The notes below the pieces were generated by a model that saw only the letters and a list, made by a program, of their open reading frames with translations, searched no databases and was not told the origin of the DNA. The translations under genes were made by a program, and so were the position numbers. From Nitrosopumilus sp. (lineage in GTDB: Archaea; Thermoproteota; Nitrososphaeria; Nitrososphaerales; Nitrosopumilaceae): a stretch of DNA of 64,000 bases. This document shows positions 1 to 64,000 of the stretch, piece by piece. How positions within the stretch are numbered: position 1 is the stretch's first letter; the number at the start of each line of letters is the position of its first letter. The DNA is taken from assembly GCA_965207445.1 (NCBI GenBank), contig CBDBLX010000002.1, forward strand, positions 480,001-544,000. Direction: 5' to 3'.

Positions 1-377
1 TTAATCTTGGTCTTTACATGCGCCCAGCATAATTGATACGTATCAAAGCAATTGTATGATGGTGCTGCATCACGTGTCACTTTCAAGTTGGGATACGGAT
101 TGGCTTGTTTTACATCATCCATTGAGCGGGATGATGGGGCTTGATATTGAATCCATATTTTGTCGCCGATTGTAATTCCTAGCCTGCCACTCTTTTTGCC
201 AATCTTTACTGGTGTGTCATCAATATTTTCGTATGAACCAATCTCCATGACTGATATGATCATTCAAAAATAACTCCTAGCCAAATGTATCGCATGCACG
301 ATACTCGATATACGGACAGGAATATAACCAAATACAGGTATGTATTTCATTATTGTGTCCAATGAGCTTGGTTCACA
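1..377 (-). pseudogene. IS66-family transposase remnant (DDE core), partial at window edge, with an in-frame stop at 264-266
   Basis: Manual translation in the frame of the 264..548 ORF continues past its stop: ...SLDTIMKYIPVFGYIPVRISSIVHAIHLARSYF*MIISVMEIGSYENIDDTPVKIGKKSGRLG...VTRDAAPSYNCFDTYQLCWAHVKTKI. The D(D/E)TP, D..Y and QLCWAH motifs are typical of IS66 TnpC. Confidence 0.65.
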
Positions 378-548
378 CGCTATTTTCAATACCAAACCTT
401 TTCCCAATTCCTTCTTTCTGGGTACAACAGTCCACACACCTCGCCCATTCTCTAATATTATGTGGCTACCACTTTGACGTGTAGGGTAAAACCCCATCTT
501 TTTTAATGCCTTGAGAACATCACGGTATCCAACAATGGGCAGGCTCAT
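264..548 (-). pseudogene. hicA: HicA-family toxin, C-terminally truncated and fused to the IS66 remnant
   Basis: First ~57 aa show the HicA signature (LKALKKMGF..TRQSGSHIIL...TVVP..KELGKG). Sequence after ~position 377 is not HicA-like. Confidence 0.75.
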
Positions 549-763
549 ATCGACACAGTTATCAGATCCAATTCTGGATCATTTTTTTTGTTTTCTATAT
601 GTTCTATACATAACATTATAGACTTTTTAGTATCTTCAATCGCCTCATCTCTAGTATTTCCTTGTCCATTGGCTTGTGGAATTTCTATACAGTAACCTAG
701 ATAGAATTTATCATCTTTTTTAATTACAATACTGTAATTATTTTTTCTCAACATGTAGGTCAC
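545..763 (-). CDS. hicB: HicB-family antitoxin
   Basis: YSIVIKKDDKFYLGYCIEIPQANGQGNTRDEAIED matches the HicB pattern; overlaps the hicA start by 4 bp. Confidence 0.85.
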   Translation of the reverse strand: MTYMLRKNNYSIVIKKDDKFYLGYCIEIPQANGQGNTRDEAIEDTKKSIMLCIEHIENKKNDPELDLITVSI

Positions 764-1052
764 TATAACATTCTAGCATATAAAACATCATATCGCAATT
801 ATTAATGTGTGTAAATAATATGTAAAAAATTTGTATGAATATCATGAAATAAAGTAAACGTGTGTATCTTGATAGACAACATTGTCACATCACAAGAGCT
901 GAATGCAATTCCTCCAATACTGTTTCATGTCTATCTCCACACGTTTGATAAAATTTTATTCTGCCGCCCATCTGATTGAATGGAACATAATCGAGATCAT
1001 CAAGAGTTATTGAAACAGATGATCCTATATGTACTTTTATCTTTATAAGCCA

Positions 1053-1143
1053 GTAACCGTTCGTAACCGTTCAACATCTTCCCAAATTCATGCATAGATT
1101 CGCCGCCTAACGACTGGCGCAGACGCAGGGGTTGAACGGTTAT
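1053..1143. mobile_element. Small MITE-like element or IS-end scar with 12-bp inverted repeats
   Basis: taaccgttcaac (1064-1075) and gttgaacggtta (1131-1142) are perfect inverted repeats, and gtaaccgttc is duplicated at 1053. A GTAA start resembles IS66-family ends. Confidence 0.5.
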
Positions 1144-1366
1144 GTTAAAATTTACATGACTCACAATTCAGATTATCATACCTGCCACTTTACATCTAGA
1201 TATAATTAATTCTGGATTATCCTCTGTGATATCATTAATTGACCAGTGCAGGCGGGGCCTGTTTATGATCATCAATAATTGGACCTGAAAGCTTATGGAA
1301 TTAGGACAGTTTAATCAACGATACTTTTATACCCTATATTCCTACATTAAACAGGGACGAACTCAC

Positions 1367-1462
1367 ATGGCCAAAAAAATAACCAAAGAAGAGAAAGAAA
1401 AAATAATAGATGATCTTTTAAGCAAGCACTATAAGGTATACGATCGGCTGGCAGAACTGTAG
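1367..1462 (+). CDS. Small 31-aa peptide, possibly an antitoxin-like protein
   Basis: MAKKITKEEKEKIIDDLLSKHYKVYDRLAEL*; abuts a 25-codon stub (1463-1540, MYYPAIQDVKLVIEKINRRYNMNAV*). Confidence 0.3.
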   Translation: MAKKITKEEKEKIIDDLLSKHYKVYDRLAEL

Positions 1463-1541
1463 ATGTACTACCCCGCAATTCAGGACGTCAAACTTGTTAT
1501 TGAAAAGATAAACCGACGTTACAACATGAACGCTGTATAGT

Positions 1542-2399
1542 ATGTTTTTTAAAGAACGTGAAAAAGCCATTGAAAATTTTCAAAAATGCATAGAATTAGG
1601 CGAACAACCTCGGGCAGCAAGCGATCTGATCGCATATGAACTATTTCTACTACACAAGTATGAACAGGCGATAAAACAATGTGACAAAAACATACAACGT
1701 AATGAGAAAAATCCTACGCCCTATTGGATCAAGGGGGCATGTTTGACAGAAAAAGGTAGTTTAAACGAGGCAGAAAAGACTATGAAAGAGGCGCTGAATT
1801 TAGATCCTGACGACCCCGTGAATTCATCAGGTTTGGGAGTCATATTGTCAAGAAAAGGTGATGATGAGGAGGCGATAAAATATCACAAACGCGCCGTGTC
1901 TGTCGAACCGGAGTCAGTCGCATTCAGATTTAATTTAGCAAGAGCATGTTTTAAAATGAACCAAATGGACGAAGCCGAAGAGAACTATAAAGTAATTTTA
2001 GAAATAGATGAAAAGCATGTCGAGGCACTAAATGATTATGGAGAGTTGCTTTCAAACAAGGGAAAATATGGCAAAGCATTGGAATGTCTGAATAAGGTGC
2101 TTGATATAGAACCAATGCACGAGGCAGCACTGACAAATACCGGAATCCTGTATGTCGAAATTGGTGACTATGAAAATGCAATGAAATGCGCCGACAAAGC
2201 CATACGACTATATCCAAAAAAGACGCGTGTGTTGTATGACAAAGCTGTGATTTTAATGAAACAAAACAGGATTGACGACACACTGGACTGGATTGAAAAA
2301 ACGGTCAGGGTGGATAATGATGCAAAGAAAATGTTCTTAGAAGATCCTACGTTTGAAAGGATTAAAAACTCAGAATTGTTCAAAAAATTAACAGAGTAG
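1542..2399 (+). CDS. Tetratricopeptide repeat (TPR) protein
   Basis: Successive 34-aa TPR-like units, e.g. ALNDYGELLSNKGKYGKALECLNKVLDIEPMHEA. Confidence 0.9.
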   Translation: MFFKEREKAIENFQKCIELGEQPRAASDLIAYELFLLHKYEQAIKQCDKNIQRNEKNPTPYWIKGACLTEKGSLNEAEKTMKEALNLDPDDPVNSSGLGVILSRKGDDEEAIKYHKRAVSVEPESVAFRFNLARACFKMNQMDEAEENYKVILEIDEKHVEALNDYGELLSNKGKYGKALECLNKVLDIEPMHEAALTNTGILYVEIGDYENAMKCADKAIRLYPKKTRVLYDKAVILMKQNRIDDTLDWIEKTVRVDNDAKKMFLEDPTFERIKNSELFKKLTE

Positions 2400-2759
2400 C
2401 GCTTTTGCAGGATTCAAGGAAATGTTCTTTGTCACTCTATCCTAATAAATATATATATACATATATTTATCTGATTTTGGAAGTTTTAATATTTACGTAA
2501 TTTACCAGATCATTTAGTTACTAATTCAGGTGTGATATTTTCTGATTGTCGTTCTCCGGCTTTATTATGCATGACATCTAATTATTGAATATTTTTGCGC
2601 AGAGATATCTGTTAAAACTCTCTTGTGTGAGTTTTTTGTCGTGCCAGAATTTATGAGCATTGCTATAATCATATTGGCATTGAGAGTTGAGCAGTTACTT
2701 GTACAACACAATATGGAAAAATAAAGCGTTAAATACACTACATGTTGAATAATCTCTAA

Positions 2760-4043
2760 ATGAAATATCTAAAAAACTCAGCATTGATGTTTGCAATGGT
2801 TCTATCAGTTGCTGTTCTTTATACCGGTGGTGTGTCAACAGCACCTGGTAATAATTCTATGATTATACCTGACGTATTTGCTCAGACTTTGAATAATGAG
2901 ATTAAAATAGCATTTTTGAGTGACTTTGGACACGTTGATGCATTCAACTATGCTGTTGATAGTTTTAACCATGAACAGTCTACTATAACTAGTTCAAATT
3001 ATCAAATTACTAGTATGGTTGCAACTGTAAATAGCCGTACAGTTGTCTCTGAGATACAGCGACTAGAGGCAGCTGGGTATACGTACTTTGTAGGACCACT
3101 TACTAGCAGTGCTTCTAATGAGGCAAGACAATATGCCGATACAAAGTCAGATATGGTTTTACTCTCACCTTCATCAACTGCTGCATCTCTGGCTATTCCA
3201 AACGATAGTCTGTTTAGATTGGTACCAAGTGATGACAAACAAGTTCCAATTATCATGAACCGTATTCAAGATGATGGTAAAGAGCATGTTGTACTAGTGT
3301 ATAGAAATGATACGTGGGGAACAGGTATTCGAGATAATATTATACGCGACTATTCTGAAATGGTCTCACTAGATATCTTGTTGCATCCTGATGGTTTAAA
3401 CTCTGCTAGTGTTGCATCCCAAGCTACGGCCAAAGTTCAAGAACTAGTAACAGCATATGGCTCTGAGACTGTTGCAGTTGTATTGGTCTCATTTGAAACT
3501 GACACTATTGCTCTGATTGAGCACATTACATCTAATCAACAATACACTAACACACTTGATGATGTGATATGGTATGGTGCAGACGGCATTTCGCAAAATT
3601 CGGCTGTTGCAAGCAATACTCGAGTTGCATCCTTTCTTGTCTCAGTTGGCTTGACTGCCTCGCAATTTGGGACGGCACCAAATGCAATAAACCAAGTTAT
3701 CTCTGCACAAAACTTTGCTGATGGCGGCTATTCATTTGCCAATGGTGTATTTGATGCTGTATTTTTACTTGCTGATACTATAATCATAAAAGATGAGGCG
3801 TCTACTCGTAATGAGGTATACACCATAAAGTCATTATTACCTGATGTGGCTGCAGGGCTACAAACTCATGACCACCACCCTAATGATAGAACAATTGGCA
3901 TTGGTGCACTAGGTGAATTTACTCTAAATAGTGCAGGTGATCTAGCATCTCCTATCTTGTTTGTACCTTATGAGATGTATCAAAAATCAGACGGTACATA
4001 TAACTGGCGCGTAGTATCAGATATGGTCAAAGTCTGCCGCTAA
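2760..4043 (+). CDS. Branched-chain amino acid (LivJ/K-like) ABC substrate-binding protein, orphan
   Basis: N-terminal signal/anchor; GPLTSS, LLSPSSTA, LFRLVPSDD and YRNDTWG motifs; clearly homologous to the 25609 protein. Confidence 0.85.
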   Translation: MKYLKNSALMFAMVLSVAVLYTGGVSTAPGNNSMIIPDVFAQTLNNEIKIAFLSDFGHVDAFNYAVDSFNHEQSTITSSNYQITSMVATVNSRTVVSEIQRLEAAGYTYFVGPLTSSASNEARQYADTKSDMVLLSPSSTAASLAIPNDSLFRLVPSDDKQVPIIMNRIQDDGKEHVVLVYRNDTWGTGIRDNIIRDYSEMVSLDILLHPDGLNSASVASQATAKVQELVTAYGSETVAVVLVSFETDTIALIEHITSNQQYTNTLDDVIWYGADGISQNSAVASNTRVASFLVSVGLTASQFGTAPNAINQVISAQNFADGGYSFANGVFDAVFLLADTIIIKDEASTRNEVYTIKSLLPDVAAGLQTHDHHPNDRTIGIGALGEFTLNSAGDLASPILFVPYEMYQKSDGTYNWRVVSDMVKVCR

Positions 4044-4184
4044 ATATATCTTGTAAAATTTAGTTTTCTGTATATTTTCTCCGTTCACACATATTTTTCT
4101 ATCGTACTAACAATGGCATCACTAGAAGAATAATTTGCATTGGTGTATTTTTTTTTAATATGACTTGTTGTCGTTGTCGTTGTT

Positions 4185-7103
4185 TCAAGCATCCTTAACA
4201 TCTTGTAAATTTTCACTCTCTTGATTTGCTGATCTGAGTAGCATTAATTTCTCTTTAATTTTATCCACAATACTTGTATCTTTTTTATAGGCTGGTTTAT
4301 TATCTTTTAACAAATCGTCTATGAATTTTTTATAGTCTTGTTTCCACCCTAACACCTTTTGAAGATCTTCTTCAAACTTCGAATATACATTCCTCTTGGT
4401 CTTTGATATGACATATTCTATCTTACCTGTATTTATCGAACCTGTCACAGATGGATATATAATATATGTCTCAATTACATCTTCTGGTATGTTTTCTGCA
4501 CGTGATAACATCCTTTTGTATGCTGTAACTTGTTTGTTATGGCTAGTAGTTTTGTTTGAATCTTTCTTTGAGCTGGTTTTATAATCTATGATTACATATC
4601 CTGCATCGTGCTTGAAGACTGCATCGATCTTTCCTACAAATACTAGTTCTTCTATATCTCCTCCTCCTACTGTGTCATACTCTGTCATCTCTTTGATTGG
4701 AACATCATATTTCTTCTCTAATGCATGTATTTGCCATCCTGGATATTTTGCTCCTATCTCATCTAGTGCAGATTGGGCATTCTTTATTGCAATTTCGAGT
4801 TTCTCTTTAAAAGATATCCGCCGGTTATCTCCTCCTTGAGCGTCGCCCTCATAATTATCTCCAATATTATCATAATCTTGTATTGTAATATTTTGTGCAT
4901 TGGCATCTCCTTTTAGTATCTTGTGTATTTTATCGTGAAATATGGTGCCAAAATCTGAACTACTCTTTGCAGTATATGTATTGACACCAATTATGTTGTT
5001 TTGCATAAAATCCGGCGGCGATGTGTTGATCTTAGAGTATGATATGCGATCCATCTCCTTAAAGTAATCTGCAATTTTATTCTCTATCCATACACCCTCG
5101 ACACTTTTCTTTAACATTCCTTGCGACTCTTTTACTCTTCCTTGCACAAATAGTGAATAGGCTTCTGCAAGCATGTTGTCTGTACTATTTGTAGTTGACA
5201 TGTACACCTCTGGGTCTTTGTCAGCATCATCATGCACAACATTTACTATGTTTTCATCATCATCATCATCATCATTTATGATAAATTCTTTAATGTTTCT
5301 ACGATCTGTTATTACCACAAGCTCATTTTTTGCCCTTGTTAGTGCAACAAAGTGCTGTCTCATGTATTCTTGTTTTATCTCATCTTGCACATTAATTTCT
5401 AGAGACTGCAATATGGTTCTCTTCACTTTATCATAAATGCTAGTCTTTGTTACATTTTTTGGTATATATATGACCATGCCAAACTCTCGCCCCTTTGCCT
5501 TGTGTATACTACTGACTGTTATCTTTTTGTCCTTGTAATCATCATTACTTTTATTTTTGGACCTGGGTTCTACTTGTGGCTCTTCACAGATTGCAAGATA
5601 ATCAAACATCTCATCAAGCACTGGGGTATTCTTATCCAAATAATCCTCCATATTCTCCTTTATTGACACTGCTGCAACAAACCACTCTTCGCCTTTTGAT
5701 ATGCAGATTGGCAGTATCACACTTTTGAACAGCATATCCAAATCGCTGAACTTTAGATCAACGTCCCATGACTCTAATTCTTTGAGTTTATTATTATTAT
5801 CCTGTTCTGATCTTTTCTGTTGTGCAGTAGAGAACGCATCTGCCTCCCTTAATGTGTATGGTGAGAATATGGTCCATGCTGCACGAATTTTTTTATCCAT
5901 ATCATCATATAATAATCCCGCAAGAAATTTTATAATCTCAATTTTTGCGACAACCGTATCCTTTTTTGCTGATGTTGATGTGTGTTTTATGTCGTGTTTG
6001 TCAAAATATCTTGAAATTTCTGAAACCTGCTCATTTGTTCTTGCTAGTACGCCAATATCTTTTTCTGGACTATCTTTTATTGTTTGCAGTATATTTGAGA
6101 GCCAATTATTTGTTTTCAATATGATTGGCTTGTTTCCTGACCCTCGTGTTGATTTGAGGTTTAGCAAATTACTCTTTTCTGCCTCATCGATCTCGACGCC
6201 TCTCAGGTAGTGTTGTTTTGCATACTCGAGAATCTCACTTGTACTACGCCAATTCTCCAAAAGTTCCATACTTTTACATCTCTCTCTAAATCTTTCCACA
6301 TGTTTGGTAGAGCCTCCTTGGAATCCAAATATTGCTTGTTTCTTGTCACCTACCAAAATTATGTTCTGTGCCACTTTTTTTACAATATTTGACTCCATCT
6401 CATTCATATCTTGCATCTCATCGACTAGTACATACTCGTACTTTTTTTGGCCATATTCATCAAGAAATTTTATTAACATATCTGTATAGTCTATGCTATC
6501 TTTCTTTGTCTTCTCATATTCGTAATATGCATATGTGAGGTATTTTGTAAATGCTTTTAATTCTTCTAGTGTAGACTTTTCTTCTGAACTTGAATATATT
6601 TTTTCTATAACACCTGATACTTTTTTCGCATCTATCATTTCTGGAGTTATGCCAAAACTTTTGATGTATTTTATGGCATTTGCCGTATTTGGTACAACAT
6701 CTGAAATAATATAATTTTTTAAGTGATGTGTGGCGCCATTTTTAGTGAGACTACTAAATATTGAGAATCGTAGTAAATTATCATCATTTATCACTGATGA
6801 GATCAAACCATTGTCTACTAGATACTCGTGTGCGAAACTATGAAATGTGTGTATGTGGATATTTTTTACCTTTGAGTAATGTTTAGAGTCTACATGCTCA
6901 AAAATGGAATCATACATCTCATCTCTTGCCTTTTTTGTAAATGTAATGCACAGGATTTCATCTGGGTTTATGCAGTTTTCTAAGAGTTGTATCACTTTTA
7001 ATGCTAGTGTGGTGGTCTTTCCTGTTCCTGGATTTGCCGTCACGATGGACTCTTTGTCTGTTTCAATTATCTGTAATTGCTCTGGTGTTGGGTCTATTGT
7101 CAT
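4185..7103 (-). CDS. UvrD/REP-family helicase with C-terminal PD-(D/E)XK nuclease (AddA/RecB-like architecture)
   Basis: ANPGTGKT, VDEMQD, GDKKQAIFGFQG, NWRS, IHKAKGREF and VALTRAK motifs; C-terminal GKIDAV...IIDYKTS. Confidence 0.9.
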   Translation of the reverse strand: MTIDPTPEQLQIIETDKESIVTANPGTGKTTTLALKVIQLLENCINPDEILCITFTKKARDEMYDSIFEHVDSKHYSKVKNIHIHTFHSFAHEYLVDNGLISSVINDDNLLRFSIFSSLTKNGATHHLKNYIISDVVPNTANAIKYIKSFGITPEMIDAKKVSGVIEKIYSSSEEKSTLEELKAFTKYLTYAYYEYEKTKKDSIDYTDMLIKFLDEYGQKKYEYVLVDEMQDMNEMESNIVKKVAQNIILVGDKKQAIFGFQGGSTKHVERFRERCKSMELLENWRSTSEILEYAKQHYLRGVEIDEAEKSNLLNLKSTRGSGNKPIILKTNNWLSNILQTIKDSPEKDIGVLARTNEQVSEISRYFDKHDIKHTSTSAKKDTVVAKIEIIKFLAGLLYDDMDKKIRAAWTIFSPYTLREADAFSTAQQKRSEQDNNNKLKELESWDVDLKFSDLDMLFKSVILPICISKGEEWFVAAVSIKENMEDYLDKNTPVLDEMFDYLAICEEPQVEPRSKNKSNDDYKDKKITVSSIHKAKGREFGMVIYIPKNVTKTSIYDKVKRTILQSLEINVQDEIKQEYMRQHFVALTRAKNELVVITDRRNIKEFIINDDDDDDENIVNVVHDDADKDPEVYMSTTNSTDNMLAEAYSLFVQGRVKESQGMLKKSVEGVWIENKIADYFKEMDRISYSKINTSPPDFMQNNIIGVNTYTAKSSSDFGTIFHDKIHKILKGDANAQNITIQDYDNIGDNYEGDAQGGDNRRISFKEKLEIAIKNAQSALDEIGAKYPGWQIHALEKKYDVPIKEMTEYDTVGGGDIEELVFVGKIDAVFKHDAGYVIIDYKTSSKKDSNKTTSHNKQVTAYKRMLSRAENIPEDVIETYIIYPSVTGSINTGKIEYVISKTKRNVYSKFEEDLQKVLGWKQDYKKFIDDLLKDNKPAYKKDTSIVDKIKEKLMLLRSANQESENLQDVKDA

Positions 7104-7219
7104 TATAATTTCTCATTGCATTTTACCTTGAATATATGTTGTCAACATGTGATGTTTCATTTATTTTAAAATATACTTTTAATTAATAATGTATTATATG
7201 TGTGGAAATTTATTTTAAT

Positions 7220-7741
7220 TTATTGAATTTTACAACAACTCTTTGCCTGTAGTCCGCGTGATATCCACCATATTGAGAATATTAGCACACCTGCTGATAT
7301 TGCTTTTAGTTCCAAACCTTGCATTGGAAATATTGATAATCCGCCTACTGCACCAAGTATGACTGCAAGTGGTGCTGTGCATGCTGGACATCCTGGTGTA
7401 AATGCCGCAAAGACGCCACCTAGTATAGGTAGTGTATTTTTAGATGGTGTATTTGGTTTTTTTACCTGCAAGTTTGACATCATCTTTACCATTTTAATCT
7501 TGTATGCCATCATGGCAAAATTTACTCCTGCAAGTCCAGATATTCCTATGGTGAGTGCTATTGATATTGTCGTGTATGCTGGTATCGTTTTCATTATGGT
7601 ATCTAGATGTATGGGAAGCATTACCATTGTGAGTGTATAGTATATGATGCCAAGTCCAATACCACTTGTAATTGCTATTGTGGCGTATCGTTTTGTAAAT
7701 AATATTTGAGATATGACCTGAGATTTGGTCTGTGTTGACAT
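7220..7741 (-). CDS. Membrane protein with CPAC (CxxC) motif
   Basis: Four hydrophobic segments, PGCPAC motif and C-terminal CC. Confidence 0.7.
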   Translation of the reverse strand: MSTQTKSQVISQILFTKRYATIAITSGIGLGIIYYTLTMVMLPIHLDTIMKTIPAYTTISIALTIGISGLAGVNFAMMAYKIKMVKMMSNLQVKKPNTPSKNTLPILGGVFAAFTPGCPACTAPLAVILGAVGGLSIFPMQGLELKAISAGVLIFSIWWISRGLQAKSCCKIQ

Positions 7742-7791
7742 TATTCTGTTTATGCTAAATCGTATATTTTACCTTGTTGTTTTGATATTAA

Positions 7792-8706
7792 TTAAAAGCC
7801 ACGTAGTCCTTGTGGACGTGCCACCTCTGGGTGTTGCCGTAACCAATCTATCTGTGAGAGCATGTCGTGCTTTTCGTGTGGAAATGTTCCTTTTATGGTA
7901 TATGCATTTGATCCGTGGTTTGCCCTAAATACGGTGCTACTTCCATCTTGTATCTCTATCTGTTTTACAATATCATACATTTCGTCTAATGACTCATCAT
8001 CATTTATTGTGATAAATGGCTCTGCAAATTTGTCATGAAACTCCTTTCGAATTCCTTCATCAAGGTGCAGTGTTAATGTCCCTATGTAGTGTGGCGCACA
8101 TGCACTTATCACATCTGCTGTACCTTTTGCATGCTCTTTAGAGTACTTTTTACCGCCCAATCCAAGTATTATCATACATGACATTACATACCCTGCGTCT
8201 TTTGCCTTGTTTACTGACTTTATGATGGTCTTTGCAATTGCCCCCTTTGTGACTTTTTTGAGTATTATATCCGAACCACTCTCTATTCCAAGATAAAACA
8301 TATCGAGTCCTGCCTCTCTCATACGTTGTAGGTCCTCTTTACTTTTTTTGAGTATATTCATTGGCATTGCATAACATGAGATTCGCTCTGTATGTGGAAA
8401 TTTTTCTCGTATGTATTGCGTTATTTTCATCATGTATTCTGTATCCAAGTTTAGTGCATCCCCGTCTGCAAGAAAGAATCGTTTAGCGTGTGGTTGATAT
8501 TTTGCCATCATGTCTATCTCATCTTTTATCGTTTGCCATGGTCTCTCTGTGTACTCTTTTGAGCGATACATGTCACAAAACGAACACTCATTAAAAGAGC
8601 ATCCCAGCGTAACTTGAAATATTACTGATTGCGCTTCTGATGGCGGTCTGTACAATGGCATATCATATGTCATCAATTTTATCACTTTCTGACTCTGACT
8701 AGTCAT
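7792..8706 (-). CDS. Radical SAM protein
   Basis: CSFNECSFC cluster motif (Cx4Cx2C variant), YRPPSEA, FLADGDA, GIESG. Confidence 0.9.
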   Translation of the reverse strand: MTSQSQKVIKLMTYDMPLYRPPSEAQSVIFQVTLGCSFNECSFCDMYRSKEYTERPWQTIKDEIDMMAKYQPHAKRFFLADGDALNLDTEYMMKITQYIREKFPHTERISCYAMPMNILKKSKEDLQRMREAGLDMFYLGIESGSDIILKKVTKGAIAKTIIKSVNKAKDAGYVMSCMIILGLGGKKYSKEHAKGTADVISACAPHYIGTLTLHLDEGIRKEFHDKFAEPFITINDDESLDEMYDIVKQIEIQDGSSTVFRANHGSNAYTIKGTFPHEKHDMLSQIDWLRQHPEVARPQGLRGF

Positions 8707-8801
8707 TATAATTCTTTATGATTATTAAATTGTTGTGACAAATTCTCACGTTTGTTTCATTTTGGATAAAAGTAATTAACATACATTTTGTACTTTTTCA
8801 C

Positions 8802-9086
8802 ATGGAGCCTCCTTTACTAATTCTATCTATAATATCGCTTGCTAATATTGGCATACTGAGTGCACTTTTGTTTCTGTTTGGCCGCATGTATGCTGCCACA
8901 AAAGCACAACTTCCACTTGGTATGATTGTAGTGGCAATTAGCCTACTTTTACACAACTTTATAGGAGCAGCCGGATTCTTCTCACATGATATGCTTATAT
9001 CTGATTCTATATTTCCGTATATGCTGGGTGTAGGAATTACAGAACTTGTGGGTTTGATAATATTTTTAAAGATTACAGTTGACTAA
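8802..9086 (+). CDS. Hypothetical membrane protein (about 3 TM)
   Basis: Hydrophobic ORF that fills the intergenic space and has an AT-rich TATA-like upstream region. Confidence 0.7.
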   Translation: MEPPLLILSIISLANIGILSALLFLFGRMYAATKAQLPLGMIVVAISLLLHNFIGAAGFFSHDMLISDSIFPYMLGVGITELVGLIIFLKITVD

Positions 9087-9116
9087 AAAAACTTTATTTG
9101 AATGTAATTTTTGTGA

Positions 9117-9581
9117 ATGATGCGTATGCTACGCGATTACATACGGGTAAACATTAGCATGTTTGTTGCATTTGCAGTGGCGTTTCCTGCATCTGCTGTA
9201 GCAGCTGATGTATTATCTGACATGGAGCCTCATTTGAATGCGACATATGCGACCATAATAGATTATGTTGCATATTTGGGGACGTTTGGGTTTATGTTTT
9301 ATGTTACAAACCGACATAGATACAAAACTGATTTACGTTTTGATAACAGTGATGCTACTGGTACGACACGTTCTCGTATGCGATGTGATCTAAAAAAGAT
9401 CATCACATCACTTGGAATAGGTGAGATTGTGTATGGTGTGGTACGATGGGTGATGCAATATTACTTGCTTGAAGTGTGGCAGTATGAGCCTTATGTGTCA
9501 TCTGTGGTGGCTCAATCTGTTGCAGTTGTGATTTATGTAATTGTAATGAATTTTAGCATAAAAGCTACAAAACTCTACTAG
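9117..9581 (+). CDS. Hypothetical membrane protein (GtrA-like topology)
   Basis: About four hydrophobic segments; co-oriented with its neighbours. Confidence 0.6.
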   Translation: MMRMLRDYIRVNISMFVAFAVAFPASAVAADVLSDMEPHLNATYATIIDYVAYLGTFGFMFYVTNRHRYKTDLRFDNSDATGTTRSRMRCDLKKIITSLGIGEIVYGVVRWVMQYYLLEVWQYEPYVSSVVAQSVAVVIYVIVMNFSIKATKLY

Positions 9582-9646
9582 TACATTGGTTGTTGGGGCC
9601 GGGCTGTAAATAAGATTAAAATTTCTTATCTGTGGTGTAATTAATT

Positions 9647-10126
9647 ATGATTCACATATACACTGATGGTTCTGGGCATCCGAAGAGCGGATTTGGGTGG
9701 TTTGTAAAAGAGACGAACAAATCCCACTATACACGTCTTGATGACCCCGTAACGAATAATCAAGCAGAATACATGGCTATAATTTCTGCACTGCAATATA
9801 TTGTACATGATCTATTAGATTCTGGTATCTTTTCTAATGATGATGATGTACATAATAATGATGGAAGTGATCATGATGATGGAAGTGATCATGATGATGA
9901 TGGAAATGATGATAATAGTAGTAATAATAATAATATAGTTATATGCAGTGACTCTCTGAATACTGTAAAGCAACTAAACCACCAATATGCAATAAATAAC
10001 ACGATATTACGTGAGCTTGCAATGCAAGCTTGGTCTGAGATGGCCAAACTAAATAAAAAATGTAAACTTGAGATTGTATGGATAAAACGGCAAGATAATT
10101 TAGCCGGAAAAATGCTTGGAAGCTAA
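9647..10126 (+). CDS. rnhA: Ribonuclease HI family protein with Asp/Asn-rich insertion
   Basis: IYTDGS, TNNQAEY.A, ICSDS and WIKR..N.A motifs. Confidence 0.85.
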   Translation: MIHIYTDGSGHPKSGFGWFVKETNKSHYTRLDDPVTNNQAEYMAIISALQYIVHDLLDSGIFSNDDDVHNNDGSDHDDGSDHDDDGNDDNSSNNNNIVICSDSLNTVKQLNHQYAINNTILRELAMQAWSEMAKLNKKCKLEIVWIKRQDNLAGKMLGS

Positions 10127-10132
10127 CTTGTA

Positions 10133-10807
10133 CTATTTCTCAACTAACGTGTCTACAAATTCCTTGTGTAAGATGGGCATCTCTTGACACAAATATTTGA
10201 AGAACTTTACAAATTCATCTGTTTCATTTTTGATATATTCTATAATTGTATCGTACTCTTTTGCCTCATACCACTCTCCAACCTGTCTGCCACTTTGCTT
10301 TTTACCTGTCATCTTGTCAAGTCCTGAGTCTTTAAATTTTCCATTATTCATTAAAACCAAGATGGGGTGCATGTCGATCATGGGGCGATTCATCATTATG
10401 TTAATCTCTGGTAAATTATGCTCTTTTGTCTTGTAGTGTAGAAATTTATGCTCAAACAATAGGTTGTTTCCAATCAATACACAATCGAATTGATGTGTAC
10501 TTGTTATCATGGTTCCCCGTATGAGTCTACGTATTATTGTAGATTCGTCTTGTTCCCACTCTTTTAATATGACTACATCTCCCATAGCCTCTCCTGTGTG
10601 TGGGTTTATCTTTTGGTACTGGATTGTAATTATCTTGTTTGATTCTGGTTTTAATCCAGTCGTCTCTATGTCCAAATAATATGTTCCCAATGATACGTGT
10701 AATGGTTGCAGAGTCTTAAGTTTAGTGATTTTATATGTGTCAAAAACTTGATCATTTTTATCCTTTTTGTAATTTAACACGTGTACTGTTTTACTATATA
10801 AAATCAT
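10133..10807 (-). CDS. RNase H-like / DnaQ-like 3'-5' exonuclease domain protein
   Basis: YLDIETTG (Exo I), IGNNLLFE, IDMH and IIEYIKNE motifs. The true start may be downstream of the tracked start. Confidence 0.75.
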   Translation of the reverse strand: MILYSKTVHVLNYKKDKNDQVFDTYKITKLKTLQPLHVSLGTYYLDIETTGLKPESNKIITIQYQKINPHTGEAMGDVVILKEWEQDESTIIRRLIRGTMITSTHQFDCVLIGNNLLFEHKFLHYKTKEHNLPEINIMMNRPMIDMHPILVLMNNGKFKDSGLDKMTGKKQSGRQVGEWYEAKEYDTIIEYIKNETDEFVKFFKYLCQEMPILHKEFVDTLVEK

Positions 10808-10842
10808 TTAATCTATATCTGATAAAATGGCGATGATAAAAC

Positions 10843-13032
10843 TTGTCTCTACCTCATGGACTGATCTTTTGTAATTCAACTGTGCAAAAAACAGATTTAT
10901 TGTCTAATTTGATGCTCACAAATGTGGACCGCAACTCTTCGTTTCTGTCACCGAGAACCATTGCAGTAATTGGTGCATCTGATAAAAAAGGTAGTGTGGG
11001 TGCTACAATCACATCAAACATACTAAATGGCTTTACAGGCAAGGTGTATCCTATCAGTCCTACCCGGAATACTGTATTTGGTAAAAAAGCATACAAGTCT
11101 GTTCTTGATATGCCCTCAAAGGCAGATTTAGCAGTAATTGTCATACGAAATACCCTTGTGGCATCTGTCTTAGAAGAGTGTGGCCAAAAAGGAATAAAGG
11201 CCGCTATCATAATTACTGCTGGCTTCAAAGAAGTCGATGAAAAGGGAGCTGCTATGGAAAATGAGATAAAAGAGATTGCTACTAAATATGATATACGTGT
11301 AATAGGACCCAATTGCCTTGGTGTCATGAATCTTGACTCAAAGGTTATGATGAACTCTACATTTCTCAAAGTGACACCAAAATCTGGCGAGATTGCACTC
11401 GTGTCTCAGTCTGGTGCTATATGCGCAGCACTTGTAGAAGATGCAAGCGCACAAGGGATTGGATTTTCTGCTGTGGTCAGTTTAGGAAACAAAGCTGCCA
11501 TGAGTGAGGTTGATGTTCTTAAAATTTTGGCAAAACACAAACAGACCAAAGTTATAGTAATGTATCTTGAGGATATGGGTGATGGGCAGGACTTTTTACA
11601 GATCTGCCGTGATATTACAAAACGTCTCAAAAAGCCCATCCTTGTCTTAAAGTCAGGCCGTAGTCCTGAGGGCGCAAAGGCTGCAATGTCTCATACAGGT
11701 GCATTGATGGGTTCAGATGAGATATACGATGCACTGTTACAACAAAGTGGTGCTATCCGAGTTGACACTATGGAGGAACTGTTTGATTATGCCACTGCGT
11801 TCTCAAAGCAACCACTCCCAACAAAAGGCGACTTGGTTATAGTATCAAATGCAGGTGGTCCTGCTATAATATCTACTGATGCATGCTCAAAGTCAAACAT
11901 CGCAATGGCAGACATCTCAAGTGTACGCGCTAAAATTGACAAGGTTATACCACCATGGGGCAGCTCTCGAAACCCTGTTGATATTGTAGGTGATGCAGAT
12001 TATCAACGCTTTAGAGATGTGTTGGAATACGTGTTAAAACACCGCAATGTGGGATCTGTTATTACAATGTGTACCCCTTCTGGTACTCTGGATTATGATG
12101 GTCTGGCAAATGTTATTGTAGAGATGTCAAAAAAATACAAAAAGACAATGCTTGCAAGTTTGATGGGACTCGATGAGGGTACCACTAATCGTGATATACT
12201 TGCCACAGGTGATGTGCCATACTATACTTATGCTGAGGGAGCAATTAGAGCACTGAATGCAATGATTCGTTTTACCCAATGGACTACTACACCACATGAT
12301 GCACCAAAGACATTTCGTGTATCAAAGCCTACAGTACAACGTATCATTGATGAGGCTAGAAAGAGCGGACGTACTACACTGCTAGAAGATGAGGGCCGAG
12401 AGGTCTTGCGTGCATATGGACTACCATTACCAAAATCTGTCTTGGCAACTAGTGCAAAAGAGGCAGTAAATGCTGCATCAAAGATGGGATATCCTGTAGT
12501 AATGAAGATCTCTTCTCCTCAGATAATTCACAAATCTGATGCTGGTGGTGTTATGGTTGGATTAAAAAATGATGCAGAGGTGAGATCTGCATTTAACACA
12601 ATTACCTCTAATGCTCACAAATATGACCCAAAGGCCCAGATATATGGTGTACTAGTTGCAGAGATGGTGACAGGTGGCAAGGAGATGATTATAGGCTCAA
12701 AACTAGAGCCTGGATTCGGACCTGTTATTATGCTTGGACTAGGTGGGATATATGTGGAAGTACTAGGTGACGTCACGTTTAGACTTGCACCTGTAGGTTC
12801 TCATGAAGCAGAACAGATGCCACTTTTGTTGCGCACATCAAAGATACTTGAAGGTGTGCGCGGAGAAAAACCCTCTGATATTAATAAACTAGCTGAGTGC
12901 ATACAACGCCTGTCCCAACTGGTGACTGACTTTTCATCAGAGATAGCCGAGTTGGACATGAATCCAGTTTTGGTACTTGCAAGGGGCAAGGGATGTCGTG
13001 TTCTTGATGTGCGTATTGGGCTGATTACATGA
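10843..13032 (+). CDS. 4-hydroxybutyrate-CoA ligase (ADP-forming acyl-CoA synthetase family); probable start GTG at 10924
   Basis: IAVIGAS, GPNCLG, SQSGA, SHTGAL (phospho-His), HKSDAGGV and C-terminal ATP-grasp; directly upstream of hcd as in AOA. Confidence 0.85.
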   Translation: MSLPHGLIFCNSTVQKTDLLSNLMLTNVDRNSSFLSPRTIAVIGASDKKGSVGATITSNILNGFTGKVYPISPTRNTVFGKKAYKSVLDMPSKADLAVIVIRNTLVASVLEECGQKGIKAAIIITAGFKEVDEKGAAMENEIKEIATKYDIRVIGPNCLGVMNLDSKVMMNSTFLKVTPKSGEIALVSQSGAICAALVEDASAQGIGFSAVVSLGNKAAMSEVDVLKILAKHKQTKVIVMYLEDMGDGQDFLQICRDITKRLKKPILVLKSGRSPEGAKAAMSHTGALMGSDEIYDALLQQSGAIRVDTMEELFDYATAFSKQPLPTKGDLVIVSNAGGPAIISTDACSKSNIAMADISSVRAKIDKVIPPWGSSRNPVDIVGDADYQRFRDVLEYVLKHRNVGSVITMCTPSGTLDYDGLANVIVEMSKKYKKTMLASLMGLDEGTTNRDILATGDVPYYTYAEGAIRALNAMIRFTQWTTTPHDAPKTFRVSKPTVQRIIDEARKSGRTTLLEDEGREVLRAYGLPLPKSVLATSAKEAVNAASKMGYPVVMKISSPQIIHKSDAGGVMVGLKNDAEVRSAFNTITSNAHKYDPKAQIYGVLVAEMVTGGKEMIIGSKLEPGFGPVIMLGLGGIYVEVLGDVTFRLAPVGSHEAEQMPLLLRTSKILEGVRGEKPSDINKLAECIQRLSQLVTDFSSEIAELDMNPVLVLARGKGCRVLDVRIGLIT

Positions 13033-13048
13033 CTAGAATGTTTATACA

Positions 13049-14605
13049 GTGTTAAATTTATACAATGGTATGGCCTCAAACGTCCTCAAGACGATTAGGA
13101 CAGGTGATGAATACATTGAGAGTCTGCGTGGGCGCAACATCAAGGTGTATCTGTTCGGTGAATTGATCGATGAGCCTGTGGATCATCCAATGATTAGGCC
13201 TTCGATAAATGCTGTTGCTGAGACTTATGATTTGGCAGTAAGAGAAGAGGATCTAGCATCTACTGACTCTGCGATTACAGGTTTGCGAGTAAATCGCTTT
13301 TTACACATTGCCGAATCTGCTGAAGATTTGGTTTTACAAAACAAGATGCAGCGAAAACTAGGACAAAATACAGGAACATGTTTTCAGAGATGCGTTGGGA
13401 TGGACGCGTTAAATGCCTTACACTCTACCACATTTGAGATTGATGAAAAACATAATACCACTTACCATAGTCGATTCTTGGAATTTGTAAAGATGGTTCA
13501 GCGTGAGAATTTAGTTATTGGTGGTGCGATGACTGATCCAAAGGGTGATAGAAGTAAGGGACCTTCTGAGCAAGAGGACCCGGATCTCTTCACTAGAATA
13601 GTAGATAAAGATGAGCGCGGAGTATATGTATCTGGCGCAAAGGCTCATCAAACTGGGTGCATAAACTCACACTGGATAATATTGATGCCTACTATACGTT
13701 TGACTGAAAATGACAAGGATTGGGCCATAGTTGGCGCAATACCTGCAGATGCTGATGGAGTCACGTACATTTATGGTAGACAGTCTTGTGACACTAGAAG
13801 TATGGAAGGTGGTGAAGGCATTGATTCGGGTAATGCAAAGTTTGGTGGACAAGAGGCATTAATCATATTAGACCGAGTGTTCATACCTTGGGAGCGTGTG
13901 TTTATGTATGGTGAGTATGAGTTTGCATCCATGTTAGTGGAGAGATTCACATGTTATCATAGACGCAGTTATGTTTGCAAGACTGGGTTAGGTGACGTCT
14001 TGATCGGCGCCGCTGCTGCTATTGCAGAGTACAATGGTGTCCCAAAGGTGTCACATATCAAAGACAAACTTGTTGAGATGACTCATCTAAATGAGACTAT
14101 ATTTGCATCAGGTATCGCATCCTCATATCAGGGACATCGTATGAAGTCTGGTGTATTTCTCAATGAGGATATGTTGGCTCAAGTGTGCAAACATAATGTA
14201 ACTAGATATCCGTACGAGATTGGACGGTTAGCCCAAGATATAGCTGGAGGACTTGTGGTCACACTTCCATCTGAGCGCGACTTGAAACATCCAGATGTTG
14301 GACCAATGCTCTTAAAATACTTGGCAGGGCGCAAGGACATTGCAGTAGAAGATCGGGTGCGAATGCTTAGGTTGATAGAGAATATGACGCTTGGACGTAA
14401 TGCTGTAGGGTATCTGACTGAATCTATGCATGGCGCAGGTTCTCCTCAGGCACAACGTATACAGATACAACGCCAGATGCAGCTAGAGTACAAAAAGAAT
14501 CTTGCAAAGAACCTGGCAGGAATCCGCACCGATCCAGATCAAGAGTCAAAAGAACAATCTGATTATTTTAAGAGAATATTCAAGACCAACGACTCGCTTT
14601 TTTAA
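13049..14605 (+). CDS. hcd: 4-hydroxybutyryl-CoA dehydratase (3HP/4HB cycle); probable start ATG at 13070
   Basis: TGTCFQRCVGMD, GAMTDPKGDRS, YHRRSYVCK and ESMHGAGSPQAQ motifs. Confidence 0.95.
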   Translation: MLNLYNGMASNVLKTIRTGDEYIESLRGRNIKVYLFGELIDEPVDHPMIRPSINAVAETYDLAVREEDLASTDSAITGLRVNRFLHIAESAEDLVLQNKMQRKLGQNTGTCFQRCVGMDALNALHSTTFEIDEKHNTTYHSRFLEFVKMVQRENLVIGGAMTDPKGDRSKGPSEQEDPDLFTRIVDKDERGVYVSGAKAHQTGCINSHWIILMPTIRLTENDKDWAIVGAIPADADGVTYIYGRQSCDTRSMEGGEGIDSGNAKFGGQEALIILDRVFIPWERVFMYGEYEFASMLVERFTCYHRRSYVCKTGLGDVLIGAAAAIAEYNGVPKVSHIKDKLVEMTHLNETIFASGIASSYQGHRMKSGVFLNEDMLAQVCKHNVTRYPYEIGRLAQDIAGGLVVTLPSERDLKHPDVGPMLLKYLAGRKDIAVEDRVRMLRLIENMTLGRNAVGYLTESMHGAGSPQAQRIQIQRQMQLEYKKNLAKNLAGIRTDPDQESKEQSDYFKRIFKTNDSLF

Positions 14606-14697
14606 ACCATATTTTTAAATTATATTTTTTACTTTTCCTACCTTTATGCTTCTTCGTTGTAATGGCAGTTGGTGTATTGACTATGGGGTATTTTCAA

Positions 14698-14800
14698 TAT
14701 GTTGTAAATGACGTATACTGTAAATGACTATGTTGTAAATGACTATGTTGTAAATGACTATGTTGTAAATGACTATGTTGTAAATGATGTATACTGTAAA
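14698..14800. repeat. Intergenic 15-bp tandem repeat (tatgttgtaaatgac), about 6-7 copies with variants
   Basis: Directly visible between the convergent hcd and signal peptidase genes. Confidence 0.9.
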
Positions 14801-14813
14801 ATAATGTTTATAA

Positions 14814-15653
14814 TCATTTACTATGTGAGTGTTTTTCATCTTTGTTTTTTGATTTATCGTCTTGCTCTGATGACGCATGGTTGTCTTTTACCTCTTTTTG
14901 CTCTGTTGAACTTGTATCTGTCTTGTGATCTTTTTGTTTGTTTATTGATGGTAATGAATCCGTAAGATATTCTAAATCATCGGTGTGTTTGTTATTTTTA
15001 TCTGAACTATCTTGTAATGTGTGCTTTGAATCTTTTGATTGTCTGTTGATATTATGGTCGTCTGGTTTGTCCAATGTCATATCTTTTATGTCGTTTTCTT
15101 GTGTGTCATCTTGCAATGTATCTGAAAACGTGACGTCGTTTTTTGATCTTGCTTTACTTAGAAAATGTTTTGATATCATTACTCCTATTATGATTGCAAT
15201 TATGATATAATTGACAGGTGGTTTTAGAGCTTGTGTCACATATCCTACTTGTGGAATTACAGTGACTACCTTGCCAATGTATTCGTTACTCGTTATAGGA
15301 AAGTCTGTTCCTGGAATTGATGCTCTATTTGCATCTCCTTTTGTTCGTATAGTTAGTGGGTCTTGATCTATTATGCTGACAATCCTGTGCACAATCACCC
15401 TATTGTGATCCGATGGTCTATCAAATACTATAACGTCACCTATTACAAGATCCTCAAATGGTATGTTTCCTTGCACTACCAAAATGTCATACACTTCTAG
15501 TTCTGGTACCATACTTCCACTTGCAACTACGTAAAAAGGATTTGTCATTCCAAATACAATGTACAATCCTACCCAGATTGCTAGTATTCCGATTGCAATT
15601 ATTGCAATGTCTCGTATAATATTTTTTGATATAGATTTTGATGATGTTGTCAA
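14814..15653 (-). CDS. Signal peptidase I (archaeal/Sec11 type) with low-complexity C-terminal tail
   Basis: VVASGSMVP, GDVIVF, IVHRIV and TKGDAN motifs. Confidence 0.9.
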   Translation of the reverse strand: MTTSSKSISKNIIRDIAIIAIGILAIWVGLYIVFGMTNPFYVVASGSMVPELEVYDILVVQGNIPFEDLVIGDVIVFDRPSDHNRVIVHRIVSIIDQDPLTIRTKGDANRASIPGTDFPITSNEYIGKVVTVIPQVGYVTQALKPPVNYIIIAIIIGVMISKHFLSKARSKNDVTFSDTLQDDTQENDIKDMTLDKPDDHNINRQSKDSKHTLQDSSDKNNKHTDDLEYLTDSLPSINKQKDHKTDTSSTEQKEVKDNHASSEQDDKSKNKDEKHSHSK

Positions 15654-15689
15654 TTAACTATCTATCTAGATATGTACTACTAATATCAA

Positions 15690-16586
15690 TCATTGCAATT
15701 TAGCGCCACATTCTTCACAAAACTTTGAGTCGTTTTTGTTTATAAATCCGCATTTTTTACACTTGCCTGGCTCATCTTGTGGTGTTTTAACATCTGTTGC
15801 AACAGCACTAGTTGTTTGTTTGTCAGGTTCGCCAAGCAAGACAATTTCACCTACCTTTTTGACTTTACTCCATGGTATGATTGACTCTGTACCGTCATTT
15901 TGTGTAACTACAAGAACCATGGCATTTGCAGCATCCACTCCAACCTGCTTTACTGTTCCGATCTTTACTGCATTTTCATCATATACTATTCTTCCATTGA
16001 TTGTGCTTATCGGCGTGCTTGCTGACTCTGTTGTTGTGTGTTGTGTTTCTACTGGTTGTTGTAGTGATGGCGATTGCTGAACCTCTTCTGTTGGTTGAGT
16101 CTGTTGAGGTATTGACGTTTCAGTTGATTGCTGAACCTCTTCTGTTGGTTGAGTCTGTTGAGGTATTGACGTTTCAGTTGATTGCTGAACCTCTTCTGTT
16201 GGTTGTGGTGTAGATGGCGTGTTTGTGTCTACATTTGAGACTGCAGTTGTATCTATTGTCGGCTCTTCCTCTTTTTTAAATTCTCTATATTCTGCAATAG
16301 TATTACTACACGTCTTACAAACATATCTGCCCTTTTCCATCAGTATCAATCCTGGCGCGACTTCTTCATCAGGATTTTCATATTGTATGTTTGGTGCTCC
16401 TTCGTGTTCCTCATTACACATATTACAAAAATATTTTGATATCTTTTCAGTATCCATCCTACATAGTGGTGCTAAAAACAGATCTGGTCCTCCTATACTT
16501 GCTTTTGACTGTTGCTCATCAGTCAAAGTAGCAATAACGTAACCTCCTGAACCTCTTAATTTCTTTATTCTAAGATCTGTACTCAT
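15690..16586 (-). CDS. Zinc-ribbon / PRC-barrel domain protein with Q/T/P-rich repeat linker
   Basis: CxxC pairs at both termini, PRC-like VYDENAVKIGTVKQVG segment, internal 54-bp repeat. Confidence 0.8.
   Translation of the reverse strand: MSTDLRIKKLRGSGGYVIATLTDEQQSKASIGGPDLFLAPLCRMDTEKISKYFCNMCNEEHEGAPNIQYENPDEEVAPGLILMEKGRYVCKTCSNTIAEYREFKKEEEPTIDTTAVSNVDTNTPSTPQPTEEVQQSTETSIPQQTQPTEEVQQSTETSIPQQTQPTEEVQQSPSLQQPVETQHTTTESASTPISTINGRIVYDENAVKIGTVKQVGVDAANAMVLVVTQNDGTESIIPWSKVKKVGEIVLLGEPDKQTTSAVATDVKTPQDEPGKCKKCGFINKNDSKFCEECGAKLQ
16072..16205. repeat. 54-bp intragenic tandem repeat (about 2.5 copies; QPTEEVQQSTETSIPQQT)
   Basis: Visible in both DNA and translation. Confidence 0.85.
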
Positions 16587-16999
16587 ACTTGAATATTATC
16601 TGTGTGTGGATTTAAGTATATGCGCAACCAAGATTTTTTGCGTTAATAGTCGGTAACTGGAATGTCATTGTCATTTACACGATAATAATGTGGTCTGTTA
16701 ATATTAACGTGATTGTATGGACTGCTCTAGACATGTTTCAATCCACAGGTATTGTAGATTCTTGTGTCAGAAACAGACCATCCGAACAAGATTGCGTATA
16801 ACTATTCAGTTTGTATCTTTTTGTAAGACATTCTGAATTATTACCTTGTTTGCCTATCTACAATTAACGCAAAAGTACCTCTTCAACACTACTCAAATTT
16901 GAGCACGAATTTGTATCTAATTTAGTACATTACACACACTCGTTCTCAAAAAACATAACCTTCTCAAGGTTTTTAGGTAACTGCGTTTTTTATCGTGTT

Positions 17000-17326
17000 A
17001 TGGGTACTATATCGGTAAAAGATGAAACTTCTTGGGATACTGAAGTAAACCAGTCTGAGATTCCTGTACTGGTGGACTTTTGGGCTCAATGGTGTGGTCC
17101 GTGTAATATAGTAAGTCCTGTAATAGAAGAGCTTTCAGAAGAGTATACTGGCAAAGTCAAATTTGTAAAGGTCAATATTGATGATGCAAGCATGCTGGCA
17201 TCAAAGCATCAAGTATATCAAATACCGACATTCCTTTTGGTAAAAAATGGTGAGGTTATTGCTCAACAGTCAGGCGCGTTATCCAAAGAATCCTACAAAA
17301 AACTCATCGACAAAGCTTTTGCCTAA
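17000..17326 (+). CDS. trxA: Thioredoxin
   Basis: VLVDFWAQWCGPC active site. Confidence 0.95.
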   Translation: MGTISVKDETSWDTEVNQSEIPVLVDFWAQWCGPCNIVSPVIEELSEEYTGKVKFVKVNIDDASMLASKHQVYQIPTFLLVKNGEVIAQQSGALSKESYKKLIDKAFA

Positions 17327-17472
17327 TCTGTTTATTATCATCTGTTTTTTACATCCGTGACTGTTGTTATTACTATATATTTATAAGCTCATATAATAAT
17401 ATTTTAATTCTTATTGTCAGTTCTATTTTTTGAATCCTAAAGTAATTAATACCGTTAAAACAAAGTTCGGTT

Positions 17473-18030
17473 ATGTCCTTTGGTGAAGTAGATACACTTA
17501 ACATGCTTTTTGATAAACTTAGTAGTCTTTTTGATGAATCACAAGGATACTATGAATCATTTCTTGATACCAACAATATGTACAAACAAGGACAATTATC
17601 TGACAAGGAATTTTTTCAAAAATTAGGTGATTATGTAGTTGCATATTCTGCACTCGAATTTCTGGCTATCAAGGTATTGTTTGAGGTCAAAAAATCTTTG
17701 AATACTGGTTCTGGTGCAACCGCATCACCGGGACTGATGCCTGGTATGATGTCACCGCAAGCTGGTGGGATGATGGGGATGCCACAAACTCCTCAAAGAA
17801 TGGGAACTGCTCAGAACCCTGTAGGTGGTCCTCCTGGAATAGTGTCTGCAAATGAGGCGTTTGGAAATGTTGGAACACTACCATCACCTGATCCTACGCT
17901 TATGCCACGCGGAAATCAACCTTCTTCTTCTTCTACTACTACAACACAAAATGCCGGTGTATGTCCCTCTTGTGGTGTTGCGCTGAGGCCAAATGCAAAG
18001 TTTTGTACTGGTTGCGGGAAAAAATTATAA
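17473..18030 (+). CDS. Zinc-ribbon domain protein
   Basis: C-terminal CPSCG..LRPNAKFCTGCG. Confidence 0.8.
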   Translation: MSFGEVDTLNMLFDKLSSLFDESQGYYESFLDTNNMYKQGQLSDKEFFQKLGDYVVAYSALEFLAIKVLFEVKKSLNTGSGATASPGLMPGMMSPQAGGMMGMPQTPQRMGTAQNPVGGPPGIVSANEAFGNVGTLPSPDPTLMPRGNQPSSSSTTTTQNAGVCPSCGVALRPNAKFCTGCGKKL

Positions 18031-18058
18031 TCACTTTTTAGAAATCATACAGCAGTGA

Positions 18059-18421
18059 TTAATCTAGTGTTATGCCACACTCTGGGCAGAATTTTGCAGT
18101 ATTTGATATGGCACTTCCGCACTCAAAACAGAATCTGTTTTTGTTATTGTCTTCTTGATGTGCGTTTCCATATGTAGCTGTACTGAGCACGGCACCTGAT
18201 GGCTCATACTTGTCATCATCTATCATAACGGGTGTAAAGTCTTGTTCTGTCATAAATGTCATCATTCGTGGAATCCCTTCGGATTTTTCACCTTTTGGGT
18301 CTGGTACTGTGTCCCCAAGCCAGAATGCAAATCTTGTAAGGGTTAACTCTGGAGTGGAAAATGCAAGTGTGTGCTTTGACATGTATTCTTGTGATGCTTT
18401 TTTCCCATCAAATACTTCCAT
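18059..18421 (-). CDS. Zinc-ribbon domain protein
   Basis: C-terminal FCFECG...AKFCPECG. Confidence 0.8.
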   Translation of the reverse strand: MEVFDGKKASQEYMSKHTLAFSTPELTLTRFAFWLGDTVPDPKGEKSEGIPRMMTFMTEQDFTPVMIDDDKYEPSGAVLSTATYGNAHQEDNNKNRFCFECGSAISNTAKFCPECGITLD

Positions 18422-18609
18422 ACTATTCTTTACATTCTGCTTTGTATAAGTTTTACATTGATTGGTGTGTACCTATAATGTAAAAAATACCAATCACCTG
18501 ATCTTTTAATCTATACACTTTTTGTATGTATTCGGCCCACAAAGAGAGCCGGCAGCCAATTACATGTAGCGTAACACAGAAACTACTCCCTTGAATATGA
18601 TTATAAAAA

Positions 18610-18681
18610 TGGACCGGGGGGGAATTGAACCCCCGACTTCCTCGTTGCGAACGAGGCATTATACCACTAAACCACCGGCCC
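18610..18681 (-). tRNA. tRNA-Ala (anticodon CGC)
   Basis: Reverse complement GGGCCGG...CCTCG-TT-CGC-AA-CGAGG...GGTTCAATTCC...CCGGTCCA folds into a cloverleaf. Confidence 0.95.
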
Positions 18682-18780
18682 TTTGATTGACTTCAATTGA
18701 TCCGTTTTTATTCATTTACAACTGCTTGTGTAATTGACATTGTTGACAAAACATAATAGCATCATACCGTTTGTCAAATC

Positions 18781-20217
18781 ATGACTGTCCACGATACTGT
18801 AATTGTAGGATCACATGTTGTACTTTCTTCCTCTCCACTTTCTACCCAATATGCGCCACCGTCACAAATGTCTGATCTTAACATTGTAATTGATGATGGT
18901 GTCATATCTGATATCACAAAAGATGTGCCATCTGCTGACACTGTCATAAATTGTAAGGACGGTTCCGTTTGTATTCCTGGACCAATAGACCCTCATGTTC
19001 ACTATGGTGTGTATTCACCTATTGATGTAGCGGCTAAAACAGAGTCTCATGCAGCAGCTATTGGCGGTGTTACAACTATGATGCGAATGCTTCGACTACC
19101 TGACAAATTTGAAAAATCCCTTCCCCGTCAGCTTGATGCAATGTCTACTAACCATTATATTGATTATTCCATACATGCATCTATCTTTACTAATGACCAG
19201 ATAAATGGTATGGAATTCTGTACACGACACAATGTCACATCATTCAAACTATACATGAATCTTGGAGGTGAGGTGGGACATGTGTTTATGGACATGCTAC
19301 CTGAATCTGACAATTTGTCCCCGACACATGTAGATGTAAATGATGATATTATACGTAACACTGTAAAGAAAGCTGCTCAGTTGGGTTGCCCTGTACTAGT
19401 CCATGCAGAGGATTATGAGATGTGTGGTTGTGGAATCAAAGATGCACAAAAAAATAATCTTGATGGATTGTCAGCATGGTCTGCAAGCAGGCCCCCTAAA
19501 TCTGAGGCAAAAGCTATACAAACTATATCTAAATTCGGCCGTGAATATGATTGTGTAATCTATTTTGTACATATTGGCTCTGCTACTGCACTACAACAAA
19601 TACAACAAGAACGAGAATTGGGAACTCGTATCTTTGTGGAAACTTGTCCCCACTATTTGCAGTTGACACATGAGGAGCAACAAGGGTATCTGGCCAAGGT
19701 TATGCCTCCAATCCGTGCATGCGCTGATCGTGATTCAGTATGGCAGTCTGTTATAGATGGCACCGTTGATACTATTGGAACTGATCATGTTGCAAATCAA
19801 CTAGGACTAAAACTAGGAGGCGATGACGTTTGGGACGCTTTGGCGGGGTTTCCTGGCATCGGGACGTTTGTCCCATTACTATTACATGAGGGTGTTAACT
19901 CTGGTAAAATTACACTACTTGATTTTTCACGAATTACAAGTTATAACACTGCGCGTATATTTGGACTTGCAAACAAGGGACAGATTGCAATAGGATGCGA
20001 TGCTGATATCACAATTTTAGATATTAAACTAGAGAAAAAAGTCACAACTGAGTTATTTGGTGGATTTTCTGATTATTCGGTGTATGAAGGAATGATGCTC
20101 AAAGGATGGCCCATTACCACAATGGTACGTGGGCAGGTTGTTTCTGATGATTTTGAGGTAGTTGGCACACTTGGACATGGTGATATAGTGCAACGTGATG
20201 CAAATTTGCTGTCTTGA
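18781..20217 (+). CDS. Dihydroorotase/allantoinase/dihydropyrimidinase-family amidohydrolase
   Basis: PGPIDPHVH, GGVTT, VHAED, ETCPHYL, GTDH motifs. Confidence 0.9.
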   Translation: MTVHDTVIVGSHVVLSSSPLSTQYAPPSQMSDLNIVIDDGVISDITKDVPSADTVINCKDGSVCIPGPIDPHVHYGVYSPIDVAAKTESHAAAIGGVTTMMRMLRLPDKFEKSLPRQLDAMSTNHYIDYSIHASIFTNDQINGMEFCTRHNVTSFKLYMNLGGEVGHVFMDMLPESDNLSPTHVDVNDDIIRNTVKKAAQLGCPVLVHAEDYEMCGCGIKDAQKNNLDGLSAWSASRPPKSEAKAIQTISKFGREYDCVIYFVHIGSATALQQIQQERELGTRIFVETCPHYLQLTHEEQQGYLAKVMPPIRACADRDSVWQSVIDGTVDTIGTDHVANQLGLKLGGDDVWDALAGFPGIGTFVPLLLHEGVNSGKITLLDFSRITSYNTARIFGLANKGQIAIGCDADITILDIKLEKKVTTELFGGFSDYSVYEGMMLKGWPITTMVRGQVVSDDFEVVGTLGHGDIVQRDANLLS

Positions 20218-20414
20218 TTTAATTTAATTAAATGATTTTATGCTGTATATGATGATTATATATTAAGACGACTAGATAATTATTTTTAGATGGATTCATG
20301 TTAAAGTGGTTTTTACTGTAGGTGATCTTTAAATGTATTATATGCATTTATTGTGAGACTTGCAATTTTTTTGTTATGTAGATTTGTTTAATATGTGAAT
20401 ATATCCTATTTGTG

Positions 20415-21191
20415 TTATATTTGAAAGTCAGGATCAGATTCATTCTCAGGATCTAGTGTTATATGTTTTCTATTCAGTACTATCTCTTTGAATTTACCGT
20501 GTTTTCCTGCTTTGTAGATTACATCCGGTTTTTTTGTAAATATGCCTGATTCTATTACACCCGGTATCTGTTTTATTACTCTGGTTATCTTTTTAGGATT
20601 TGTTATGGTTTCAAATACACAGTCCAAAATTATATTTTTGTTTTCTGTAAATATTGGGTATCCTGAATCTTGTATTCTTAAAATTGGTTTTCCTCCCATA
20701 CTAGAAATTTCTCTTTGTACTAGTTTTCTTGCTAGATGGTGGACTTCTACTGGGATTGATCTTGTAATGTGTTGTACGAACTTTGTAGAATCTGCCATTA
20801 CTATAATTTTTGACGCCATGTTAAACAATATGTTCTCACGCAAAAGTGCTCCGCCTCCACCCTTTATTACATACCCTTGTGAATCTATTTGATCTGCGCC
20901 GTCAAATACAATGTCTAATCTATCTATTTGATCTGCCTGTATGAGGGGCAACATATCCCCCACTTCATTTTCAATTATAAGTTTGATCTGTAGTGACGTT
21001 GGCACTCCAATAATATTTTGTTTATTGTTCTTTACTAGTAGTGCTATCTCCTTTGCAACTGCACTTGCAGCACGTCCGCTACCAAGACCAACTAGCACTC
21101 TATTTGCATTTGGATTGATATACTTTATGGCATCTTTTGCCATTGCTTTTATGGCCTTGTCATATTTTGTTGATGTTTTTGATTGTGCCAT
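20415..21191 (-). CDS. rpiA: Ribose-5-phosphate isomerase A (start placed at ATG 21191)
   Basis: VGLGSG, DGADQID and KGGGGALLRE motifs; this ATG sits just after the stop of the upstream gene's tail. Confidence 0.9.
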   Translation of the reverse strand: MAQSKTSTKYDKAIKAMAKDAIKYINPNANRVLVGLGSGRAASAVAKEIALLVKNNKQNIIGVPTSLQIKLIIENEVGDMLPLIQADQIDRLDIVFDGADQIDSQGYVIKGGGGALLRENILFNMASKIIVMADSTKFVQHITRSIPVEVHHLARKLVQREISSMGGKPILRIQDSGYPIFTENKNIILDCVFETITNPKKITRVIKQIPGVIESGIFTKKPDVIYKAGKHGKFKEIVLNRKHITLDPENESDPDFQI

Positions 21192-21192
21192 G

Positions 21193-22471
21193 TTATTCTG
21201 ACTCCGCACGATCGAGCTTGGCAAGTGTTTCTTTAATGTTCTTCATAATCCCTCTAATCTCTTTTTCATCTTCATCATCTTCATTCTCATCAATTTCTGG
21301 TTGTGGTTGAGTTGGTTGTGGTTGAGTTGGTTGTGGTTGAGTTGGTTGTGGTTGAGTTGGTTGTGGTTGAGTTGGTTGTGGTTGAGTTGGTTGTGGTTGA
21401 GTTGGTTGTGGTTGAGTTGGTTGTGGTTGAGTTGGTTGTGGTTGAGTTGGTTGTGGTTGAGTTGGTTGTGGTTGAGTTGGTTGTGGTTGAGTTGGTTGTG
21501 GTTGAGTTGGTTGTGGTTGAGTTGGTTGTGGTTGAGTTGGTTGTGGTTGAGTTGGTTGTTGAGTTGGTGGTTGAGTTAGTTGGTTGTGGTTTGGTTTATC
21601 TTGGTTTGTTTATTTTTGGTCTGTACTGTTGGGTTGCTTTTTGATCTATTTTTCTCTGAATTGGTTCTGGTGTGGCTCTGACCTGTCTTCTGACATTTTG
21701 TATTTCTGGGTTTATGATTACTCTTTTTGGTTGTTGTTGTGTATTACTGGCAGGAGGTTGCTGCTGAACAGGTACAAGTATATCTGTTGCAGTCGACTGT
21801 GTCTTTTTTGGCTTTGGCGTGTCATATGGTGTAAACTTTGAACTTGACGGAATGCTTGTCAGTGTTGTGATCTCAAATGAACCTGGCGAATGTAAGCCAA
21901 CCCTTGGAATATTTGGTGTGGGTGATATTGTCTCTGCATCTTTTGTAGCATGTGATGTTGTTTGTGCTTGCGTGTCTTTTGTTGAATTTGTTAATTTTGA
22001 TCTTGCTATCTCTGTTGATGCTTTTTCATCTTTTTTCGATTCTGATAATTCTTGTGTTGCTTTGATGTCTGCAACTTTTGTTGCAATGTCATACATCTTT
22101 GTATCTAGGCTTGATAGTTTCTGATCCATCAAAGTGACAAGCCCATCACCCACAGGGCCTAAATCTGGATGATTTTTTGAATCTTCTAGCTTTTCTAGTC
22201 TTGCCATTACAATACTTAACTGATGTTGATACCTTGCTAGCAATTTTTCTTTATGTTCCCTTGGCATCGTCTCCCATTCTTTGGATTGATACAGTCTTGT
22301 TACGGTCTTTGCAAGTATCTCTTTTTCTATCTTGAGTGTCTTTATCTGATTTTGAATTTGTGAGCTTGCACTTAATGTAAGTAATTGATGAGTATTTTTT
22401 GTTCTTGCCCTAACTGCTACTGCTGTGGCGATTCCTGCCAACGAGCTTAATAAAAGAGCAACCTCTTGCAT
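21193..22471 (-). pseudogene. Hypothetical coiled-coil protein interrupted by a stop and frameshift at the edge of a (PTQPQ)n repeat
   Basis: The ORF 21596..22471 stops at 21596. A different frame then reads (PTQPQ)17-PEIDENEDDEDEKEIRGIMKNIKETLAKLDRAESE* and ends at 21193, next to the rpiA start. Confidence 0.65.
21301..21555. repeat. 15-bp perfect tandem repeat ttgtggttgagttgg x17, degenerate to about 21590
   Basis: Counted directly. Confidence 0.95.
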
Positions 22472-22639
22472 TTACGTATACCACTTTATCCACGAGTACT
22501 TTCTAAGTTTCGCATCTGGAAATCCACAACTAGAGCATCTGCCGCTTCGTTTATGTAATGAATTTTTACCGCAACGTCTGCATCTGATATGGACTTTTTT
22601 CTTTGTAAAGCCTCCCATTGATGTGGTACCTTTGACCAA
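22472..22639 (-). CDS. rpl37e: 50S ribosomal protein L37e (TTG start; not in ORF track)
   Basis: Manual translation [55 protein letters not shown]; follows the Lsm gene as is usual in archaea. Confidence 0.95.
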
Positions 22640-22661
22640 CCTTACATCACATCCTCATTCA

Positions 22662-22898
22662 CTAATTCTGGGATGGAGGTGGTGATATCATTACAACATT
22701 GTCACCTCTAACTACAATTGATCCTAAACTCTTCGCCTCGCCTTCTGCTGGCATTTCCTCTGAGTCATCTAATAGTAGATTCATGTGTTGATCAAAACCC
22801 CGCAGGTTTCCCCTAATTGTCTTGTTTCCTTTTAGTTTTATCAGCACAAGTTGATTGATATTTTCATCAAGCACTTTTACTGCCATATCGACTGACAT
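22662..22898 (-). CDS. Sm/Lsm RNA-binding protein
   Basis: GNLRGFDQHMNLLL (Sm1) and IVVRGDNVV (Sm2). Confidence 0.95.
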   Translation of the reverse strand: MSVDMAVKVLDENINQLVLIKLKGNKTIRGNLRGFDQHMNLLLDDSEEMPAEGEAKSLGSIVVRGDNVVMISPPPSQN

Positions 22899-22956
22899 AT
22901 TTCTGATTTTTTGGCCTCATAACTAGTATATTAAAATTTCATTGATCAATATATGA

Positions 22957-24420
22957 TCAATAAATTGATATATTTTTCAACTCAAGCAAAATATCTGTAT
23001 ACTGTTTTACTATTTTTTCTGTATCTACTTGGGTTGGCGCCTCAGCATATACACGTATTGCAGGCTCTGTACCACTTGGCCGAATTAGTACCCACCTATC
23101 CCCTATATCTGACAAAATTATTTTGAGTCCATCTCTGTCATCTGATACCTCAAGTGTACTGTGCAGATGTGCCATTACATCATTTTGGTCATTGAATGCA
23201 CATCTGACCTTTGTCTTTGCTGTATATGTGGGGGGTAGTAATTTTGTGTGTTCTGAGAGTGTCATATTTTTTGAGTGTGCTAACATATCGAGCACAAGTG
23301 CTAGTGTCATGCATCCATCCCGCACCGCATTATGTGGTCCATACATGAATCCTCCATTCTCTTCATATCCTATGATTGCACCTGTATCCCTCATACATTG
23401 AGACACCTCAACACTTCCAATCTTTGTTCGTATAACATTGGCCCCAAAATGACCTGCTACTTTTTCTATTGCTGAGCTAGAATTCAGACATGTTGCAATT
23501 TTTATACCTGTGGTATTGTCTTTTGTATTTTGTATATTTTTTTTAAGTGTGTTTTTTTGTAGTATATGTTTTACTAGTACAAGTGCAGAACGATCACCTA
23601 TAACAATTTGACCATTTTCATCACAAAACATACTTCTATCTCCATCACCATCAAATGCCACTCCGAGATCAGCATTGTTTTCTAACACTGCATGCGATAG
23701 TTGTGACAAATTTTCTGGGGTTGGTTCTGGGCCCCGACCTGGGAATTCTCCATCTATTGAATCATTTATAGTCACATATTTGGCTTTTAATTTTTCACAC
23801 AATTGCATTGCGTGTGGACCTTGTACGCCATTTCCTGAGTCAATTACAATTTTGATCTTTTTTTCTGATATTGTATCGTGATCTATTTTTGATATTATGT
23901 CGGGTATATATGCAAATGATTCATTTTTCTTTACAATTGTACCCCATCTGTTATTTGGCTTTGTATGTATGTTTTTAGCATGATACATTTTTTCTATCTC
24001 TCTCTCATATTTTCGTGGTATCTCTATACCATCTGATGCAACGACCTTTAATCCATTATACTCTGGTGGGTTATGTGAAGCTGTGATCATTATTCCTCCT
24101 ACATAATCTTGTGGAAATTTTTTTATCTCATATTGGAGGCAAGGCGTTGAGATCATGCCTGCAATCGTACAATTAATGCCTGCATAACTTAATGATGCTG
24201 CAATGGCATTGCATATGAGATGTCCTGTACTTCGTCCATCATATCCTACAAGTATGGATTTTCTTGTATTTTCATTTTTGATTGTCATATGTGTTCCAAT
24301 CGTTGATGCCATCTCAGAGATGAATTCCAATGTAAAAAAATCATGTTCCAATATTCCTCGTATGCCGTTTGTTCCAAAGTACGTATTGTTGCCCATTATC
24401 ACTTTTTTTAATACTGACAA
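22957..24420 (-). CDS. Phosphohexomutase (phosphoglucosamine mutase / PGM-PMM family)
   Basis: FGTNGIRG, TASHNP, FDGDGDR, GYEENGG and RPSGTEP motifs. Confidence 0.9.
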   Translation of the reverse strand: MSVLKKVIMGNNTYFGTNGIRGILEHDFFTLEFISEMASTIGTHMTIKNENTRKSILVGYDGRSTGHLICNAIAASLSYAGINCTIAGMISTPCLQYEIKKFPQDYVGGIMITASHNPPEYNGLKVVASDGIEIPRKYEREIEKMYHAKNIHTKPNNRWGTIVKKNESFAYIPDIISKIDHDTISEKKIKIVIDSGNGVQGPHAMQLCEKLKAKYVTINDSIDGEFPGRGPEPTPENLSQLSHAVLENNADLGVAFDGDGDRSMFCDENGQIVIGDRSALVLVKHILQKNTLKKNIQNTKDNTTGIKIATCLNSSSAIEKVAGHFGANVIRTKIGSVEVSQCMRDTGAIIGYEENGGFMYGPHNAVRDGCMTLALVLDMLAHSKNMTLSEHTKLLPPTYTAKTKVRCAFNDQNDVMAHLHSTLEVSDDRDGLKIILSDIGDRWVLIRPSGTEPAIRVYAEAPTQVDTEKIVKQYTDILLELKNISIY

Positions 24421-24452
24421 TAGATAAATTTGTGTTCTATATAATGTGTGAC

Positions 24453-24540
24453 GCGGGAGTTGCCAAGCCTGGTCAAAGGCGTAGGGCTTAGGACCCTATC
24501 TTTTAGGAGTTCGTGGGTTCAAATCCCACCTTCCGCACCA
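24453..24540 (+). tRNA. tRNA-Leu (anticodon TAG), CCA encoded
   Basis: GCGGGAG...TAGGG-CT-TAG-GA-CCCTA, long variable arm, GGTTCAAATCC, CTTCCGC-A-CCA. Confidence 0.95.
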
Positions 24541-24840
24541 AAATTACCCATTCATGTATTTTATAATTATATTTTTAAATAAAATATGTGCGACATTAAA
24601 CTCATAATTGTTAATAGTTTTTAAAATAATTATTACTCGAATAAATTTCAATCTCTATTGTTTGTTGGCAAATAATAAGTTCAAACTTGCACATTTATGA
24701 GAATTGCACAACCTAAACTTAACTGTCTAATTTATTGTCATATGTATACTTGGATTAATTTTATTTTATACGTTGGTGTTGGATATAAAGTACTTGAAAT
24801 AAAACAACACAATCAAAAAAGTGACTAAAAATGGATGTTA

Positions 24841-25318
24841 TATATTACTGCAAAAAAGGTGTGAACCAACCTGTTTTGGCATAATAATAAAATCATACAC
24901 ATTTAAGATTTATCATCAGACAACGGACCAATGATTTCACACAATTTATCTCAGACATTTAGTCCCCGTAGATTCCACGTCTCAACACAACTAAGTTTAA
25001 CACAGAGACTTTCTGCCCCTTGCAATTCTTTAACTTACTAGCTATTTTTTGCTCAAGTCACTAAATTTTCTTTTTCATATTTTATTTTTAATTTAATACA
25101 TACATCATCTGCTTTGTCTGGCCTTTTTGACTCATAGTGTTGGTAAAAAAATTTGATTATACAAATGTATTTATTATTTCCAATAATTTAGATAAATTAA
25201 TTTAAATATAAAAAAATACAATCATTACAAAACCTCAAAATCCAAATTATCTTTCATATTCAAATTTTAAATGATATATTAGTCAGGAAGGTTGGTTCAC
25301 GCATTTTTGCATACTATA
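24841..25318. mobile_element. Degenerate MITE-like element bounded by imperfect ~24-bp inverted repeats
   Basis: tgcaaaaaaggtgtgaaccaacct (24849-24872) versus the reverse complement of 25289-25311, tgcaaaaatgcgtgaaccaacct; no intact ORF inside. Confidence 0.5.
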
Positions 25319-25608
25319 AATGAATATATTTTTGACTTTTCCTAGAGGAATAGTTACGCACCGCATTTGAGATCATGCCATGCATATATCAAAAATGATC
25401 ATAGGTTATTTACAACTGATTCATGACCTTGATCTGGGTTAAGATTTATGAGCGTCGCTATACTCTTGCGTCTGTTGTCGCCTCCTTTGCCCCTACGCAT
25501 TCAGTTTTGATCGGTCTCACTCTAGATGGATTCTTGCCAATTTCCATAAAATAAACGCGAATCAAAATTTACGAAATTGTTATAAATACGTGTTTTGAGA
25601 GTTAATTA

Positions 25609-28600
25609 TTGAATAAAGGAGCATTATATGGTATTATTGGTGCTGCAATTGCAATTGGTATTGGTATTGCTGTAGTTGCATCTATGGCACCTGTTGACGA
25701 TCAACCAGCACTTCCTACTGTTCCAGTGGATCCACCTCTAGATGATGCTCCTCCTGTTGATGATACTTCTATTGATGATGTCACATCTGATGTAGCACTA
25801 GTTGATGTTGGTGTCTTGTTGCCTGCAACAGGTGATTTGACAAGCCATGGAAACGAGAACAAACTTTCACTAGAACTATCAGTTGAAGATTTCAATCAAT
25901 ATCTAGAAGATAAAAATGCTGACTGGCGTATGAACCTTGTAATAGAGGATACCCAATCTGATCCAATCGTTGCACTAGAAAAAATTCAATCCCTCAACTC
26001 TAAAGGAATTAAATATGCACTTGGTCCAGAATCTAGTGCAGAGACTCGCAACATTATGTCATATGCAGATTCTAATGATATGATTATTCTCTCACCCTCC
26101 TCAACGTCACCGAAACTTGCAGTTGCAGACAACATATTCCGCTTTGTACCTGATGATACAATACAAGGCAAGGTAGTCGCAGCACTACTTGCTGACAAGG
26201 GAATAAAGGTCGTAGTGCCAATATATAGAGGCGATGTATGGGGTGATGGACTGTTTGAGTCCACACAAATGTCATTTGAAGAGATGGGTGGTATTATAGC
26301 TGATCCTATACGCTTTTCACCTGAAATTACCACATTCTCTACTGAAGCTCAAACCTTATCTGTTAGTATAGATCGACTCCACCAAGATTATGCAGCCGGT
26401 GAAGTTGGTGTATTTGTAATTGGATTTGATGAAATTGTACACCTGTTTAACTCTGCACTTGAATATGATAACCTAAACAACGTACCGTGGTTTGGTGCTG
26501 ATGGTAATGCTGGTGCAAGTACAATCGTTGATGACCCACGCTCTGCAGAGTTTACAACTAATGTTGGATTTATTGCGACACAGTTTGCAGCATCTGACAA
26601 CGAGGTATTTGAGATGGTAAGATCAGACTTTGAAGCACACACTGGGAAAACCCCAAGCAACAACTATGTCTATTCATCATATGACAGTCTGTGGGTCTTG
26701 GGACTCTCAATGGAAAAAGTTGGATTTAATGCACTTGACATAAAGGAACAACTTCCAGCAACTGGACTAGAGTATACGGGAGCACTTGGTACTGTTATAC
26801 TAAATGATGCAGGAGATTTGGCCATTTCAGACTATGAGTTGTGGTCTGTTATAGATGGTGCGTGGGAGCCTACTGCTAGATACAATGCCGCAACTGGTGA
26901 GATTGTAGGTTATGATGATGGAATGATGATGATGGATGGACAAATGATAGTTGATGTTGGTGTCTTGTTGCCTGCAACAGGTGATTTGACAAGCCATGGA
27001 AACGAGAACAAACTTTCACTAGAACTATCAGTTGAAGATTTCAACCAATATCTAGAAGATAAAAATGCTGACTGGCGTATGAACCTTGTAATAGAGGATA
27101 CCCAATCTGATCCAATCGTTGCACTAGAAAAAATTCAATCCCTCAACTCTAAAGGAATTAAATATGCACTTGGTCCAGAATCTAGTGCAGAGACTCGCAA
27201 CATTATGTCATATGCAGATTCTAATGATATGATTATTCTCTCACCCTCCTCAACGTCACCGAAACTTGCAGTTGCAGACAACATATTCCGCTTTGTACCT
27301 GATGATACAATACAAGGCAAGGTAGTCGCAGCACTACTTGCTGACAAGGGAATAAAGGTCGTAGTGCCAATATATAGAGGCGATGTATGGGGTGATGGAC
27401 TGTTTGAGTCCACACAAATGTCATTTGAAGAGATGGGTGGTATTATAGCTGATCCTATACGCTTTTCACCTGAAATTACCACATTCTCTACTGAAGCTCA
27501 AGTCTTGTCCAATAGTATTGACAGACTCCATCAAGATTATGCAGCCGGTGAAGTTGGTGTATTTGTAATTGGATTTGATGAAATTGTACACCTGTTTAAC
27601 TCTGCACTTGAATATGATAACCTAAACAACGTACCGTGGTTTGGTGCTGATGGTAATGCTGGTGCAAGTACAATCGTTGATGACCCACGCTCTGCAGAGT
27701 TTACAACTAATGTTGGATTTATTGCGACACAGTTTGCAGCATCTGACAACGAGGTATTTGAGATGGTAAGATCAGACTTTGAAGCACACACTGGGAAAAC
27801 CCCAAGCAACAACTATGTCTATTCATCATATGACAGTCTGTGGGTCTTGGGACTCTCAATGGAAAAAGTTGGATTTAATGCACTTGACATAAAGGAACAA
27901 CTTCCAGCAACTGGACTAGAGTATACGGGAGCACTTGGTACTGTTATACTAAATGATGCAGGAGATTTGGCCATTTCAGACTATGAGTTGTGGTCTGTTA
28001 TAGATGGTGCGTGGGAGCCTACTGCTAGATACAATGCCGCAACTGGTGAGATTGTAGGTTATGATGATGGAATGATGATGGATGATGGTATGATGATGGA
28101 TGATGGAATGATGATGGGTGAACCAATGGTAGTTGATGTTGGTGTCTTGTTGCCTGCAACAGGTGATTTGACAAGCCATGGAAACGAGAACAAACTTTCA
28201 CTAGAACTATCAGTTGAAGATTTCAACCAATATCTAGAAGATAAAAATGCTGACTGGCGTATGAACCTTGTAATAGAGGATACTCAATCTGATCCAATCG
28301 TTGCACTAGAAAAAATTCAATCCCTCAACTCTAAAGGAATTAAATATGCACTTGGTCCAGAATCTAGTGCAGAGACTCGCAACATTATGTCATATGCAGA
28401 TTCTAATGATATGATTATTCTCTCACCCTCCTCAACGTCACCGAAACTTGCAGTTGCAGACAACATATTCCGCTTTGTACCTGATGATACAATACAAGGC
28501 AAGGTAGTCGCAGCACTACTTGCTGACAAGGGAATAAAGGTCGTAGTGCCAATATATAGAGGCGATGTATGGGGTGATGGACTGTTTGAGTCCACACAAA

Positions 28601-30447
28601 TGTCATTTGAAGAGATGGGTGGTATTATAGCTGATCCTATACGCTTTTCACCTGAAATTACCACATTCTCTACTGAAGCTCAAGTCTTGTCCAATAGTAT
28701 TGACAGACTCCATCAAGATTATGCAGCCGGTGAAGTTGGTGTATTTGTAATTGGATTTGATGAAATTGTACACCTGTTTAACTCTGCACTTGAATATGAT
28801 AACCTAAACAACGTACCGTGGTTTGGTGCTGATGGTAATGCTGGTGCAAGTACAATCGTTGATGACCCACGCTCTGCAGAGTTTACAACTAATGTTGGAT
28901 TTATTGCGACACAGTTTGCAGCATCTGACAACGAGGTATTTGAGATGGTAAGATCAGACTTTGAAGAACTCACTGGGAAAACCCCAAGCAACAACTATGT
29001 CTATTCATCATATGACAGTCTGTGGGTCTTGGGACTCTCAATGGAAAAAGTTGGATTTAATGCACTTGACATAAAGGAACAACTTCCAGCAACTGGACTA
29101 GAGTATACGGGAGCACTTGGTACTGTTATACTAAATGATGCAGGAGATTTGGCCATTTCAGACTATGAGTTGTGGTCTGTTATAGATGGTGCGTGGGAGC
29201 CTACTGCTAGATACAATGCCGCAACTGGTGAGATTGTAGGTTATGATGATGGAATGATGATGGATGATGGTATGATGATGGATGATGGAATGATGATGGA
29301 TGATGGAATGATGATGGGTGAACCAATGGTAGTTGATGTTGGTGTCTTGTTGCCTGCAACAGGTGATTTGACAAGCCATGGAAACGAGAACAAACTTTCA
29401 CTAGAACTATCAGTTGAAGATTTCAACCAATATCTAGAAGATAAAAATGCTGACTGGCGTATGAACCTTGTAATAGAGGATACTCAATCTGATCCAATCG
29501 TTGCACTAGAAAAAATTCAATCCCTCAACTCTAAAGGAATTAAATATGCACTTGGTCCAGAATCTAGTGCAGAGACTCGCAACATTATGTCATATGCAGA
29601 TTCTAATGATATGATTATTCTCTCACCCTCCTCAACGTCACCGAAACTTGCAGTTGCAGACAACATATTCCGCTTTGTACCTGATGATACAATACAAGGC
29701 AAGGTAGTCGCAGCACTACTTGCTGACAAGGGAATAAAGGTCGTAGTGCCAATATATAGAGGCGATGTATGGGGTGATGGACTGTTTGAGTCCACACAAA
29801 TGTCATTTGAAGAGATGGGTGGTATTATAGCTGATCCTATACGCTTTTCACCTGAAATTACCACATTCTCTACTGAAGCTCAAGTCTTGTCCAATAGTAT
29901 TGACAGACTCCATCAAGATTATGCAGCCGGTGAAGTTGGTGTATTTGTAATTGGATTTGATGAAATTGTACACCTGTTTAACTCTGCACTTGAATATGAT
30001 AACCTAAACAACGTACCGTGGTTTGGTGCTGATGGTAATGCTGGTGCAAGTACAATCGTTGATGACCCACGCTCTGCAGAGTTTACAACTAATGTTGGAT
30101 TTATTGCGACACAGTTTGCAGCATCTGACAACGAGGTATTTGAGATGGTAAGATCAGACTTTGAAGAACTCACTGGGAAAACCCCAAGCAACAACTATGT
30201 CTATTCATCATATGACAGTCTGTGGGTCTTGGGACTCTCAATGGAAAAAGTTGGATTTAATGCACTTGACATAAAGGAACAACTTCCAGCAACTGGACTA
30301 GAGTATACGGGAGCACTTGGTACTGTTATACTAAATGATGCAGGAGATTTGGCCATTTCAGACTATGAGTTGTGGTCTGTTATAGATGGTGCGTGGGAGC
30401 CTACTGCTAGATACAATGCCGCAACTGGTGAGATTGTAGACTATTGA
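25609..30447 (+). CDS. Liv-type ABC substrate-binding protein with four tandem near-identical binding domains and Met-rich linkers (1612 aa)
   Basis: N-terminal TM anchor, then four copies of VGVLLPATGDL...GPESS...LSPSSTS...FRFVPDD...LNDAGD; first gene of the liv operon. Confidence 0.9.
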   Translation: MNKGALYGIIGAAIAIGIGIAVVASMAPVDDQPALPTVPVDPPLDDAPPVDDTSIDDVTSDVALVDVGVLLPATGDLTSHGNENKLSLELSVEDFNQYLEDKNADWRMNLVIEDTQSDPIVALEKIQSLNSKGIKYALGPESSAETRNIMSYADSNDMIILSPSSTSPKLAVADNIFRFVPDDTIQGKVVAALLADKGIKVVVPIYRGDVWGDGLFESTQMSFEEMGGIIADPIRFSPEITTFSTEAQTLSVSIDRLHQDYAAGEVGVFVIGFDEIVHLFNSALEYDNLNNVPWFGADGNAGASTIVDDPRSAEFTTNVGFIATQFAASDNEVFEMVRSDFEAHTGKTPSNNYVYSSYDSLWVLGLSMEKVGFNALDIKEQLPATGLEYTGALGTVILNDAGDLAISDYELWSVIDGAWEPTARYNAATGEIVGYDDGMMMMDGQMIVDVGVLLPATGDLTSHGNENKLSLELSVEDFNQYLEDKNADWRMNLVIEDTQSDPIVALEKIQSLNSKGIKYALGPESSAETRNIMSYADSNDMIILSPSSTSPKLAVADNIFRFVPDDTIQGKVVAALLADKGIKVVVPIYRGDVWGDGLFESTQMSFEEMGGIIADPIRFSPEITTFSTEAQVLSNSIDRLHQDYAAGEVGVFVIGFDEIVHLFNSALEYDNLNNVPWFGADGNAGASTIVDDPRSAEFTTNVGFIATQFAASDNEVFEMVRSDFEAHTGKTPSNNYVYSSYDSLWVLGLSMEKVGFNALDIKEQLPATGLEYTGALGTVILNDAGDLAISDYELWSVIDGAWEPTARYNAATGEIVGYDDGMMMDDGMMMDDGMMMGEPMVVDVGVLLPATGDLTSHGNENKLSLELSVEDFNQYLEDKNADWRMNLVIEDTQSDPIVALEKIQSLNSKGIKYALGPESSAETRNIMSYADSNDMIILSPSSTSPKLAVADNIFRFVPDDTIQGKVVAALLADKGIKVVVPIYRGDVWGDGLFESTQMSFEEMGGIIADPIRFSPEITTFSTEAQVLSNSIDRLHQDYAAGEVGVFVIGFDEIVHLFNSALEYDNLNNVPWFGADGNAGASTIVDDPRSAEFTTNVGFIATQFAASDNEVFEMVRSDFEELTGKTPSNNYVYSSYDSLWVLGLSMEKVGFNALDIKEQLPATGLEYTGALGTVILNDAGDLAISDYELWSVIDGAWEPTARYNAATGEIVGYDDGMMMDDGMMMDDGMMMDDGMMMGEPMVVDVGVLLPATGDLTSHGNENKLSLELSVEDFNQYLEDKNADWRMNLVIEDTQSDPIVALEKIQSLNSKGIKYALGPESSAETRNIMSYADSNDMIILSPSSTSPKLAVADNIFRFVPDDTIQGKVVAALLADKGIKVVVPIYRGDVWGDGLFESTQMSFEEMGGIIADPIRFSPEITTFSTEAQVLSNSIDRLHQDYAAGEVGVFVIGFDEIVHLFNSALEYDNLNNVPWFGADGNAGASTIVDDPRSAEFTTNVGFIATQFAASDNEVFEMVRSDFEELTGKTPSNNYVYSSYDSLWVLGLSMEKVGFNALDIKEQLPATGLEYTGALGTVILNDAGDLAISDYELWSVIDGAWEPTARYNAATGEIVDY
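25799..30438. repeat. Four ~1.1-kb near-identical tandem units (starts about 25799, 26948, 28130, 29330)
   Basis: Periods of 1149, 1182 and 1200 bp differ only by linker length; only a few diagnostic SNP blocks separate the copies. Confidence 0.95.
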
Positions 30448-31193
30448 GTCTTTTAACAGTAACTGGATTAAAGAAATCCTTTGGTGGTATAGCTGCCCTA
30501 GCCGGTGTTAATGTGGACTTGATTCCAAATAGGATTAATCTCTTGATTGGTGCAAATGGTTGTGGCAAATCAACTCTAATAAATACAATATTTGGGTTAT
30601 GGCCTCCAGACGCTGGTACTGTCACACTTCGTGGTAAAGATATCACCGGACTGCCTCCAGACCAGATATATCATGGTGGAATAATGCGTACATTTCAGAT
30701 TCCAAAACACTTTGCTGGTCTATCTGTCATGGAGAATATGTTAATGGCTCTTCCTGATCCTGGGGAAAAATTCCGTAAAGCACTATTACCTTCACAATGG
30801 AGGGCAAATGAAGCTCGCCAAACAAAAAAAGCACTGAAAATATTGGAATCTTTGGAACTGTTGCATCTAAAGGACTCGTTGTCATTTGAAGTTTCTGGAG
30901 GGCAGATTAAACTATTGGAACTAGGAAAGACTCTGATGACTAATACTGATATTATCATGCTCGATGAGCCTATTGCAGGAGTAAACCCTACTCTTGCAAA
31001 CAAAATATTCTCAAAGATTAGAGATATGTTAGATGAGAATATTACATTTCTTATTATTGAACATCGTCTAGACATTGCTTTAAAATACTCTGATCATGTA
31101 TTTGTTATGGATCATGGACGGATAGTTGCAGATGATCATCCTGACCACATACTTGAAGACAAAGTTGTGCAAGAGTCGTACCTCGGAAAGTGA
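30444..31193 (+). CDS. livG: Branched-chain amino acid ABC transporter ATPase (LivG-like)
   Basis: KSFGGIAAL, GANGCGKST, MRTFQIP, LDEPIAGVNP, IEH. Confidence 0.9.
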   Translation: MSLLTVTGLKKSFGGIAALAGVNVDLIPNRINLLIGANGCGKSTLINTIFGLWPPDAGTVTLRGKDITGLPPDQIYHGGIMRTFQIPKHFAGLSVMENMLMALPDPGEKFRKALLPSQWRANEARQTKKALKILESLELLHLKDSLSFEVSGGQIKLLELGKTLMTNTDIIMLDEPIAGVNPTLANKIFSKIRDMLDENITFLIIEHRLDIALKYSDHVFVMDHGRIVADDHPDHILEDKVVQESYLGK

Positions 31194-31954
31194 TGAATAT
31201 AATGAGTGTGTCAAGTCCAATTATGAGTGGTAAGAGTGGTTCTACTGCTGAAAAAATAGATACAAGCACCGCAGTCAAGATATCAAATTTAGTATGTGGT
31301 TATGGAAAAAATCAGGTTTTACACGGGGTGGATTTTGAAGCCAACATGTCACAGATAACTGCTATTGTAGGATCAAACGGCTCTGGTAAAAGTACATTGT
31401 TAAAATCTCTTTTTGGACTTTGCGATGTGAAATCTGGCTCTATCAATGCTCTGGGTAAAGATATAACACATATTCCAACACATGCAATTTTACGGTTTGG
31501 AATATCATACATGGCACAAAGAAAGAATGTATTTCAAAATCTCACACTCAAAGAGAACCTTTCAGTAGTGGCAGGTACAGGTGATGCAGAACGTGCCATG
31601 GAACAATTCCCTGAACTAGTACCTTTCCTTGATCGTGTATCTGCAACCCTTAGTGGCGGACAAAAACAACTCCTTGCAATGGCAATGATGTTAGTATACA
31701 AACCTAAAATCATGCTCTTTGATGAACCTACTGCTGCATTATCTCCAAAGAATTCATCAGTTATAATTGAAAAGATAAAAAAACTTAACGCAGCACACGA
31801 CAGCTGCATCATACTAGTAGAGCAGAATGTAAAGGCTGCACTCAAAAACTGTGACAAGGTATACTTACTTGCAAGTGGTAATGTTGTGTATAGTGGTGAT
31901 CCGGCAACTTTGCTTGCTGACAAAGATCTTGCCTCAAAGTATCTTGGGATGTGA
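31190..31954 (+). CDS. livF: Branched-chain amino acid ABC transporter ATPase (LivF-like)
   Basis: GSNGSGKST, LSGGQKQLLAMA, DEPTAALSP, LVEQN. Confidence 0.9.
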   Translation: MMNIMSVSSPIMSGKSGSTAEKIDTSTAVKISNLVCGYGKNQVLHGVDFEANMSQITAIVGSNGSGKSTLLKSLFGLCDVKSGSINALGKDITHIPTHAILRFGISYMAQRKNVFQNLTLKENLSVVAGTGDAERAMEQFPELVPFLDRVSATLSGGQKQLLAMAMMLVYKPKIMLFDEPTAALSPKNSSVIIEKIKKLNAAHDSCIILVEQNVKAALKNCDKVYLLASGNVVYSGDPATLLADKDLASKYLGM

Positions 31955-31962
31955 TGATGTGA

Positions 31963-32958
31963 ATGTCGATAATACTCTTTGATGGTCTCATATATGGATC
32001 AGTTCTTGCTGTTTTATGTGTAGGGCTTACACTAACTTACAAGATAACAAGTGTTCCTAACTTTGCACATGCCTCTTTTGCAATACTTGGAATGTACATG
32101 ACACTAGTGGTTGCTAAAGTATTTGAAATATCAGTATATGCCGCGCTACCACTTGCATTTCTTGCATCAGGTGCGCTATCACTGTTTATGTATTATGGTA
32201 TCATACGTATACTCCAAAAGAAAAAGTCGTCTTTAATATCGCTGATAATTGCTACATTGGCATTTGATATATTCATGATCGGCATTCTGAACATCTTTGC
32301 AGATGGACTACGTAATACGTATCAGATTCACTCTCGTGATTTTACACTACGGAGTTTTGATATAGTTGTTGGCGGAGATGGTGGCATGCCGTTAGTGTTC
32401 ATTGCAGCAATTATAATTCTCGCAGGACTTGCATTGGGATTGTATTATCTACTATATAGGACGAGCTTTGGAATAAGTATGAGGGGTGCTATAGAAAATG
32501 AAACCCTAGCTCAAACACTTGGAATAAACACCCAACTGATATTCTCATTTGGTTGGTTTGTCAGCGGTGGACTGGCAGGAATAGCAGGTGTGTTGATGGC
32601 AATGTGGTTTCAAGGAGACCCAAGTTTAGCTGCAATAATGCTTCCGAGTATATTTGCAGGAAGTATAGTCGGTGGATTTTCAAGCATATATGGTGCAATA
32701 TTAGGTGGGCTTTTAGTTGGTGTCTCAGAGGTAGTGGGAACAAGTGTACTTGTTGATATTGTAGGATACTGGGTTATATCATACAGGCCAGTTATACCAT
32801 TCATTGCAATGATCGTGACGCTGATGGTGCTACCTGGTGGCCTCATACAGATAATAACAAAATATTCACGCTCAAGGGCCTCCAAGCCCAAGACAACTGA
32901 TAACAAGAGTGTGTCCAAAAGTGAAAACGATGATCAAAGAGGAGGAGCAAACAGATAA
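31963..32958 (+). CDS. livH: Branched-chain amino acid ABC transporter permease (LivH-like)
   Basis: GLTLTY...PNFAHA, T.FG..MR...EN..LA...GIN; multiple TM segments. Confidence 0.9.
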   Translation: MSIILFDGLIYGSVLAVLCVGLTLTYKITSVPNFAHASFAILGMYMTLVVAKVFEISVYAALPLAFLASGALSLFMYYGIIRILQKKKSSLISLIIATLAFDIFMIGILNIFADGLRNTYQIHSRDFTLRSFDIVVGGDGGMPLVFIAAIIILAGLALGLYYLLYRTSFGISMRGAIENETLAQTLGINTQLIFSFGWFVSGGLAGIAGVLMAMWFQGDPSLAAIMLPSIFAGSIVGGFSSIYGAILGGLLVGVSEVVGTSVLVDIVGYWVISYRPVIPFIAMIVTLMVLPGGLIQIITKYSRSRASKPKTTDNKSVSKSENDDQRGGANR

Positions 32959-34073
32959 TGGCACTTGATCCTGCTGTAATATTTATCGGTGATCTGATCG
33001 CCATATTTTCAATATATCTGATTATTAACTTGAGCTTGAATCTAGAATTTGGATTTGGCGGTGTTCCAAATTTTGGAAAAGTCCTAGCCGTTGCAGCAGG
33101 TGCTTTTGTGGTGGGAACTATCCCATTTGGACTATTTATGCTCTTTATTGATTATGGCGGACTTGATCCTGTCGATGATAATATTATGCTTATCCATCAG
33201 ATCAATGCATACATTGCAGACAATCCTGGATCTGCATTTTTTGTCTTTGCAGTGACACTTATTGTGGCAATTGCAGTGGGTGGACTGTTGGGATTAGCTT
33301 CTGCGTATCCGGCCATACGCTTGCGTGGAGACTATCTTGCAATGACATTGTTAGGATTCGGCGAAGTCATAAGAATTATTGGAATGAACTATACGCCACT
33401 TGTTGGTGGAACTCTGGGCGTCTCTGTTCCTGACATGTTGTCATTTGTACCAAACGAGTATAGATTTTTGCTTGCCAGTCTGGTGTTACTCGGATTTGCA
33501 GGCGCCGCATATTTGGTTGTATCTAAATTTACCAACTCTCCTGTAGGTCGATTACTCCGGTCTAATCGTGATGATGAATTAGCTATAAGTACGTTAGGTC
33601 GTGATCCTGTGAAGATAAAATTCAAGGTAATGATACTTGCAGGAATGCTTGGTGCAGTAGGAGGTGTAATGTATGCATCATATGTGGAAGGTGTGGTTGC
33701 ATTTGGATACAATAGACTTAACTGGACATTTTTACCATTTGTAATGATTATCGTTGGTGGCATGGCAAACAACAAGGGTGTACTAGTTGGAACATTCTTG
33801 TTTGTAGCAGTTCGTAAATTGGTGGTATATTATAATGATGCACTTGAAGGCACGCTTCCATTTGACATTATATGGATTGACTATCTGGCGTTGGGCGGTG
33901 TTATGATACTTGTGTTAATATTCCGACCACGCGGACTTATACCTGAAAGACCACAAAAGACCAAGAGTTTGGAAAAGGGTAGTGGTGGTGGTGATGATGA
34001 ATCGCCACCTGGTAATGAAAAACCACCGCCTGACAGTAATAAGAGTGCGTCACGAGTTCCTATATCCAATTAG
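32958..34073 (+). CDS. livM: Branched-chain amino acid ABC transporter permease (LivM-like)
   Basis: SLNLEFGFGG.PNFG, RLRGDYLAMTLLGFGE, SPVGRLL, RPRGL. Confidence 0.9.
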   Translation: MALDPAVIFIGDLIAIFSIYLIINLSLNLEFGFGGVPNFGKVLAVAAGAFVVGTIPFGLFMLFIDYGGLDPVDDNIMLIHQINAYIADNPGSAFFVFAVTLIVAIAVGGLLGLASAYPAIRLRGDYLAMTLLGFGEVIRIIGMNYTPLVGGTLGVSVPDMLSFVPNEYRFLLASLVLLGFAGAAYLVVSKFTNSPVGRLLRSNRDDELAISTLGRDPVKIKFKVMILAGMLGAVGGVMYASYVEGVVAFGYNRLNWTFLPFVMIIVGGMANNKGVLVGTFLFVAVRKLVVYYNDALEGTLPFDIIWIDYLALGGVMILVLIFRPRGLIPERPQKTKSLEKGSGGGDDESPPGNEKPPPDSNKSASRVPISN

Positions 34074-34180
34074 TTTGTGACACACAACTAAAATTAATAA
34101 TTTATAAAATGATTATTTACATATAATGAATTTAATTGTTTTATCAACGTACATATTTTACGAAATATCCATACCAATAT

Positions 34181-34268
34181 GCGGGAGTCGCCCAGCCTGG
34201 TCAACGGCGTAAGGTTCAGGTCCTTATCTCTTAGGAGTTCGTGGGTTCAAATCCCATCTCCCGCACCA
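34181..34268 (+). tRNA. tRNA-Leu (anticodon CAG), CCA encoded
   Basis: GCGGGAG...TAAGG-TT-CAG-GT-CCTTA, long variable arm, GGTTCAAATCC, CTCCCGC-A-CCA. Confidence 0.95.
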
Positions 34269-34345
34269 TTACTTTGGAATTACACACATCTTGAAAAGAT
34301 CTAGAATAATTTTGATGATGCAATGTTTAAGAATTAATATGACTC

Positions 34346-35215
34346 TTGAATATGACACTAGTTATGATGCGATCAAAGAAGACCATTGTTGGAATTACCA
34401 TAGTAGGACCTGACAAGGAAGGGGTCGTAGCAGCATTTACCAACTTTGTGTTTGAATGGGGTGGGAATGTAGAAAAGATAAATCAAAATGTCATTAAAGG
34501 ATTGTTTGGCATGTATCTTGAAGCATCATTCACCAATAAAATGGAGTCTGAAAAATTTGATGAACATATACAACGTCTTGCATCCGTGTATGGTATGGAG
34601 GTCACTGTGCACTACGAGTCAAACTCCCAAAAGAATATTGCCATAATGGTTACAAAAGAACCGTTATGTCTTGATACCATACTACAGCATATGGCGTCCC
34701 TTGTAGGGAAGGTATCTGTAATAATTGGAACAGAAAAAACATTAGAATATCTTGCCAAACAATATGATGTGCCATTTGTATCAATTCAAGATAGAAATCA
34801 ATCAAAAGCAGAATCCAAAATACTCAAGGTGTGCAAAAAATATGATATAGATTTGATAATACTTGCACGATACATGCGTATTCTGACACCGAATTTTGTA
34901 TGGCGGTACCCTAATCGCATCATAAACATTCATCCGTCTCTACTACCTGCATTCCCCGGAGCATCTGCATATGAGCAAGCTTATGAGCGTGGAACAAAGA
35001 TAGTTGGTGTGACTGCACACTATGTATCTGAGGACCTTGACCAAGGTCCAATAATCCTACAAGACTCGTTTACCGTTGATCCTAATGATGCCCTCGTCGA
35101 TCTTAAAATGAGTGGACAACAGTTAGAAGCAAAGACACTTTTGAGGGCAATAAAACTACACCTCTCAAATAGACTAGATGTAAGATGGCGTAAAGTCCAT
35201 GTAAGAAGGAGATAG
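34346..35215 (+). CDS. purU: Formyltetrahydrofolate deformylase
   Basis: N-terminal ACT domain, LARYMRIL, INIHPSLLPAFPGA, GVTAHYV..DLDQGPII. Confidence 0.92.
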   Translation: MNMTLVMMRSKKTIVGITIVGPDKEGVVAAFTNFVFEWGGNVEKINQNVIKGLFGMYLEASFTNKMESEKFDEHIQRLASVYGMEVTVHYESNSQKNIAIMVTKEPLCLDTILQHMASLVGKVSVIIGTEKTLEYLAKQYDVPFVSIQDRNQSKAESKILKVCKKYDIDLIILARYMRILTPNFVWRYPNRIINIHPSLLPAFPGASAYEQAYERGTKIVGVTAHYVSEDLDQGPIILQDSFTVDPNDALVDLKMSGQQLEAKTLLRAIKLHLSNRLDVRWRKVHVRRR

Positions 35216-35219
35216 ACTC

Positions 35220-36038
35220 ATGCATCTGCCATCTGTTAGCCCACAACTGTATGTAGATGCAAGTATGCAGTCTGATTCTGTCATTAGAGATGCTATAACT
35301 AGTGGAATGCATACTGCGATAATACCTGTTGGCTCTACAGAACAACACGGACCACACTTGCCAGTATCCACTGATTCTGACATTGCGCTAGAGGTATCTC
35401 GACTGATATCTAAAAAAAATGGATATTTGTTAATGCCTGTCATACCATATGGCGTCTCATATGAGCATGCACCACTCTTTCAGACAAGCATCCGACCTTT
35501 TGTCTTGTATGCAATTATACTTGATGTGTGTGCATCACTACACACGTGTGGAATATGCAATGTGATAATTATCAATGCTCACCACGGAAACATCGATGCA
35601 CTTGACAAGCTTTGTACATCCTCACATCAGGCACAAATTGCATATTTGCAAGATAACATACAGCAACAAACTGATGCACAAAAAGAGCAAAAAATACCCC
35701 CCCCGTATAATCTCCCAAAAATCCATCTGTTTCATTATTGGCGATATATGGATGCCAAACTGGGCCATGCAGGATTTACAGAAACCTCTATGATGCTTAC
35801 TATATCCCCAAATACTGTGATAATGAAACGCGCCATAAAAGGTTTGATAACGGATCACATGTCTGATGATGAACTAAAGCGTGTTTCTGCATTTGCGCTC
35901 AAATCATTTCCAGAGGCTACTGGAAATGGTATTTGGGGTGATCCTAGAGGTGCTTCTGCCCAAGTAGGTAAATCGTTGTTAGAAGAAGCAGCATCTAATA
36001 TTGCTAAAATCTGTATTGAAAAGTGCAAAGGATCATGA
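35220..36038 (+). CDS. Creatininase-family protein
   Basis: PVGSTEQHGPHLP..TD, NAHHGN, HAG..ETS, GIWGDP. Confidence 0.9.
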   Translation: MHLPSVSPQLYVDASMQSDSVIRDAITSGMHTAIIPVGSTEQHGPHLPVSTDSDIALEVSRLISKKNGYLLMPVIPYGVSYEHAPLFQTSIRPFVLYAIILDVCASLHTCGICNVIIINAHHGNIDALDKLCTSSHQAQIAYLQDNIQQQTDAQKEQKIPPPYNLPKIHLFHYWRYMDAKLGHAGFTETSMMLTISPNTVIMKRAIKGLITDHMSDDELKRVSAFALKSFPEATGNGIWGDPRGASAQVGKSLLEEAASNIAKICIEKCKGS

Positions 36039-36174
36039 TAAACACCATTACCAAACACCATACCTAAAAATTATATGTGTAAATATAGTATTTTTAGAAA
36101 TTTTTAAACATATCTATTATAATTATATTTTATTTATATAAATATAATTTATAAATTAGATTTAACACTTGATA

Positions 36175-37566
36175 CTAATATTCTGTGCGGGTGAGTTTCC
36201 ACGATCCTCTACTACTATTATTCTTAAAACCTTCCCCCTCATCATCTAATCTAGAGTAATTGCCAAATGCTTTTTTCCTGAATATTTTTGTTGCATTTGG
36301 ATCTGCACCTAATTTTTCTGCCATCTCAACGCATTCTATTGCCTCATCTATTCTTCCAAGGTTTTTTAACATTACACTTTTGTTAAGTTGTATGTTGAAA
36401 TTATGTGGTGCCTTTTTGATTGCCATGTCCATAAATTTGATCGCTTCGTGTATCTTGCCTGTTGAGAACAATATCAACCCTTTGTGGTGAAGAGAGCTTG
36501 GATGTTCTGGGTTAAATTTGAGCGCTTTGTCAATGAACTTTAGTGCTTTGTTGTGGTTGCCCAAGTTAAACAAAGATGTTCCAATTATATGATTATTATA
36601 CCAGTTATCAGGATCTTTATGCACAATACTCTGGGCTTGCTGTAGCGCTTCTTTATATTTGCCTAAGTTTAGGTAGGCTGTTCCTATATTCACTTGAGTC
36701 TCATAATCATCAGGATCGATTTTTGCTGCTTTTTTGAGATACTTTATTGCTCTATCTGCTTCATCTCTATTGATCATAATATCGCCTATAATCTTGTATG
36801 CGTCTGCTCTATTGGGATCTATCTCTATGGCAGTTTTAATGGATTCTCGAGCCTCTTTGAACATTTTCATCTTTACGAGAAACTCTGCTTTGTTGATATG
36901 ATGTGTGTATTCTTTTGGTTCTATTTGTACCGCTTTATCTAATGCTTGTATTGCTTCATTGTCACGACCCATTTCATGCAAACACATTGCCTTTTGCTCA
37001 TATGCAGACGCGTTATGTGGGTTCATTTGTGTGAATTTGTCTAAATATAATAACCCAATATTATATTCTTTGAAATTTATGCATTTTTGTATGAATTCTT
37101 TATGTAATATGTAATCCGTGTTTATTGATGCTGCCTTTTCTATGCATGCTTTAAGATCTTCTGGTCTTTTTATAATTTTCATTAAAAATGCATTCATTTG
37201 ATGTGCGTATAAGCAATTTGAATCCAAGCTAATTGCTTTGTCTATTAGTTCTAGTGCTGTGTCATATTCTTTTATAAACATTAATGCTTGTCCACTATTT
37301 GCATATACAATTGGGCTAATACCCTCTCTAGTTTTTATATGTTCATTGATAAACTTGTACACTTCTTGATTTTTCTCCAATACCAAAAGCGTATTTATTT
37401 TAGCAATACATGCTAGTTCATTACTTGGTTCTATTGATAAGATTTTATCATACATTTCTAGTGACTTGCCATATGATTCTCGTTCTTTGTATTTTTCGGC
37501 TGTATTAAAATATTCTTTAATATCTTTTGGACCTTTTGCTTTTTTATCAAATTTTGGAAACTTCAT
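36175..37566 (-). CDS. TPR repeat protein
   Basis: About ten consecutive TPR-like units. Confidence 0.9.
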   Translation of the reverse strand: MKFPKFDKKAKGPKDIKEYFNTAEKYKERESYGKSLEMYDKILSIEPSNELACIAKINTLLVLEKNQEVYKFINEHIKTREGISPIVYANSGQALMFIKEYDTALELIDKAISLDSNCLYAHQMNAFLMKIIKRPEDLKACIEKAASINTDYILHKEFIQKCINFKEYNIGLLYLDKFTQMNPHNASAYEQKAMCLHEMGRDNEAIQALDKAVQIEPKEYTHHINKAEFLVKMKMFKEARESIKTAIEIDPNRADAYKIIGDIMINRDEADRAIKYLKKAAKIDPDDYETQVNIGTAYLNLGKYKEALQQAQSIVHKDPDNWYNNHIIGTSLFNLGNHNKALKFIDKALKFNPEHPSSLHHKGLILFSTGKIHEAIKFMDMAIKKAPHNFNIQLNKSVMLKNLGRIDEAIECVEMAEKLGADPNATKIFRKKAFGNYSRLDDEGEGFKNNSSRGSWKLTRTEY

Positions 37567-37994
37567 AATCTTATGCTTGACAAAGTAAAATATTAGTGTG
37601 TTTTTATCACAATTTTACTTTTATAATCAAAATTTTGACATGTTTATCATTATGGCTATGTAGACTGAATACTATAATGGCGCCTGTTTAACACTTGTGT
37701 CTGTATTAGAGACGAGATGGTCTAATTTGCGCTTAAAATGTGGGCGGCGGGGGGAGATGCGGGTGAAACGTGATGATTTAATGATTGTCGTGTAATGTGT
37801 TGACACCTAATACCTTATTCTTTAGAGTTTTTGAACTGACTTGTATTTGTTGATTGGTATAACATGTTGATTAGTCGCATCTTGATAGTAGTGTGAAATA
37901 ACATTTTACGTATTTCACCATGTATTTTTATATTGAATATTTACATTTATTCTCATAAGACACACATTTATCATGCAAAATAAATGCATATAAT

Positions 37995-40900
37995 ATGGCA
38001 TTAAAACCACCTAACAAACAGCTTGCAAACAAAGCTTTTTTGGCACTAGAGTCACATCGATTAAAACATGCATTCTCATTTGATCCACTGCTCTCTATGC
38101 GCGTCTCAAATGTAGATTCGCTTCCGCACCAGATAGAAGCAGTGTATGAACATGTGCTCAAAAAACATAGAATTCGATTCATGCTTGCACATGACCCTGG
38201 TGCTGGCAAGACGATTATGGCAGGTTTAATACTCAAGGACTTGAAGATGCGTAACATTGTCAAGCGTGTACTAGTTGTAGTACCTGGACAGCTTCGTGAG
38301 CAGTGGAAATGGGAGCTGAAGAATCGTTTTGATCTAGACTTTGATATAGTGACTAGGGATACCTTTACACAAAAGGGGCGCACTGGGGTGTGGGAAGATG
38401 ATCTCTTGGTCACATCGATTGACTTTGCAAAGCGCGATGATGTGTTAAAATCCCTTCGAGATGCTCGGTTTGATCTTGTAATTGTGGACGAGGCTCATAA
38501 AATGAGTGCATATTCATACGGACGAACAACAAGCAAAACTAAACGATATCATCTCGGAGAAGCACTATCACTGTCCTCAAAACACATGTTGTTTTTGACT
38601 GCTACCCCACACAAGGGCGATGCTCAGAACTTTAGACTATTGTTAGATTTACTAGAACCTGGGTTTTTCTCTGCTGCAGGTATGATTGAAGACTCTGTGC
38701 GAGAAGGGTTCAATCCTGTATTTTTGAGACGTGCCAAGGAGGATATGGTGGACTTTGATGGAGCTCCCTTATTTGTTCCTAGAGAGGTGCGTACACCTGA
38801 TGTACGTCTCTCAAAACATGAAAAGACATTGTATACTGCAATGTCAAAATACGTGACAGAACAATACAACTTGGCAACTCGTTCTGTCAAAAGTCACAAT
38901 ATTACATTTGCACTTATCATACTTCAACGACGCTTTGCATCGAGCATATACGCCCTGACAAAGTCACTCAAACGTCGCATGGATAAGCTAGAGCAGATTG
39001 AAAGAGCTGCTGAAAAGGTATCTTTTGATGATATATCTGATGACTATGTTGAAAAAGTCGATGAAATGTCTGAAAAGGAAAGATGGGAAGAAGAACAAAA
39101 ATGGGAATTAATTACTGCTGCTCAAAATATGGATGAACTCAGGGCGGAAATAGACATTATTGCAGACTTGATACAAAAAGCTCAAAAGGTGATAGGTTCT
39201 GAAGCAAAACTATTTCAACTCAAAGAGATGCTTGAGAATCTCGACAAGACAAACCCTAATGAAAAGATTCTCATCTTTACAGAATCCAAGGATACATTAG
39301 ATTACCTAACAGAACATGTTCGATCATGGGGATACTCGGTCAACAATATACATGGTTCGATGGGTGGAACTGAGAGAAAAGAGGCAGAAAATATATTTAA
39401 AAACGATACTCGTATCATGGTTGCCACTGAAGCTGCAGGTGAGGGAATAAACCTACAATTTTGTAGACTCATGATAAATTATGATCTGCCATGGAATCCA
39501 AACCGATTAGAACAGCGAATGGGTCGAATACACAGATACGGACAAAAACTTGATGTGAATATATTTAATCTGGTCATTGCTGATACCCGTGAAGGTGAGA
39601 TATTAATTAGACTTTTTGAGAAGCTTGAACATATAAGATCTGTCATGGGAAATGACAAGATATTTGATGTAATCAGTGACATTGTTCCTGGAAAGAGCCT
39701 TGCACAACTCATGTTAGATGCAACTGTAAAATCCAAAGGACAAAAAAAGATCATATCTGAACTTGACACAATAATGGGGGACACTGAAGCTGTCAAGGAA
39801 CAGATGCAAGACAACTTTACCTCTAGACGTATGGATGATAAGAGTTTAAAAATGCTACAGGCAACTGTTCGTGAAAATAGTCTTGTTCCTGAGTATTCTA
39901 AAAATTTGTTTTGTGATATCGTAGACACCGCAGGTGGTAATGTGAAGAGTGGTGATGATTATGAAGGACTAACGACAAACATTACCGTACCCAAATTACT
40001 GTTATCTGATGATCATGATTCATCAAAGGATATCACGGCAGTCTTTGATGCATATGCACACGAGCAGATACCTAATACTGATTTAGTGACGTTTGGGCAT
40101 GTTATGTTTGATGCTGCGCTTGAATGGGCCATGTCTCAATTCACATCGAGTGCTATGGATGGAAAGACAACCGTACTAGACCCGACTGGAAGACTTGATG
40201 GCAATATTGCATTTTATACTGGCAGTGTGGTTTATGGAATAACTGGTGAGCAAGTATCATCTCATATGATCGCATGTATTGTTGATCTCAAGGCAGGTAC
40301 AGCAAAATGCATACCATCATCAGTTATCTTGGATCTTGATTGGAATTATGACAAAAAGACAGATGATGACTTTATGGATTCTGAGGGTATTGAATATGTG
40401 CAAAAGATGGCAACTGATGCTGTTAATACTCAGCTAGACTCGTATGCAAGTGCGATAGCTGATGAGGGGCGTATACAGGCTAATATGGCTCAAAAGTATG
40501 GACTTCACTCATTGGATGCCTTGCTTGATGGGATCGAATCTGATATAATGCAACTGTTGGAGAAGAAACGCCGCGGCGTCAAGGCCGATCTGGCAATATA
40601 TAACAAGAGACAGGATCGTATCAAATACAGAACTGCTCGACGTAACATGGAGGAGCGTATAAAATCCGATACAAATTTGACTGTTGATAATATAAAGTGC
40701 GTTGGAATGATCAGAGTGATGCCTGGAACTTTTGCTCAATCTGCCAAGAAACTCTCTGCTGTTGAATTTGCCATTGAATTTGAACACGCCCGCGGCCGTA
40801 CTCCTGTGAATATGTCTCATGAATGGAATGGATATGACATACGCTCTGCTCCAATGGATAGTGGTGGTGGTAGTAATAGTGGTAGTAGTGGCAACAACCG

Positions 40901-41150
40901 TAGTAGTAGTAGTAGTGGCAGTGATGTCAGGTACATATTGGCACTCAAAGAGCAAGACGGTTGGGTGTATTTTACTACCAATGAATGGCTCAAGGCCTTG
41001 ACACTTGGGGAGAGATATTATCTTTATGTGATACGCGGTGTGATGCAAGAGCCACTCGTACTATCTGATCCTGCTCATGTATTGCGATCTGAACGACGAG
41101 GTACTACATACTGTGTAAGTGTAGACCGTATACTATCGTCATTATCATAA
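37995..41150 (+). CDS. SNF2-family helicase with C-terminal DUF3883-like domain (catalytic motif degenerate)
   Basis: PHQIEAV, DPGAGKT, DEAHK, LTATPH, TEAAGEGINLQ, WNPNRLEQRMGRIHRYGQ; C-terminal E..RGR.P...GYDIRS...RYI...TTNEW..A...YYLYV. Confidence 0.88.
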   Translation: MALKPPNKQLANKAFLALESHRLKHAFSFDPLLSMRVSNVDSLPHQIEAVYEHVLKKHRIRFMLAHDPGAGKTIMAGLILKDLKMRNIVKRVLVVVPGQLREQWKWELKNRFDLDFDIVTRDTFTQKGRTGVWEDDLLVTSIDFAKRDDVLKSLRDARFDLVIVDEAHKMSAYSYGRTTSKTKRYHLGEALSLSSKHMLFLTATPHKGDAQNFRLLLDLLEPGFFSAAGMIEDSVREGFNPVFLRRAKEDMVDFDGAPLFVPREVRTPDVRLSKHEKTLYTAMSKYVTEQYNLATRSVKSHNITFALIILQRRFASSIYALTKSLKRRMDKLEQIERAAEKVSFDDISDDYVEKVDEMSEKERWEEEQKWELITAAQNMDELRAEIDIIADLIQKAQKVIGSEAKLFQLKEMLENLDKTNPNEKILIFTESKDTLDYLTEHVRSWGYSVNNIHGSMGGTERKEAENIFKNDTRIMVATEAAGEGINLQFCRLMINYDLPWNPNRLEQRMGRIHRYGQKLDVNIFNLVIADTREGEILIRLFEKLEHIRSVMGNDKIFDVISDIVPGKSLAQLMLDATVKSKGQKKIISELDTIMGDTEAVKEQMQDNFTSRRMDDKSLKMLQATVRENSLVPEYSKNLFCDIVDTAGGNVKSGDDYEGLTTNITVPKLLLSDDHDSSKDITAVFDAYAHEQIPNTDLVTFGHVMFDAALEWAMSQFTSSAMDGKTTVLDPTGRLDGNIAFYTGSVVYGITGEQVSSHMIACIVDLKAGTAKCIPSSVILDLDWNYDKKTDDDFMDSEGIEYVQKMATDAVNTQLDSYASAIADEGRIQANMAQKYGLHSLDALLDGIESDIMQLLEKKRRGVKADLAIYNKRQDRIKYRTARRNMEERIKSDTNLTVDNIKCVGMIRVMPGTFAQSAKKLSAVEFAIEFEHARGRTPVNMSHEWNGYDIRSAPMDSGGGSNSGSSGNNRSSSSSGSDVRYILALKEQDGWVYFTTNEWLKALTLGERYYLYVIRGVMQEPLVLSDPAHVLRSERRGTTYCVSVDRILSSLS

Positions 41151-41222
41151 GTACAAGCGCTCAGGCCAAGTTGCCATTATGGCTGTGTAAGTGTAGACCG
41201 TATACTATCGCCATTATCATAA
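41111..41222. repeat. 40-bp direct repeat (41111-41150 and 41183-41222, 1 mismatch) around a 32-bp spacer
   Basis: ctgtgtaagtgtagaccgtatactatcg(t/c)cattatcataa occurs twice and duplicates the 3' end of the SNF2 gene. Confidence 0.9.
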
Positions 41223-41318
41223 TATTTGACATACAGCTACAGTTTGAGATTTTTTGAGACTTTTAGTTGTGTGTAATAATAGTCACCATCACAGTCCACA
41301 TCACAGTCCACATTATGG

Positions 41319-43025
41319 TCATTTTTCTAGTTCGTCTAACAGGGCGCGTCTAGTAGAATACTCTTCTTTTATCTTGTTTAACAACTCTTCGTATCGCTCT
41401 TTACCCTTTGGCATCTCTTTAAGTTTTCCTAAATACTTTGAGACTCGCTTATAGTGTTCTCTATTACTTTTTTCACCTACAAATTTAAAGAGTTTGTCCA
41501 TATAGCATGCTGTGTATCTCTTTGAGCTTTTACGCATCAGTTTTGCTCTATATGACAAGACAAGCTCAACATCTGATGCTTGTTCTAACACATCCATGGC
41601 CTCTTCTGGCATCTCTTCTTTTATGCACATCTCTACTGCATTTTTAGGTGATATGTCTGTCAGTCTTGATATTGTCTGTTGTATGTTATCTTTCCATTTG
41701 GGCAGTACTCGCTTGAGTCTTATTATGTAATCCCATTCACCTGTTATTGCATATAGTTTTTCCAATATACGGCCCCTATACTTGTCATCATTGTCACCAA
41801 ATAATTTGTATGCGGCCTCTAGTACATTTGCGTCATCAGGAAATGTCTCTGTTGCCTTTATTGCTATATCTTTAATGTTACCTGCTGTTGTTACTGATAA
41901 TAATGATGCTGATGATGCTGACGATGATGATGATGCTGTTGCTGATAATGTGTACAATGCCTTCAAGTATAATACGCATATACCACTGTTCAGGGGAAAA
42001 CGTTCTGCAAGTAAGTCCACTATCTTTGCGTGTTGTTTCATCTGTTCTAATACATATGACTGCATGCGTAAAATCTCAACTAACTCCTCATTACTGATAT
42101 CTCTGTCATCTGGAATAACTGCAAGTTCAAGCCAGAACTTAAAATCACTTTGTGTATTGCATATTGTCTTTAGTCCATCATAATAATGTCTGGAAAACTT
42201 GGCACTTGCAGTACCATTGTTATTTGTAGCTTTTTCAAACAAATATGATATATAATCCCGTTTTTTCTCGTGGTCTAGACGTTCCCTTAATATGGTCTCT
42301 ATCATACCCTCGAGTGCTTCTATAAAACAATCTGCATAATACCCTGTATCATCTTTTACTTCATTTACTCTCTTTGATATTGTCTCTGCAATAATTTTGT
42401 ACATACCTGCGGACTCTGAATTATCTCCTTCACGTCTCTTTCTACGTGCCTCATCGAACTGTGGTTTAAAATCTATCATCTCAGTTATCTTTCCGTCATC
42501 TTCTCTCTCTGCATTTTTGTAAAGTGTATTCATATCTCCTGAATACTTACTTACATTATAGGCTGATTTTAGTTTATTTTTTGTAATGAATTTGTGTAAC
42601 ATATTACTGTCATTTGACATTATTTTTGCAAGAAACTCCAAGGCTTGTTCTGGTGTTATATTTTCAAGAAGATTTGATGTAGTATCTTCTGTTACGTTCC
42701 CATAGATGTCAAAGCTACTTGGATTGTGGTTTAGTTGAAACAAGACTGCTACTATACAATGACACATTGTGTCTTTTTGATAAATATGTTCACATGTACA
42801 TTTTGTATAGACTTGATGGTCAAACGTTAGGGTAATTTCTGGATAGTTGATCTCCATATTAATATCACATACAGTTGCAGTTATTTCATTCTCATCTATT
42901 TCCATCTCTAAAATGTCACCGTCCTCAAAGATCCGTTTGCCTTCTTTGTACGACTTTGGGTCGGCAAGATATTCAATATCTTCTAGACCTGGAATATTCA
43001 TATCTTCGTTTTCTCTTGATGACAT
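41319..43025 (-). CDS. SWIM zinc-finger domain protein with helical C-terminus
   Basis: KCTC-x9-CHCIVAVL (SWIM-like; the usual CxH is CxC here), preceded by SYKEGKRIF. Confidence 0.75.
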   Translation of the reverse strand: MSSRENEDMNIPGLEDIEYLADPKSYKEGKRIFEDGDILEMEIDENEITATVCDINMEINYPEITLTFDHQVYTKCTCEHIYQKDTMCHCIVAVLFQLNHNPSSFDIYGNVTEDTTSNLLENITPEQALEFLAKIMSNDSNMLHKFITKNKLKSAYNVSKYSGDMNTLYKNAEREDDGKITEMIDFKPQFDEARRKRREGDNSESAGMYKIIAETISKRVNEVKDDTGYYADCFIEALEGMIETILRERLDHEKKRDYISYLFEKATNNNGTASAKFSRHYYDGLKTICNTQSDFKFWLELAVIPDDRDISNEELVEILRMQSYVLEQMKQHAKIVDLLAERFPLNSGICVLYLKALYTLSATASSSSSASSASLLSVTTAGNIKDIAIKATETFPDDANVLEAAYKLFGDNDDKYRGRILEKLYAITGEWDYIIRLKRVLPKWKDNIQQTISRLTDISPKNAVEMCIKEEMPEEAMDVLEQASDVELVLSYRAKLMRKSSKRYTACYMDKLFKFVGEKSNREHYKRVSKYLGKLKEMPKGKERYEELLNKIKEEYSTRRALLDELEK

Positions 43026-43329
43026 AATATAACGTAAATGGATGGTTATTTGAATTTGACTATACGTATTTTTCTCAAATTTGAATGATTGTGTGTAATT
43101 TTACGTATTTGATGACATTTGATCTTTGAGATTATCTCTATATGTGATTTAATTCTTGTATGCCAAATGGCATAATTTGTGACAAATGAGTTGTGCAGAC
43201 GTTTGCCTAACATAAAAGTTATGTAATTTTCTAAATTTGTATTATACTTTGTATAATTCGTATAATTGTTGTATTGTAAAAATAATGTAAGAACAATACT
43301 TTTATATATCACAATATTGTAGTATTTGT

Positions 43330-44232
43330 ATGAATGAAAAAACCAAACAAGTTCTAGAGGATTTAGTCAGCAAGTTTGCAGATGGTACTGACAAACTGCC
43401 CGAGGCAATCGCAAAGTCGTACATAATGGCACCTGCTGTACCGTGCTCAAAGTGGACAATAAACAACCGTGTACTGACACTGTTAAATGGCACTACTGAT
43501 GCACGTGGGTACAGGCAATGGCAGCAAGTAAACAGACATGTCAAAAAAGGTGCAAAGGCAATTTACATTTTGGTTCCCAAAATGATTACTGTAAAAGACG
43601 ATAATGCTGATTCCCAAAAAGACTGTGAAAAAAACAATAACAGTAAAAATGACAAAGACTGTAAAGACGACAAAGAGCGCAAAAAGGCAAAACAATGCAT
43701 TGGCTTTTCAACGTGCCCTGTGTTTCGGTACGAAGATACTGAAGGTGACCCTCTTGAGGAGTATGTGCCCAAAGAGTTACCTCCGTTGTTTGGCCTTGCA
43801 AAGTACAATGGTATAGATGTCCTATATGCCAATACAATATCTGGTGAATATGGGAGTATCAATGTAGATGATAAACATATCACATTGAGTACCGAATCAC
43901 CTGATACATATTTGCACGAGCTGGTTCATTATTATGATCTGCGCGAGCGCAAAAACATCAAGCATGGACAAGATGCAACGCAAGAGACTGTAGCACAATT
44001 GGCAGCATGTGTATTGGCACGCATGTATTCTGATTATGATGCTAGTCGATACACCTGGGATTACATCGCCGGGTATGCCGATGCCACAGAACCTGCAAAA
44101 GTCGCCAAACAATGTCTCAAGGTGATGGAGCGCGTAGGCTCTATAATCGATGCAATCATATCTGATGCACACAAGATTGGTGCTGTTGGTAACATATCTG
44201 ATGCACACAAAATCAGTCATGTTACTGCATAA
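43330..44232 (+). CDS. ArdC-like antirestriction / ssDNA-binding protein with zincin-like HExxH domain
   Basis: WTINNRVL, RGYRQWQQVNRHVKKGAKAIYILVP, PVF...DTEG, LHELVH, ETVAQLAA. Confidence 0.8.
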   Translation: MNEKTKQVLEDLVSKFADGTDKLPEAIAKSYIMAPAVPCSKWTINNRVLTLLNGTTDARGYRQWQQVNRHVKKGAKAIYILVPKMITVKDDNADSQKDCEKNNNSKNDKDCKDDKERKKAKQCIGFSTCPVFRYEDTEGDPLEEYVPKELPPLFGLAKYNGIDVLYANTISGEYGSINVDDKHITLSTESPDTYLHELVHYYDLRERKNIKHGQDATQETVAQLAACVLARMYSDYDASRYTWDYIAGYADATEPAKVAKQCLKVMERVGSIIDAIISDAHKIGAVGNISDAHKISHVTA

Positions 44233-44990
44233 TCACCATTCACATCTCTTTTTTTAATTACTTCAACTGTATACATGTTTACAAAGTGATCTTTTTATTT
44301 ACTTGTATATTTAAAATTAAAAATTTAATATGACTTTTAAAATTGAAATTATAAATACTCTATTAGATATTGATCATAACTGTGTGCTTACATTGATGTA
44401 AATTATCCATGTGAACCAAGCTCTTTGTATGTAATAATGAAATCATACATCTAGGTGTATTTGGCAACATACTTGTTTGCATATAGTATCGTACATAGTA
44501 ATTAAAACAAGGCTAAGGATGGTCTGCAGGTATTGTCCGTCTCGCTGGGGCTAGGTGTGAAATGCCTCTTGGGCCCCTGCCTCAAAAACCCTGGTGAACT
44601 TTGCAAACCTCTGCTCGTCAGTTATGATGTTGGTGATGGGGATCGTATAAAGCAGCCCGTGTCTGGAAAAGTATACGGCACTGCGATATCATGATGTCCT
44701 TCCGACAGCCCACGGGCTCGCCCACACCTGCCCCGCGCGTCTGCATGTGTACGCGCAAAGCCATGCGCGCGTCCGTTTAAGGTTGTCAGGACACGACACC
44801 ATCCGGACTGGCCGAGCCTTCGGTACGGACTCTTCTCATTCTCAAAACGTCCTGTTAGACAGATCCGGAACGCCACCCAAAAACCCGGCAGAAAATCATC
44901 ATCACCAATGCTGAAATCGGATCCGCTTCAAAGATACAGTCCCTTAAGTTATACGCCTACAAAAACCGGACCTTTGAACACGGAATCGTC

Positions 44991-45989
44991 TCACAGGTGC
45001 TTTACCACGAATCCTGACTCCTTGCAGCCGTCATAGTTGTGGCGTATCTCTGTGGGCCAACCCTTTCCTGTATCGAGAAGATCAAGTGATTGCCTCATTT
45101 CCCTGAGCCGGTCATAATAGTCGTGGTTTCTCTCAATCAGACACTCTGTAAATTCTGACTGTACAAGCGAGTCGCTCTTTTGCAGGTTGCAGTTCTGGCA
45201 GCTGAGAACCAAGTTCCATGGATCGTCGTCAAACACGTATGACCACGGTATAAAGTGGTCGACGTTTATGTAGCCCCTCTCCAGTCTCGCACAGCAGTAA
45301 AAGCAGTGGGTGGAATCTCTGAACATGGTGCGGTACTTGTTAAGGCTGCCCCTCCTTGCGTTGGCGTTCTCCAGCTTTGAGACTAGCTTGGGCATGGTGT
45401 TTATCTTTTCAAGATACCGTGTCCACTCTACCAGGACTGCCTTTAGTAGCACGTCGTAATGACTGCTCAAAAACTTGGAGACTCCATCCTTGAAGTGGAT
45501 CATCTTTTCCTTGTCGTTGTGGGTGTAGAATACGTTTGCATCTTCCTTGCTGAGCCCCTTGATGTTCTGGAACCTGGGTACGACTTGGGACGTACCGCTG
45601 CTTTCGTTTCCAAACACCCTCTTCATCATACTCTCTTCTGCAGCCTCCTTGGACTCCTTATCGACGTCTTTGAATATCTTGGCGGGATCGTTTCCAAATC
45701 TCTCCTGTATGATCTGCACGGCATGGGGAATGCTTTTCGTGCTAAAACTCTGTTTTATTCTGAATAGGGACTCTTGGTGCCAATAGTACTTTACAAAGGA
45801 TTCTGCAAGATAGTCATACGTCACGTGATCCCTGATGCTGGGATCTGATCCGTAGTCTGACTGCTTTCTACAGTGCTCAAGCAGGGCCCTGGCCAATGCG
45901 AACTTGTACGTGTTGCTCTTGCTCCCCTTAGTCAGTATGCGCAGAAATGCCTTCCGTAACTCGGCATCAGACGGAACCTCGGATCCCAT
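44991..45989 (-). CDS. HNH endonuclease, putative restriction/defence nuclease
   Basis: N-terminal SNTYKFALARAL; CFYC...VDHFIPWS...WNLVLSCQNCN..KS. Confidence 0.88.
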   Translation of the reverse strand: MGSEVPSDAELRKAFLRILTKGSKSNTYKFALARALLEHCRKQSDYGSDPSIRDHVTYDYLAESFVKYYWHQESLFRIKQSFSTKSIPHAVQIIQERFGNDPAKIFKDVDKESKEAAEESMMKRVFGNESSGTSQVVPRFQNIKGLSKEDANVFYTHNDKEKMIHFKDGVSKFLSSHYDVLLKAVLVEWTRYLEKINTMPKLVSKLENANARRGSLNKYRTMFRDSTHCFYCCARLERGYINVDHFIPWSYVFDDDPWNLVLSCQNCNLQKSDSLVQSEFTECLIERNHDYYDRLREMRQSLDLLDTGKGWPTEIRHNYDGCKESGFVVKHL

Positions 45990-46837
45990 GGGTAAATTCG
46001 TCTGAGACCAAATATATTCTGGTATGTAATGGCGGTTCGTTGCTCAAAGAATCTGTCGCACCAATTACGTGTACATCACAAATCATCGTGATAATGTCTA
46101 AGAGATACTGTCTGTACTGCGCATGACAGGCGGCACGAGACGGCATATGTTTTGGTGGTCTTTTCTTTTTTTATGTAGGAACGTTTGGCTGCTGAAAGTC
46201 ACTTTTTGTAAAAGATTTTTGCTTTACAGTATATGAGTCTCCGCTCCTTTTGCTGGTGGATTTTTTGATGACTATTTTGCTCTCGCATATGATGAGTTGA
46301 CATACTTGGGATTACACATCCTGTCACGAATCTGTGGTGATGGATTGACATATCTGGTATGTACGATTGTTTGATGTGACTATAACCTAGACCCCTGGAA
46401 TAAAATGACAATGTCCGTACCATGGCAAGTGTAGATAGTCTACATCGGTAGTTTGCAATGTGTTTTATGTGATTTTATTTGAATAATCTACAATATTGTT
46501 GAACATTAATGATCATACTTGATCAGATCAAATAAAAAGTATACTATATGAGAATATACTAGTACCTCTGATTTTATATGAAAAATGAGATACTAGAACA
46601 TCAATATAATTAGGACAGATAAATTATAAAGTTTTACGAAAACGATTCGTCGATCTCAGACTAAAGATATCCACCATATGTAACAGCAAGTATGGTATGG
46701 ATGATTATCTTGGTATACACTTACTACCATGTCACTCAACAATACCTGTGTGTAAATGCAGCAACACACAAAAGAAAACACAACAAAGCTAACTATTTTA
46801 GAAAAAACGCGTGTATACACACACCATCTGAAAATAC

Positions 46838-47176
46838 CAGTAGTTCGCAATGTGCTCAATTTTTAATGATCTTATTTCTAATTATGCAGTGCGGCAGATT
46901 TACAATGGTAAGGAACCACCGTGTAGGTTCGATTACTGTTGATATTTTTTGGAATGTTGTTGTATGGCTTGTGGGTAATGGCAAGGTACGAAAATTACGA
47001 CGGACTTGTAGATGAAAAATTATTTACAATGGATGCGTTTGTGGATTCAGTTGCCGGATTGATCAGAAAACTGCTTTAATGGGAATTAAAACATAGTAGT
47101 TACTTGCCATAGTAAATGTATCACACTATATAATTAAAAATAAGATCATTAAAATTGGACACATTGCGAACTACTG
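46838..47176. mobile_element. ISH3-family-derived non-autonomous element (339 bp) with long inverted ends and 4-bp TSD ATAC
   Basis: Ends are cagtagttcgcaatgtg...cacattgcgaactactg, flanked by atac on both sides. The interior is the transposase 3' end also seen at ~49970-50225 and ~55297-55483. Confidence 0.75.
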
Positions 47177-47243
47177 ATACTGCGCTCTTTGACCCCCTGC
47201 ACATCAAGTTAATTTTCATATAGGGTGTAGGTATAGAACAGAC

Positions 47244-48431
47244 ATGTCCAGACATGTAAACCCCTTCAGGCCGGGTTCGGGCCTGCAGCCCCCGTATCTT
47301 GCAGGAAGGGATGTGGAGCTGGAGAGGTTCTCGCAGATGCTACAGCAAATGCAGGAAGGACAGGTTCGCAACCTTATGGTACAGGGCCTGAGGGGCGTGG
47401 GAAAGACAGTTCTCCTGAAAGAGTTCGTCAAGATATGCACCGACAACAAACTCCTCCCAGTTACGCGGCTCCAGTTTAGTAGCAAGCACTCGGATCCCGC
47501 AGAGTTCACCCGGGCCCTGCAGCACGATTTGAACAACGCTATGGGAAGCCTCTCTAGAGTGGAAAAGACAAAGCAAAAGCTGCAGGATGCTGCCCGGCAG
47601 ATAAAGCCGCAAAAGATCGACGTCATGGGAGTCGGGTGGGAATTTAAGCACGATCCTGCCAGCCGCATACCGCTGGAGAACCAGATAACCGATTATCTAG
47701 AAAAATGGTGGAAAGTCGTACAGGAAAGCGGCTACGACGGGATAGTGCTCCTCTTTGACGAGTTCCACACGGTGAGTGATGTAAAGTCCAACAGCTGGTA
47801 CATACTCACGGACTTCCTCGGAGCGGTAAACGAGATCCAGTCCAATGGGTGCAGGTACTCGCTTGTCTTGTGCGGACTGCCTACTCTTATGCCCAACGTC
47901 AAGGCTGCGCGCTCTTATGCCGAGCGGATGTTCGGCGTGATGAACATATCCAACTTGGACAAGGAAAACGCCAGAGCCGCCATATCAAAACCTCTGGTGG
48001 ATACGGCCTGGCGCTTCTCAGATGACTTGGTATCGTCAATTGTGCGGGACACTGACAGTTACCCATATTTTATCCAGTTCTTTTGTAGTGAGATCATACT
48101 TCGTACTGACAAAGAACATGTCACTCTAGACGACTACGAAAAAATCAAGGATCAGATAACAAGAGATCTCGGACGCGACTTCTTTGATCAGCGCATCGAG
48201 CCGTTAAGCGCGACACAAAGGCTCGTGCTGTACTCAGCCGCCTCCCTCACTGATCTGGATCTGGAGTTCTCTTCTATCCAAAAGTCATTGAATGTGGGCA
48301 AGGGAGCGCTTTCCAGTCACTTGAAGCGTCTGGAAGAGAAGGGACTGATCTACAGGTCAGGGCGGGGGACTTATCGTCTTGCCATGCCGTTGCTTGGCAA
48401 ATATCTACGATTGAGGATGCAGTCAGAATAA
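47244..48431 (+). CDS. AAA+/P-loop ATPase (AAA_16-like) with C-terminal winged HTH
   Basis: NPFRPGSG..PPYLAGR, GLRGVGKT (Walker A), LLFDEFH (Walker B), YPYFIQ, LSSHLKRLEEKGLIYRSGRGTY. Confidence 0.88.
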   Translation: MSRHVNPFRPGSGLQPPYLAGRDVELERFSQMLQQMQEGQVRNLMVQGLRGVGKTVLLKEFVKICTDNKLLPVTRLQFSSKHSDPAEFTRALQHDLNNAMGSLSRVEKTKQKLQDAARQIKPQKIDVMGVGWEFKHDPASRIPLENQITDYLEKWWKVVQESGYDGIVLLFDEFHTVSDVKSNSWYILTDFLGAVNEIQSNGCRYSLVLCGLPTLMPNVKAARSYAERMFGVMNISNLDKENARAAISKPLVDTAWRFSDDLVSSIVRDTDSYPYFIQFFCSEIILRTDKEHVTLDDYEKIKDQITRDLGRDFFDQRIEPLSATQRLVLYSAASLTDLDLEFSSIQKSLNVGKGALSSHLKRLEEKGLIYRSGRGTYRLAMPLLGKYLRLRMQSE

Positions 48432-48477
48432 CGCTCAGACAACCGGCCTTGGTAGGATTCGAGTCTGCAAATCATGT

Positions 48478-49867
48478 TTGGCGCCTACCAAAGTCGACAA
48501 AGTCTACAAAGTCGACAACATTGTGGACTCCCGCGCCCGACGCCTGCCAAAGTCTACAAAGTCTACAAAGTCTACAAAGTCTACAAAGTCTACAACATTG
48601 TGGACTCCCGCGCCCGACGCCTGCCAAAGTCTACAAAGTCTACAAAGTCTACAAAGTCTACAAAGTCGACAAAGTCGACAACATTGTGGACTCCCGCGCC
48701 CGACGCCTGCCAAAGTCTACAAAGTCTACAAAGTCTACAAAGTCTACAAAGTCTACAACATTGTGGACTCCCGCGCCCGACGCCTGCCAAAGTCTACAAA
48801 GTCTACAAAGTCTACAAAGTCTACAAAGTCTACAAAGTCGACAACATTGTGGACTCCCGCGCCCGACGCCTGCCAAAGTCTACAAAGCCTCTACAAAGTC
48901 TACAAAGTCCCGCGCCCGACGCCTGCCAAAGTCTAACATTGTCGACAAAGTCTACAAAGTCTACAAAGTCGACAAAGTCTACAAAGTCGACAACATTGTG
49001 GACTCCCGCGCCCGACGCCTGCCAAAGTCTACAAAGTCTACAAAGTCTACAAAGTCGACAAAGTCTACAAAGTGGACTCCCGCGCCCGACAACATTCTAC
49101 AAAGTCTACTCGACAACATTGTGGACTCCCGCGCCCGACGCCTGTCTACAAAGTACAAAGGCGACGCTACAAAGCCAAAGTCTACAAAGTCTACAAAGTC
49201 TACAAAGTCTACAAAGTCTACAAAGTCGACAACATTGTGGACTCCCGCGCCCGACGCCTGCCAAAGTCTACAAAGTCTACAAAGTCTACAAAGTCTACAA
49301 AGTCTACAGTCAAGTCTACACATTGTGGACTCCCGCGCCCGACGCCTGCCAAAGTCTACAACATTGTGGACTCCCGCGCCCGACGCCTGCCAAAGTCTAC
49401 AAAGTCTACAAAGTCGACAAAGTCTACAAAGTCGACAACATTGTGGACTCCCGCGCCCGACGCCTGCCAAAGTCAAAGTCTACAAAGTCTACAAAGTCGA
49501 CAACATTGTGGACTCCCGCGCCCGACGCCTGCCAAAGGCCAAAGTCTACAAAGTCTACAAAGTCTACAAAGTCGACAAAGTCGACAACAAAGTCTACAAA
49601 GTCTACAAAGTCGACAAAACAACATTGTGGACTCCCGCGCCCGACGCCTGCCAAAGTCTACAAAGTCTACAAAGTCTACAAAGTCTACAAAGTCGACAAA
49701 GTCGACAACATTGTGGACTCCCGCGCCCGACGCCTGCCAAAGTCTACAACATTGTGGACTCCCGCGCCCGACGCCTGCCAAAGTCTACAAAGTCTACAAA
49801 GTCGACAAAGTCGACAAAGTCGACAACATTGTGGACTCCCGCGCCCGACGCCTGCCAAAGTCTACAA
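48478..49867. repeat. Composite tandem array: about 18 copies of a 32-bp GC-rich core separated by 1-6+ copies of the 9-mer caaagtc(t/g)a
   Basis: Core caacattgtggactcccgcgcccgacgcctgc; first units are 77, 86, 77 and 86 bp; middle portion is degenerate. Confidence 0.95.
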
Positions 49868-50225
49868 AGAAACTCATCAAAACCATCCCGGAGACTTATC
49901 GCAAGCGTTGGATAACAGAGACCGGATACAGAGTGATAAAAAAATACGACTTCAAAGACCCAGTAACGCTTTGCAGGTTCAATTATTGTTGATATTTTTT
50001 GGAATGCTGTTGTATGGCTTGTGGGCAATGGCAAGGTACGAAAATTACGGCGGATTTGCAGGTGGAAAATTATTCACAATGGATTGTTTATGGATTCAAT
50101 TGCCGGATCAATCAGAAGACTACTTCGGTGGGAATTAGAACACGGTGGTTCCTTGCCATTGTAAATCTGCCGCACTGCATAATTAAAAATAAGATCATTA
50201 AAAATTTGCACATTGCGAACTACTG
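49868..50225 (+). pseudogene. ISH3/IS4-like transposase 3' remnant with right terminal repeat
   Basis: YRKRWITETGYRVIK (YREK motif), frameshifted LLIFFGMLLYGLWAMAR, ends in cacattgcgaactactg. Confidence 0.8.
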
Positions 50226-50520
50226 ACGTGGAGGGGGTTATCATGTATTCTATGCAGATGCATAAAACCGGGGAGTATCTTTTATCCTGCCCGGATTCTG
50301 GGGGGGGGGGGGGGGGATGGCCGGCAGAAAAATGTGTGGCAGATGCGGCTGCCCCTCCCCCAGGCACACCACCTCGTAATGCGTATCATGGGGGCAGACG
50401 GCACAGAAGAGCCGACGCGCCAAAAGTGCTGGGACTGTGGGTGTGAAGGAGCGGGGACGTAAACCGCGTCCGTAATAAGCAAGAATCTATACACTCCTTG
50501 CCATACGGGCGAATGTTGGC

Positions 50521-50898
50521 CTAGACCGCTGCAAAAACGGCCGCCACCGCGATCGTGACTGCGGCAGAGATAGATGCCAAAATTGTCAGTAATTTGAGCA
50601 TGTTTCCTCCTACAGATCTGTGTATCATGTGCGTACCAAAGCCAGCTGCCGCGCCAACAAGTACCGCGCCCGTTGGCCCCAGAAACCCTGACAGGGGAAA
50701 TGATAGAAAAAATCCCAGCAGCGCCGATAGTGCAAGGCCCATTCCTGTGACGTTTTTTTCACGCATGGCGAGGATCAGAAATGCCACTGCGCTGCCGACT
50801 GTAGCTGCCACCATTACGATTATGGCACTGCTTGAAAAGTAGTATAATTCTGCAATGTTTGCAAAAATAAAAAAATGAGTGGGCGGGATTAAATTCAT
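50521..50898 (-). CDS. Small membrane protein resembling a fragment of the Amt ammonium-transporter fold
   Basis: AATVGSAVAFLI...KNVTGMGLALSALLG..LSFPLSGFLGPTGAVLVGAAAG resembles the Amt K...G...G.laG.vaitP.aG.v.p..A.iiG segment; judged by eye. Confidence 0.4.
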   Translation of the reverse strand: MNLIPPTHFFIFANIAELYYFSSSAIIVMVAATVGSAVAFLILAMREKNVTGMGLALSALLGFFLSFPLSGFLGPTGAVLVGAAAGFGTHMIHRSVGGNMLKLLTILASISAAVTIAVAAVFAAV

Positions 50899-51215
50899 TT
50901 AGCTTCCGTAAACAGTGGATGATATGAACGTTCCCGGCGCGCTGTAACCTGACGGACAGAAATTCAGCGTCTTTGTACCGTAGCTTGGAACATACGGACT
51001 ATAGGAGACATTGCAAGTGTGTACCCACTGGCCGTTTACTCTGACGTTGTGGTAGTTGATTGTGTCTACTGTCTGTCCGCCGTTTGTGGTTTTTGGTAAC
51101 TATTTTGTTGGACACTTAAATTCTTATGATTATATACTATGATAATTTTGGTTTAAAAAATTTGATCAAAAACCCTAATAATTTAATCTAGAGGGTATTA
51201 AATCAAAACGCTTCC

Positions 51216-51293
51216 ATCTATCATTAAGTGGAAATAAAATGATAGACAGGAACGATATTAGATCATCACAAAAATGTGATTTAAGCGATCAGT
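51216..51293. repeat. 78-bp direct repeat, copy 1 (identical to 53527-53604), with internal hairpins
   Basis: atctatcattaagtgg...ttaagcgatcagt. Confidence 0.9.
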
Positions 51294-51754
51294 AGATATT
51301 ATGCACAATGACACAATCAAATTTTTGTGACCATATTAGGTATGACTGATAAGATCATATGTTTAAGCTTAAATGCATTTATAACAAAAAACCTGCCAGT
51401 ATTGATAATTATATATGATTAATTAATTAATAATATATGTTCATAAAAAGATCTAAATATATGGGCCTATAAATAATTGTATGAAATCTAACTTAGATTC
51501 TACGATATCGTGTGATGGGCGCGACAGTGACGCTTTTGATACAATCTATCTGGATTCAGATGAGTGTGTTAATGGACGTGATCGATCGCGAAATGTCCAA
51601 AGTACAAAAAGTGGACAGAGGCGTCACTCACAGAGATAATTATTGGGCGCCATTGAAAAGAACTGTCTACTGATCAAAGCGCGCGCAGGTGGACGGGATT
51701 TGACAAGCGTGGACTTGATCTGATTTGGACATCTTTTTCTGAGCATGGGAGGAA

Positions 51755-53290
51755 ATGGAGCGCGCAGAAATTGCACGAAGACGTGAATCCAAATTCGTGC
51801 AGGAAAGCGCGGTCCGAGGCCTATGGCAGACGTGGCAGCAGGCAAAACAACATTCCAATGTACGCAATGATCCTGCAAGGGGTTCTGCGCCAGGCAACAG
51901 GTGCAAACTAGAGCCGTACATCATGGTTCTGGCACTCATACGCAAATACCGCAACGAAAGTGAAGGAACGTTGGGAGACATGTTTGGCATAAACCAGTCA
52001 ACTGTATCCACTTACCGATCGCATACTTGCAGAGACGCTGCCAACTCCTGAAAAAATTATGAATCTCATAAAAGAGATTGGCACTGCCAAAGAATTTGCA
52101 AGGTTATTCCCAGATGATACAGGTGAGTCGATATTGATGGAACACACGTGCGATTTGCAAGGCCCCTCAAGGCAGAAAGATTCTATGATATCATACAAGA
52201 AAAAGTATCCCAGTGGAAACACGGTCATAATGACATCAGCAGACGGCCTGATACTAAGCAAGTAAAACATACAACGGTCGGGTCCATGACATTGCAATAA
52301 CGCGGGATTTTCTAGAGGATATGGGCCAATTTGGTAAAATGCTTCAAGGCAAACTCAACAATACAGAGAACCAAAAACAGCAATCAGAACAGGCAGATAC
52401 AGAGAACCAAAAACAGCAATCAGAACAGGCAGATACAGAGAACCAAAAACAGCAATCAGAACAGGCAGATACAGAGAACCAAAAACAGCAATCAGAACAG
52501 TTCCAGAACGCAGATACAGAGAACCAAAAACAGCAATCAGAACAGGCAGTACAGAGAACCAAAAACAGCAATCAGAACAGGCAGATACAGAGAACCAAAA
52601 ACAGCAATCAGAACAGGCAGATACAGAGAACCAAAAACAGCAATCAGAACAGGCAGATTCAGAACAGGCAGATGTACAGGCGTAGAGAACCAAACAATCC
52701 ACTTTGAAAAAGCCCAAACAACTACGCGACTGCACACAAACAACCCAAAACAAACATCTGCAAGAAGAGTCATCAGAGTCCCATCTAAAGAAACAGAGAT
52801 AAGGATACTCCGCGGGCTAGTCGCGCTTGAAAAGTAGTATAATTCTGCAATGAATCTACTAAAAAATCTGAACAAAAGCGGTCCGTACTTGATGCATCTA
52901 GAAGACTCGAGGCCATTGTGGTCAAACAAGACAAGAGTTCTGGGCGATTCGGGATTTCAGGGATTAAAACAAGACATGATGTTCACTACCCGTTTAAGAA
53001 CTCAAAGAAGATGAAAATCACACCCGAGCAAAAAGCCGTACAATCGAGAATTGAGCAAGATACGCGTTTTGGTAGCCAAGCACTTTAGGCGCGTATCTGA
53101 GATGGACAACGGCAGTCTAGACGAGTTCAACAAAGAGTTTAACGTTGCCTGTGGATTGGCCAACCTTCGACACTACGTACCGGCACATACAACTACTGGG
53201 CCTCGAAGCTTACCAACATACGATAAACGTGCTAACATATGGCCGGTATCACACACCGGCCGCACGATCAAAATATACACAGTCAGCTAA
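51755..53290 (+). pseudogene. IS5-family (DDE_Tnp_4 / HTH_Tnp_4-like) transposase pseudogene with frameshifts, stops and an internal repeat
   Basis: LALIRKYRN.SEGTLGDMFGINQSTVS (HTH), NTVIMTSADGLIL, VLGDSGFQG, ITPEQKPYNRELSKIR, FNVACGLANLR. Confidence 0.75.
52361..52680. repeat. 36-bp tandem repeat (atacagagaaccaaaaacagcaatcagaacaggcag; TENQKQQSEQAD), about 8 copies
   Basis: Directly visible inside the transposase pseudogene. Confidence 0.9.
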
Positions 53291-53526
53291 TAATTTAATG
53301 CATTGCCCCCAATGTCTGCGCACTAAAAGTATCTACGTGTGGCGCACGCCCATCATGCCGACAGTCTCTTTTACACATATCATTGTACCACTCAATATCA
53401 TGATCACTATCACACCGGTCTTCTTACACATATCGGAAATTTTGCGTACAATACGGCTACTATGCGGCTACTATGCGGCTCTATGCGGCCACATATCTGC
53501 AAATCTACCCGAATAAAGATATACAA

Positions 53527-53604
53527 ATCTATCATTAAGTGGAAATAAAATGATAGACAGGAACGATATTAGATCATCACAAAAATGTGATTTAAGCGAT
53601 CAGT
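53527..53604. repeat. 78-bp direct repeat, copy 2
   Basis: Identical to 51216-51293. Confidence 0.9.
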
Positions 53605-53804
53605 GTGACTGGAAATGCAATAGTGTCAATTATTTGCAGGAGGAGGGAACATAGTTGTGCTGCTCAACCTCGTGGCAAAAACACACAACATGCAAAAAAA
53701 CCATGTCTCAAAAGTGATTGCGAGTGTTGTAAGTGGTGGTTGCACAATACCGATTGACAAGATATTGCAAGAGTCATCGAATTCAAAGAAAAAAATAACG
53801 GCCA

Positions 53805-55136
53805 ATGGTGTGTCTGAGATGCTACAAGATGCTAAACACGTTAAAGACACAAAATGAAGAATTGGCCAAGGACAATAAAAAATATCAAAAGATCAACAAA
53901 GAGCTAAGGGCCAAGAAAAACGGCATCAAGGCAGTCACTGCTAGTGATAAACCTGACAAAACGCCAGGAGAAAATAAACCAAGGGGCAGGACCCAAGGGG
54001 CAAAAAGCTACCAAAACTACGCGCCCTACAAACATAACCAGAACAGAGGTGGTAGATGGCACTACATGCCCACAATGCAAAAACCCACTCTCATCGACCA
54101 TAACAGACGAGTATGACAGGGTGGTCCAAATTATCACAACAATCACAGAGTATGTCAAGTTTGATATCAAACGTCGCTGGTGTAGTAAATGCAAAAAGTG
54201 CAGCAACCCATTTCAAACGTAAGGCCTCATGCACGCCGTTCAACTAATCATTCTGCAACCACAGTCACACTAAACATGAAAGGTCTATCACACGCAAAGA
54301 CTGCAGAATTCAGCAAAGATGTCATGCAAGTTGAGATCTCCCCATCAGCGGCATATCGTGACAAGATATCACATGTCAAAGCACAAAAATCAAAACACGA
54401 TGAGATTAAACAAAAAATTTTGAACAAAAGCGAGTTAGGGTGTGATGAGTTTGACTGGCCTGGGGCAAACAAAAAACGTGCGTGCGGTTTAATTGCGCTC
54501 GGAGACGACTGTTGTCTAATAGAGATAACTGACAACAAAACAATATCCACCCTCAAAAAATTCCTGCCAAAATACAATGGACTAGTACGGCATGACTCTA
54601 ATCCATCATGGGGTCACATTGGAATACAACATCAGATGTGTTTGTCACATCAGACTCGACTGCCAAAAAAAGACATCAGATATGTAAATCCAAAAGGTGC
54701 AGTACTGCGATTTCTCAACACATTAGTTCAAATATTCAAACAATTCTATAAAGCAGATGAAATAGACGATCCTCACACACGACAAGTGGCCTCATATTGT
54801 TTGGACAGCCAACTGCGCCAACTAATGAACAATGATTGGACAAAGGAAAAAGACTGGGACGGTGACAAAGAGGGCATAATAAACAGATTCAAAAAGAGAT
54901 GGAGACGCGAAGGATACCATATGAGCACCTTTTTACACATAAAGGGCATACCACCAGACAATAATGACGTTGAACGAACTAATCGAATATTTGTATCCAT
55001 AAAAAATGATGGTGGTGGAAACAGAACGTCGCGTGGTATGGAGGCCAACTCAATATTATTCACACTGCTTGCAACAGGTAAGATCAGCGGCGAGATCTTT
55101 TTTGATATGCTGTGCAAGGGATACAAACCTGGCTAA
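53805..55136 (+). pseudogene. IS66-family transposase (TnpC) split by two frameshifts
   Basis: Coiled-coil N-terminus (53805 ORF), CPQC...WCSKCKK zinc finger (53944 ORF), then GCDE, VRHD, HQMCLSH, PDNNDVER and GNRTSRG (54189 ORF). Confidence 0.8.
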
Positions 55137-55296
55137 AACTACAGAATCATCTATGTGCCCATCTGCGTATTGTAATCAACTACGCATTATTATTGTCAAT
55201 TGATTATATATGAATATACAACGCCGAGATCATCATGATCGGAAAAATGCGCATGATCATTTACCTTATGTGTGCGCTTCAAAAAGCAAAATAGTT

Positions 55297-55483
55297 ACGA
55301 AAATTACGACAGACTTTGGTGGAAAATTATCCATAATGGATGCGTTTGTGGATTCAATTGCCGGATTGATCAGAAGACTGTTTCGATGGGAATTAAAACA
55401 TAGTAGTTACTTGCCATAGTAAATCTGCCGCACTGTATAATTAAAAATAAGATCATTAAAATTGAGCACATTGTGAACTACTG
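55297..55483 (+). mobile_element. Third copy of the ISH3-like right end
   Basis: Homologous to ~46987-47176 and ~50037-50225; ends in cacattgtgaactactg. Confidence 0.75.
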
Positions 55484-55868
55484 GCGTGGGGAACTTACCA
55501 TCCAGAACCGCTGTGCTCTGATACAACGGACTACTCTATTTGTATTCTATCCGCACGAGGATCCCGGTACCCATTACACGTGATATAACTAAGCCGCTTG
55601 GAATGAATAGAAAATGGACCGGAAGGAGTTTGAATCCTGCAAGGTTCAAACCGCATACAATGGCAGAAGTCGATCGGGATGCCTGCAAACTCCCTACTAT
55701 TTTTCTTTTTGATTATGCTTGTACACTTGGCTCAATTGTTACTGTTGTTGCGTGTTGTCGCTTCGGCAAGTGTACAAGTAGATGGTACGCCACCGGTCTA
55801 TGCCGATATACACGATCCTCTTTTGAGAAAAGGAAACGATTTAAAGAAACTGCCGTCAAGGTAACAGT

Positions 55869-56129
55869 ATGGAAAATCCTGACCATCTAAAGATCGAGGA
55901 TAGACTCCAGACAGACCCAAAGGTGGCGTCCGACCCCTCAATCCATGCAGGCCAGCACGTACTGGATGACATGGACTTTCGAGAGGAACTGGCAAAATCC
56001 ATAGGGCTTGACAGGGTTCCAGATTTAGACCCAAAAGCATTTGACCGCATCAAGGGGATCTTGTCAGAGGAATGGGGTGAGGGGAGATTTGATGCCGTAG
56101 AATCTGTTAGAGAAGTGAGAGGTTGGTAA
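55869..56129 (+). CDS. Putative antitoxin (VapB-like partner)
   Basis: Small acidic ORF ending DAVESVREVR; overlaps the PIN gene start. Confidence 0.6.
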   Translation: MENPDHLKIEDRLQTDPKVASDPSIHAGQHVLDDMDFREELAKSIGLDRVPDLDPKAFDRIKGILSEEWGEGRFDAVESVREVRGW

Positions 56130-56677
56130 GAAAGACTTACCTTGATTCCAACATTCTACTGGCCGTATCAGCAGGTCTGGAGAAAGAACCGGATCAGTTC
56201 AGAATGGCTACACGTGTGCTGGATGAGATTGGGAGCGGCGATGCGTTGGGGACCGTATCATCATTGGCGCTGATGGAGGTCATAACAGTAATGCGTGTAA
56301 AAAAAGGCAGGGAAACACATCGTTTGGGTTCTATGCCTGACGATCAGCAGTCTGAGTTTGTGTTACGCGAAAGCAGAACAATGTACGGCAAGCTAATTGC
56401 AGAGCTTATGAGGCTGCCTGGTCTAAAGTTTGAACATGGACAAAATATGGGTGTGGGTACTGTCATGAAAAATGCCCTGAACACAATCCATGAAACTGGG
56501 GGGCATGTAAGATCTAGTGGAAAGTCACGATTCAGTGGCGTGGGCACGGTTGATGTGCTTCATGCGTTGTTGGCACAAAACATGGACTGTAATGAATTGG
56601 TAACTTTTGACAAGGGTTTTGATGAGATGGCCAGAATTGCCGCGTTTGAAGGCTTGACGTTCCGAATCCTAAATTGA
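56123..56677 (+). CDS. vapC: PIN-domain (VapC-like) toxin
   Basis: YLDSNIL, SSLALMEV, DVLHALLA and LVTFDKGF carry the PIN acidic residues. Confidence 0.85.
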   Translation: MVRKTYLDSNILLAVSAGLEKEPDQFRMATRVLDEIGSGDALGTVSSLALMEVITVMRVKKGRETHRLGSMPDDQQSEFVLRESRTMYGKLIAELMRLPGLKFEHGQNMGVGTVMKNALNTIHETGGHVRSSGKSRFSGVGTVDVLHALLAQNMDCNELVTFDKGFDEMARIAAFEGLTFRILN

Positions 56678-56758
56678 GGATGTGCTGGACGTCACATTGA
56701 AATTACTCCTCCCCCCTACATCTTGACGTTCCGAATCCTAAATTGAGGATGTGTTGGA
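56653..56758. repeat. 37-bp direct repeat (56653-56689 and 56722-56758, 1 mismatch) around a 32-bp spacer
   Basis: cttgacgttccgaatcctaaattgaggatgtg(c/t)tgga occurs twice and spans the vapC stop codon. Confidence 0.9.
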
Positions 56759-56877
56759 GATATACGGGTGCGACGACGACGACCCGCTCGCATACATGAG
56801 AGCCTAGGGTATCTGTGGTACTGACGGGCAAAGACCCGGAGACGGATCCGCGCGACTTTGAGACCCTCCTAGACTGA

Positions 56878-59721
56878 TCATCTGGTCCTGCATTTTTTGC
56901 ACCATGATTGCGGCCTGATCAGCCCGTCCATGTTACGAAACCCGAACAATTTTTCAACTTCCTGCCTTGTGCGCGCCGCTTTGCCGCATCTGGGGCATCT
57001 TGCATCCTCGTTTGCAGATGTGTCTGACTTGGAATGCTTTGCAATTATTGCACGGACATCTGAAGGATGAAACGCAACATCCCACATCCATGTTCCGTAT
57101 CTACCATCTTTGTTCACGACATCAATCCATTCTTCCAAATACCTGCGCTTTTCCTTGTTCTGTGTACTGTCCACGCCCTTTATCTCCAGAACCAGCATTA
57201 TGTTGTTTCTGAGTCTTATCAGGAAATCCGGGTAATAATCATGTATGATGCCATTGAACAAGTATTTTATCACAAACCCCAAGTGATCGTTCTTGGTCCA
57301 CGACGTAACATTTCTGTTGCGTTCTAGCTCCTGCCCGGCGCCCATCTCCCATGTGGAATCGTATACTGCCATGTTGATGTGGGACTTTGTAGTGTACTCG
57401 GTGGGTTTCTTTGTGTGCCATGGCCTCATATCCGATGTGGATTTAACGGGCTTGGAGTTGAACACAATGTTCCTCTTTGTGACGTTCGAGTCCTTGATGG
57501 CCTTACACACGTGCGATACGACCTTTGACATGTTAAACAGAATGGTCATCCTTGTACGCAGATCGTCTCCTGATACGTCAGTGACCTTGATCTTGCCGGA
57601 ATGGACAAACTCCTCGACCAGTTTTACTACCTGCGCCAGTAGGTACTCTCTGCCTCCGCTCCAATCGGGCGACATACTGTCGTACACATCCTTTGCGGCG
57701 ACAAAGATCACGCGTTGCAGCCTTATCTTCCCGTCTAGATCGTGCAGGTCTATCTCTGACATTTTGTCTACGTGGGGTTTGCCCGCTAAGATCTGGGCCA
57801 TTCCTGCAGTGGTGCTGGTGCCGTCACTCCTCAGGTTGAGCGTGTGGATGTTTTTCCAATTTACACTGAGTCTTGGTAAGAGTTCCATGTCTATTCTGTC
57901 TATGTGGGGCCAGGATATCATGTGCTCTGCCTTGTCTACATCCGGCTCGATTAGAGTCGTGGCTGCATCCGGTGGGGGTGGTGGACCATTCCCTCCCTCG
58001 TGAGGCAGGAACGTGAACGGCACCCCAAACACATTGACATACTCTGGAGAGAACAAGCCTGTGTCACAGCTTGTTTCATAAGACGTTCTTCGAAGCCCGC
58101 GTCCGACCACCTGCTCGCACAGCAGCTGGCTACTAAACGCCCTCAGGCCCATGATGTGGGTGACGTTCCTGGCATCCCAGCCCTCGGAGAGCATCTGCAC
58201 CGCGACAATGTTTCTTATCTGCTCCCCGGGCTTGCCTGTCTTGCCTACTGTGTCAACAATACTCCTGAGGTATTCCTCACTACCGGTTCCCGTGGCATCC
58301 TTTTCTTCTGCTTTGTTGATAGTGGTGGAATCGATGTGTAGTAGGTGCTCTTTCACGGCGAGCTCGGCCATCTCGAACCTGTCGTTTTCAAACGAGTGCA
58401 TTACTCGGGCGGCAGTCTCCGTCCTGTTGCAGACCGTTATCATGACGGGTGGTATTCTTGAGCCGCTCTTGCCCCATCGCTTTTTTGTCGCCGCCCAGTC
58501 ATGGCCTAGCAGCATGTATGCATTTACTACCAGATCCGGCAGCTTTTCATGGGGTTTGGCATTCCTGTTCAGATCGGGCTTTACCTCCTCGTCCCTGTAC
58601 AGGTGGTAAAACCTGGATTTGTAGTCTTTTGTGAACCTGTTGCTGTCGTCACGTATGACCACTCTCGGAGTCTTTGTCAGGCCGGATTCTATGGCATCGT
58701 TGAGCGAAAAGTCTGACACTATCCATTCAAACAGCGTGTCCTCCGTCACGTTCTTTCCCGTCGGGATGAACGGGGTGGCCGAAAAGTCAAAACATCTCAT
58801 GATGCCTCGGGCATCGTGTATTCTGTCGAGGCCCTCGATCCAGCGTCTGTCACGCTCGATCTCTCTTTTTGAGATTCCCTTTGCTTGTTCGGCATCTGCC
58901 CTGTACGCGTGATGGGCCTCGTCATTTATTACCACTATATTGGAATGATCATGTTCAAGAATCCGCTTTGAAAAGACTGTATTGCTTTCTGCCCCTCGCT
59001 TCACAACGCTTCTGGGCGCGTCTGTTTCGGGCATCAAAGTATGCCAGTTGTGTATCGTGATTCTACCCAGAAATAGTTTCTGGTGATATCCCTCGGGCAC
59101 TATCTCAAACTGATCGTACATGCTGTCACTGCTTGATGGTAGCAGTACCTGCAGCCTCGACTTTACTGTCAGCCCGGGAGCCATGACAAGTATGTTCTTT
59201 GAGAATCTAGAGTCCTGCGGATATGTGGTCTTGTTTATTATCTGCCACACAATCAGCATCGCCATTACTATCGTCTTGCCGGTTCCGGTCGCCATCTTGC
59301 AGCACAGCCGCTGAAACTCCCCGCCGTCTGACGGGATGTCGATCCCACGTCTTTCTGACTCGTGCGCCTCGACCAGCCAGATGAGCGTCTCTATCGCCTC
59401 CAACTGGCAGAAGAATAACCGGTTCTCGCGCTTTGTGGCATCATGCCAAAACTCCAAGAGATTTCTTGTCACTCCTGTGACGTTGGGATATCCTTTCTCT
59501 CTCCATGCATCCACCCTGTCACGTATCCTGTTGACCAGCTCGAGTTCCCGAAATTCCCCCGGATCATCAAATGACTTACTGTCTTCGGTGGCCATGAGAA
59601 AGCCCGCGGGTCTGCGTCCATCAACGAGCTCGAATCTTCTCCGTGCGCGGTCATACCTATAATGCCCGGTGGGCATTTGGTACGGGTTGCAAATTATAAG
59701 ATTCTCGATTTGGGTAGTCAT
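56878..59721 (-). CDS. res: Type III restriction enzyme Res subunit with C-terminal Cys4 zinc-ribbon extension
   Basis: FFCQLEAIET, KMATGTGKT, NDEAHH, FSATP, MLSEGWD, QVVGRGLRR, YPDFLI..LEIKG; tail CPRCG...QSWCKKCR. Confidence 0.9.
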   Translation of the reverse strand: MTTQIENLIICNPYQMPTGHYRYDRARRRFELVDGRRPAGFLMATEDSKSFDDPGEFRELELVNRIRDRVDAWREKGYPNVTGVTRNLLEFWHDATKRENRLFFCQLEAIETLIWLVEAHESERRGIDIPSDGGEFQRLCCKMATGTGKTIVMAMLIVWQIINKTTYPQDSRFSKNILVMAPGLTVKSRLQVLLPSSSDSMYDQFEIVPEGYHQKLFLGRITIHNWHTLMPETDAPRSVVKRGAESNTVFSKRILEHDHSNIVVINDEAHHAYRADAEQAKGISKREIERDRRWIEGLDRIHDARGIMRCFDFSATPFIPTGKNVTEDTLFEWIVSDFSLNDAIESGLTKTPRVVIRDDSNRFTKDYKSRFYHLYRDEEVKPDLNRNAKPHEKLPDLVVNAYMLLGHDWAATKKRWGKSGSRIPPVMITVCNRTETAARVMHSFENDRFEMAELAVKEHLLHIDSTTINKAEEKDATGTGSEEYLRSIVDTVGKTGKPGEQIRNIVAVQMLSEGWDARNVTHIMGLRAFSSQLLCEQVVGRGLRRTSYETSCDTGLFSPEYVNVFGVPFTFLPHEGGNGPPPPPDAATTLIEPDVDKAEHMISWPHIDRIDMELLPRLSVNWKNIHTLNLRSDGTSTTAGMAQILAGKPHVDKMSEIDLHDLDGKIRLQRVIFVAAKDVYDSMSPDWSGGREYLLAQVVKLVEEFVHSGKIKVTDVSGDDLRTRMTILFNMSKVVSHVCKAIKDSNVTKRNIVFNSKPVKSTSDMRPWHTKKPTEYTTKSHINMAVYDSTWEMGAGQELERNRNVTSWTKNDHLGFVIKYLFNGIIHDYYPDFLIRLRNNIMLVLEIKGVDSTQNKEKRRYLEEWIDVVNKDGRYGTWMWDVAFHPSDVRAIIAKHSKSDTSANEDARCPRCGKAARTRQEVEKLFGFRNMDGLIRPQSWCKKCRTR

Positions 59722-62231
59722 TGTTCCAGCGGTATGATTTTCAGGGATTCGATTCCACGATCGTCGATTATCTTTACTGCCGCCTGCTTGTTTTGACCTG
59801 CTTCAAACGGGATTGATTTCGTGCCTTGGTATTTTACAATTAATTCTTCGTCAATATGAGCTTGTAAAGTCTTTGCTAATTTAGTCCATCCACCTATTTC
59901 TTCTTTCAATGGGAAAAACACTTGTTGTGGATATATGCTTCTACCGTCATAATCTTCATCTAACATCCACATCGCAATATTTGATACATTGCCCGATTTT
60001 ATTTGTCCGTCTCTTGTGTCGTAATAATCGAACCCTTTTACTGCAACGACATATTTTTTATTTTTTATTTTTTCTAGCTTGACATCTGGCTGACCCATTA
60101 GCCAAAATGATTCGTTACTAGCACGTTTTCTTTTCAAATCCTTTGTTAGAAGATCTTTGTTTATTTCAGCCTTTAATATTGTAGTTTCTGGCCACTTTAA
60201 TTCATCAATATCTTTTGAAGCTTCCGGATCAAATTGCATAGCTACAAATATTATAATTTCAGGTTTTGGAACTAATTTCTGAGCTTCATTTATTGCATTT
60301 TCGACTTGTCTTGACTCTAATGGCGCATACTCTGGCCCAAACGAAATCATTACTCTTTTGGGATTTTTTTCTTTTGTTTCTGCATCTGCATGCAGCCATT
60401 TTGTGGCAGGATGAGACTCAACTTTTACAAATTCTATTTTTTGGTTATTTTTGCCTCGAATTCCAGTTTTAAATAATTCTTCTCTCCATTGCTGTTGATG
60501 TGAATCTGCTTTTTTTACCAACTTACTTTCTTTAGATTCTCTTGTAAGCACATCTATTGATTTAACGGTAGGTGCTGGAACAGCTTCTACAGTAAACGGC
60601 CCTGAGATCCTTATTAGATTTTTTTGTGCTACTGGCGCATCGTATAATATTTCTTCATTAATTGGTTCATTATTAGCCAAGGCTCCAAGAGTAATGTGAG
60701 GAACTGTCGCATACTTAAATCCTGATTTAACTCCCTCTTGTGGTTGGTTTAATTTATAATACTCAAACCTTGAGGTCATTAATCGTTGTTTTGCCAAGTA
60801 TATTGCAACTCTAGATGTGTCACACGTGATCCATCTCCTACCTTGCTGCTCTGCAACGAATGCTGTAGTTCCGGATCCACATGTAGGATCAAAAACCAGA
60901 TCTCCTGGTTCTGTAGTCATGAGTATACATCGTTGAATGGTCCCTGTTGCTGTTTGAACCGCATAAATTTTATTGGATACTAAAGCCATTTCATTCCATA
61001 AATTATCAACTTCTGCGAAAGGGAAGTCATCGTAATATTTGACAAATCGTAATGTATTTCCTGTTGGAATCACTCTGTTTTTTTCCACTAGTGACATCAT
61101 GCCTTTTTCATTTGTCACCCAACTTCTTCCTCCTGCACTGTATGGCGCTTGATATTTTTTGCCTCTGTATGTTACTTCAAAATCTGCCCCTTTATTGACT
61201 CCTGCAGGAGCAAGCTTATATGACGTAAAAACCCTTACATTTTTTGGAAGTTTATGTAAGCCTTGTAATTCCTCACTTGTTAATTTTCTCCTTGTCCCAT
61301 TTGCCTCTTCAACAAAATTCCATGTCCCACTTTCAAGTTCTTTTTTCTTAAACAACCTATTAAACGTCATTACCTTCTTGTTTTTTGCATACCAGATTAA
61401 ATAATCAGACACCGATCCGATAAATTTTGACCCCAATGGATTCATTTTTCTTCTGAACGTGATGACGCTGACAAAATTCTTGACACCAAAGATTTCGTCT
61501 AACAATTCCCTTACGTGGTGTATATTCTCATCAGAAATTTGAACAAAAATACTTCCTTTTTGACCAAGCAATTGTTTTGATAATATTAACCTGTCACGCA
61601 AATATGATAAATATGAATGAATTCCTAATTCCCATGTATCTCTATATGCTTTAATAGTTTCTGGCTCTTGAGTTAAATCCGCATCAACCCCATCTGCAAC
61701 ATTTTTTTTATTTACGAATGGCTGAAAATTGGAACCATATTTAATTCCGTATGGAGGATCCATGTAAATCATTTGTACCTTTTCCGTCATATTCTCTTTT
61801 TCTAATAATGAGTTCATGACAAGTAATGAATCTCCTGCAATAAGTCGATTTGACCAATTCTGATCGTGCTTATAAAATTCTATTGCATTTCTTAATGGTG
61901 GGTTGTTCTCTGGCAAATCAAAAAAATTGAATATGGTTTTCTGTTGATATTGTTCCGTTTTCATGACTTTCTCTAAAATAGTATGTGGATCAATTCTTTC
62001 ATGTACGTGCAATGAAACTGTATCAACTCTTAATTCCGTTTTTTCATTTTTTGTAGACCATATTAGTTGTGGATCAAGTCGCGGATCATGCGTATATTTT
62101 TTCCTTGATTTATCTGGATCGGTTTTTGATGTGACTAGGCCTGCATGAGGATTATTCGTTCTCTTAGATTCTCTGTGTGTGTACTGCTCTACGGACTCTT
62201 GCCTCTTTGTCCTTTTTTTCATGCTTGTCAT
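59718..62231 (-). CDS. mod: Type III DNA methyltransferase Mod subunit
   Basis: IYMDPPYG, DPTCGSGTT and AVKIIDDRGIE motifs; overlaps the res start by 4 bp. Confidence 0.92.
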   Translation of the reverse strand: MTSMKKRTKRQESVEQYTHRESKRTNNPHAGLVTSKTDPDKSRKKYTHDPRLDPQLIWSTKNEKTELRVDTVSLHVHERIDPHTILEKVMKTEQYQQKTIFNFFDLPENNPPLRNAIEFYKHDQNWSNRLIAGDSLLVMNSLLEKENMTEKVQMIYMDPPYGIKYGSNFQPFVNKKNVADGVDADLTQEPETIKAYRDTWELGIHSYLSYLRDRLILSKQLLGQKGSIFVQISDENIHHVRELLDEIFGVKNFVSVITFRRKMNPLGSKFIGSVSDYLIWYAKNKKVMTFNRLFKKKELESGTWNFVEEANGTRRKLTSEELQGLHKLPKNVRVFTSYKLAPAGVNKGADFEVTYRGKKYQAPYSAGGRSWVTNEKGMMSLVEKNRVIPTGNTLRFVKYYDDFPFAEVDNLWNEMALVSNKIYAVQTATGTIQRCILMTTEPGDLVFDPTCGSGTTAFVAEQQGRRWITCDTSRVAIYLAKQRLMTSRFEYYKLNQPQEGVKSGFKYATVPHITLGALANNEPINEEILYDAPVAQKNLIRISGPFTVEAVPAPTVKSIDVLTRESKESKLVKKADSHQQQWREELFKTGIRGKNNQKIEFVKVESHPATKWLHADAETKEKNPKRVMISFGPEYAPLESRQVENAINEAQKLVPKPEIIIFVAMQFDPEASKDIDELKWPETTILKAEINKDLLTKDLKRKRASNESFWLMGQPDVKLEKIKNKKYVVAVKGFDYYDTRDGQIKSGNVSNIAMWMLDEDYDGRSIYPQQVFFPLKEEIGGWTKLAKTLQAHIDEELIVKYQGTKSIPFEAGQNKQAAVKIIDDRGIESLKIIPLEQ

Positions 62232-62344
62232 ACCTCCATGTGGCCGCTGCCCTGAGAGATACTGTATGTAAAGCGTATATAACTTGTATTAAAACTGTAA
62301 TAAATCAGATAAGTGCAGGTATGGCTTAGATACATGATACATAC

Positions 62345-62614
62345 ATGAATGCGATACATCCGAACCTAGGCTATGTTATGGCCGGCAAATATCGGAAGAT
62401 CGTATTATTCACTCTGAAGACTGGTGCGTTATCTCCAACAGAGATCACTAAGAAAACAGGCCACTACCAAAGTCGAATAAGCGAAGCCTTGATTGATCTT
62501 GCCTCCAGAGACTTGGTTGTGTGCGTGAACCCTGATGCCCGAAAAGGTAAGTTGTATTGCCTTACATCAGATGGTGAGAAAGTCTGCTCTCAACTTGCTT
62601 GTCGTGACGCGTAA
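62345..62614 (+). CDS. Winged-HTH transcriptional regulator (ArsR/MarR-like), divergent from mod
   Basis: YRKIVLFTL..GALSPTEI...SRISEALIDL...LV.C.NPDARKGKLY.LT..G. Confidence 0.8.
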   Translation: MNAIHPNLGYVMAGKYRKIVLFTLKTGALSPTEITKKTGHYQSRISEALIDLASRDLVVCVNPDARKGKLYCLTSDGEKVCSQLACRDA

Positions 62615-62782
62615 GATTCATGACAACCTCGATTCTTTTGCTGTAGATGCATACTGATCTAGTAATAAACTGATCTAGCAATAAATTGATCTTTTTAAGA
62701 CGTATCAGCGTGTATTCTTGTCCCTCTTTCTCTGACATGTATTTGACGCGTTCCTGATAACCGTTCAACCACCGCACTTGCA

Positions 62783-62892
62783 TACTGATATGATTAAAGA
62801 TCCGATATTTTGATTGATATGCATCTCGAAGTTGAGCACATATTATGAATACGAAATATTAGAAAACTATCGGATCTTTAATGAAACTATTA
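62783..62892. repeat. 110-bp direct repeat, copy 1, containing a 90-bp element with 15-bp inverted ends
   Basis: attaaagatccgata (62793-62807) and tatcggatctttaat (62868-62882); second copy at 63315-63424. Confidence 0.85.
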
Positions 62893-63088
62893 TGCACCAG
62901 AAGTTAGACGATGAATCTGTGCCTAAATTTGAGAAGGGATTGAACGGTTCCGCGGCAAAGTATACCACTAACAAGGGTATACTGCCGGAGATCCTGCTAA
63001 GGGATATGCGCGACGCATTCACGCGCTCCGAGGACCTGTTGGATCTGGAGATGTTTGATGATGCCACCGCCGATCCAACGCTTGACCT

Positions 63089-63195
63089 CCAGAACAACCT
63101 AACTGACTTGGTCAGTGAAGCGACTAATACGGGTGGTCTGCGTCTTATGACAGGGCGAGCCAGAACAACCTAACTGACTTGGTCAGTGAAGCGAC
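63089..63195. repeat. 36-bp perfect direct repeat (63089-63124 and 63160-63195) around a 35-bp spacer
   Basis: ccagaacaacctaactgacttggtcagtgaagcgac occurs twice. Confidence 0.9.
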
Positions 63196-63314
63196 GCCAG
63201 AGCAGCTCGGCTCTATACTAGAGATCCTTCAGAAACTAGGGATCGGCAACACACAGAGACGCACAGGCTGCGTACCGTTTTACATCATGACCTAGACCGG
63301 TACTTGGTAGCGGG

Positions 63315-63424
63315 TACTGATATGATTAAAGATCCGATATTTTGATTGATACTCATCTCGAAGTTGAGCACATATTATGAATACAAAATATTAGAAAACT
63401 ATCGGATCTTTAATGAAATTATTA
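63315..63424. repeat. 110-bp direct repeat, copy 2 (inverted ends 63325-63339 and 63400-63414)
   Basis: Near-identical to 62783-62892. Confidence 0.85.
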
Positions 63425-63785
63425 CGGGCTTTCGGTTTGTTACCATTCTGTCTGAGGATGTGGTGATGGTCGAGGGGACATGCGCACGCAGCAACAACTG
63501 CTGTAATGATGACGTTGGTGGCGATGCCAAAACGCAACGCGGTCCGAACCCTGTAGATGGTGGACCGGAAGGTATCCAAGTCCACAGTGGGTTCAGAACC
63601 TTCAACACTAGACGACAAAGTGAATCGGGGCGCTTACTATTCCTCCTTTTTCAACTCAAAGTCACCCCTGGGCGTCAATGATAATTAGGTGCACAAAACC
63701 TCTGACGTTAAGAGGGAAAATACAAAACCCTGAATGTTGTGAATGCATATCTTCATTAGTAGAACTTCATCATTGGGTTGGGACA

Positions 63786-64000
63786 TCAGTAGTCGTGTTC
63801 GTCCCAGTCAGATCCCAGTGCTATTCTAACCGCAACGGTCCCATCACTCATTTCAAACGATATTTCTTGATCCGGAACAAATTCTGCAAACAACTGCTTC
63901 AACATGGTTGCCACAAACAGTGACCATGGTACTCCCATTTTATGTCTGACAGTAAAGCAATGCACGCCATGTTCGATTGTGTGGTCTGACGCCATTCCGA
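63786..64000 (-). CDS. 3' end of a hypothetical protein entering from the window edge
   Basis: Frame is open to the window end; HCFTVRHKMGVPWSLFVATMLKQLF looks protein-like. Confidence 0.55.
   Translation of the reverse strand, partial: GMASDHTIEHGVHCFTVRHKMGVPWSLFVATMLKQLFAEFVPDQEISFEMSDGTVAVRIALGSDWDEHDY

Follow-up and report, generated by a model that had tools for sequence, protein, structure and literature searches.

A winged-helix ATPase gene followed by an array of nine-base repeats in ammonia-oxidising archaea

Introduction

The locus described here raises the question of whether a long array of short tandem repeats and the gene immediately upstream of it belong together, and if so what they might do. 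It lies in 64,000 nucleotides of a Nitrosopumilus sp. contig (CBDBLX010000002.1, positions 480,001 to 544,000; hereafter the window), where a gene for a small ATPase with a C-terminal winged helix-turn-helix (wHTH) domain is followed by an array in which a constant core alternates with runs of a 9-mer. Small winged-helix proteins of the AAA_16/ATPase_2 types occur widely among archaea and on the plasmids of bacteria, and we know of no role for them. We have found no earlier description of such a gene-plus-satellite unit in ammonia-oxidising archaea, and passages of two papers on thaumarchaeal genomics, PMC7848895 and PMC6563490, make no mention of it.

Results

Organization of the array

The features of the locus are listed in Table 1. 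For comparison we use 15 readable ATPase copies of the thaumarchaeal type, which are those of the window and of loci L001–L013 together with a second, partial copy in L005 (L005b).

Table 1. Features of the ATPase locus and its flanks, in window coordinates.
Feature	Position	Strand	Description
MITE-like, internally deleted derivative of an ISH3-like IS	46838..47176		Left inverted repeat, last ~250 bp of the IS and right inverted repeat
Promoter-like element GTTAATTTTCATATA	47208..47222	+	TATA-like, 22–36 nt upstream of the ATG; columns invariant in the window/L001/L004 alignment
ATPase-wHTH gene	47244..48431	+	395 aa; P-loop NTPase of AAA_16/ATPase_2 type, helical lid, C-terminal MarR-like winged helix
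Spacer between stop codon and array	48432..48488	+	57 bp; contains no run of five or more T
Two-level tandem array	48489..49867	+	1379 bp; 32-bp core plus 1–6 units of the 9-mer CAAAGTC(T/G)A
3′ part of an ISH3-like IS	49868..50225	+	Transposase fragment, frameshifted tail and right inverted repeat ending at 50225

The original prediction placed the start of the array about 50 bp after the stop codon and gave it a length of 1.4 kb, with about 18 cores and variable runs of 9-mers, and these figures agree well with the measured 57 bp and 1379 bp. There are 14 exact cores in the tokenised array and about four more that are damaged; 16 copies are found within five edits, a 20-nt central piece of the core also occurs 16 times, and two further partial cores in scrambled stretches bring the total to about 18. 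Chance cannot account for 14 identical 32-mers. The array holds 80 exact 9-mers, 60 of them CAAAGTCTA and 20 CAAAGTCGA, with the T-type units following a core and the G-type units preceding the next. Its initial 326 bp consist of two 163-bp higher-order units that are 99% identical. The core is absent from the rest of the 64-kb window, and each of the two 9-mers occurs once elsewhere in it. The array is about 50% GC and is made of direct repeats only, with neither inverted sites nor an AT-rich segment that could serve for unwinding, and in these respects it lacks the features of an origin.

Two more familiar kinds of repeat were considered and rejected. A constant repeat of about 32 bp alternating with intervening sequence of variable length recalls a CRISPR array, but the intervening sequence here is one to six copies of a single 9-mer instead of unique spacers, and there are no cas genes among the annotated neighbours. 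As for a protein-coding tandem repeat, two forward frames run through the array from end to end without a stop (488 and 554 aa) and the third has a single interruption, which lies within a scrambled unit; the translations rotate through KST, QSL and KVY exactly as had been described. The core is 32 bp, however, and the period is not a multiple of three in eight of the ten arrays that have one (41/77/86 in the window, 40 in L010, 64 in L013, 73 in L006, 112 in L005, 100 in L008, 98 in L003 and 53/107 in L012, against 72 in L011 and 48 in L005b); the earlier argument against selection on a protein is thus upheld. The 488-aa translation matches nothing in the protein collection at E up to 1e-3.

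Permuted or truncated units occupy four stretches, at about 48851–48950, 49036–49175, 49307–49320 and 49530–49620, and could be either real rearrangements or long-read consensus errors. We regard it as highly improbable that the array is wholly or largely an artefact of assembly. About four such units are typical of consensus errors in repeats, a G homopolymer at 50296–50312 suggests long-read data, a 24-nt piece of the core has no match among 185,579 species-representative genomes (a set without the source genome), and the L007 array contains an N-gap; but independent assemblies of other species have kilobase-scale arrays at the same position, and the closest relatives, L001 and L004, carry the same 9-mers and core-like pieces in the same place. 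The copy number of the window array may be wrong; its existence is not in doubt.

The ATPase and its gene

The ATPase contains Walker A (GVGKT) and Walker B (LLFDEFH) motifs, and belongs by its scores to Pfam families AAA_16 (PF13191; 45.1 bits against a gathering cut-off of 32.6, residues 19–188) and MarR (27.5 against 24.6, residues 321–372), whereas ATPase_2 (PF01637, archaeal ATPase) stays below its cut-off (30.7 against 33.2) and TniB, on the P-loop region, is barely above (23.5 against 22.4). The AF2 model has a mean pLDDT of 76, rising to 84–96 in the wHTH region, where it shows an H1-H2-H3-wing topology with helices at 323–334 and 342–349, the recognition helix at 353–365 and a beta-hairpin wing at 369–379. 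The best Foldseek matches are SSO1545, the S. solfataricus Cdc6/Orc1 on origin DNA and PAB2304, at TM about 0.5, with ORC and MalT also found, and the fold is nearest to the two solved PF01637 members (2fna, SSO1545; 2qen, PAB2304). The parallel with Orc1/Cdc6 initiators that had been drawn for this protein therefore holds for the fold and fails for the family, since model TIGR02928 gives 24.5 bits against a cut-off of 181.3, and in the Walker A region only. It is plausible, from the MarR-type wHTH and the likeness of fold, that the protein is a DNA-binding oligomeriser.

Other searches were less specific. There is no Rep family (Rep_3 or similar) among the Pfam matches; the best PADLOC match (E 4.7e-5) covers only the wHTH, to which the Csa3 matches are also confined, and BrxD and Avs4 lie above E 1e-3, which argues against membership in a defence system; and a PDB sequence search and the ESM Atlas return only generic AAA_16 or MarR signals. 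At least 5,344 full-length homologues were found at E 1e-3 among 8,000 candidates scored. The dN/dS ratio of 0.10 indicates purifying selection on the ATPase.

The homology between the window, L001 and L004 starts at the promoter-like element and stops inside the array, with no similarity upstream of the element. The spacing of this element from the ATG suggests that the ATPase mRNA is leaderless or nearly so. There are no 9-mer sites upstream of the gene, and autoregulation by the ATPase is therefore unlikely.

Association of gene and array

A 9-mer array follows the ATPase stop codon in all 15 thaumarchaeal-type copies, always on the coding strand and at a distance of 0–141 bp (in the fragment L009, about 111 bp past the alignable end). 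The arrays share a form, in which 9-mers of the type CAAAGTnnn are combined with a GC-rich core specific to each locus. Exact tandem duplicates of the AAAGTNNNN unit form 13 clusters, every one directly after an ATPase, and no array of this type was found away from an ATPase on either strand of 543,824 bp. None of 17 distant homologue loci (bacterial, plasmid and phage) has an array. The co-occurrence by which the original prediction was to be checked is thus strict, and it was seen only in a clade of thaumarchaeal ATPases with at least 45% identity. The bacterial homologues are 24–33% identical and include 96 plasmid records and one phage-collection record, of which two plasmid loci and the phage-collection locus were examined; as they lack arrays, the protein family can evidently work without one.

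Long arrays with 98–100% unit identity are present in independent assemblies in L006 (1.59 kb) and L005b (0.77 kb), and also in L012 (0.6 kb) and L002 (0.57 kb). The state of the array does not consistently follow the integrity of the gene, as the truncated ATPase of L005b is followed by a perfect array of 16 units, whereas the arrays of three copies with a stop codon are short; collapse of short-read assemblies may confound any such link. We note that, if gene and array descend together as a block, this alone would account for their co-occurrence, their common orientation and part of the co-variation described below.

The array might instead act as RNA, transcribed separately or within the 3′ UTR of the ATPase mRNA. 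CAAAGU and the cores would then provide binding sites or be processed into small RNAs, and the protein they serve might be the ATPase itself. We consider this unlikely. It would fit with the orientation, invariant in 15 of 15 modules, with the start of the arrays 0–58 bp after the stop codon in most intact modules (in the window, with no oligo-T terminator between and no T-run on the sense strand of the array), and with the strong local hairpins of some units (z of −5.2 in L005b, −3.5 in L012, −2.4 in L011 and −2.2 in L006); the intergenic tandem repeats of Borgs, which are also A-rich, are proposed as regulatory RNAs in passages of PMC9879509. Block inheritance gives an invariant orientation equally well, however, and there is no common fold: for one unit from each of ten arrays, folded on both strands, sense z-scores range from −5.2 to +1.9 (−1.2 for the window unit), and four of the ten fold worse than their shuffles. 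An Rfam scan of 44000–53000 yields no match at E up to 1, the L012 units hold T5 runs that would be expected to terminate archaeal transcription, and the C-terminal domain of the ATPase matches DNA-binding families (MarR/ArsR). The structured ncRNA array that had been offered as an alternative finds little encouragement in these results.

Conservation and variation of the 9-mer

Comparison of the window with L001 and L004 provides a measure of constraint. At a dS of 0.5–0.6, third codon positions are 74% identical and the aligned bases of the spacer 73%, close to the same value, yet the 9-mers are identical. In L010, with an ATPase only 50% identical, CAAAGTCGA is present ten times and the core is different. 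The CAAAGTnnn form is retained between ATPases only 41–50% identical, and its AAAGT part is kept in hosts from 34% to 68% GC. A second short motif, GCCTRG, is common to the ends of the cores, as read from the sequences.

These observations bear on the alternative that the array is a neutral or slippage-prone VNTR hitch-hiking with the ATPase, the 1.4 kb of the window being a large allele. In its favour, no two loci agree in copy number and higher-order period, with a range from 25 bp to 1.6 kb, the 95–100% identity of units in the same array points to recent expansion, conservation of the cores does not extend to distant loci, and the window array is partly scrambled and truncated by an IS with no obvious consequence. 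A neutral flank should decay, however, and the persistence of the 9-mer form across such divergence in protein and base composition, always at one position and on the coding strand, argues against neutrality, as do the identity of the 9-mers where spacer and third positions have drifted, the recurrence of GCCTRG at core ends and the absence of CAAAGTnnn arrays from the rest of 544 kb. We thus view neutrality as quite unlikely.

Three genomes or MAGs contain two modules (L005/L005b, L007/L008 and L009/L013), and in each of them the two have different 9-mers. The 9-mers of paralogues other than the window's include CAAAGTTGT and CAAAGTCGG. Alignment with the recognition helices reveals a suggestive correlation. 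In all four modules whose 9-mer ends in GG, residue 358 of the recognition helix is a lysine; these modules represent three clades, each with its own support, and both features are missing from their nearest relatives. The helix changes with nnn in three separate lineages, although the correlation is not significant (sign test median p 0.5, range 0.25–0.5), and with three independent contrasts significance is unreachable. We also note exceptions, as L005b combines Lys358 with CTT, and one and the same 9-mer is found with ALSSH in the helix of the window and TVYNH in that of L010.

Genomic context and mobility

Among 174 ORFs around 14 loci, the ATPase cluster is the only one common to all, and the next largest clusters have no more than three members. 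There is consequently no conserved neighbour gene that the array could serve as a promoter, and this candidate was rejected. The contexts vary from pairs of housekeeping genes to defence and IS islands. No ParA/ParM/TubZ-type motor is encoded by the neighbours in the window or by 61 neighbour ORFs of 13 loci, and no integrase or effector domain belongs to the module.

The two flanks of the window module contain insertion-sequence debris. On the left, the MITE-like copy is flanked by a 4-bp direct duplication (ATAC, 46834–46837 and 47177–47180), its arms (46856–46924 and 47091–47159) are 78% complementary, and it has direct similarity to 49972–50225. On the right, a C-terminal transposase fragment with a YRKRWITETGYRVIK motif (49870–49992) adjoins the edge of the array, as had been noted; ISH3 is its best NCBIfam family (E 1.5e-4, profile positions 246–268 of 298), at 21 bits against a cut-off of 225 for what is a fragment of only 40 aa, and tblastn gives a weak match to a haloarchaeal plasmid transposase. 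Arms at 46858–46924 and 50140–50206 are 97% complementary. Because the 5′ two-thirds of the IS are missing, the original right end of the array has been lost.

Such neighbours invite the explanation that the repeats are sites for another factor, such as recombination or target sites of a transposase or integrase, or that they block the passage of transcription or replication, the ATPase being an accessory. The window, L004, L009, L010, L012 and L013 have IS or integrase genes no more than a few kb from the module; the module has a GC content of 52% against 38% for the window background, indicating horizontal acquisition; TniB is marginally matched on the P-loop region; and the module appears to be present or absent at a syntenic site, since the genes that flank it in L003 are adjacent in L009, 149 bp apart. 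This L009 locus looks like an empty site by gene order only, the intergenic DNA being too diverged to align. On the other side, no transposase or integrase family is conserved beside the module, and in L002, L003 and L011 the module is flanked by housekeeping genes, mobility genes being absent from the vicinity. Neither terminal inverted repeats nor target duplications were seen for the module itself, and the homology of the window, L001 and L004 runs from promoter to array. This explanation strikes us as improbable.

Discussion

Our best reading is that gene and array form a self-contained, horizontally moving two-part module whose parts persist together, and we put at about even the chances that the array is an iteron-like binding platform in cis for the adjacent ATPase. 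The prediction of binding is drawn from sequence comparisons, namely the conservation of the 9-mer, the differences between paralogues and the co-variation with the recognition helix. Each 9-mer, C-AAA-GT-nnn, would be one site for the C-terminal winged helix, with the invariant AAAGT read by the conserved wing and scaffold and the variable nnn by the variable first half of the recognition helix. On head-to-tail runs of sites the ORC/STAND-like ATPase domains could assemble cooperatively into a nucleoprotein filament, which the GC-rich cores with GCCTRG would punctuate. As the first sites follow the stop codon within 0–141 bp and translation of the protein ends with the DNA-binding domain, new protein might load preferentially in cis. 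A pitch of 9 bp is tight for a 45-kDa protein, which speaks against such a platform. Our guess is that the pair most likely belongs to horizontally acquired DNA and serves it for titration, anchoring or maintenance in the manner of iterons, rather than performing a housekeeping function.

Several known systems offer analogies, and no origin, centromere or operator is fully matched by the pair described here. Among iteron-type replicons, the control iterons incA of P1 and incC of F, which are not part of the origin, lie directly downstream of repA and repE. As in iteron replicons, tandem short direct repeats adjoin the gene of their expected binder (15 of 15 modules), specificities differ between co-resident systems, and the arrays are predicted to work in cis. 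The differences are that a single-wHTH ATPase of AAA_16/ORC-like type takes the place of a Rep_3/RctB-type initiator, that the units are 9 bp at a 9-bp pitch instead of 17–22 bp at about 22 bp, that a second, longer repeat is interleaved with them, and that an AT-rich region for unwinding and any sign of replication are missing. Iteron arrays include control iterons outside the origin that titrate or handcuff the initiator, as for V. cholerae ori2-inc and RctB in passages of PMC6090056.

The ATPase shares with archaeal Orc1/Cdc6 an AAA+ domain, a lid and a C-terminal winged helix (Foldseek 2qby, 1fnn and 2v1u), and in both cases the gene adjoins the presumed sites. One-to-one pairing of initiators with origins is known from archaea that have several. 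The ORBs are longer, are often inverted and flank an AT-rich element, unlike the dozens of direct 9-mers and GC-rich cores seen here; an ORB-type layout was not found in the window array, whose right flank has been replaced by an IS. DnaA is an AAA+ ATPase with a C-terminal DNA-binding domain that recognizes 9-bp boxes and forms ATP-dependent filaments on close sites of the same orientation. It resembles the present ATPase in this domain plan and in the length of the sites, and its datA is a titration locus away from the origin (passages of PMC6090056); it differs in its unrelated DNA-binding domain, and the pair described here is archaeal, has tandem arrays that are perfect, and occurs as many paralogous systems within a genome.

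In plasmid centromeres, direct repeats of 11 bp (parC/ParR) or 12 bp (tubC/TubR) are coated by a (w)HTH protein in a helical complex. Head-to-tail runs of short sites and divergence of specificity between systems are common to these and to our arrays, but here there is no ParA/ParM/TubZ motor, and an NTPase of another class is joined to the DNA-binding domain in one polypeptide. By analogy with initiator/iteron or adaptor/centromere pairs that avoid incompatibility, paralogues in the same genome may have diverged in site specificity. To our knowledge the closest structural relatives, PF01637 proteins (SSO1545, 2fna; PAB2304, 2qen) and small STAND-like AAA_16 ATPases, have no known DNA partner; the tie to an array is seen only in the thaumarchaeal clade (distant loci 0/17). 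The Borg tandem repeats of Methanoperedens elements are near-perfect, A-rich, fast-evolving and head-to-tail, may begin where an ORF ends, and have intergenic units mostly not divisible by three (passages of PMC9879509). As described there, they are almost all unique and scattered, whereas the arrays reported here have a motif shared across species and are bound to one gene family, with two levels of repeat.

A bolder version, which we find rather doubtful, is that gene and array constitute an autonomous element, in which an ORC/STAND-like ATPase polymerises on its own specificity-matched satellite and drives the turnover of the repeats, so that binding by the protein would be what creates, homogenises and expands the array. 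The pair would then be a portable replication or segregation determinant, or a DNA-based conflict module, spreading horizontally and diversifying into non-cross-reacting specificities within each genome, and would represent an unrecognised class in ammonia-oxidising archaea.

If the ATPase does bind the array, this would be the first handle on function for the small AAA_16/ATPase_2 winged-helix proteins, and the paralogues would be a natural series of matched protein and DNA pairs that differ in one recognition helix and three variable bases. We know of no genetic tools for Thaumarchaea, and a small cassette of initiator and sites might serve as a replicon, as an anchor or as an orthogonal part for DNA targeting. 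A practical caution is that kilobase-scale arrays after these ATPase genes cause breaks or collapses in assemblies from short reads and may be annotated as long ORFs by gene callers. We note finally that the contig of L006, which has the longest of the comparison arrays, is filed under a gammaproteobacterial MAG.

Tandem arrays accompany the ATPase clade

Among 8,000 candidates scored, at least 5,344 homologues of the window ATPase were recovered at E values up to 1e-3, with at least 21 homologue clusters 78–91% identical and many of these on 1.5–3 kb contigs. In species-representative genomes, a profile-guided scan identified 27 loci, 13 of which carry thaumarchaeal-type homologues (L001–L013, 45–89% identity) and come from Nitrosopumilaceae, Cenarchaeum or Nitrosopumilus MAGs, except that L006 is assigned to a gammaproteobacterial MAG. 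The link between array and ATPase clade that was raised in the original prediction holds: a tandem array lies 3′ of all 15 ATPase copies (window, L001–L013, and L005b, a second, partial copy in L005), on the same strand and 0–141 bp past the stop codon, the distance at L009, a fragment, being counted (~111 bp) from the end of the alignable part. Arrays are absent from the 14 bacterial loci and from three plasmid or phage loci with 27–31% identical homologues. In the 543,824 bp scanned, exact tandem duplicates of a AAAGTNNNN unit form 13 clusters, all just behind the ATPase, and there are none elsewhere, on the opposite strand or in the bacterial loci. Because gene and array descend together, co-occurrence and orientation alone are no proof of interaction. 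We found no earlier description of this module (gene plus downstream array) in a literature search outside subscription journals and supplements.

The arrays of all 15 copies share a 9-mer of the form CAAAGTnnn, where the last three bases are CTA or CGA in the window, L001 and L004; CGA in L010; AGG in L002; CTC in L003; CTT in L007 and L005b; TGA or TCA in L005; TGG in L006; TGT in L008 and L013; CGG in L009 and L011; and TTA in L012. The 9-mers alternate with a longer core that is locus-specific and mostly GC-rich, giving higher-order periods of 40, 48, 64, 72, 73, 98, 100, 112 and 53/107 bp. Arrays are 25 bp to 1.59 kb long with unit identity of 95–100% in most, and those of L001 and L004, which are short-read assemblies, may be collapsed.

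Several loci have features of their own (see table). The L006 ATPase groups (100/100) with that of the Nitrosopumilaceae locus L011, at 64% identity, and its 36-kb contig (CATQGX010000003.1) is either mis-binned archaeal DNA or a cross-domain transfer; it holds the longest clean array, 73 bp × 21.8 (1.59 kb). In L005 the same short AAAGTTGGC pair stands behind each of two arrays. The main, CAAAGTCTC-type array of L003 has ATTGTCTCC alternating with AAAGTCTCC, and its ATTGT variant is reminiscent of how the window core begins (ACATTGTGGAC).

Features of the window and of individual loci
Locus	Position	Strand	Feature	Remarks
Window	14698–14787		15-bp unit × ~6	93 bp downstream of HpaB-type (4-hydroxybutyryl-CoA dehydratase-like) gene 13049–14605
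Window	21298–21591		15-bp unit (TGGTTGTGGTTGAGT) × ~20	largely perfect; extreme GC and AT skew
Window	21596–22471	−	ORF	no Pfam hit; stop 5 bp from TGGTTGTGGTTGAGT repeat
Window	25609–30447		1612-aa ORF	four internal repeats of 1.15–1.2 kb, 98–100% identical
Window	37995–45989		defence-type cluster	just upstream of module
Window	46838–47176		MITE-like, internally deleted IS copy	upstream of ATPase; 4-bp duplication ATAC at borders
Window	46858–46924		left inverted repeat	97% match to distant right repeat 50140–50206, 78% to own
Window	47244–48431	+	ATPase-wHTH gene	395 aa
Window	48489–49867	+	tandem array	begins 57 bases after ATPase stop codon
Window	49868–50225		ISH3-like IS 3′ end	further copies at 46838–47176 and 55210–55483
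Window	49870–49992		IS transposase fragment	best match NCBIfam ISH3 family, E 1.5e-4
Window	50296–50312		~17-G run	just past IS end
Window	51216–51293 / 53527–53604		78-bp direct repeats	100% identical, 2311 bp apart
Window	52361–52663		36-bp unit × ~8	within short ORF; Q/E/N-rich peptide repeat
Window	54189–55136		IS66 transposase
L003	4042–4152		12 perfect copies of unrelated 9-mer TGTATCGCC	ahead of main array
L005	8294–9688		first module (L005b)	ATPase cut down to lid + wHTH; perfect array, 48 bp × 16
L005	10001–11999		second module	full; array 112 bp × 5
L022	7201–12383		4 or 5 tandem paralogues of distant bacterial ATPase form	Azotimanducaceae chromosome; 27–47% local identity; without 9-mer arrays

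Anatomy of the window array

Tokenising the window array recovers the cores, 9-mer runs and frame cycling that had been described from the sequence: 14 exact 32-bp cores, two more within five edits and two partial cores inside scrambled stretches, with 60 CAAAGTCTA and 20 CAAAGTCGA units in runs of 1–6 per core. T-type units lie directly 3′ of a core and G-type units ahead of the next; the array opens with a pair of 163-bp higher-order units (326 bp in all), 99% identical. The scrambled units may be consensus errors. Within the 64-kb window the core does not occur outside the array.

Two plus-strand frames are open end to end and their translations rotate through all three frames, and in eight of ten arrays with a higher-order period that period is not a multiple of 3; the periods argue against a coding repeat, and the frame cycling, as first proposed, against protein-level selection. 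A structured non-coding RNA array, offered earlier as an alternative, fares poorly: the arrays have no fold in common (z-scores −5.2 to +1.9; window unit −1.2), and in the window no Rfam family matches at E up to 1 between 44000 and 53000. A CRISPR is rejected on intervening sequences that are not unique and the absence of cas genes among the annotated neighbours, a canonical origin on the absence of both inverted sites and an AT-rich element, and a par locus on the absence of a motor gene among the neighbouring ORFs.

Conservation of the 9-mer and limits of the module

Sequence comparison shows the 9-mer to be more conserved than expected under neutrality. Among the window, L001 and L004, the ATPases are separated by dS of 0.5–0.6 and agree at 74% of third-codon positions, and the spacers from stop codon to array are 73% identical, yet the 9-mers are identical. 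In L010, whose ATPase is only 50% identical, the array has CAAAGTCGA × 10 with an unrelated 22-bp core, and its first base is the base after the stop codon. The AAAGT part is kept across hosts of 34% to 68% GC. By eye, many cores have a degenerate CAAAAY at the start and a GCCTRG motif near the end.

Homology among the window, L001 and L004 runs from a TATA-like element ~30 nt before the ATG to inside the array, and the unit of inheritance is thus promoter, ATPase and array. No other neighbour is conserved, the ATPase alone being common to all 14 loci (174 ORFs). Three modules sit among housekeeping genes, between ThiC and ThiD-ThiN (L002), Nop5-fibrillarin and DHODH (L011), and CNNM and a PALP enzyme (L003); others lie within islands of IS elements or defence genes. 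In L009, CNNM and PALP are direct neighbours, so that by gene order this locus shows the L003 site without its module.

The ATPase and its predicted site specificity

The protein combines an AAA_16-type P-loop ATPase domain at its N-terminus (45.1 bits, cut-off 32.6; ATPase_2 falls slightly short of its cut-off) with a MarR-like winged helix at its C-terminus (residues 321–372; 27.5 bits, cut-off 24.6). Its dN/dS of 0.10 indicates a functional gene, while single in-frame stops in the ATPases of L001, L004 and L009 and the partial copies L005b and L009 indicate that the module is dispensable. The AF2 model has a mean pLDDT of 76, and 84–96 in the wHTH (H1 323–334, H2 342–349, recognition helix 353–365, wing 369–379). 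The Orc1/Cdc6-like architecture first suggested stands at the level of fold, as the nearest Foldseek matches are the archaeal AAA+ ATPase SSO1545, S. solfataricus Cdc6/Orc1 on origin DNA and PAB2304, with ORC subunits, MalT and NB-ARC proteins ranking next (TM about 0.4–0.56); membership of the Orc1/Cdc6 family is rejected (24.5 bits against 181).

Paralogues share the wHTH scaffold (HL-RLEEKGLIY, wing RG-Y) and differ at helix positions 355–359. Lysine occupies position 358 in all four modules whose 9-mer ends in GG (L002, L006, L009 and L011). These fall in three separate, well-supported clades of the ATPase tree, whose closest relatives (L012; L003/L007; all others) lack both GG and Lys358. 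This pairing is suggestive, being the pattern expected from direct base readout, but with three contrasts only, significance is out of reach (median p 0.5). Exceptions to helix/9-mer pairing are L005b, and the window and L010, which share a 9-mer and have different helices. Pairs of modules from a single genome or MAG differ in their 9-mers (three of three cases).

A putative binding platform

On the best-supported reading, to which we give about even chances, the array would be a binding platform acting in cis, whose 9-bp sites, set head to tail like iterons, are contacted by the winged helix of the neighbouring ATPase. Cooperative assembly on the array would then be driven by the ORC/STAND-like ATPase domains, and sites right behind the stop codon, together with a C-terminal DNA-binding domain, might favour loading in cis, a step that we infer by analogy with cis-acting initiators. 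Divergent site specificity in one genome resembles incompatibility avoidance by initiator/iteron or adaptor/centromere pairs. For RctB of V. cholerae, titration and handcuffing by non-origin iterons are documented (PMC6090056). The module may serve to maintain acquired DNA or control its copy number, as an additional origin or anchor, as a conflict system or as a roadblock, any single one of these roles being much less likely than the binding-platform mechanism.

Genomic setting of the window module and other repeats

The ATPase (52% GC) and array (50%) are richer in GC than the background (38%), a difference in composition that suggests horizontal acquisition of the module. Its surroundings, at 36–62 kb of the window, resemble an island of defence genes and mobile elements, with an Hma/DrmD-like SNF2 helicase, PtuB-like HNH, ArdC-like, IS66 transposase and type III restriction-modification genes. 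In the cluster just upstream, the SNF2 helicase matches PADLOC HmaA/DrmD (E 1.5e-160), alongside PDC-S62-like, ArdC-N-like and PtuB/Cas9-like HNH proteins.

The array abuts a truncated ISH3-like transposase, as originally noted: its right end directly meets codon ~243, so that the 5′ two-thirds of the IS are missing, as is the original right end of the array. The right inverted repeat of the IS extends to 50225. No intact transposase of this IS is present in the window. A C15 run comparable to the G run past the IS end lies past the L011 array, and both may be genuine tracts or homopolymer errors of long-read sequencing.

Other repeats occur in the window. The TGGTTGTGGTTGAGT repeat precedes a ribose-5-phosphate isomerase gene and is likewise a gene-end repeat, its motif bearing no relation to that of the ATPase array. 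The 36-bp repeat is bracketed by the 78-bp direct repeats, and the whole, which adjoins the IS66 transposase gene, may represent a short stretch that is mobile or was duplicated. Each internal repeat of the 1612-aa ORF encodes a periplasmic-binding-protein / ANF-receptor domain.
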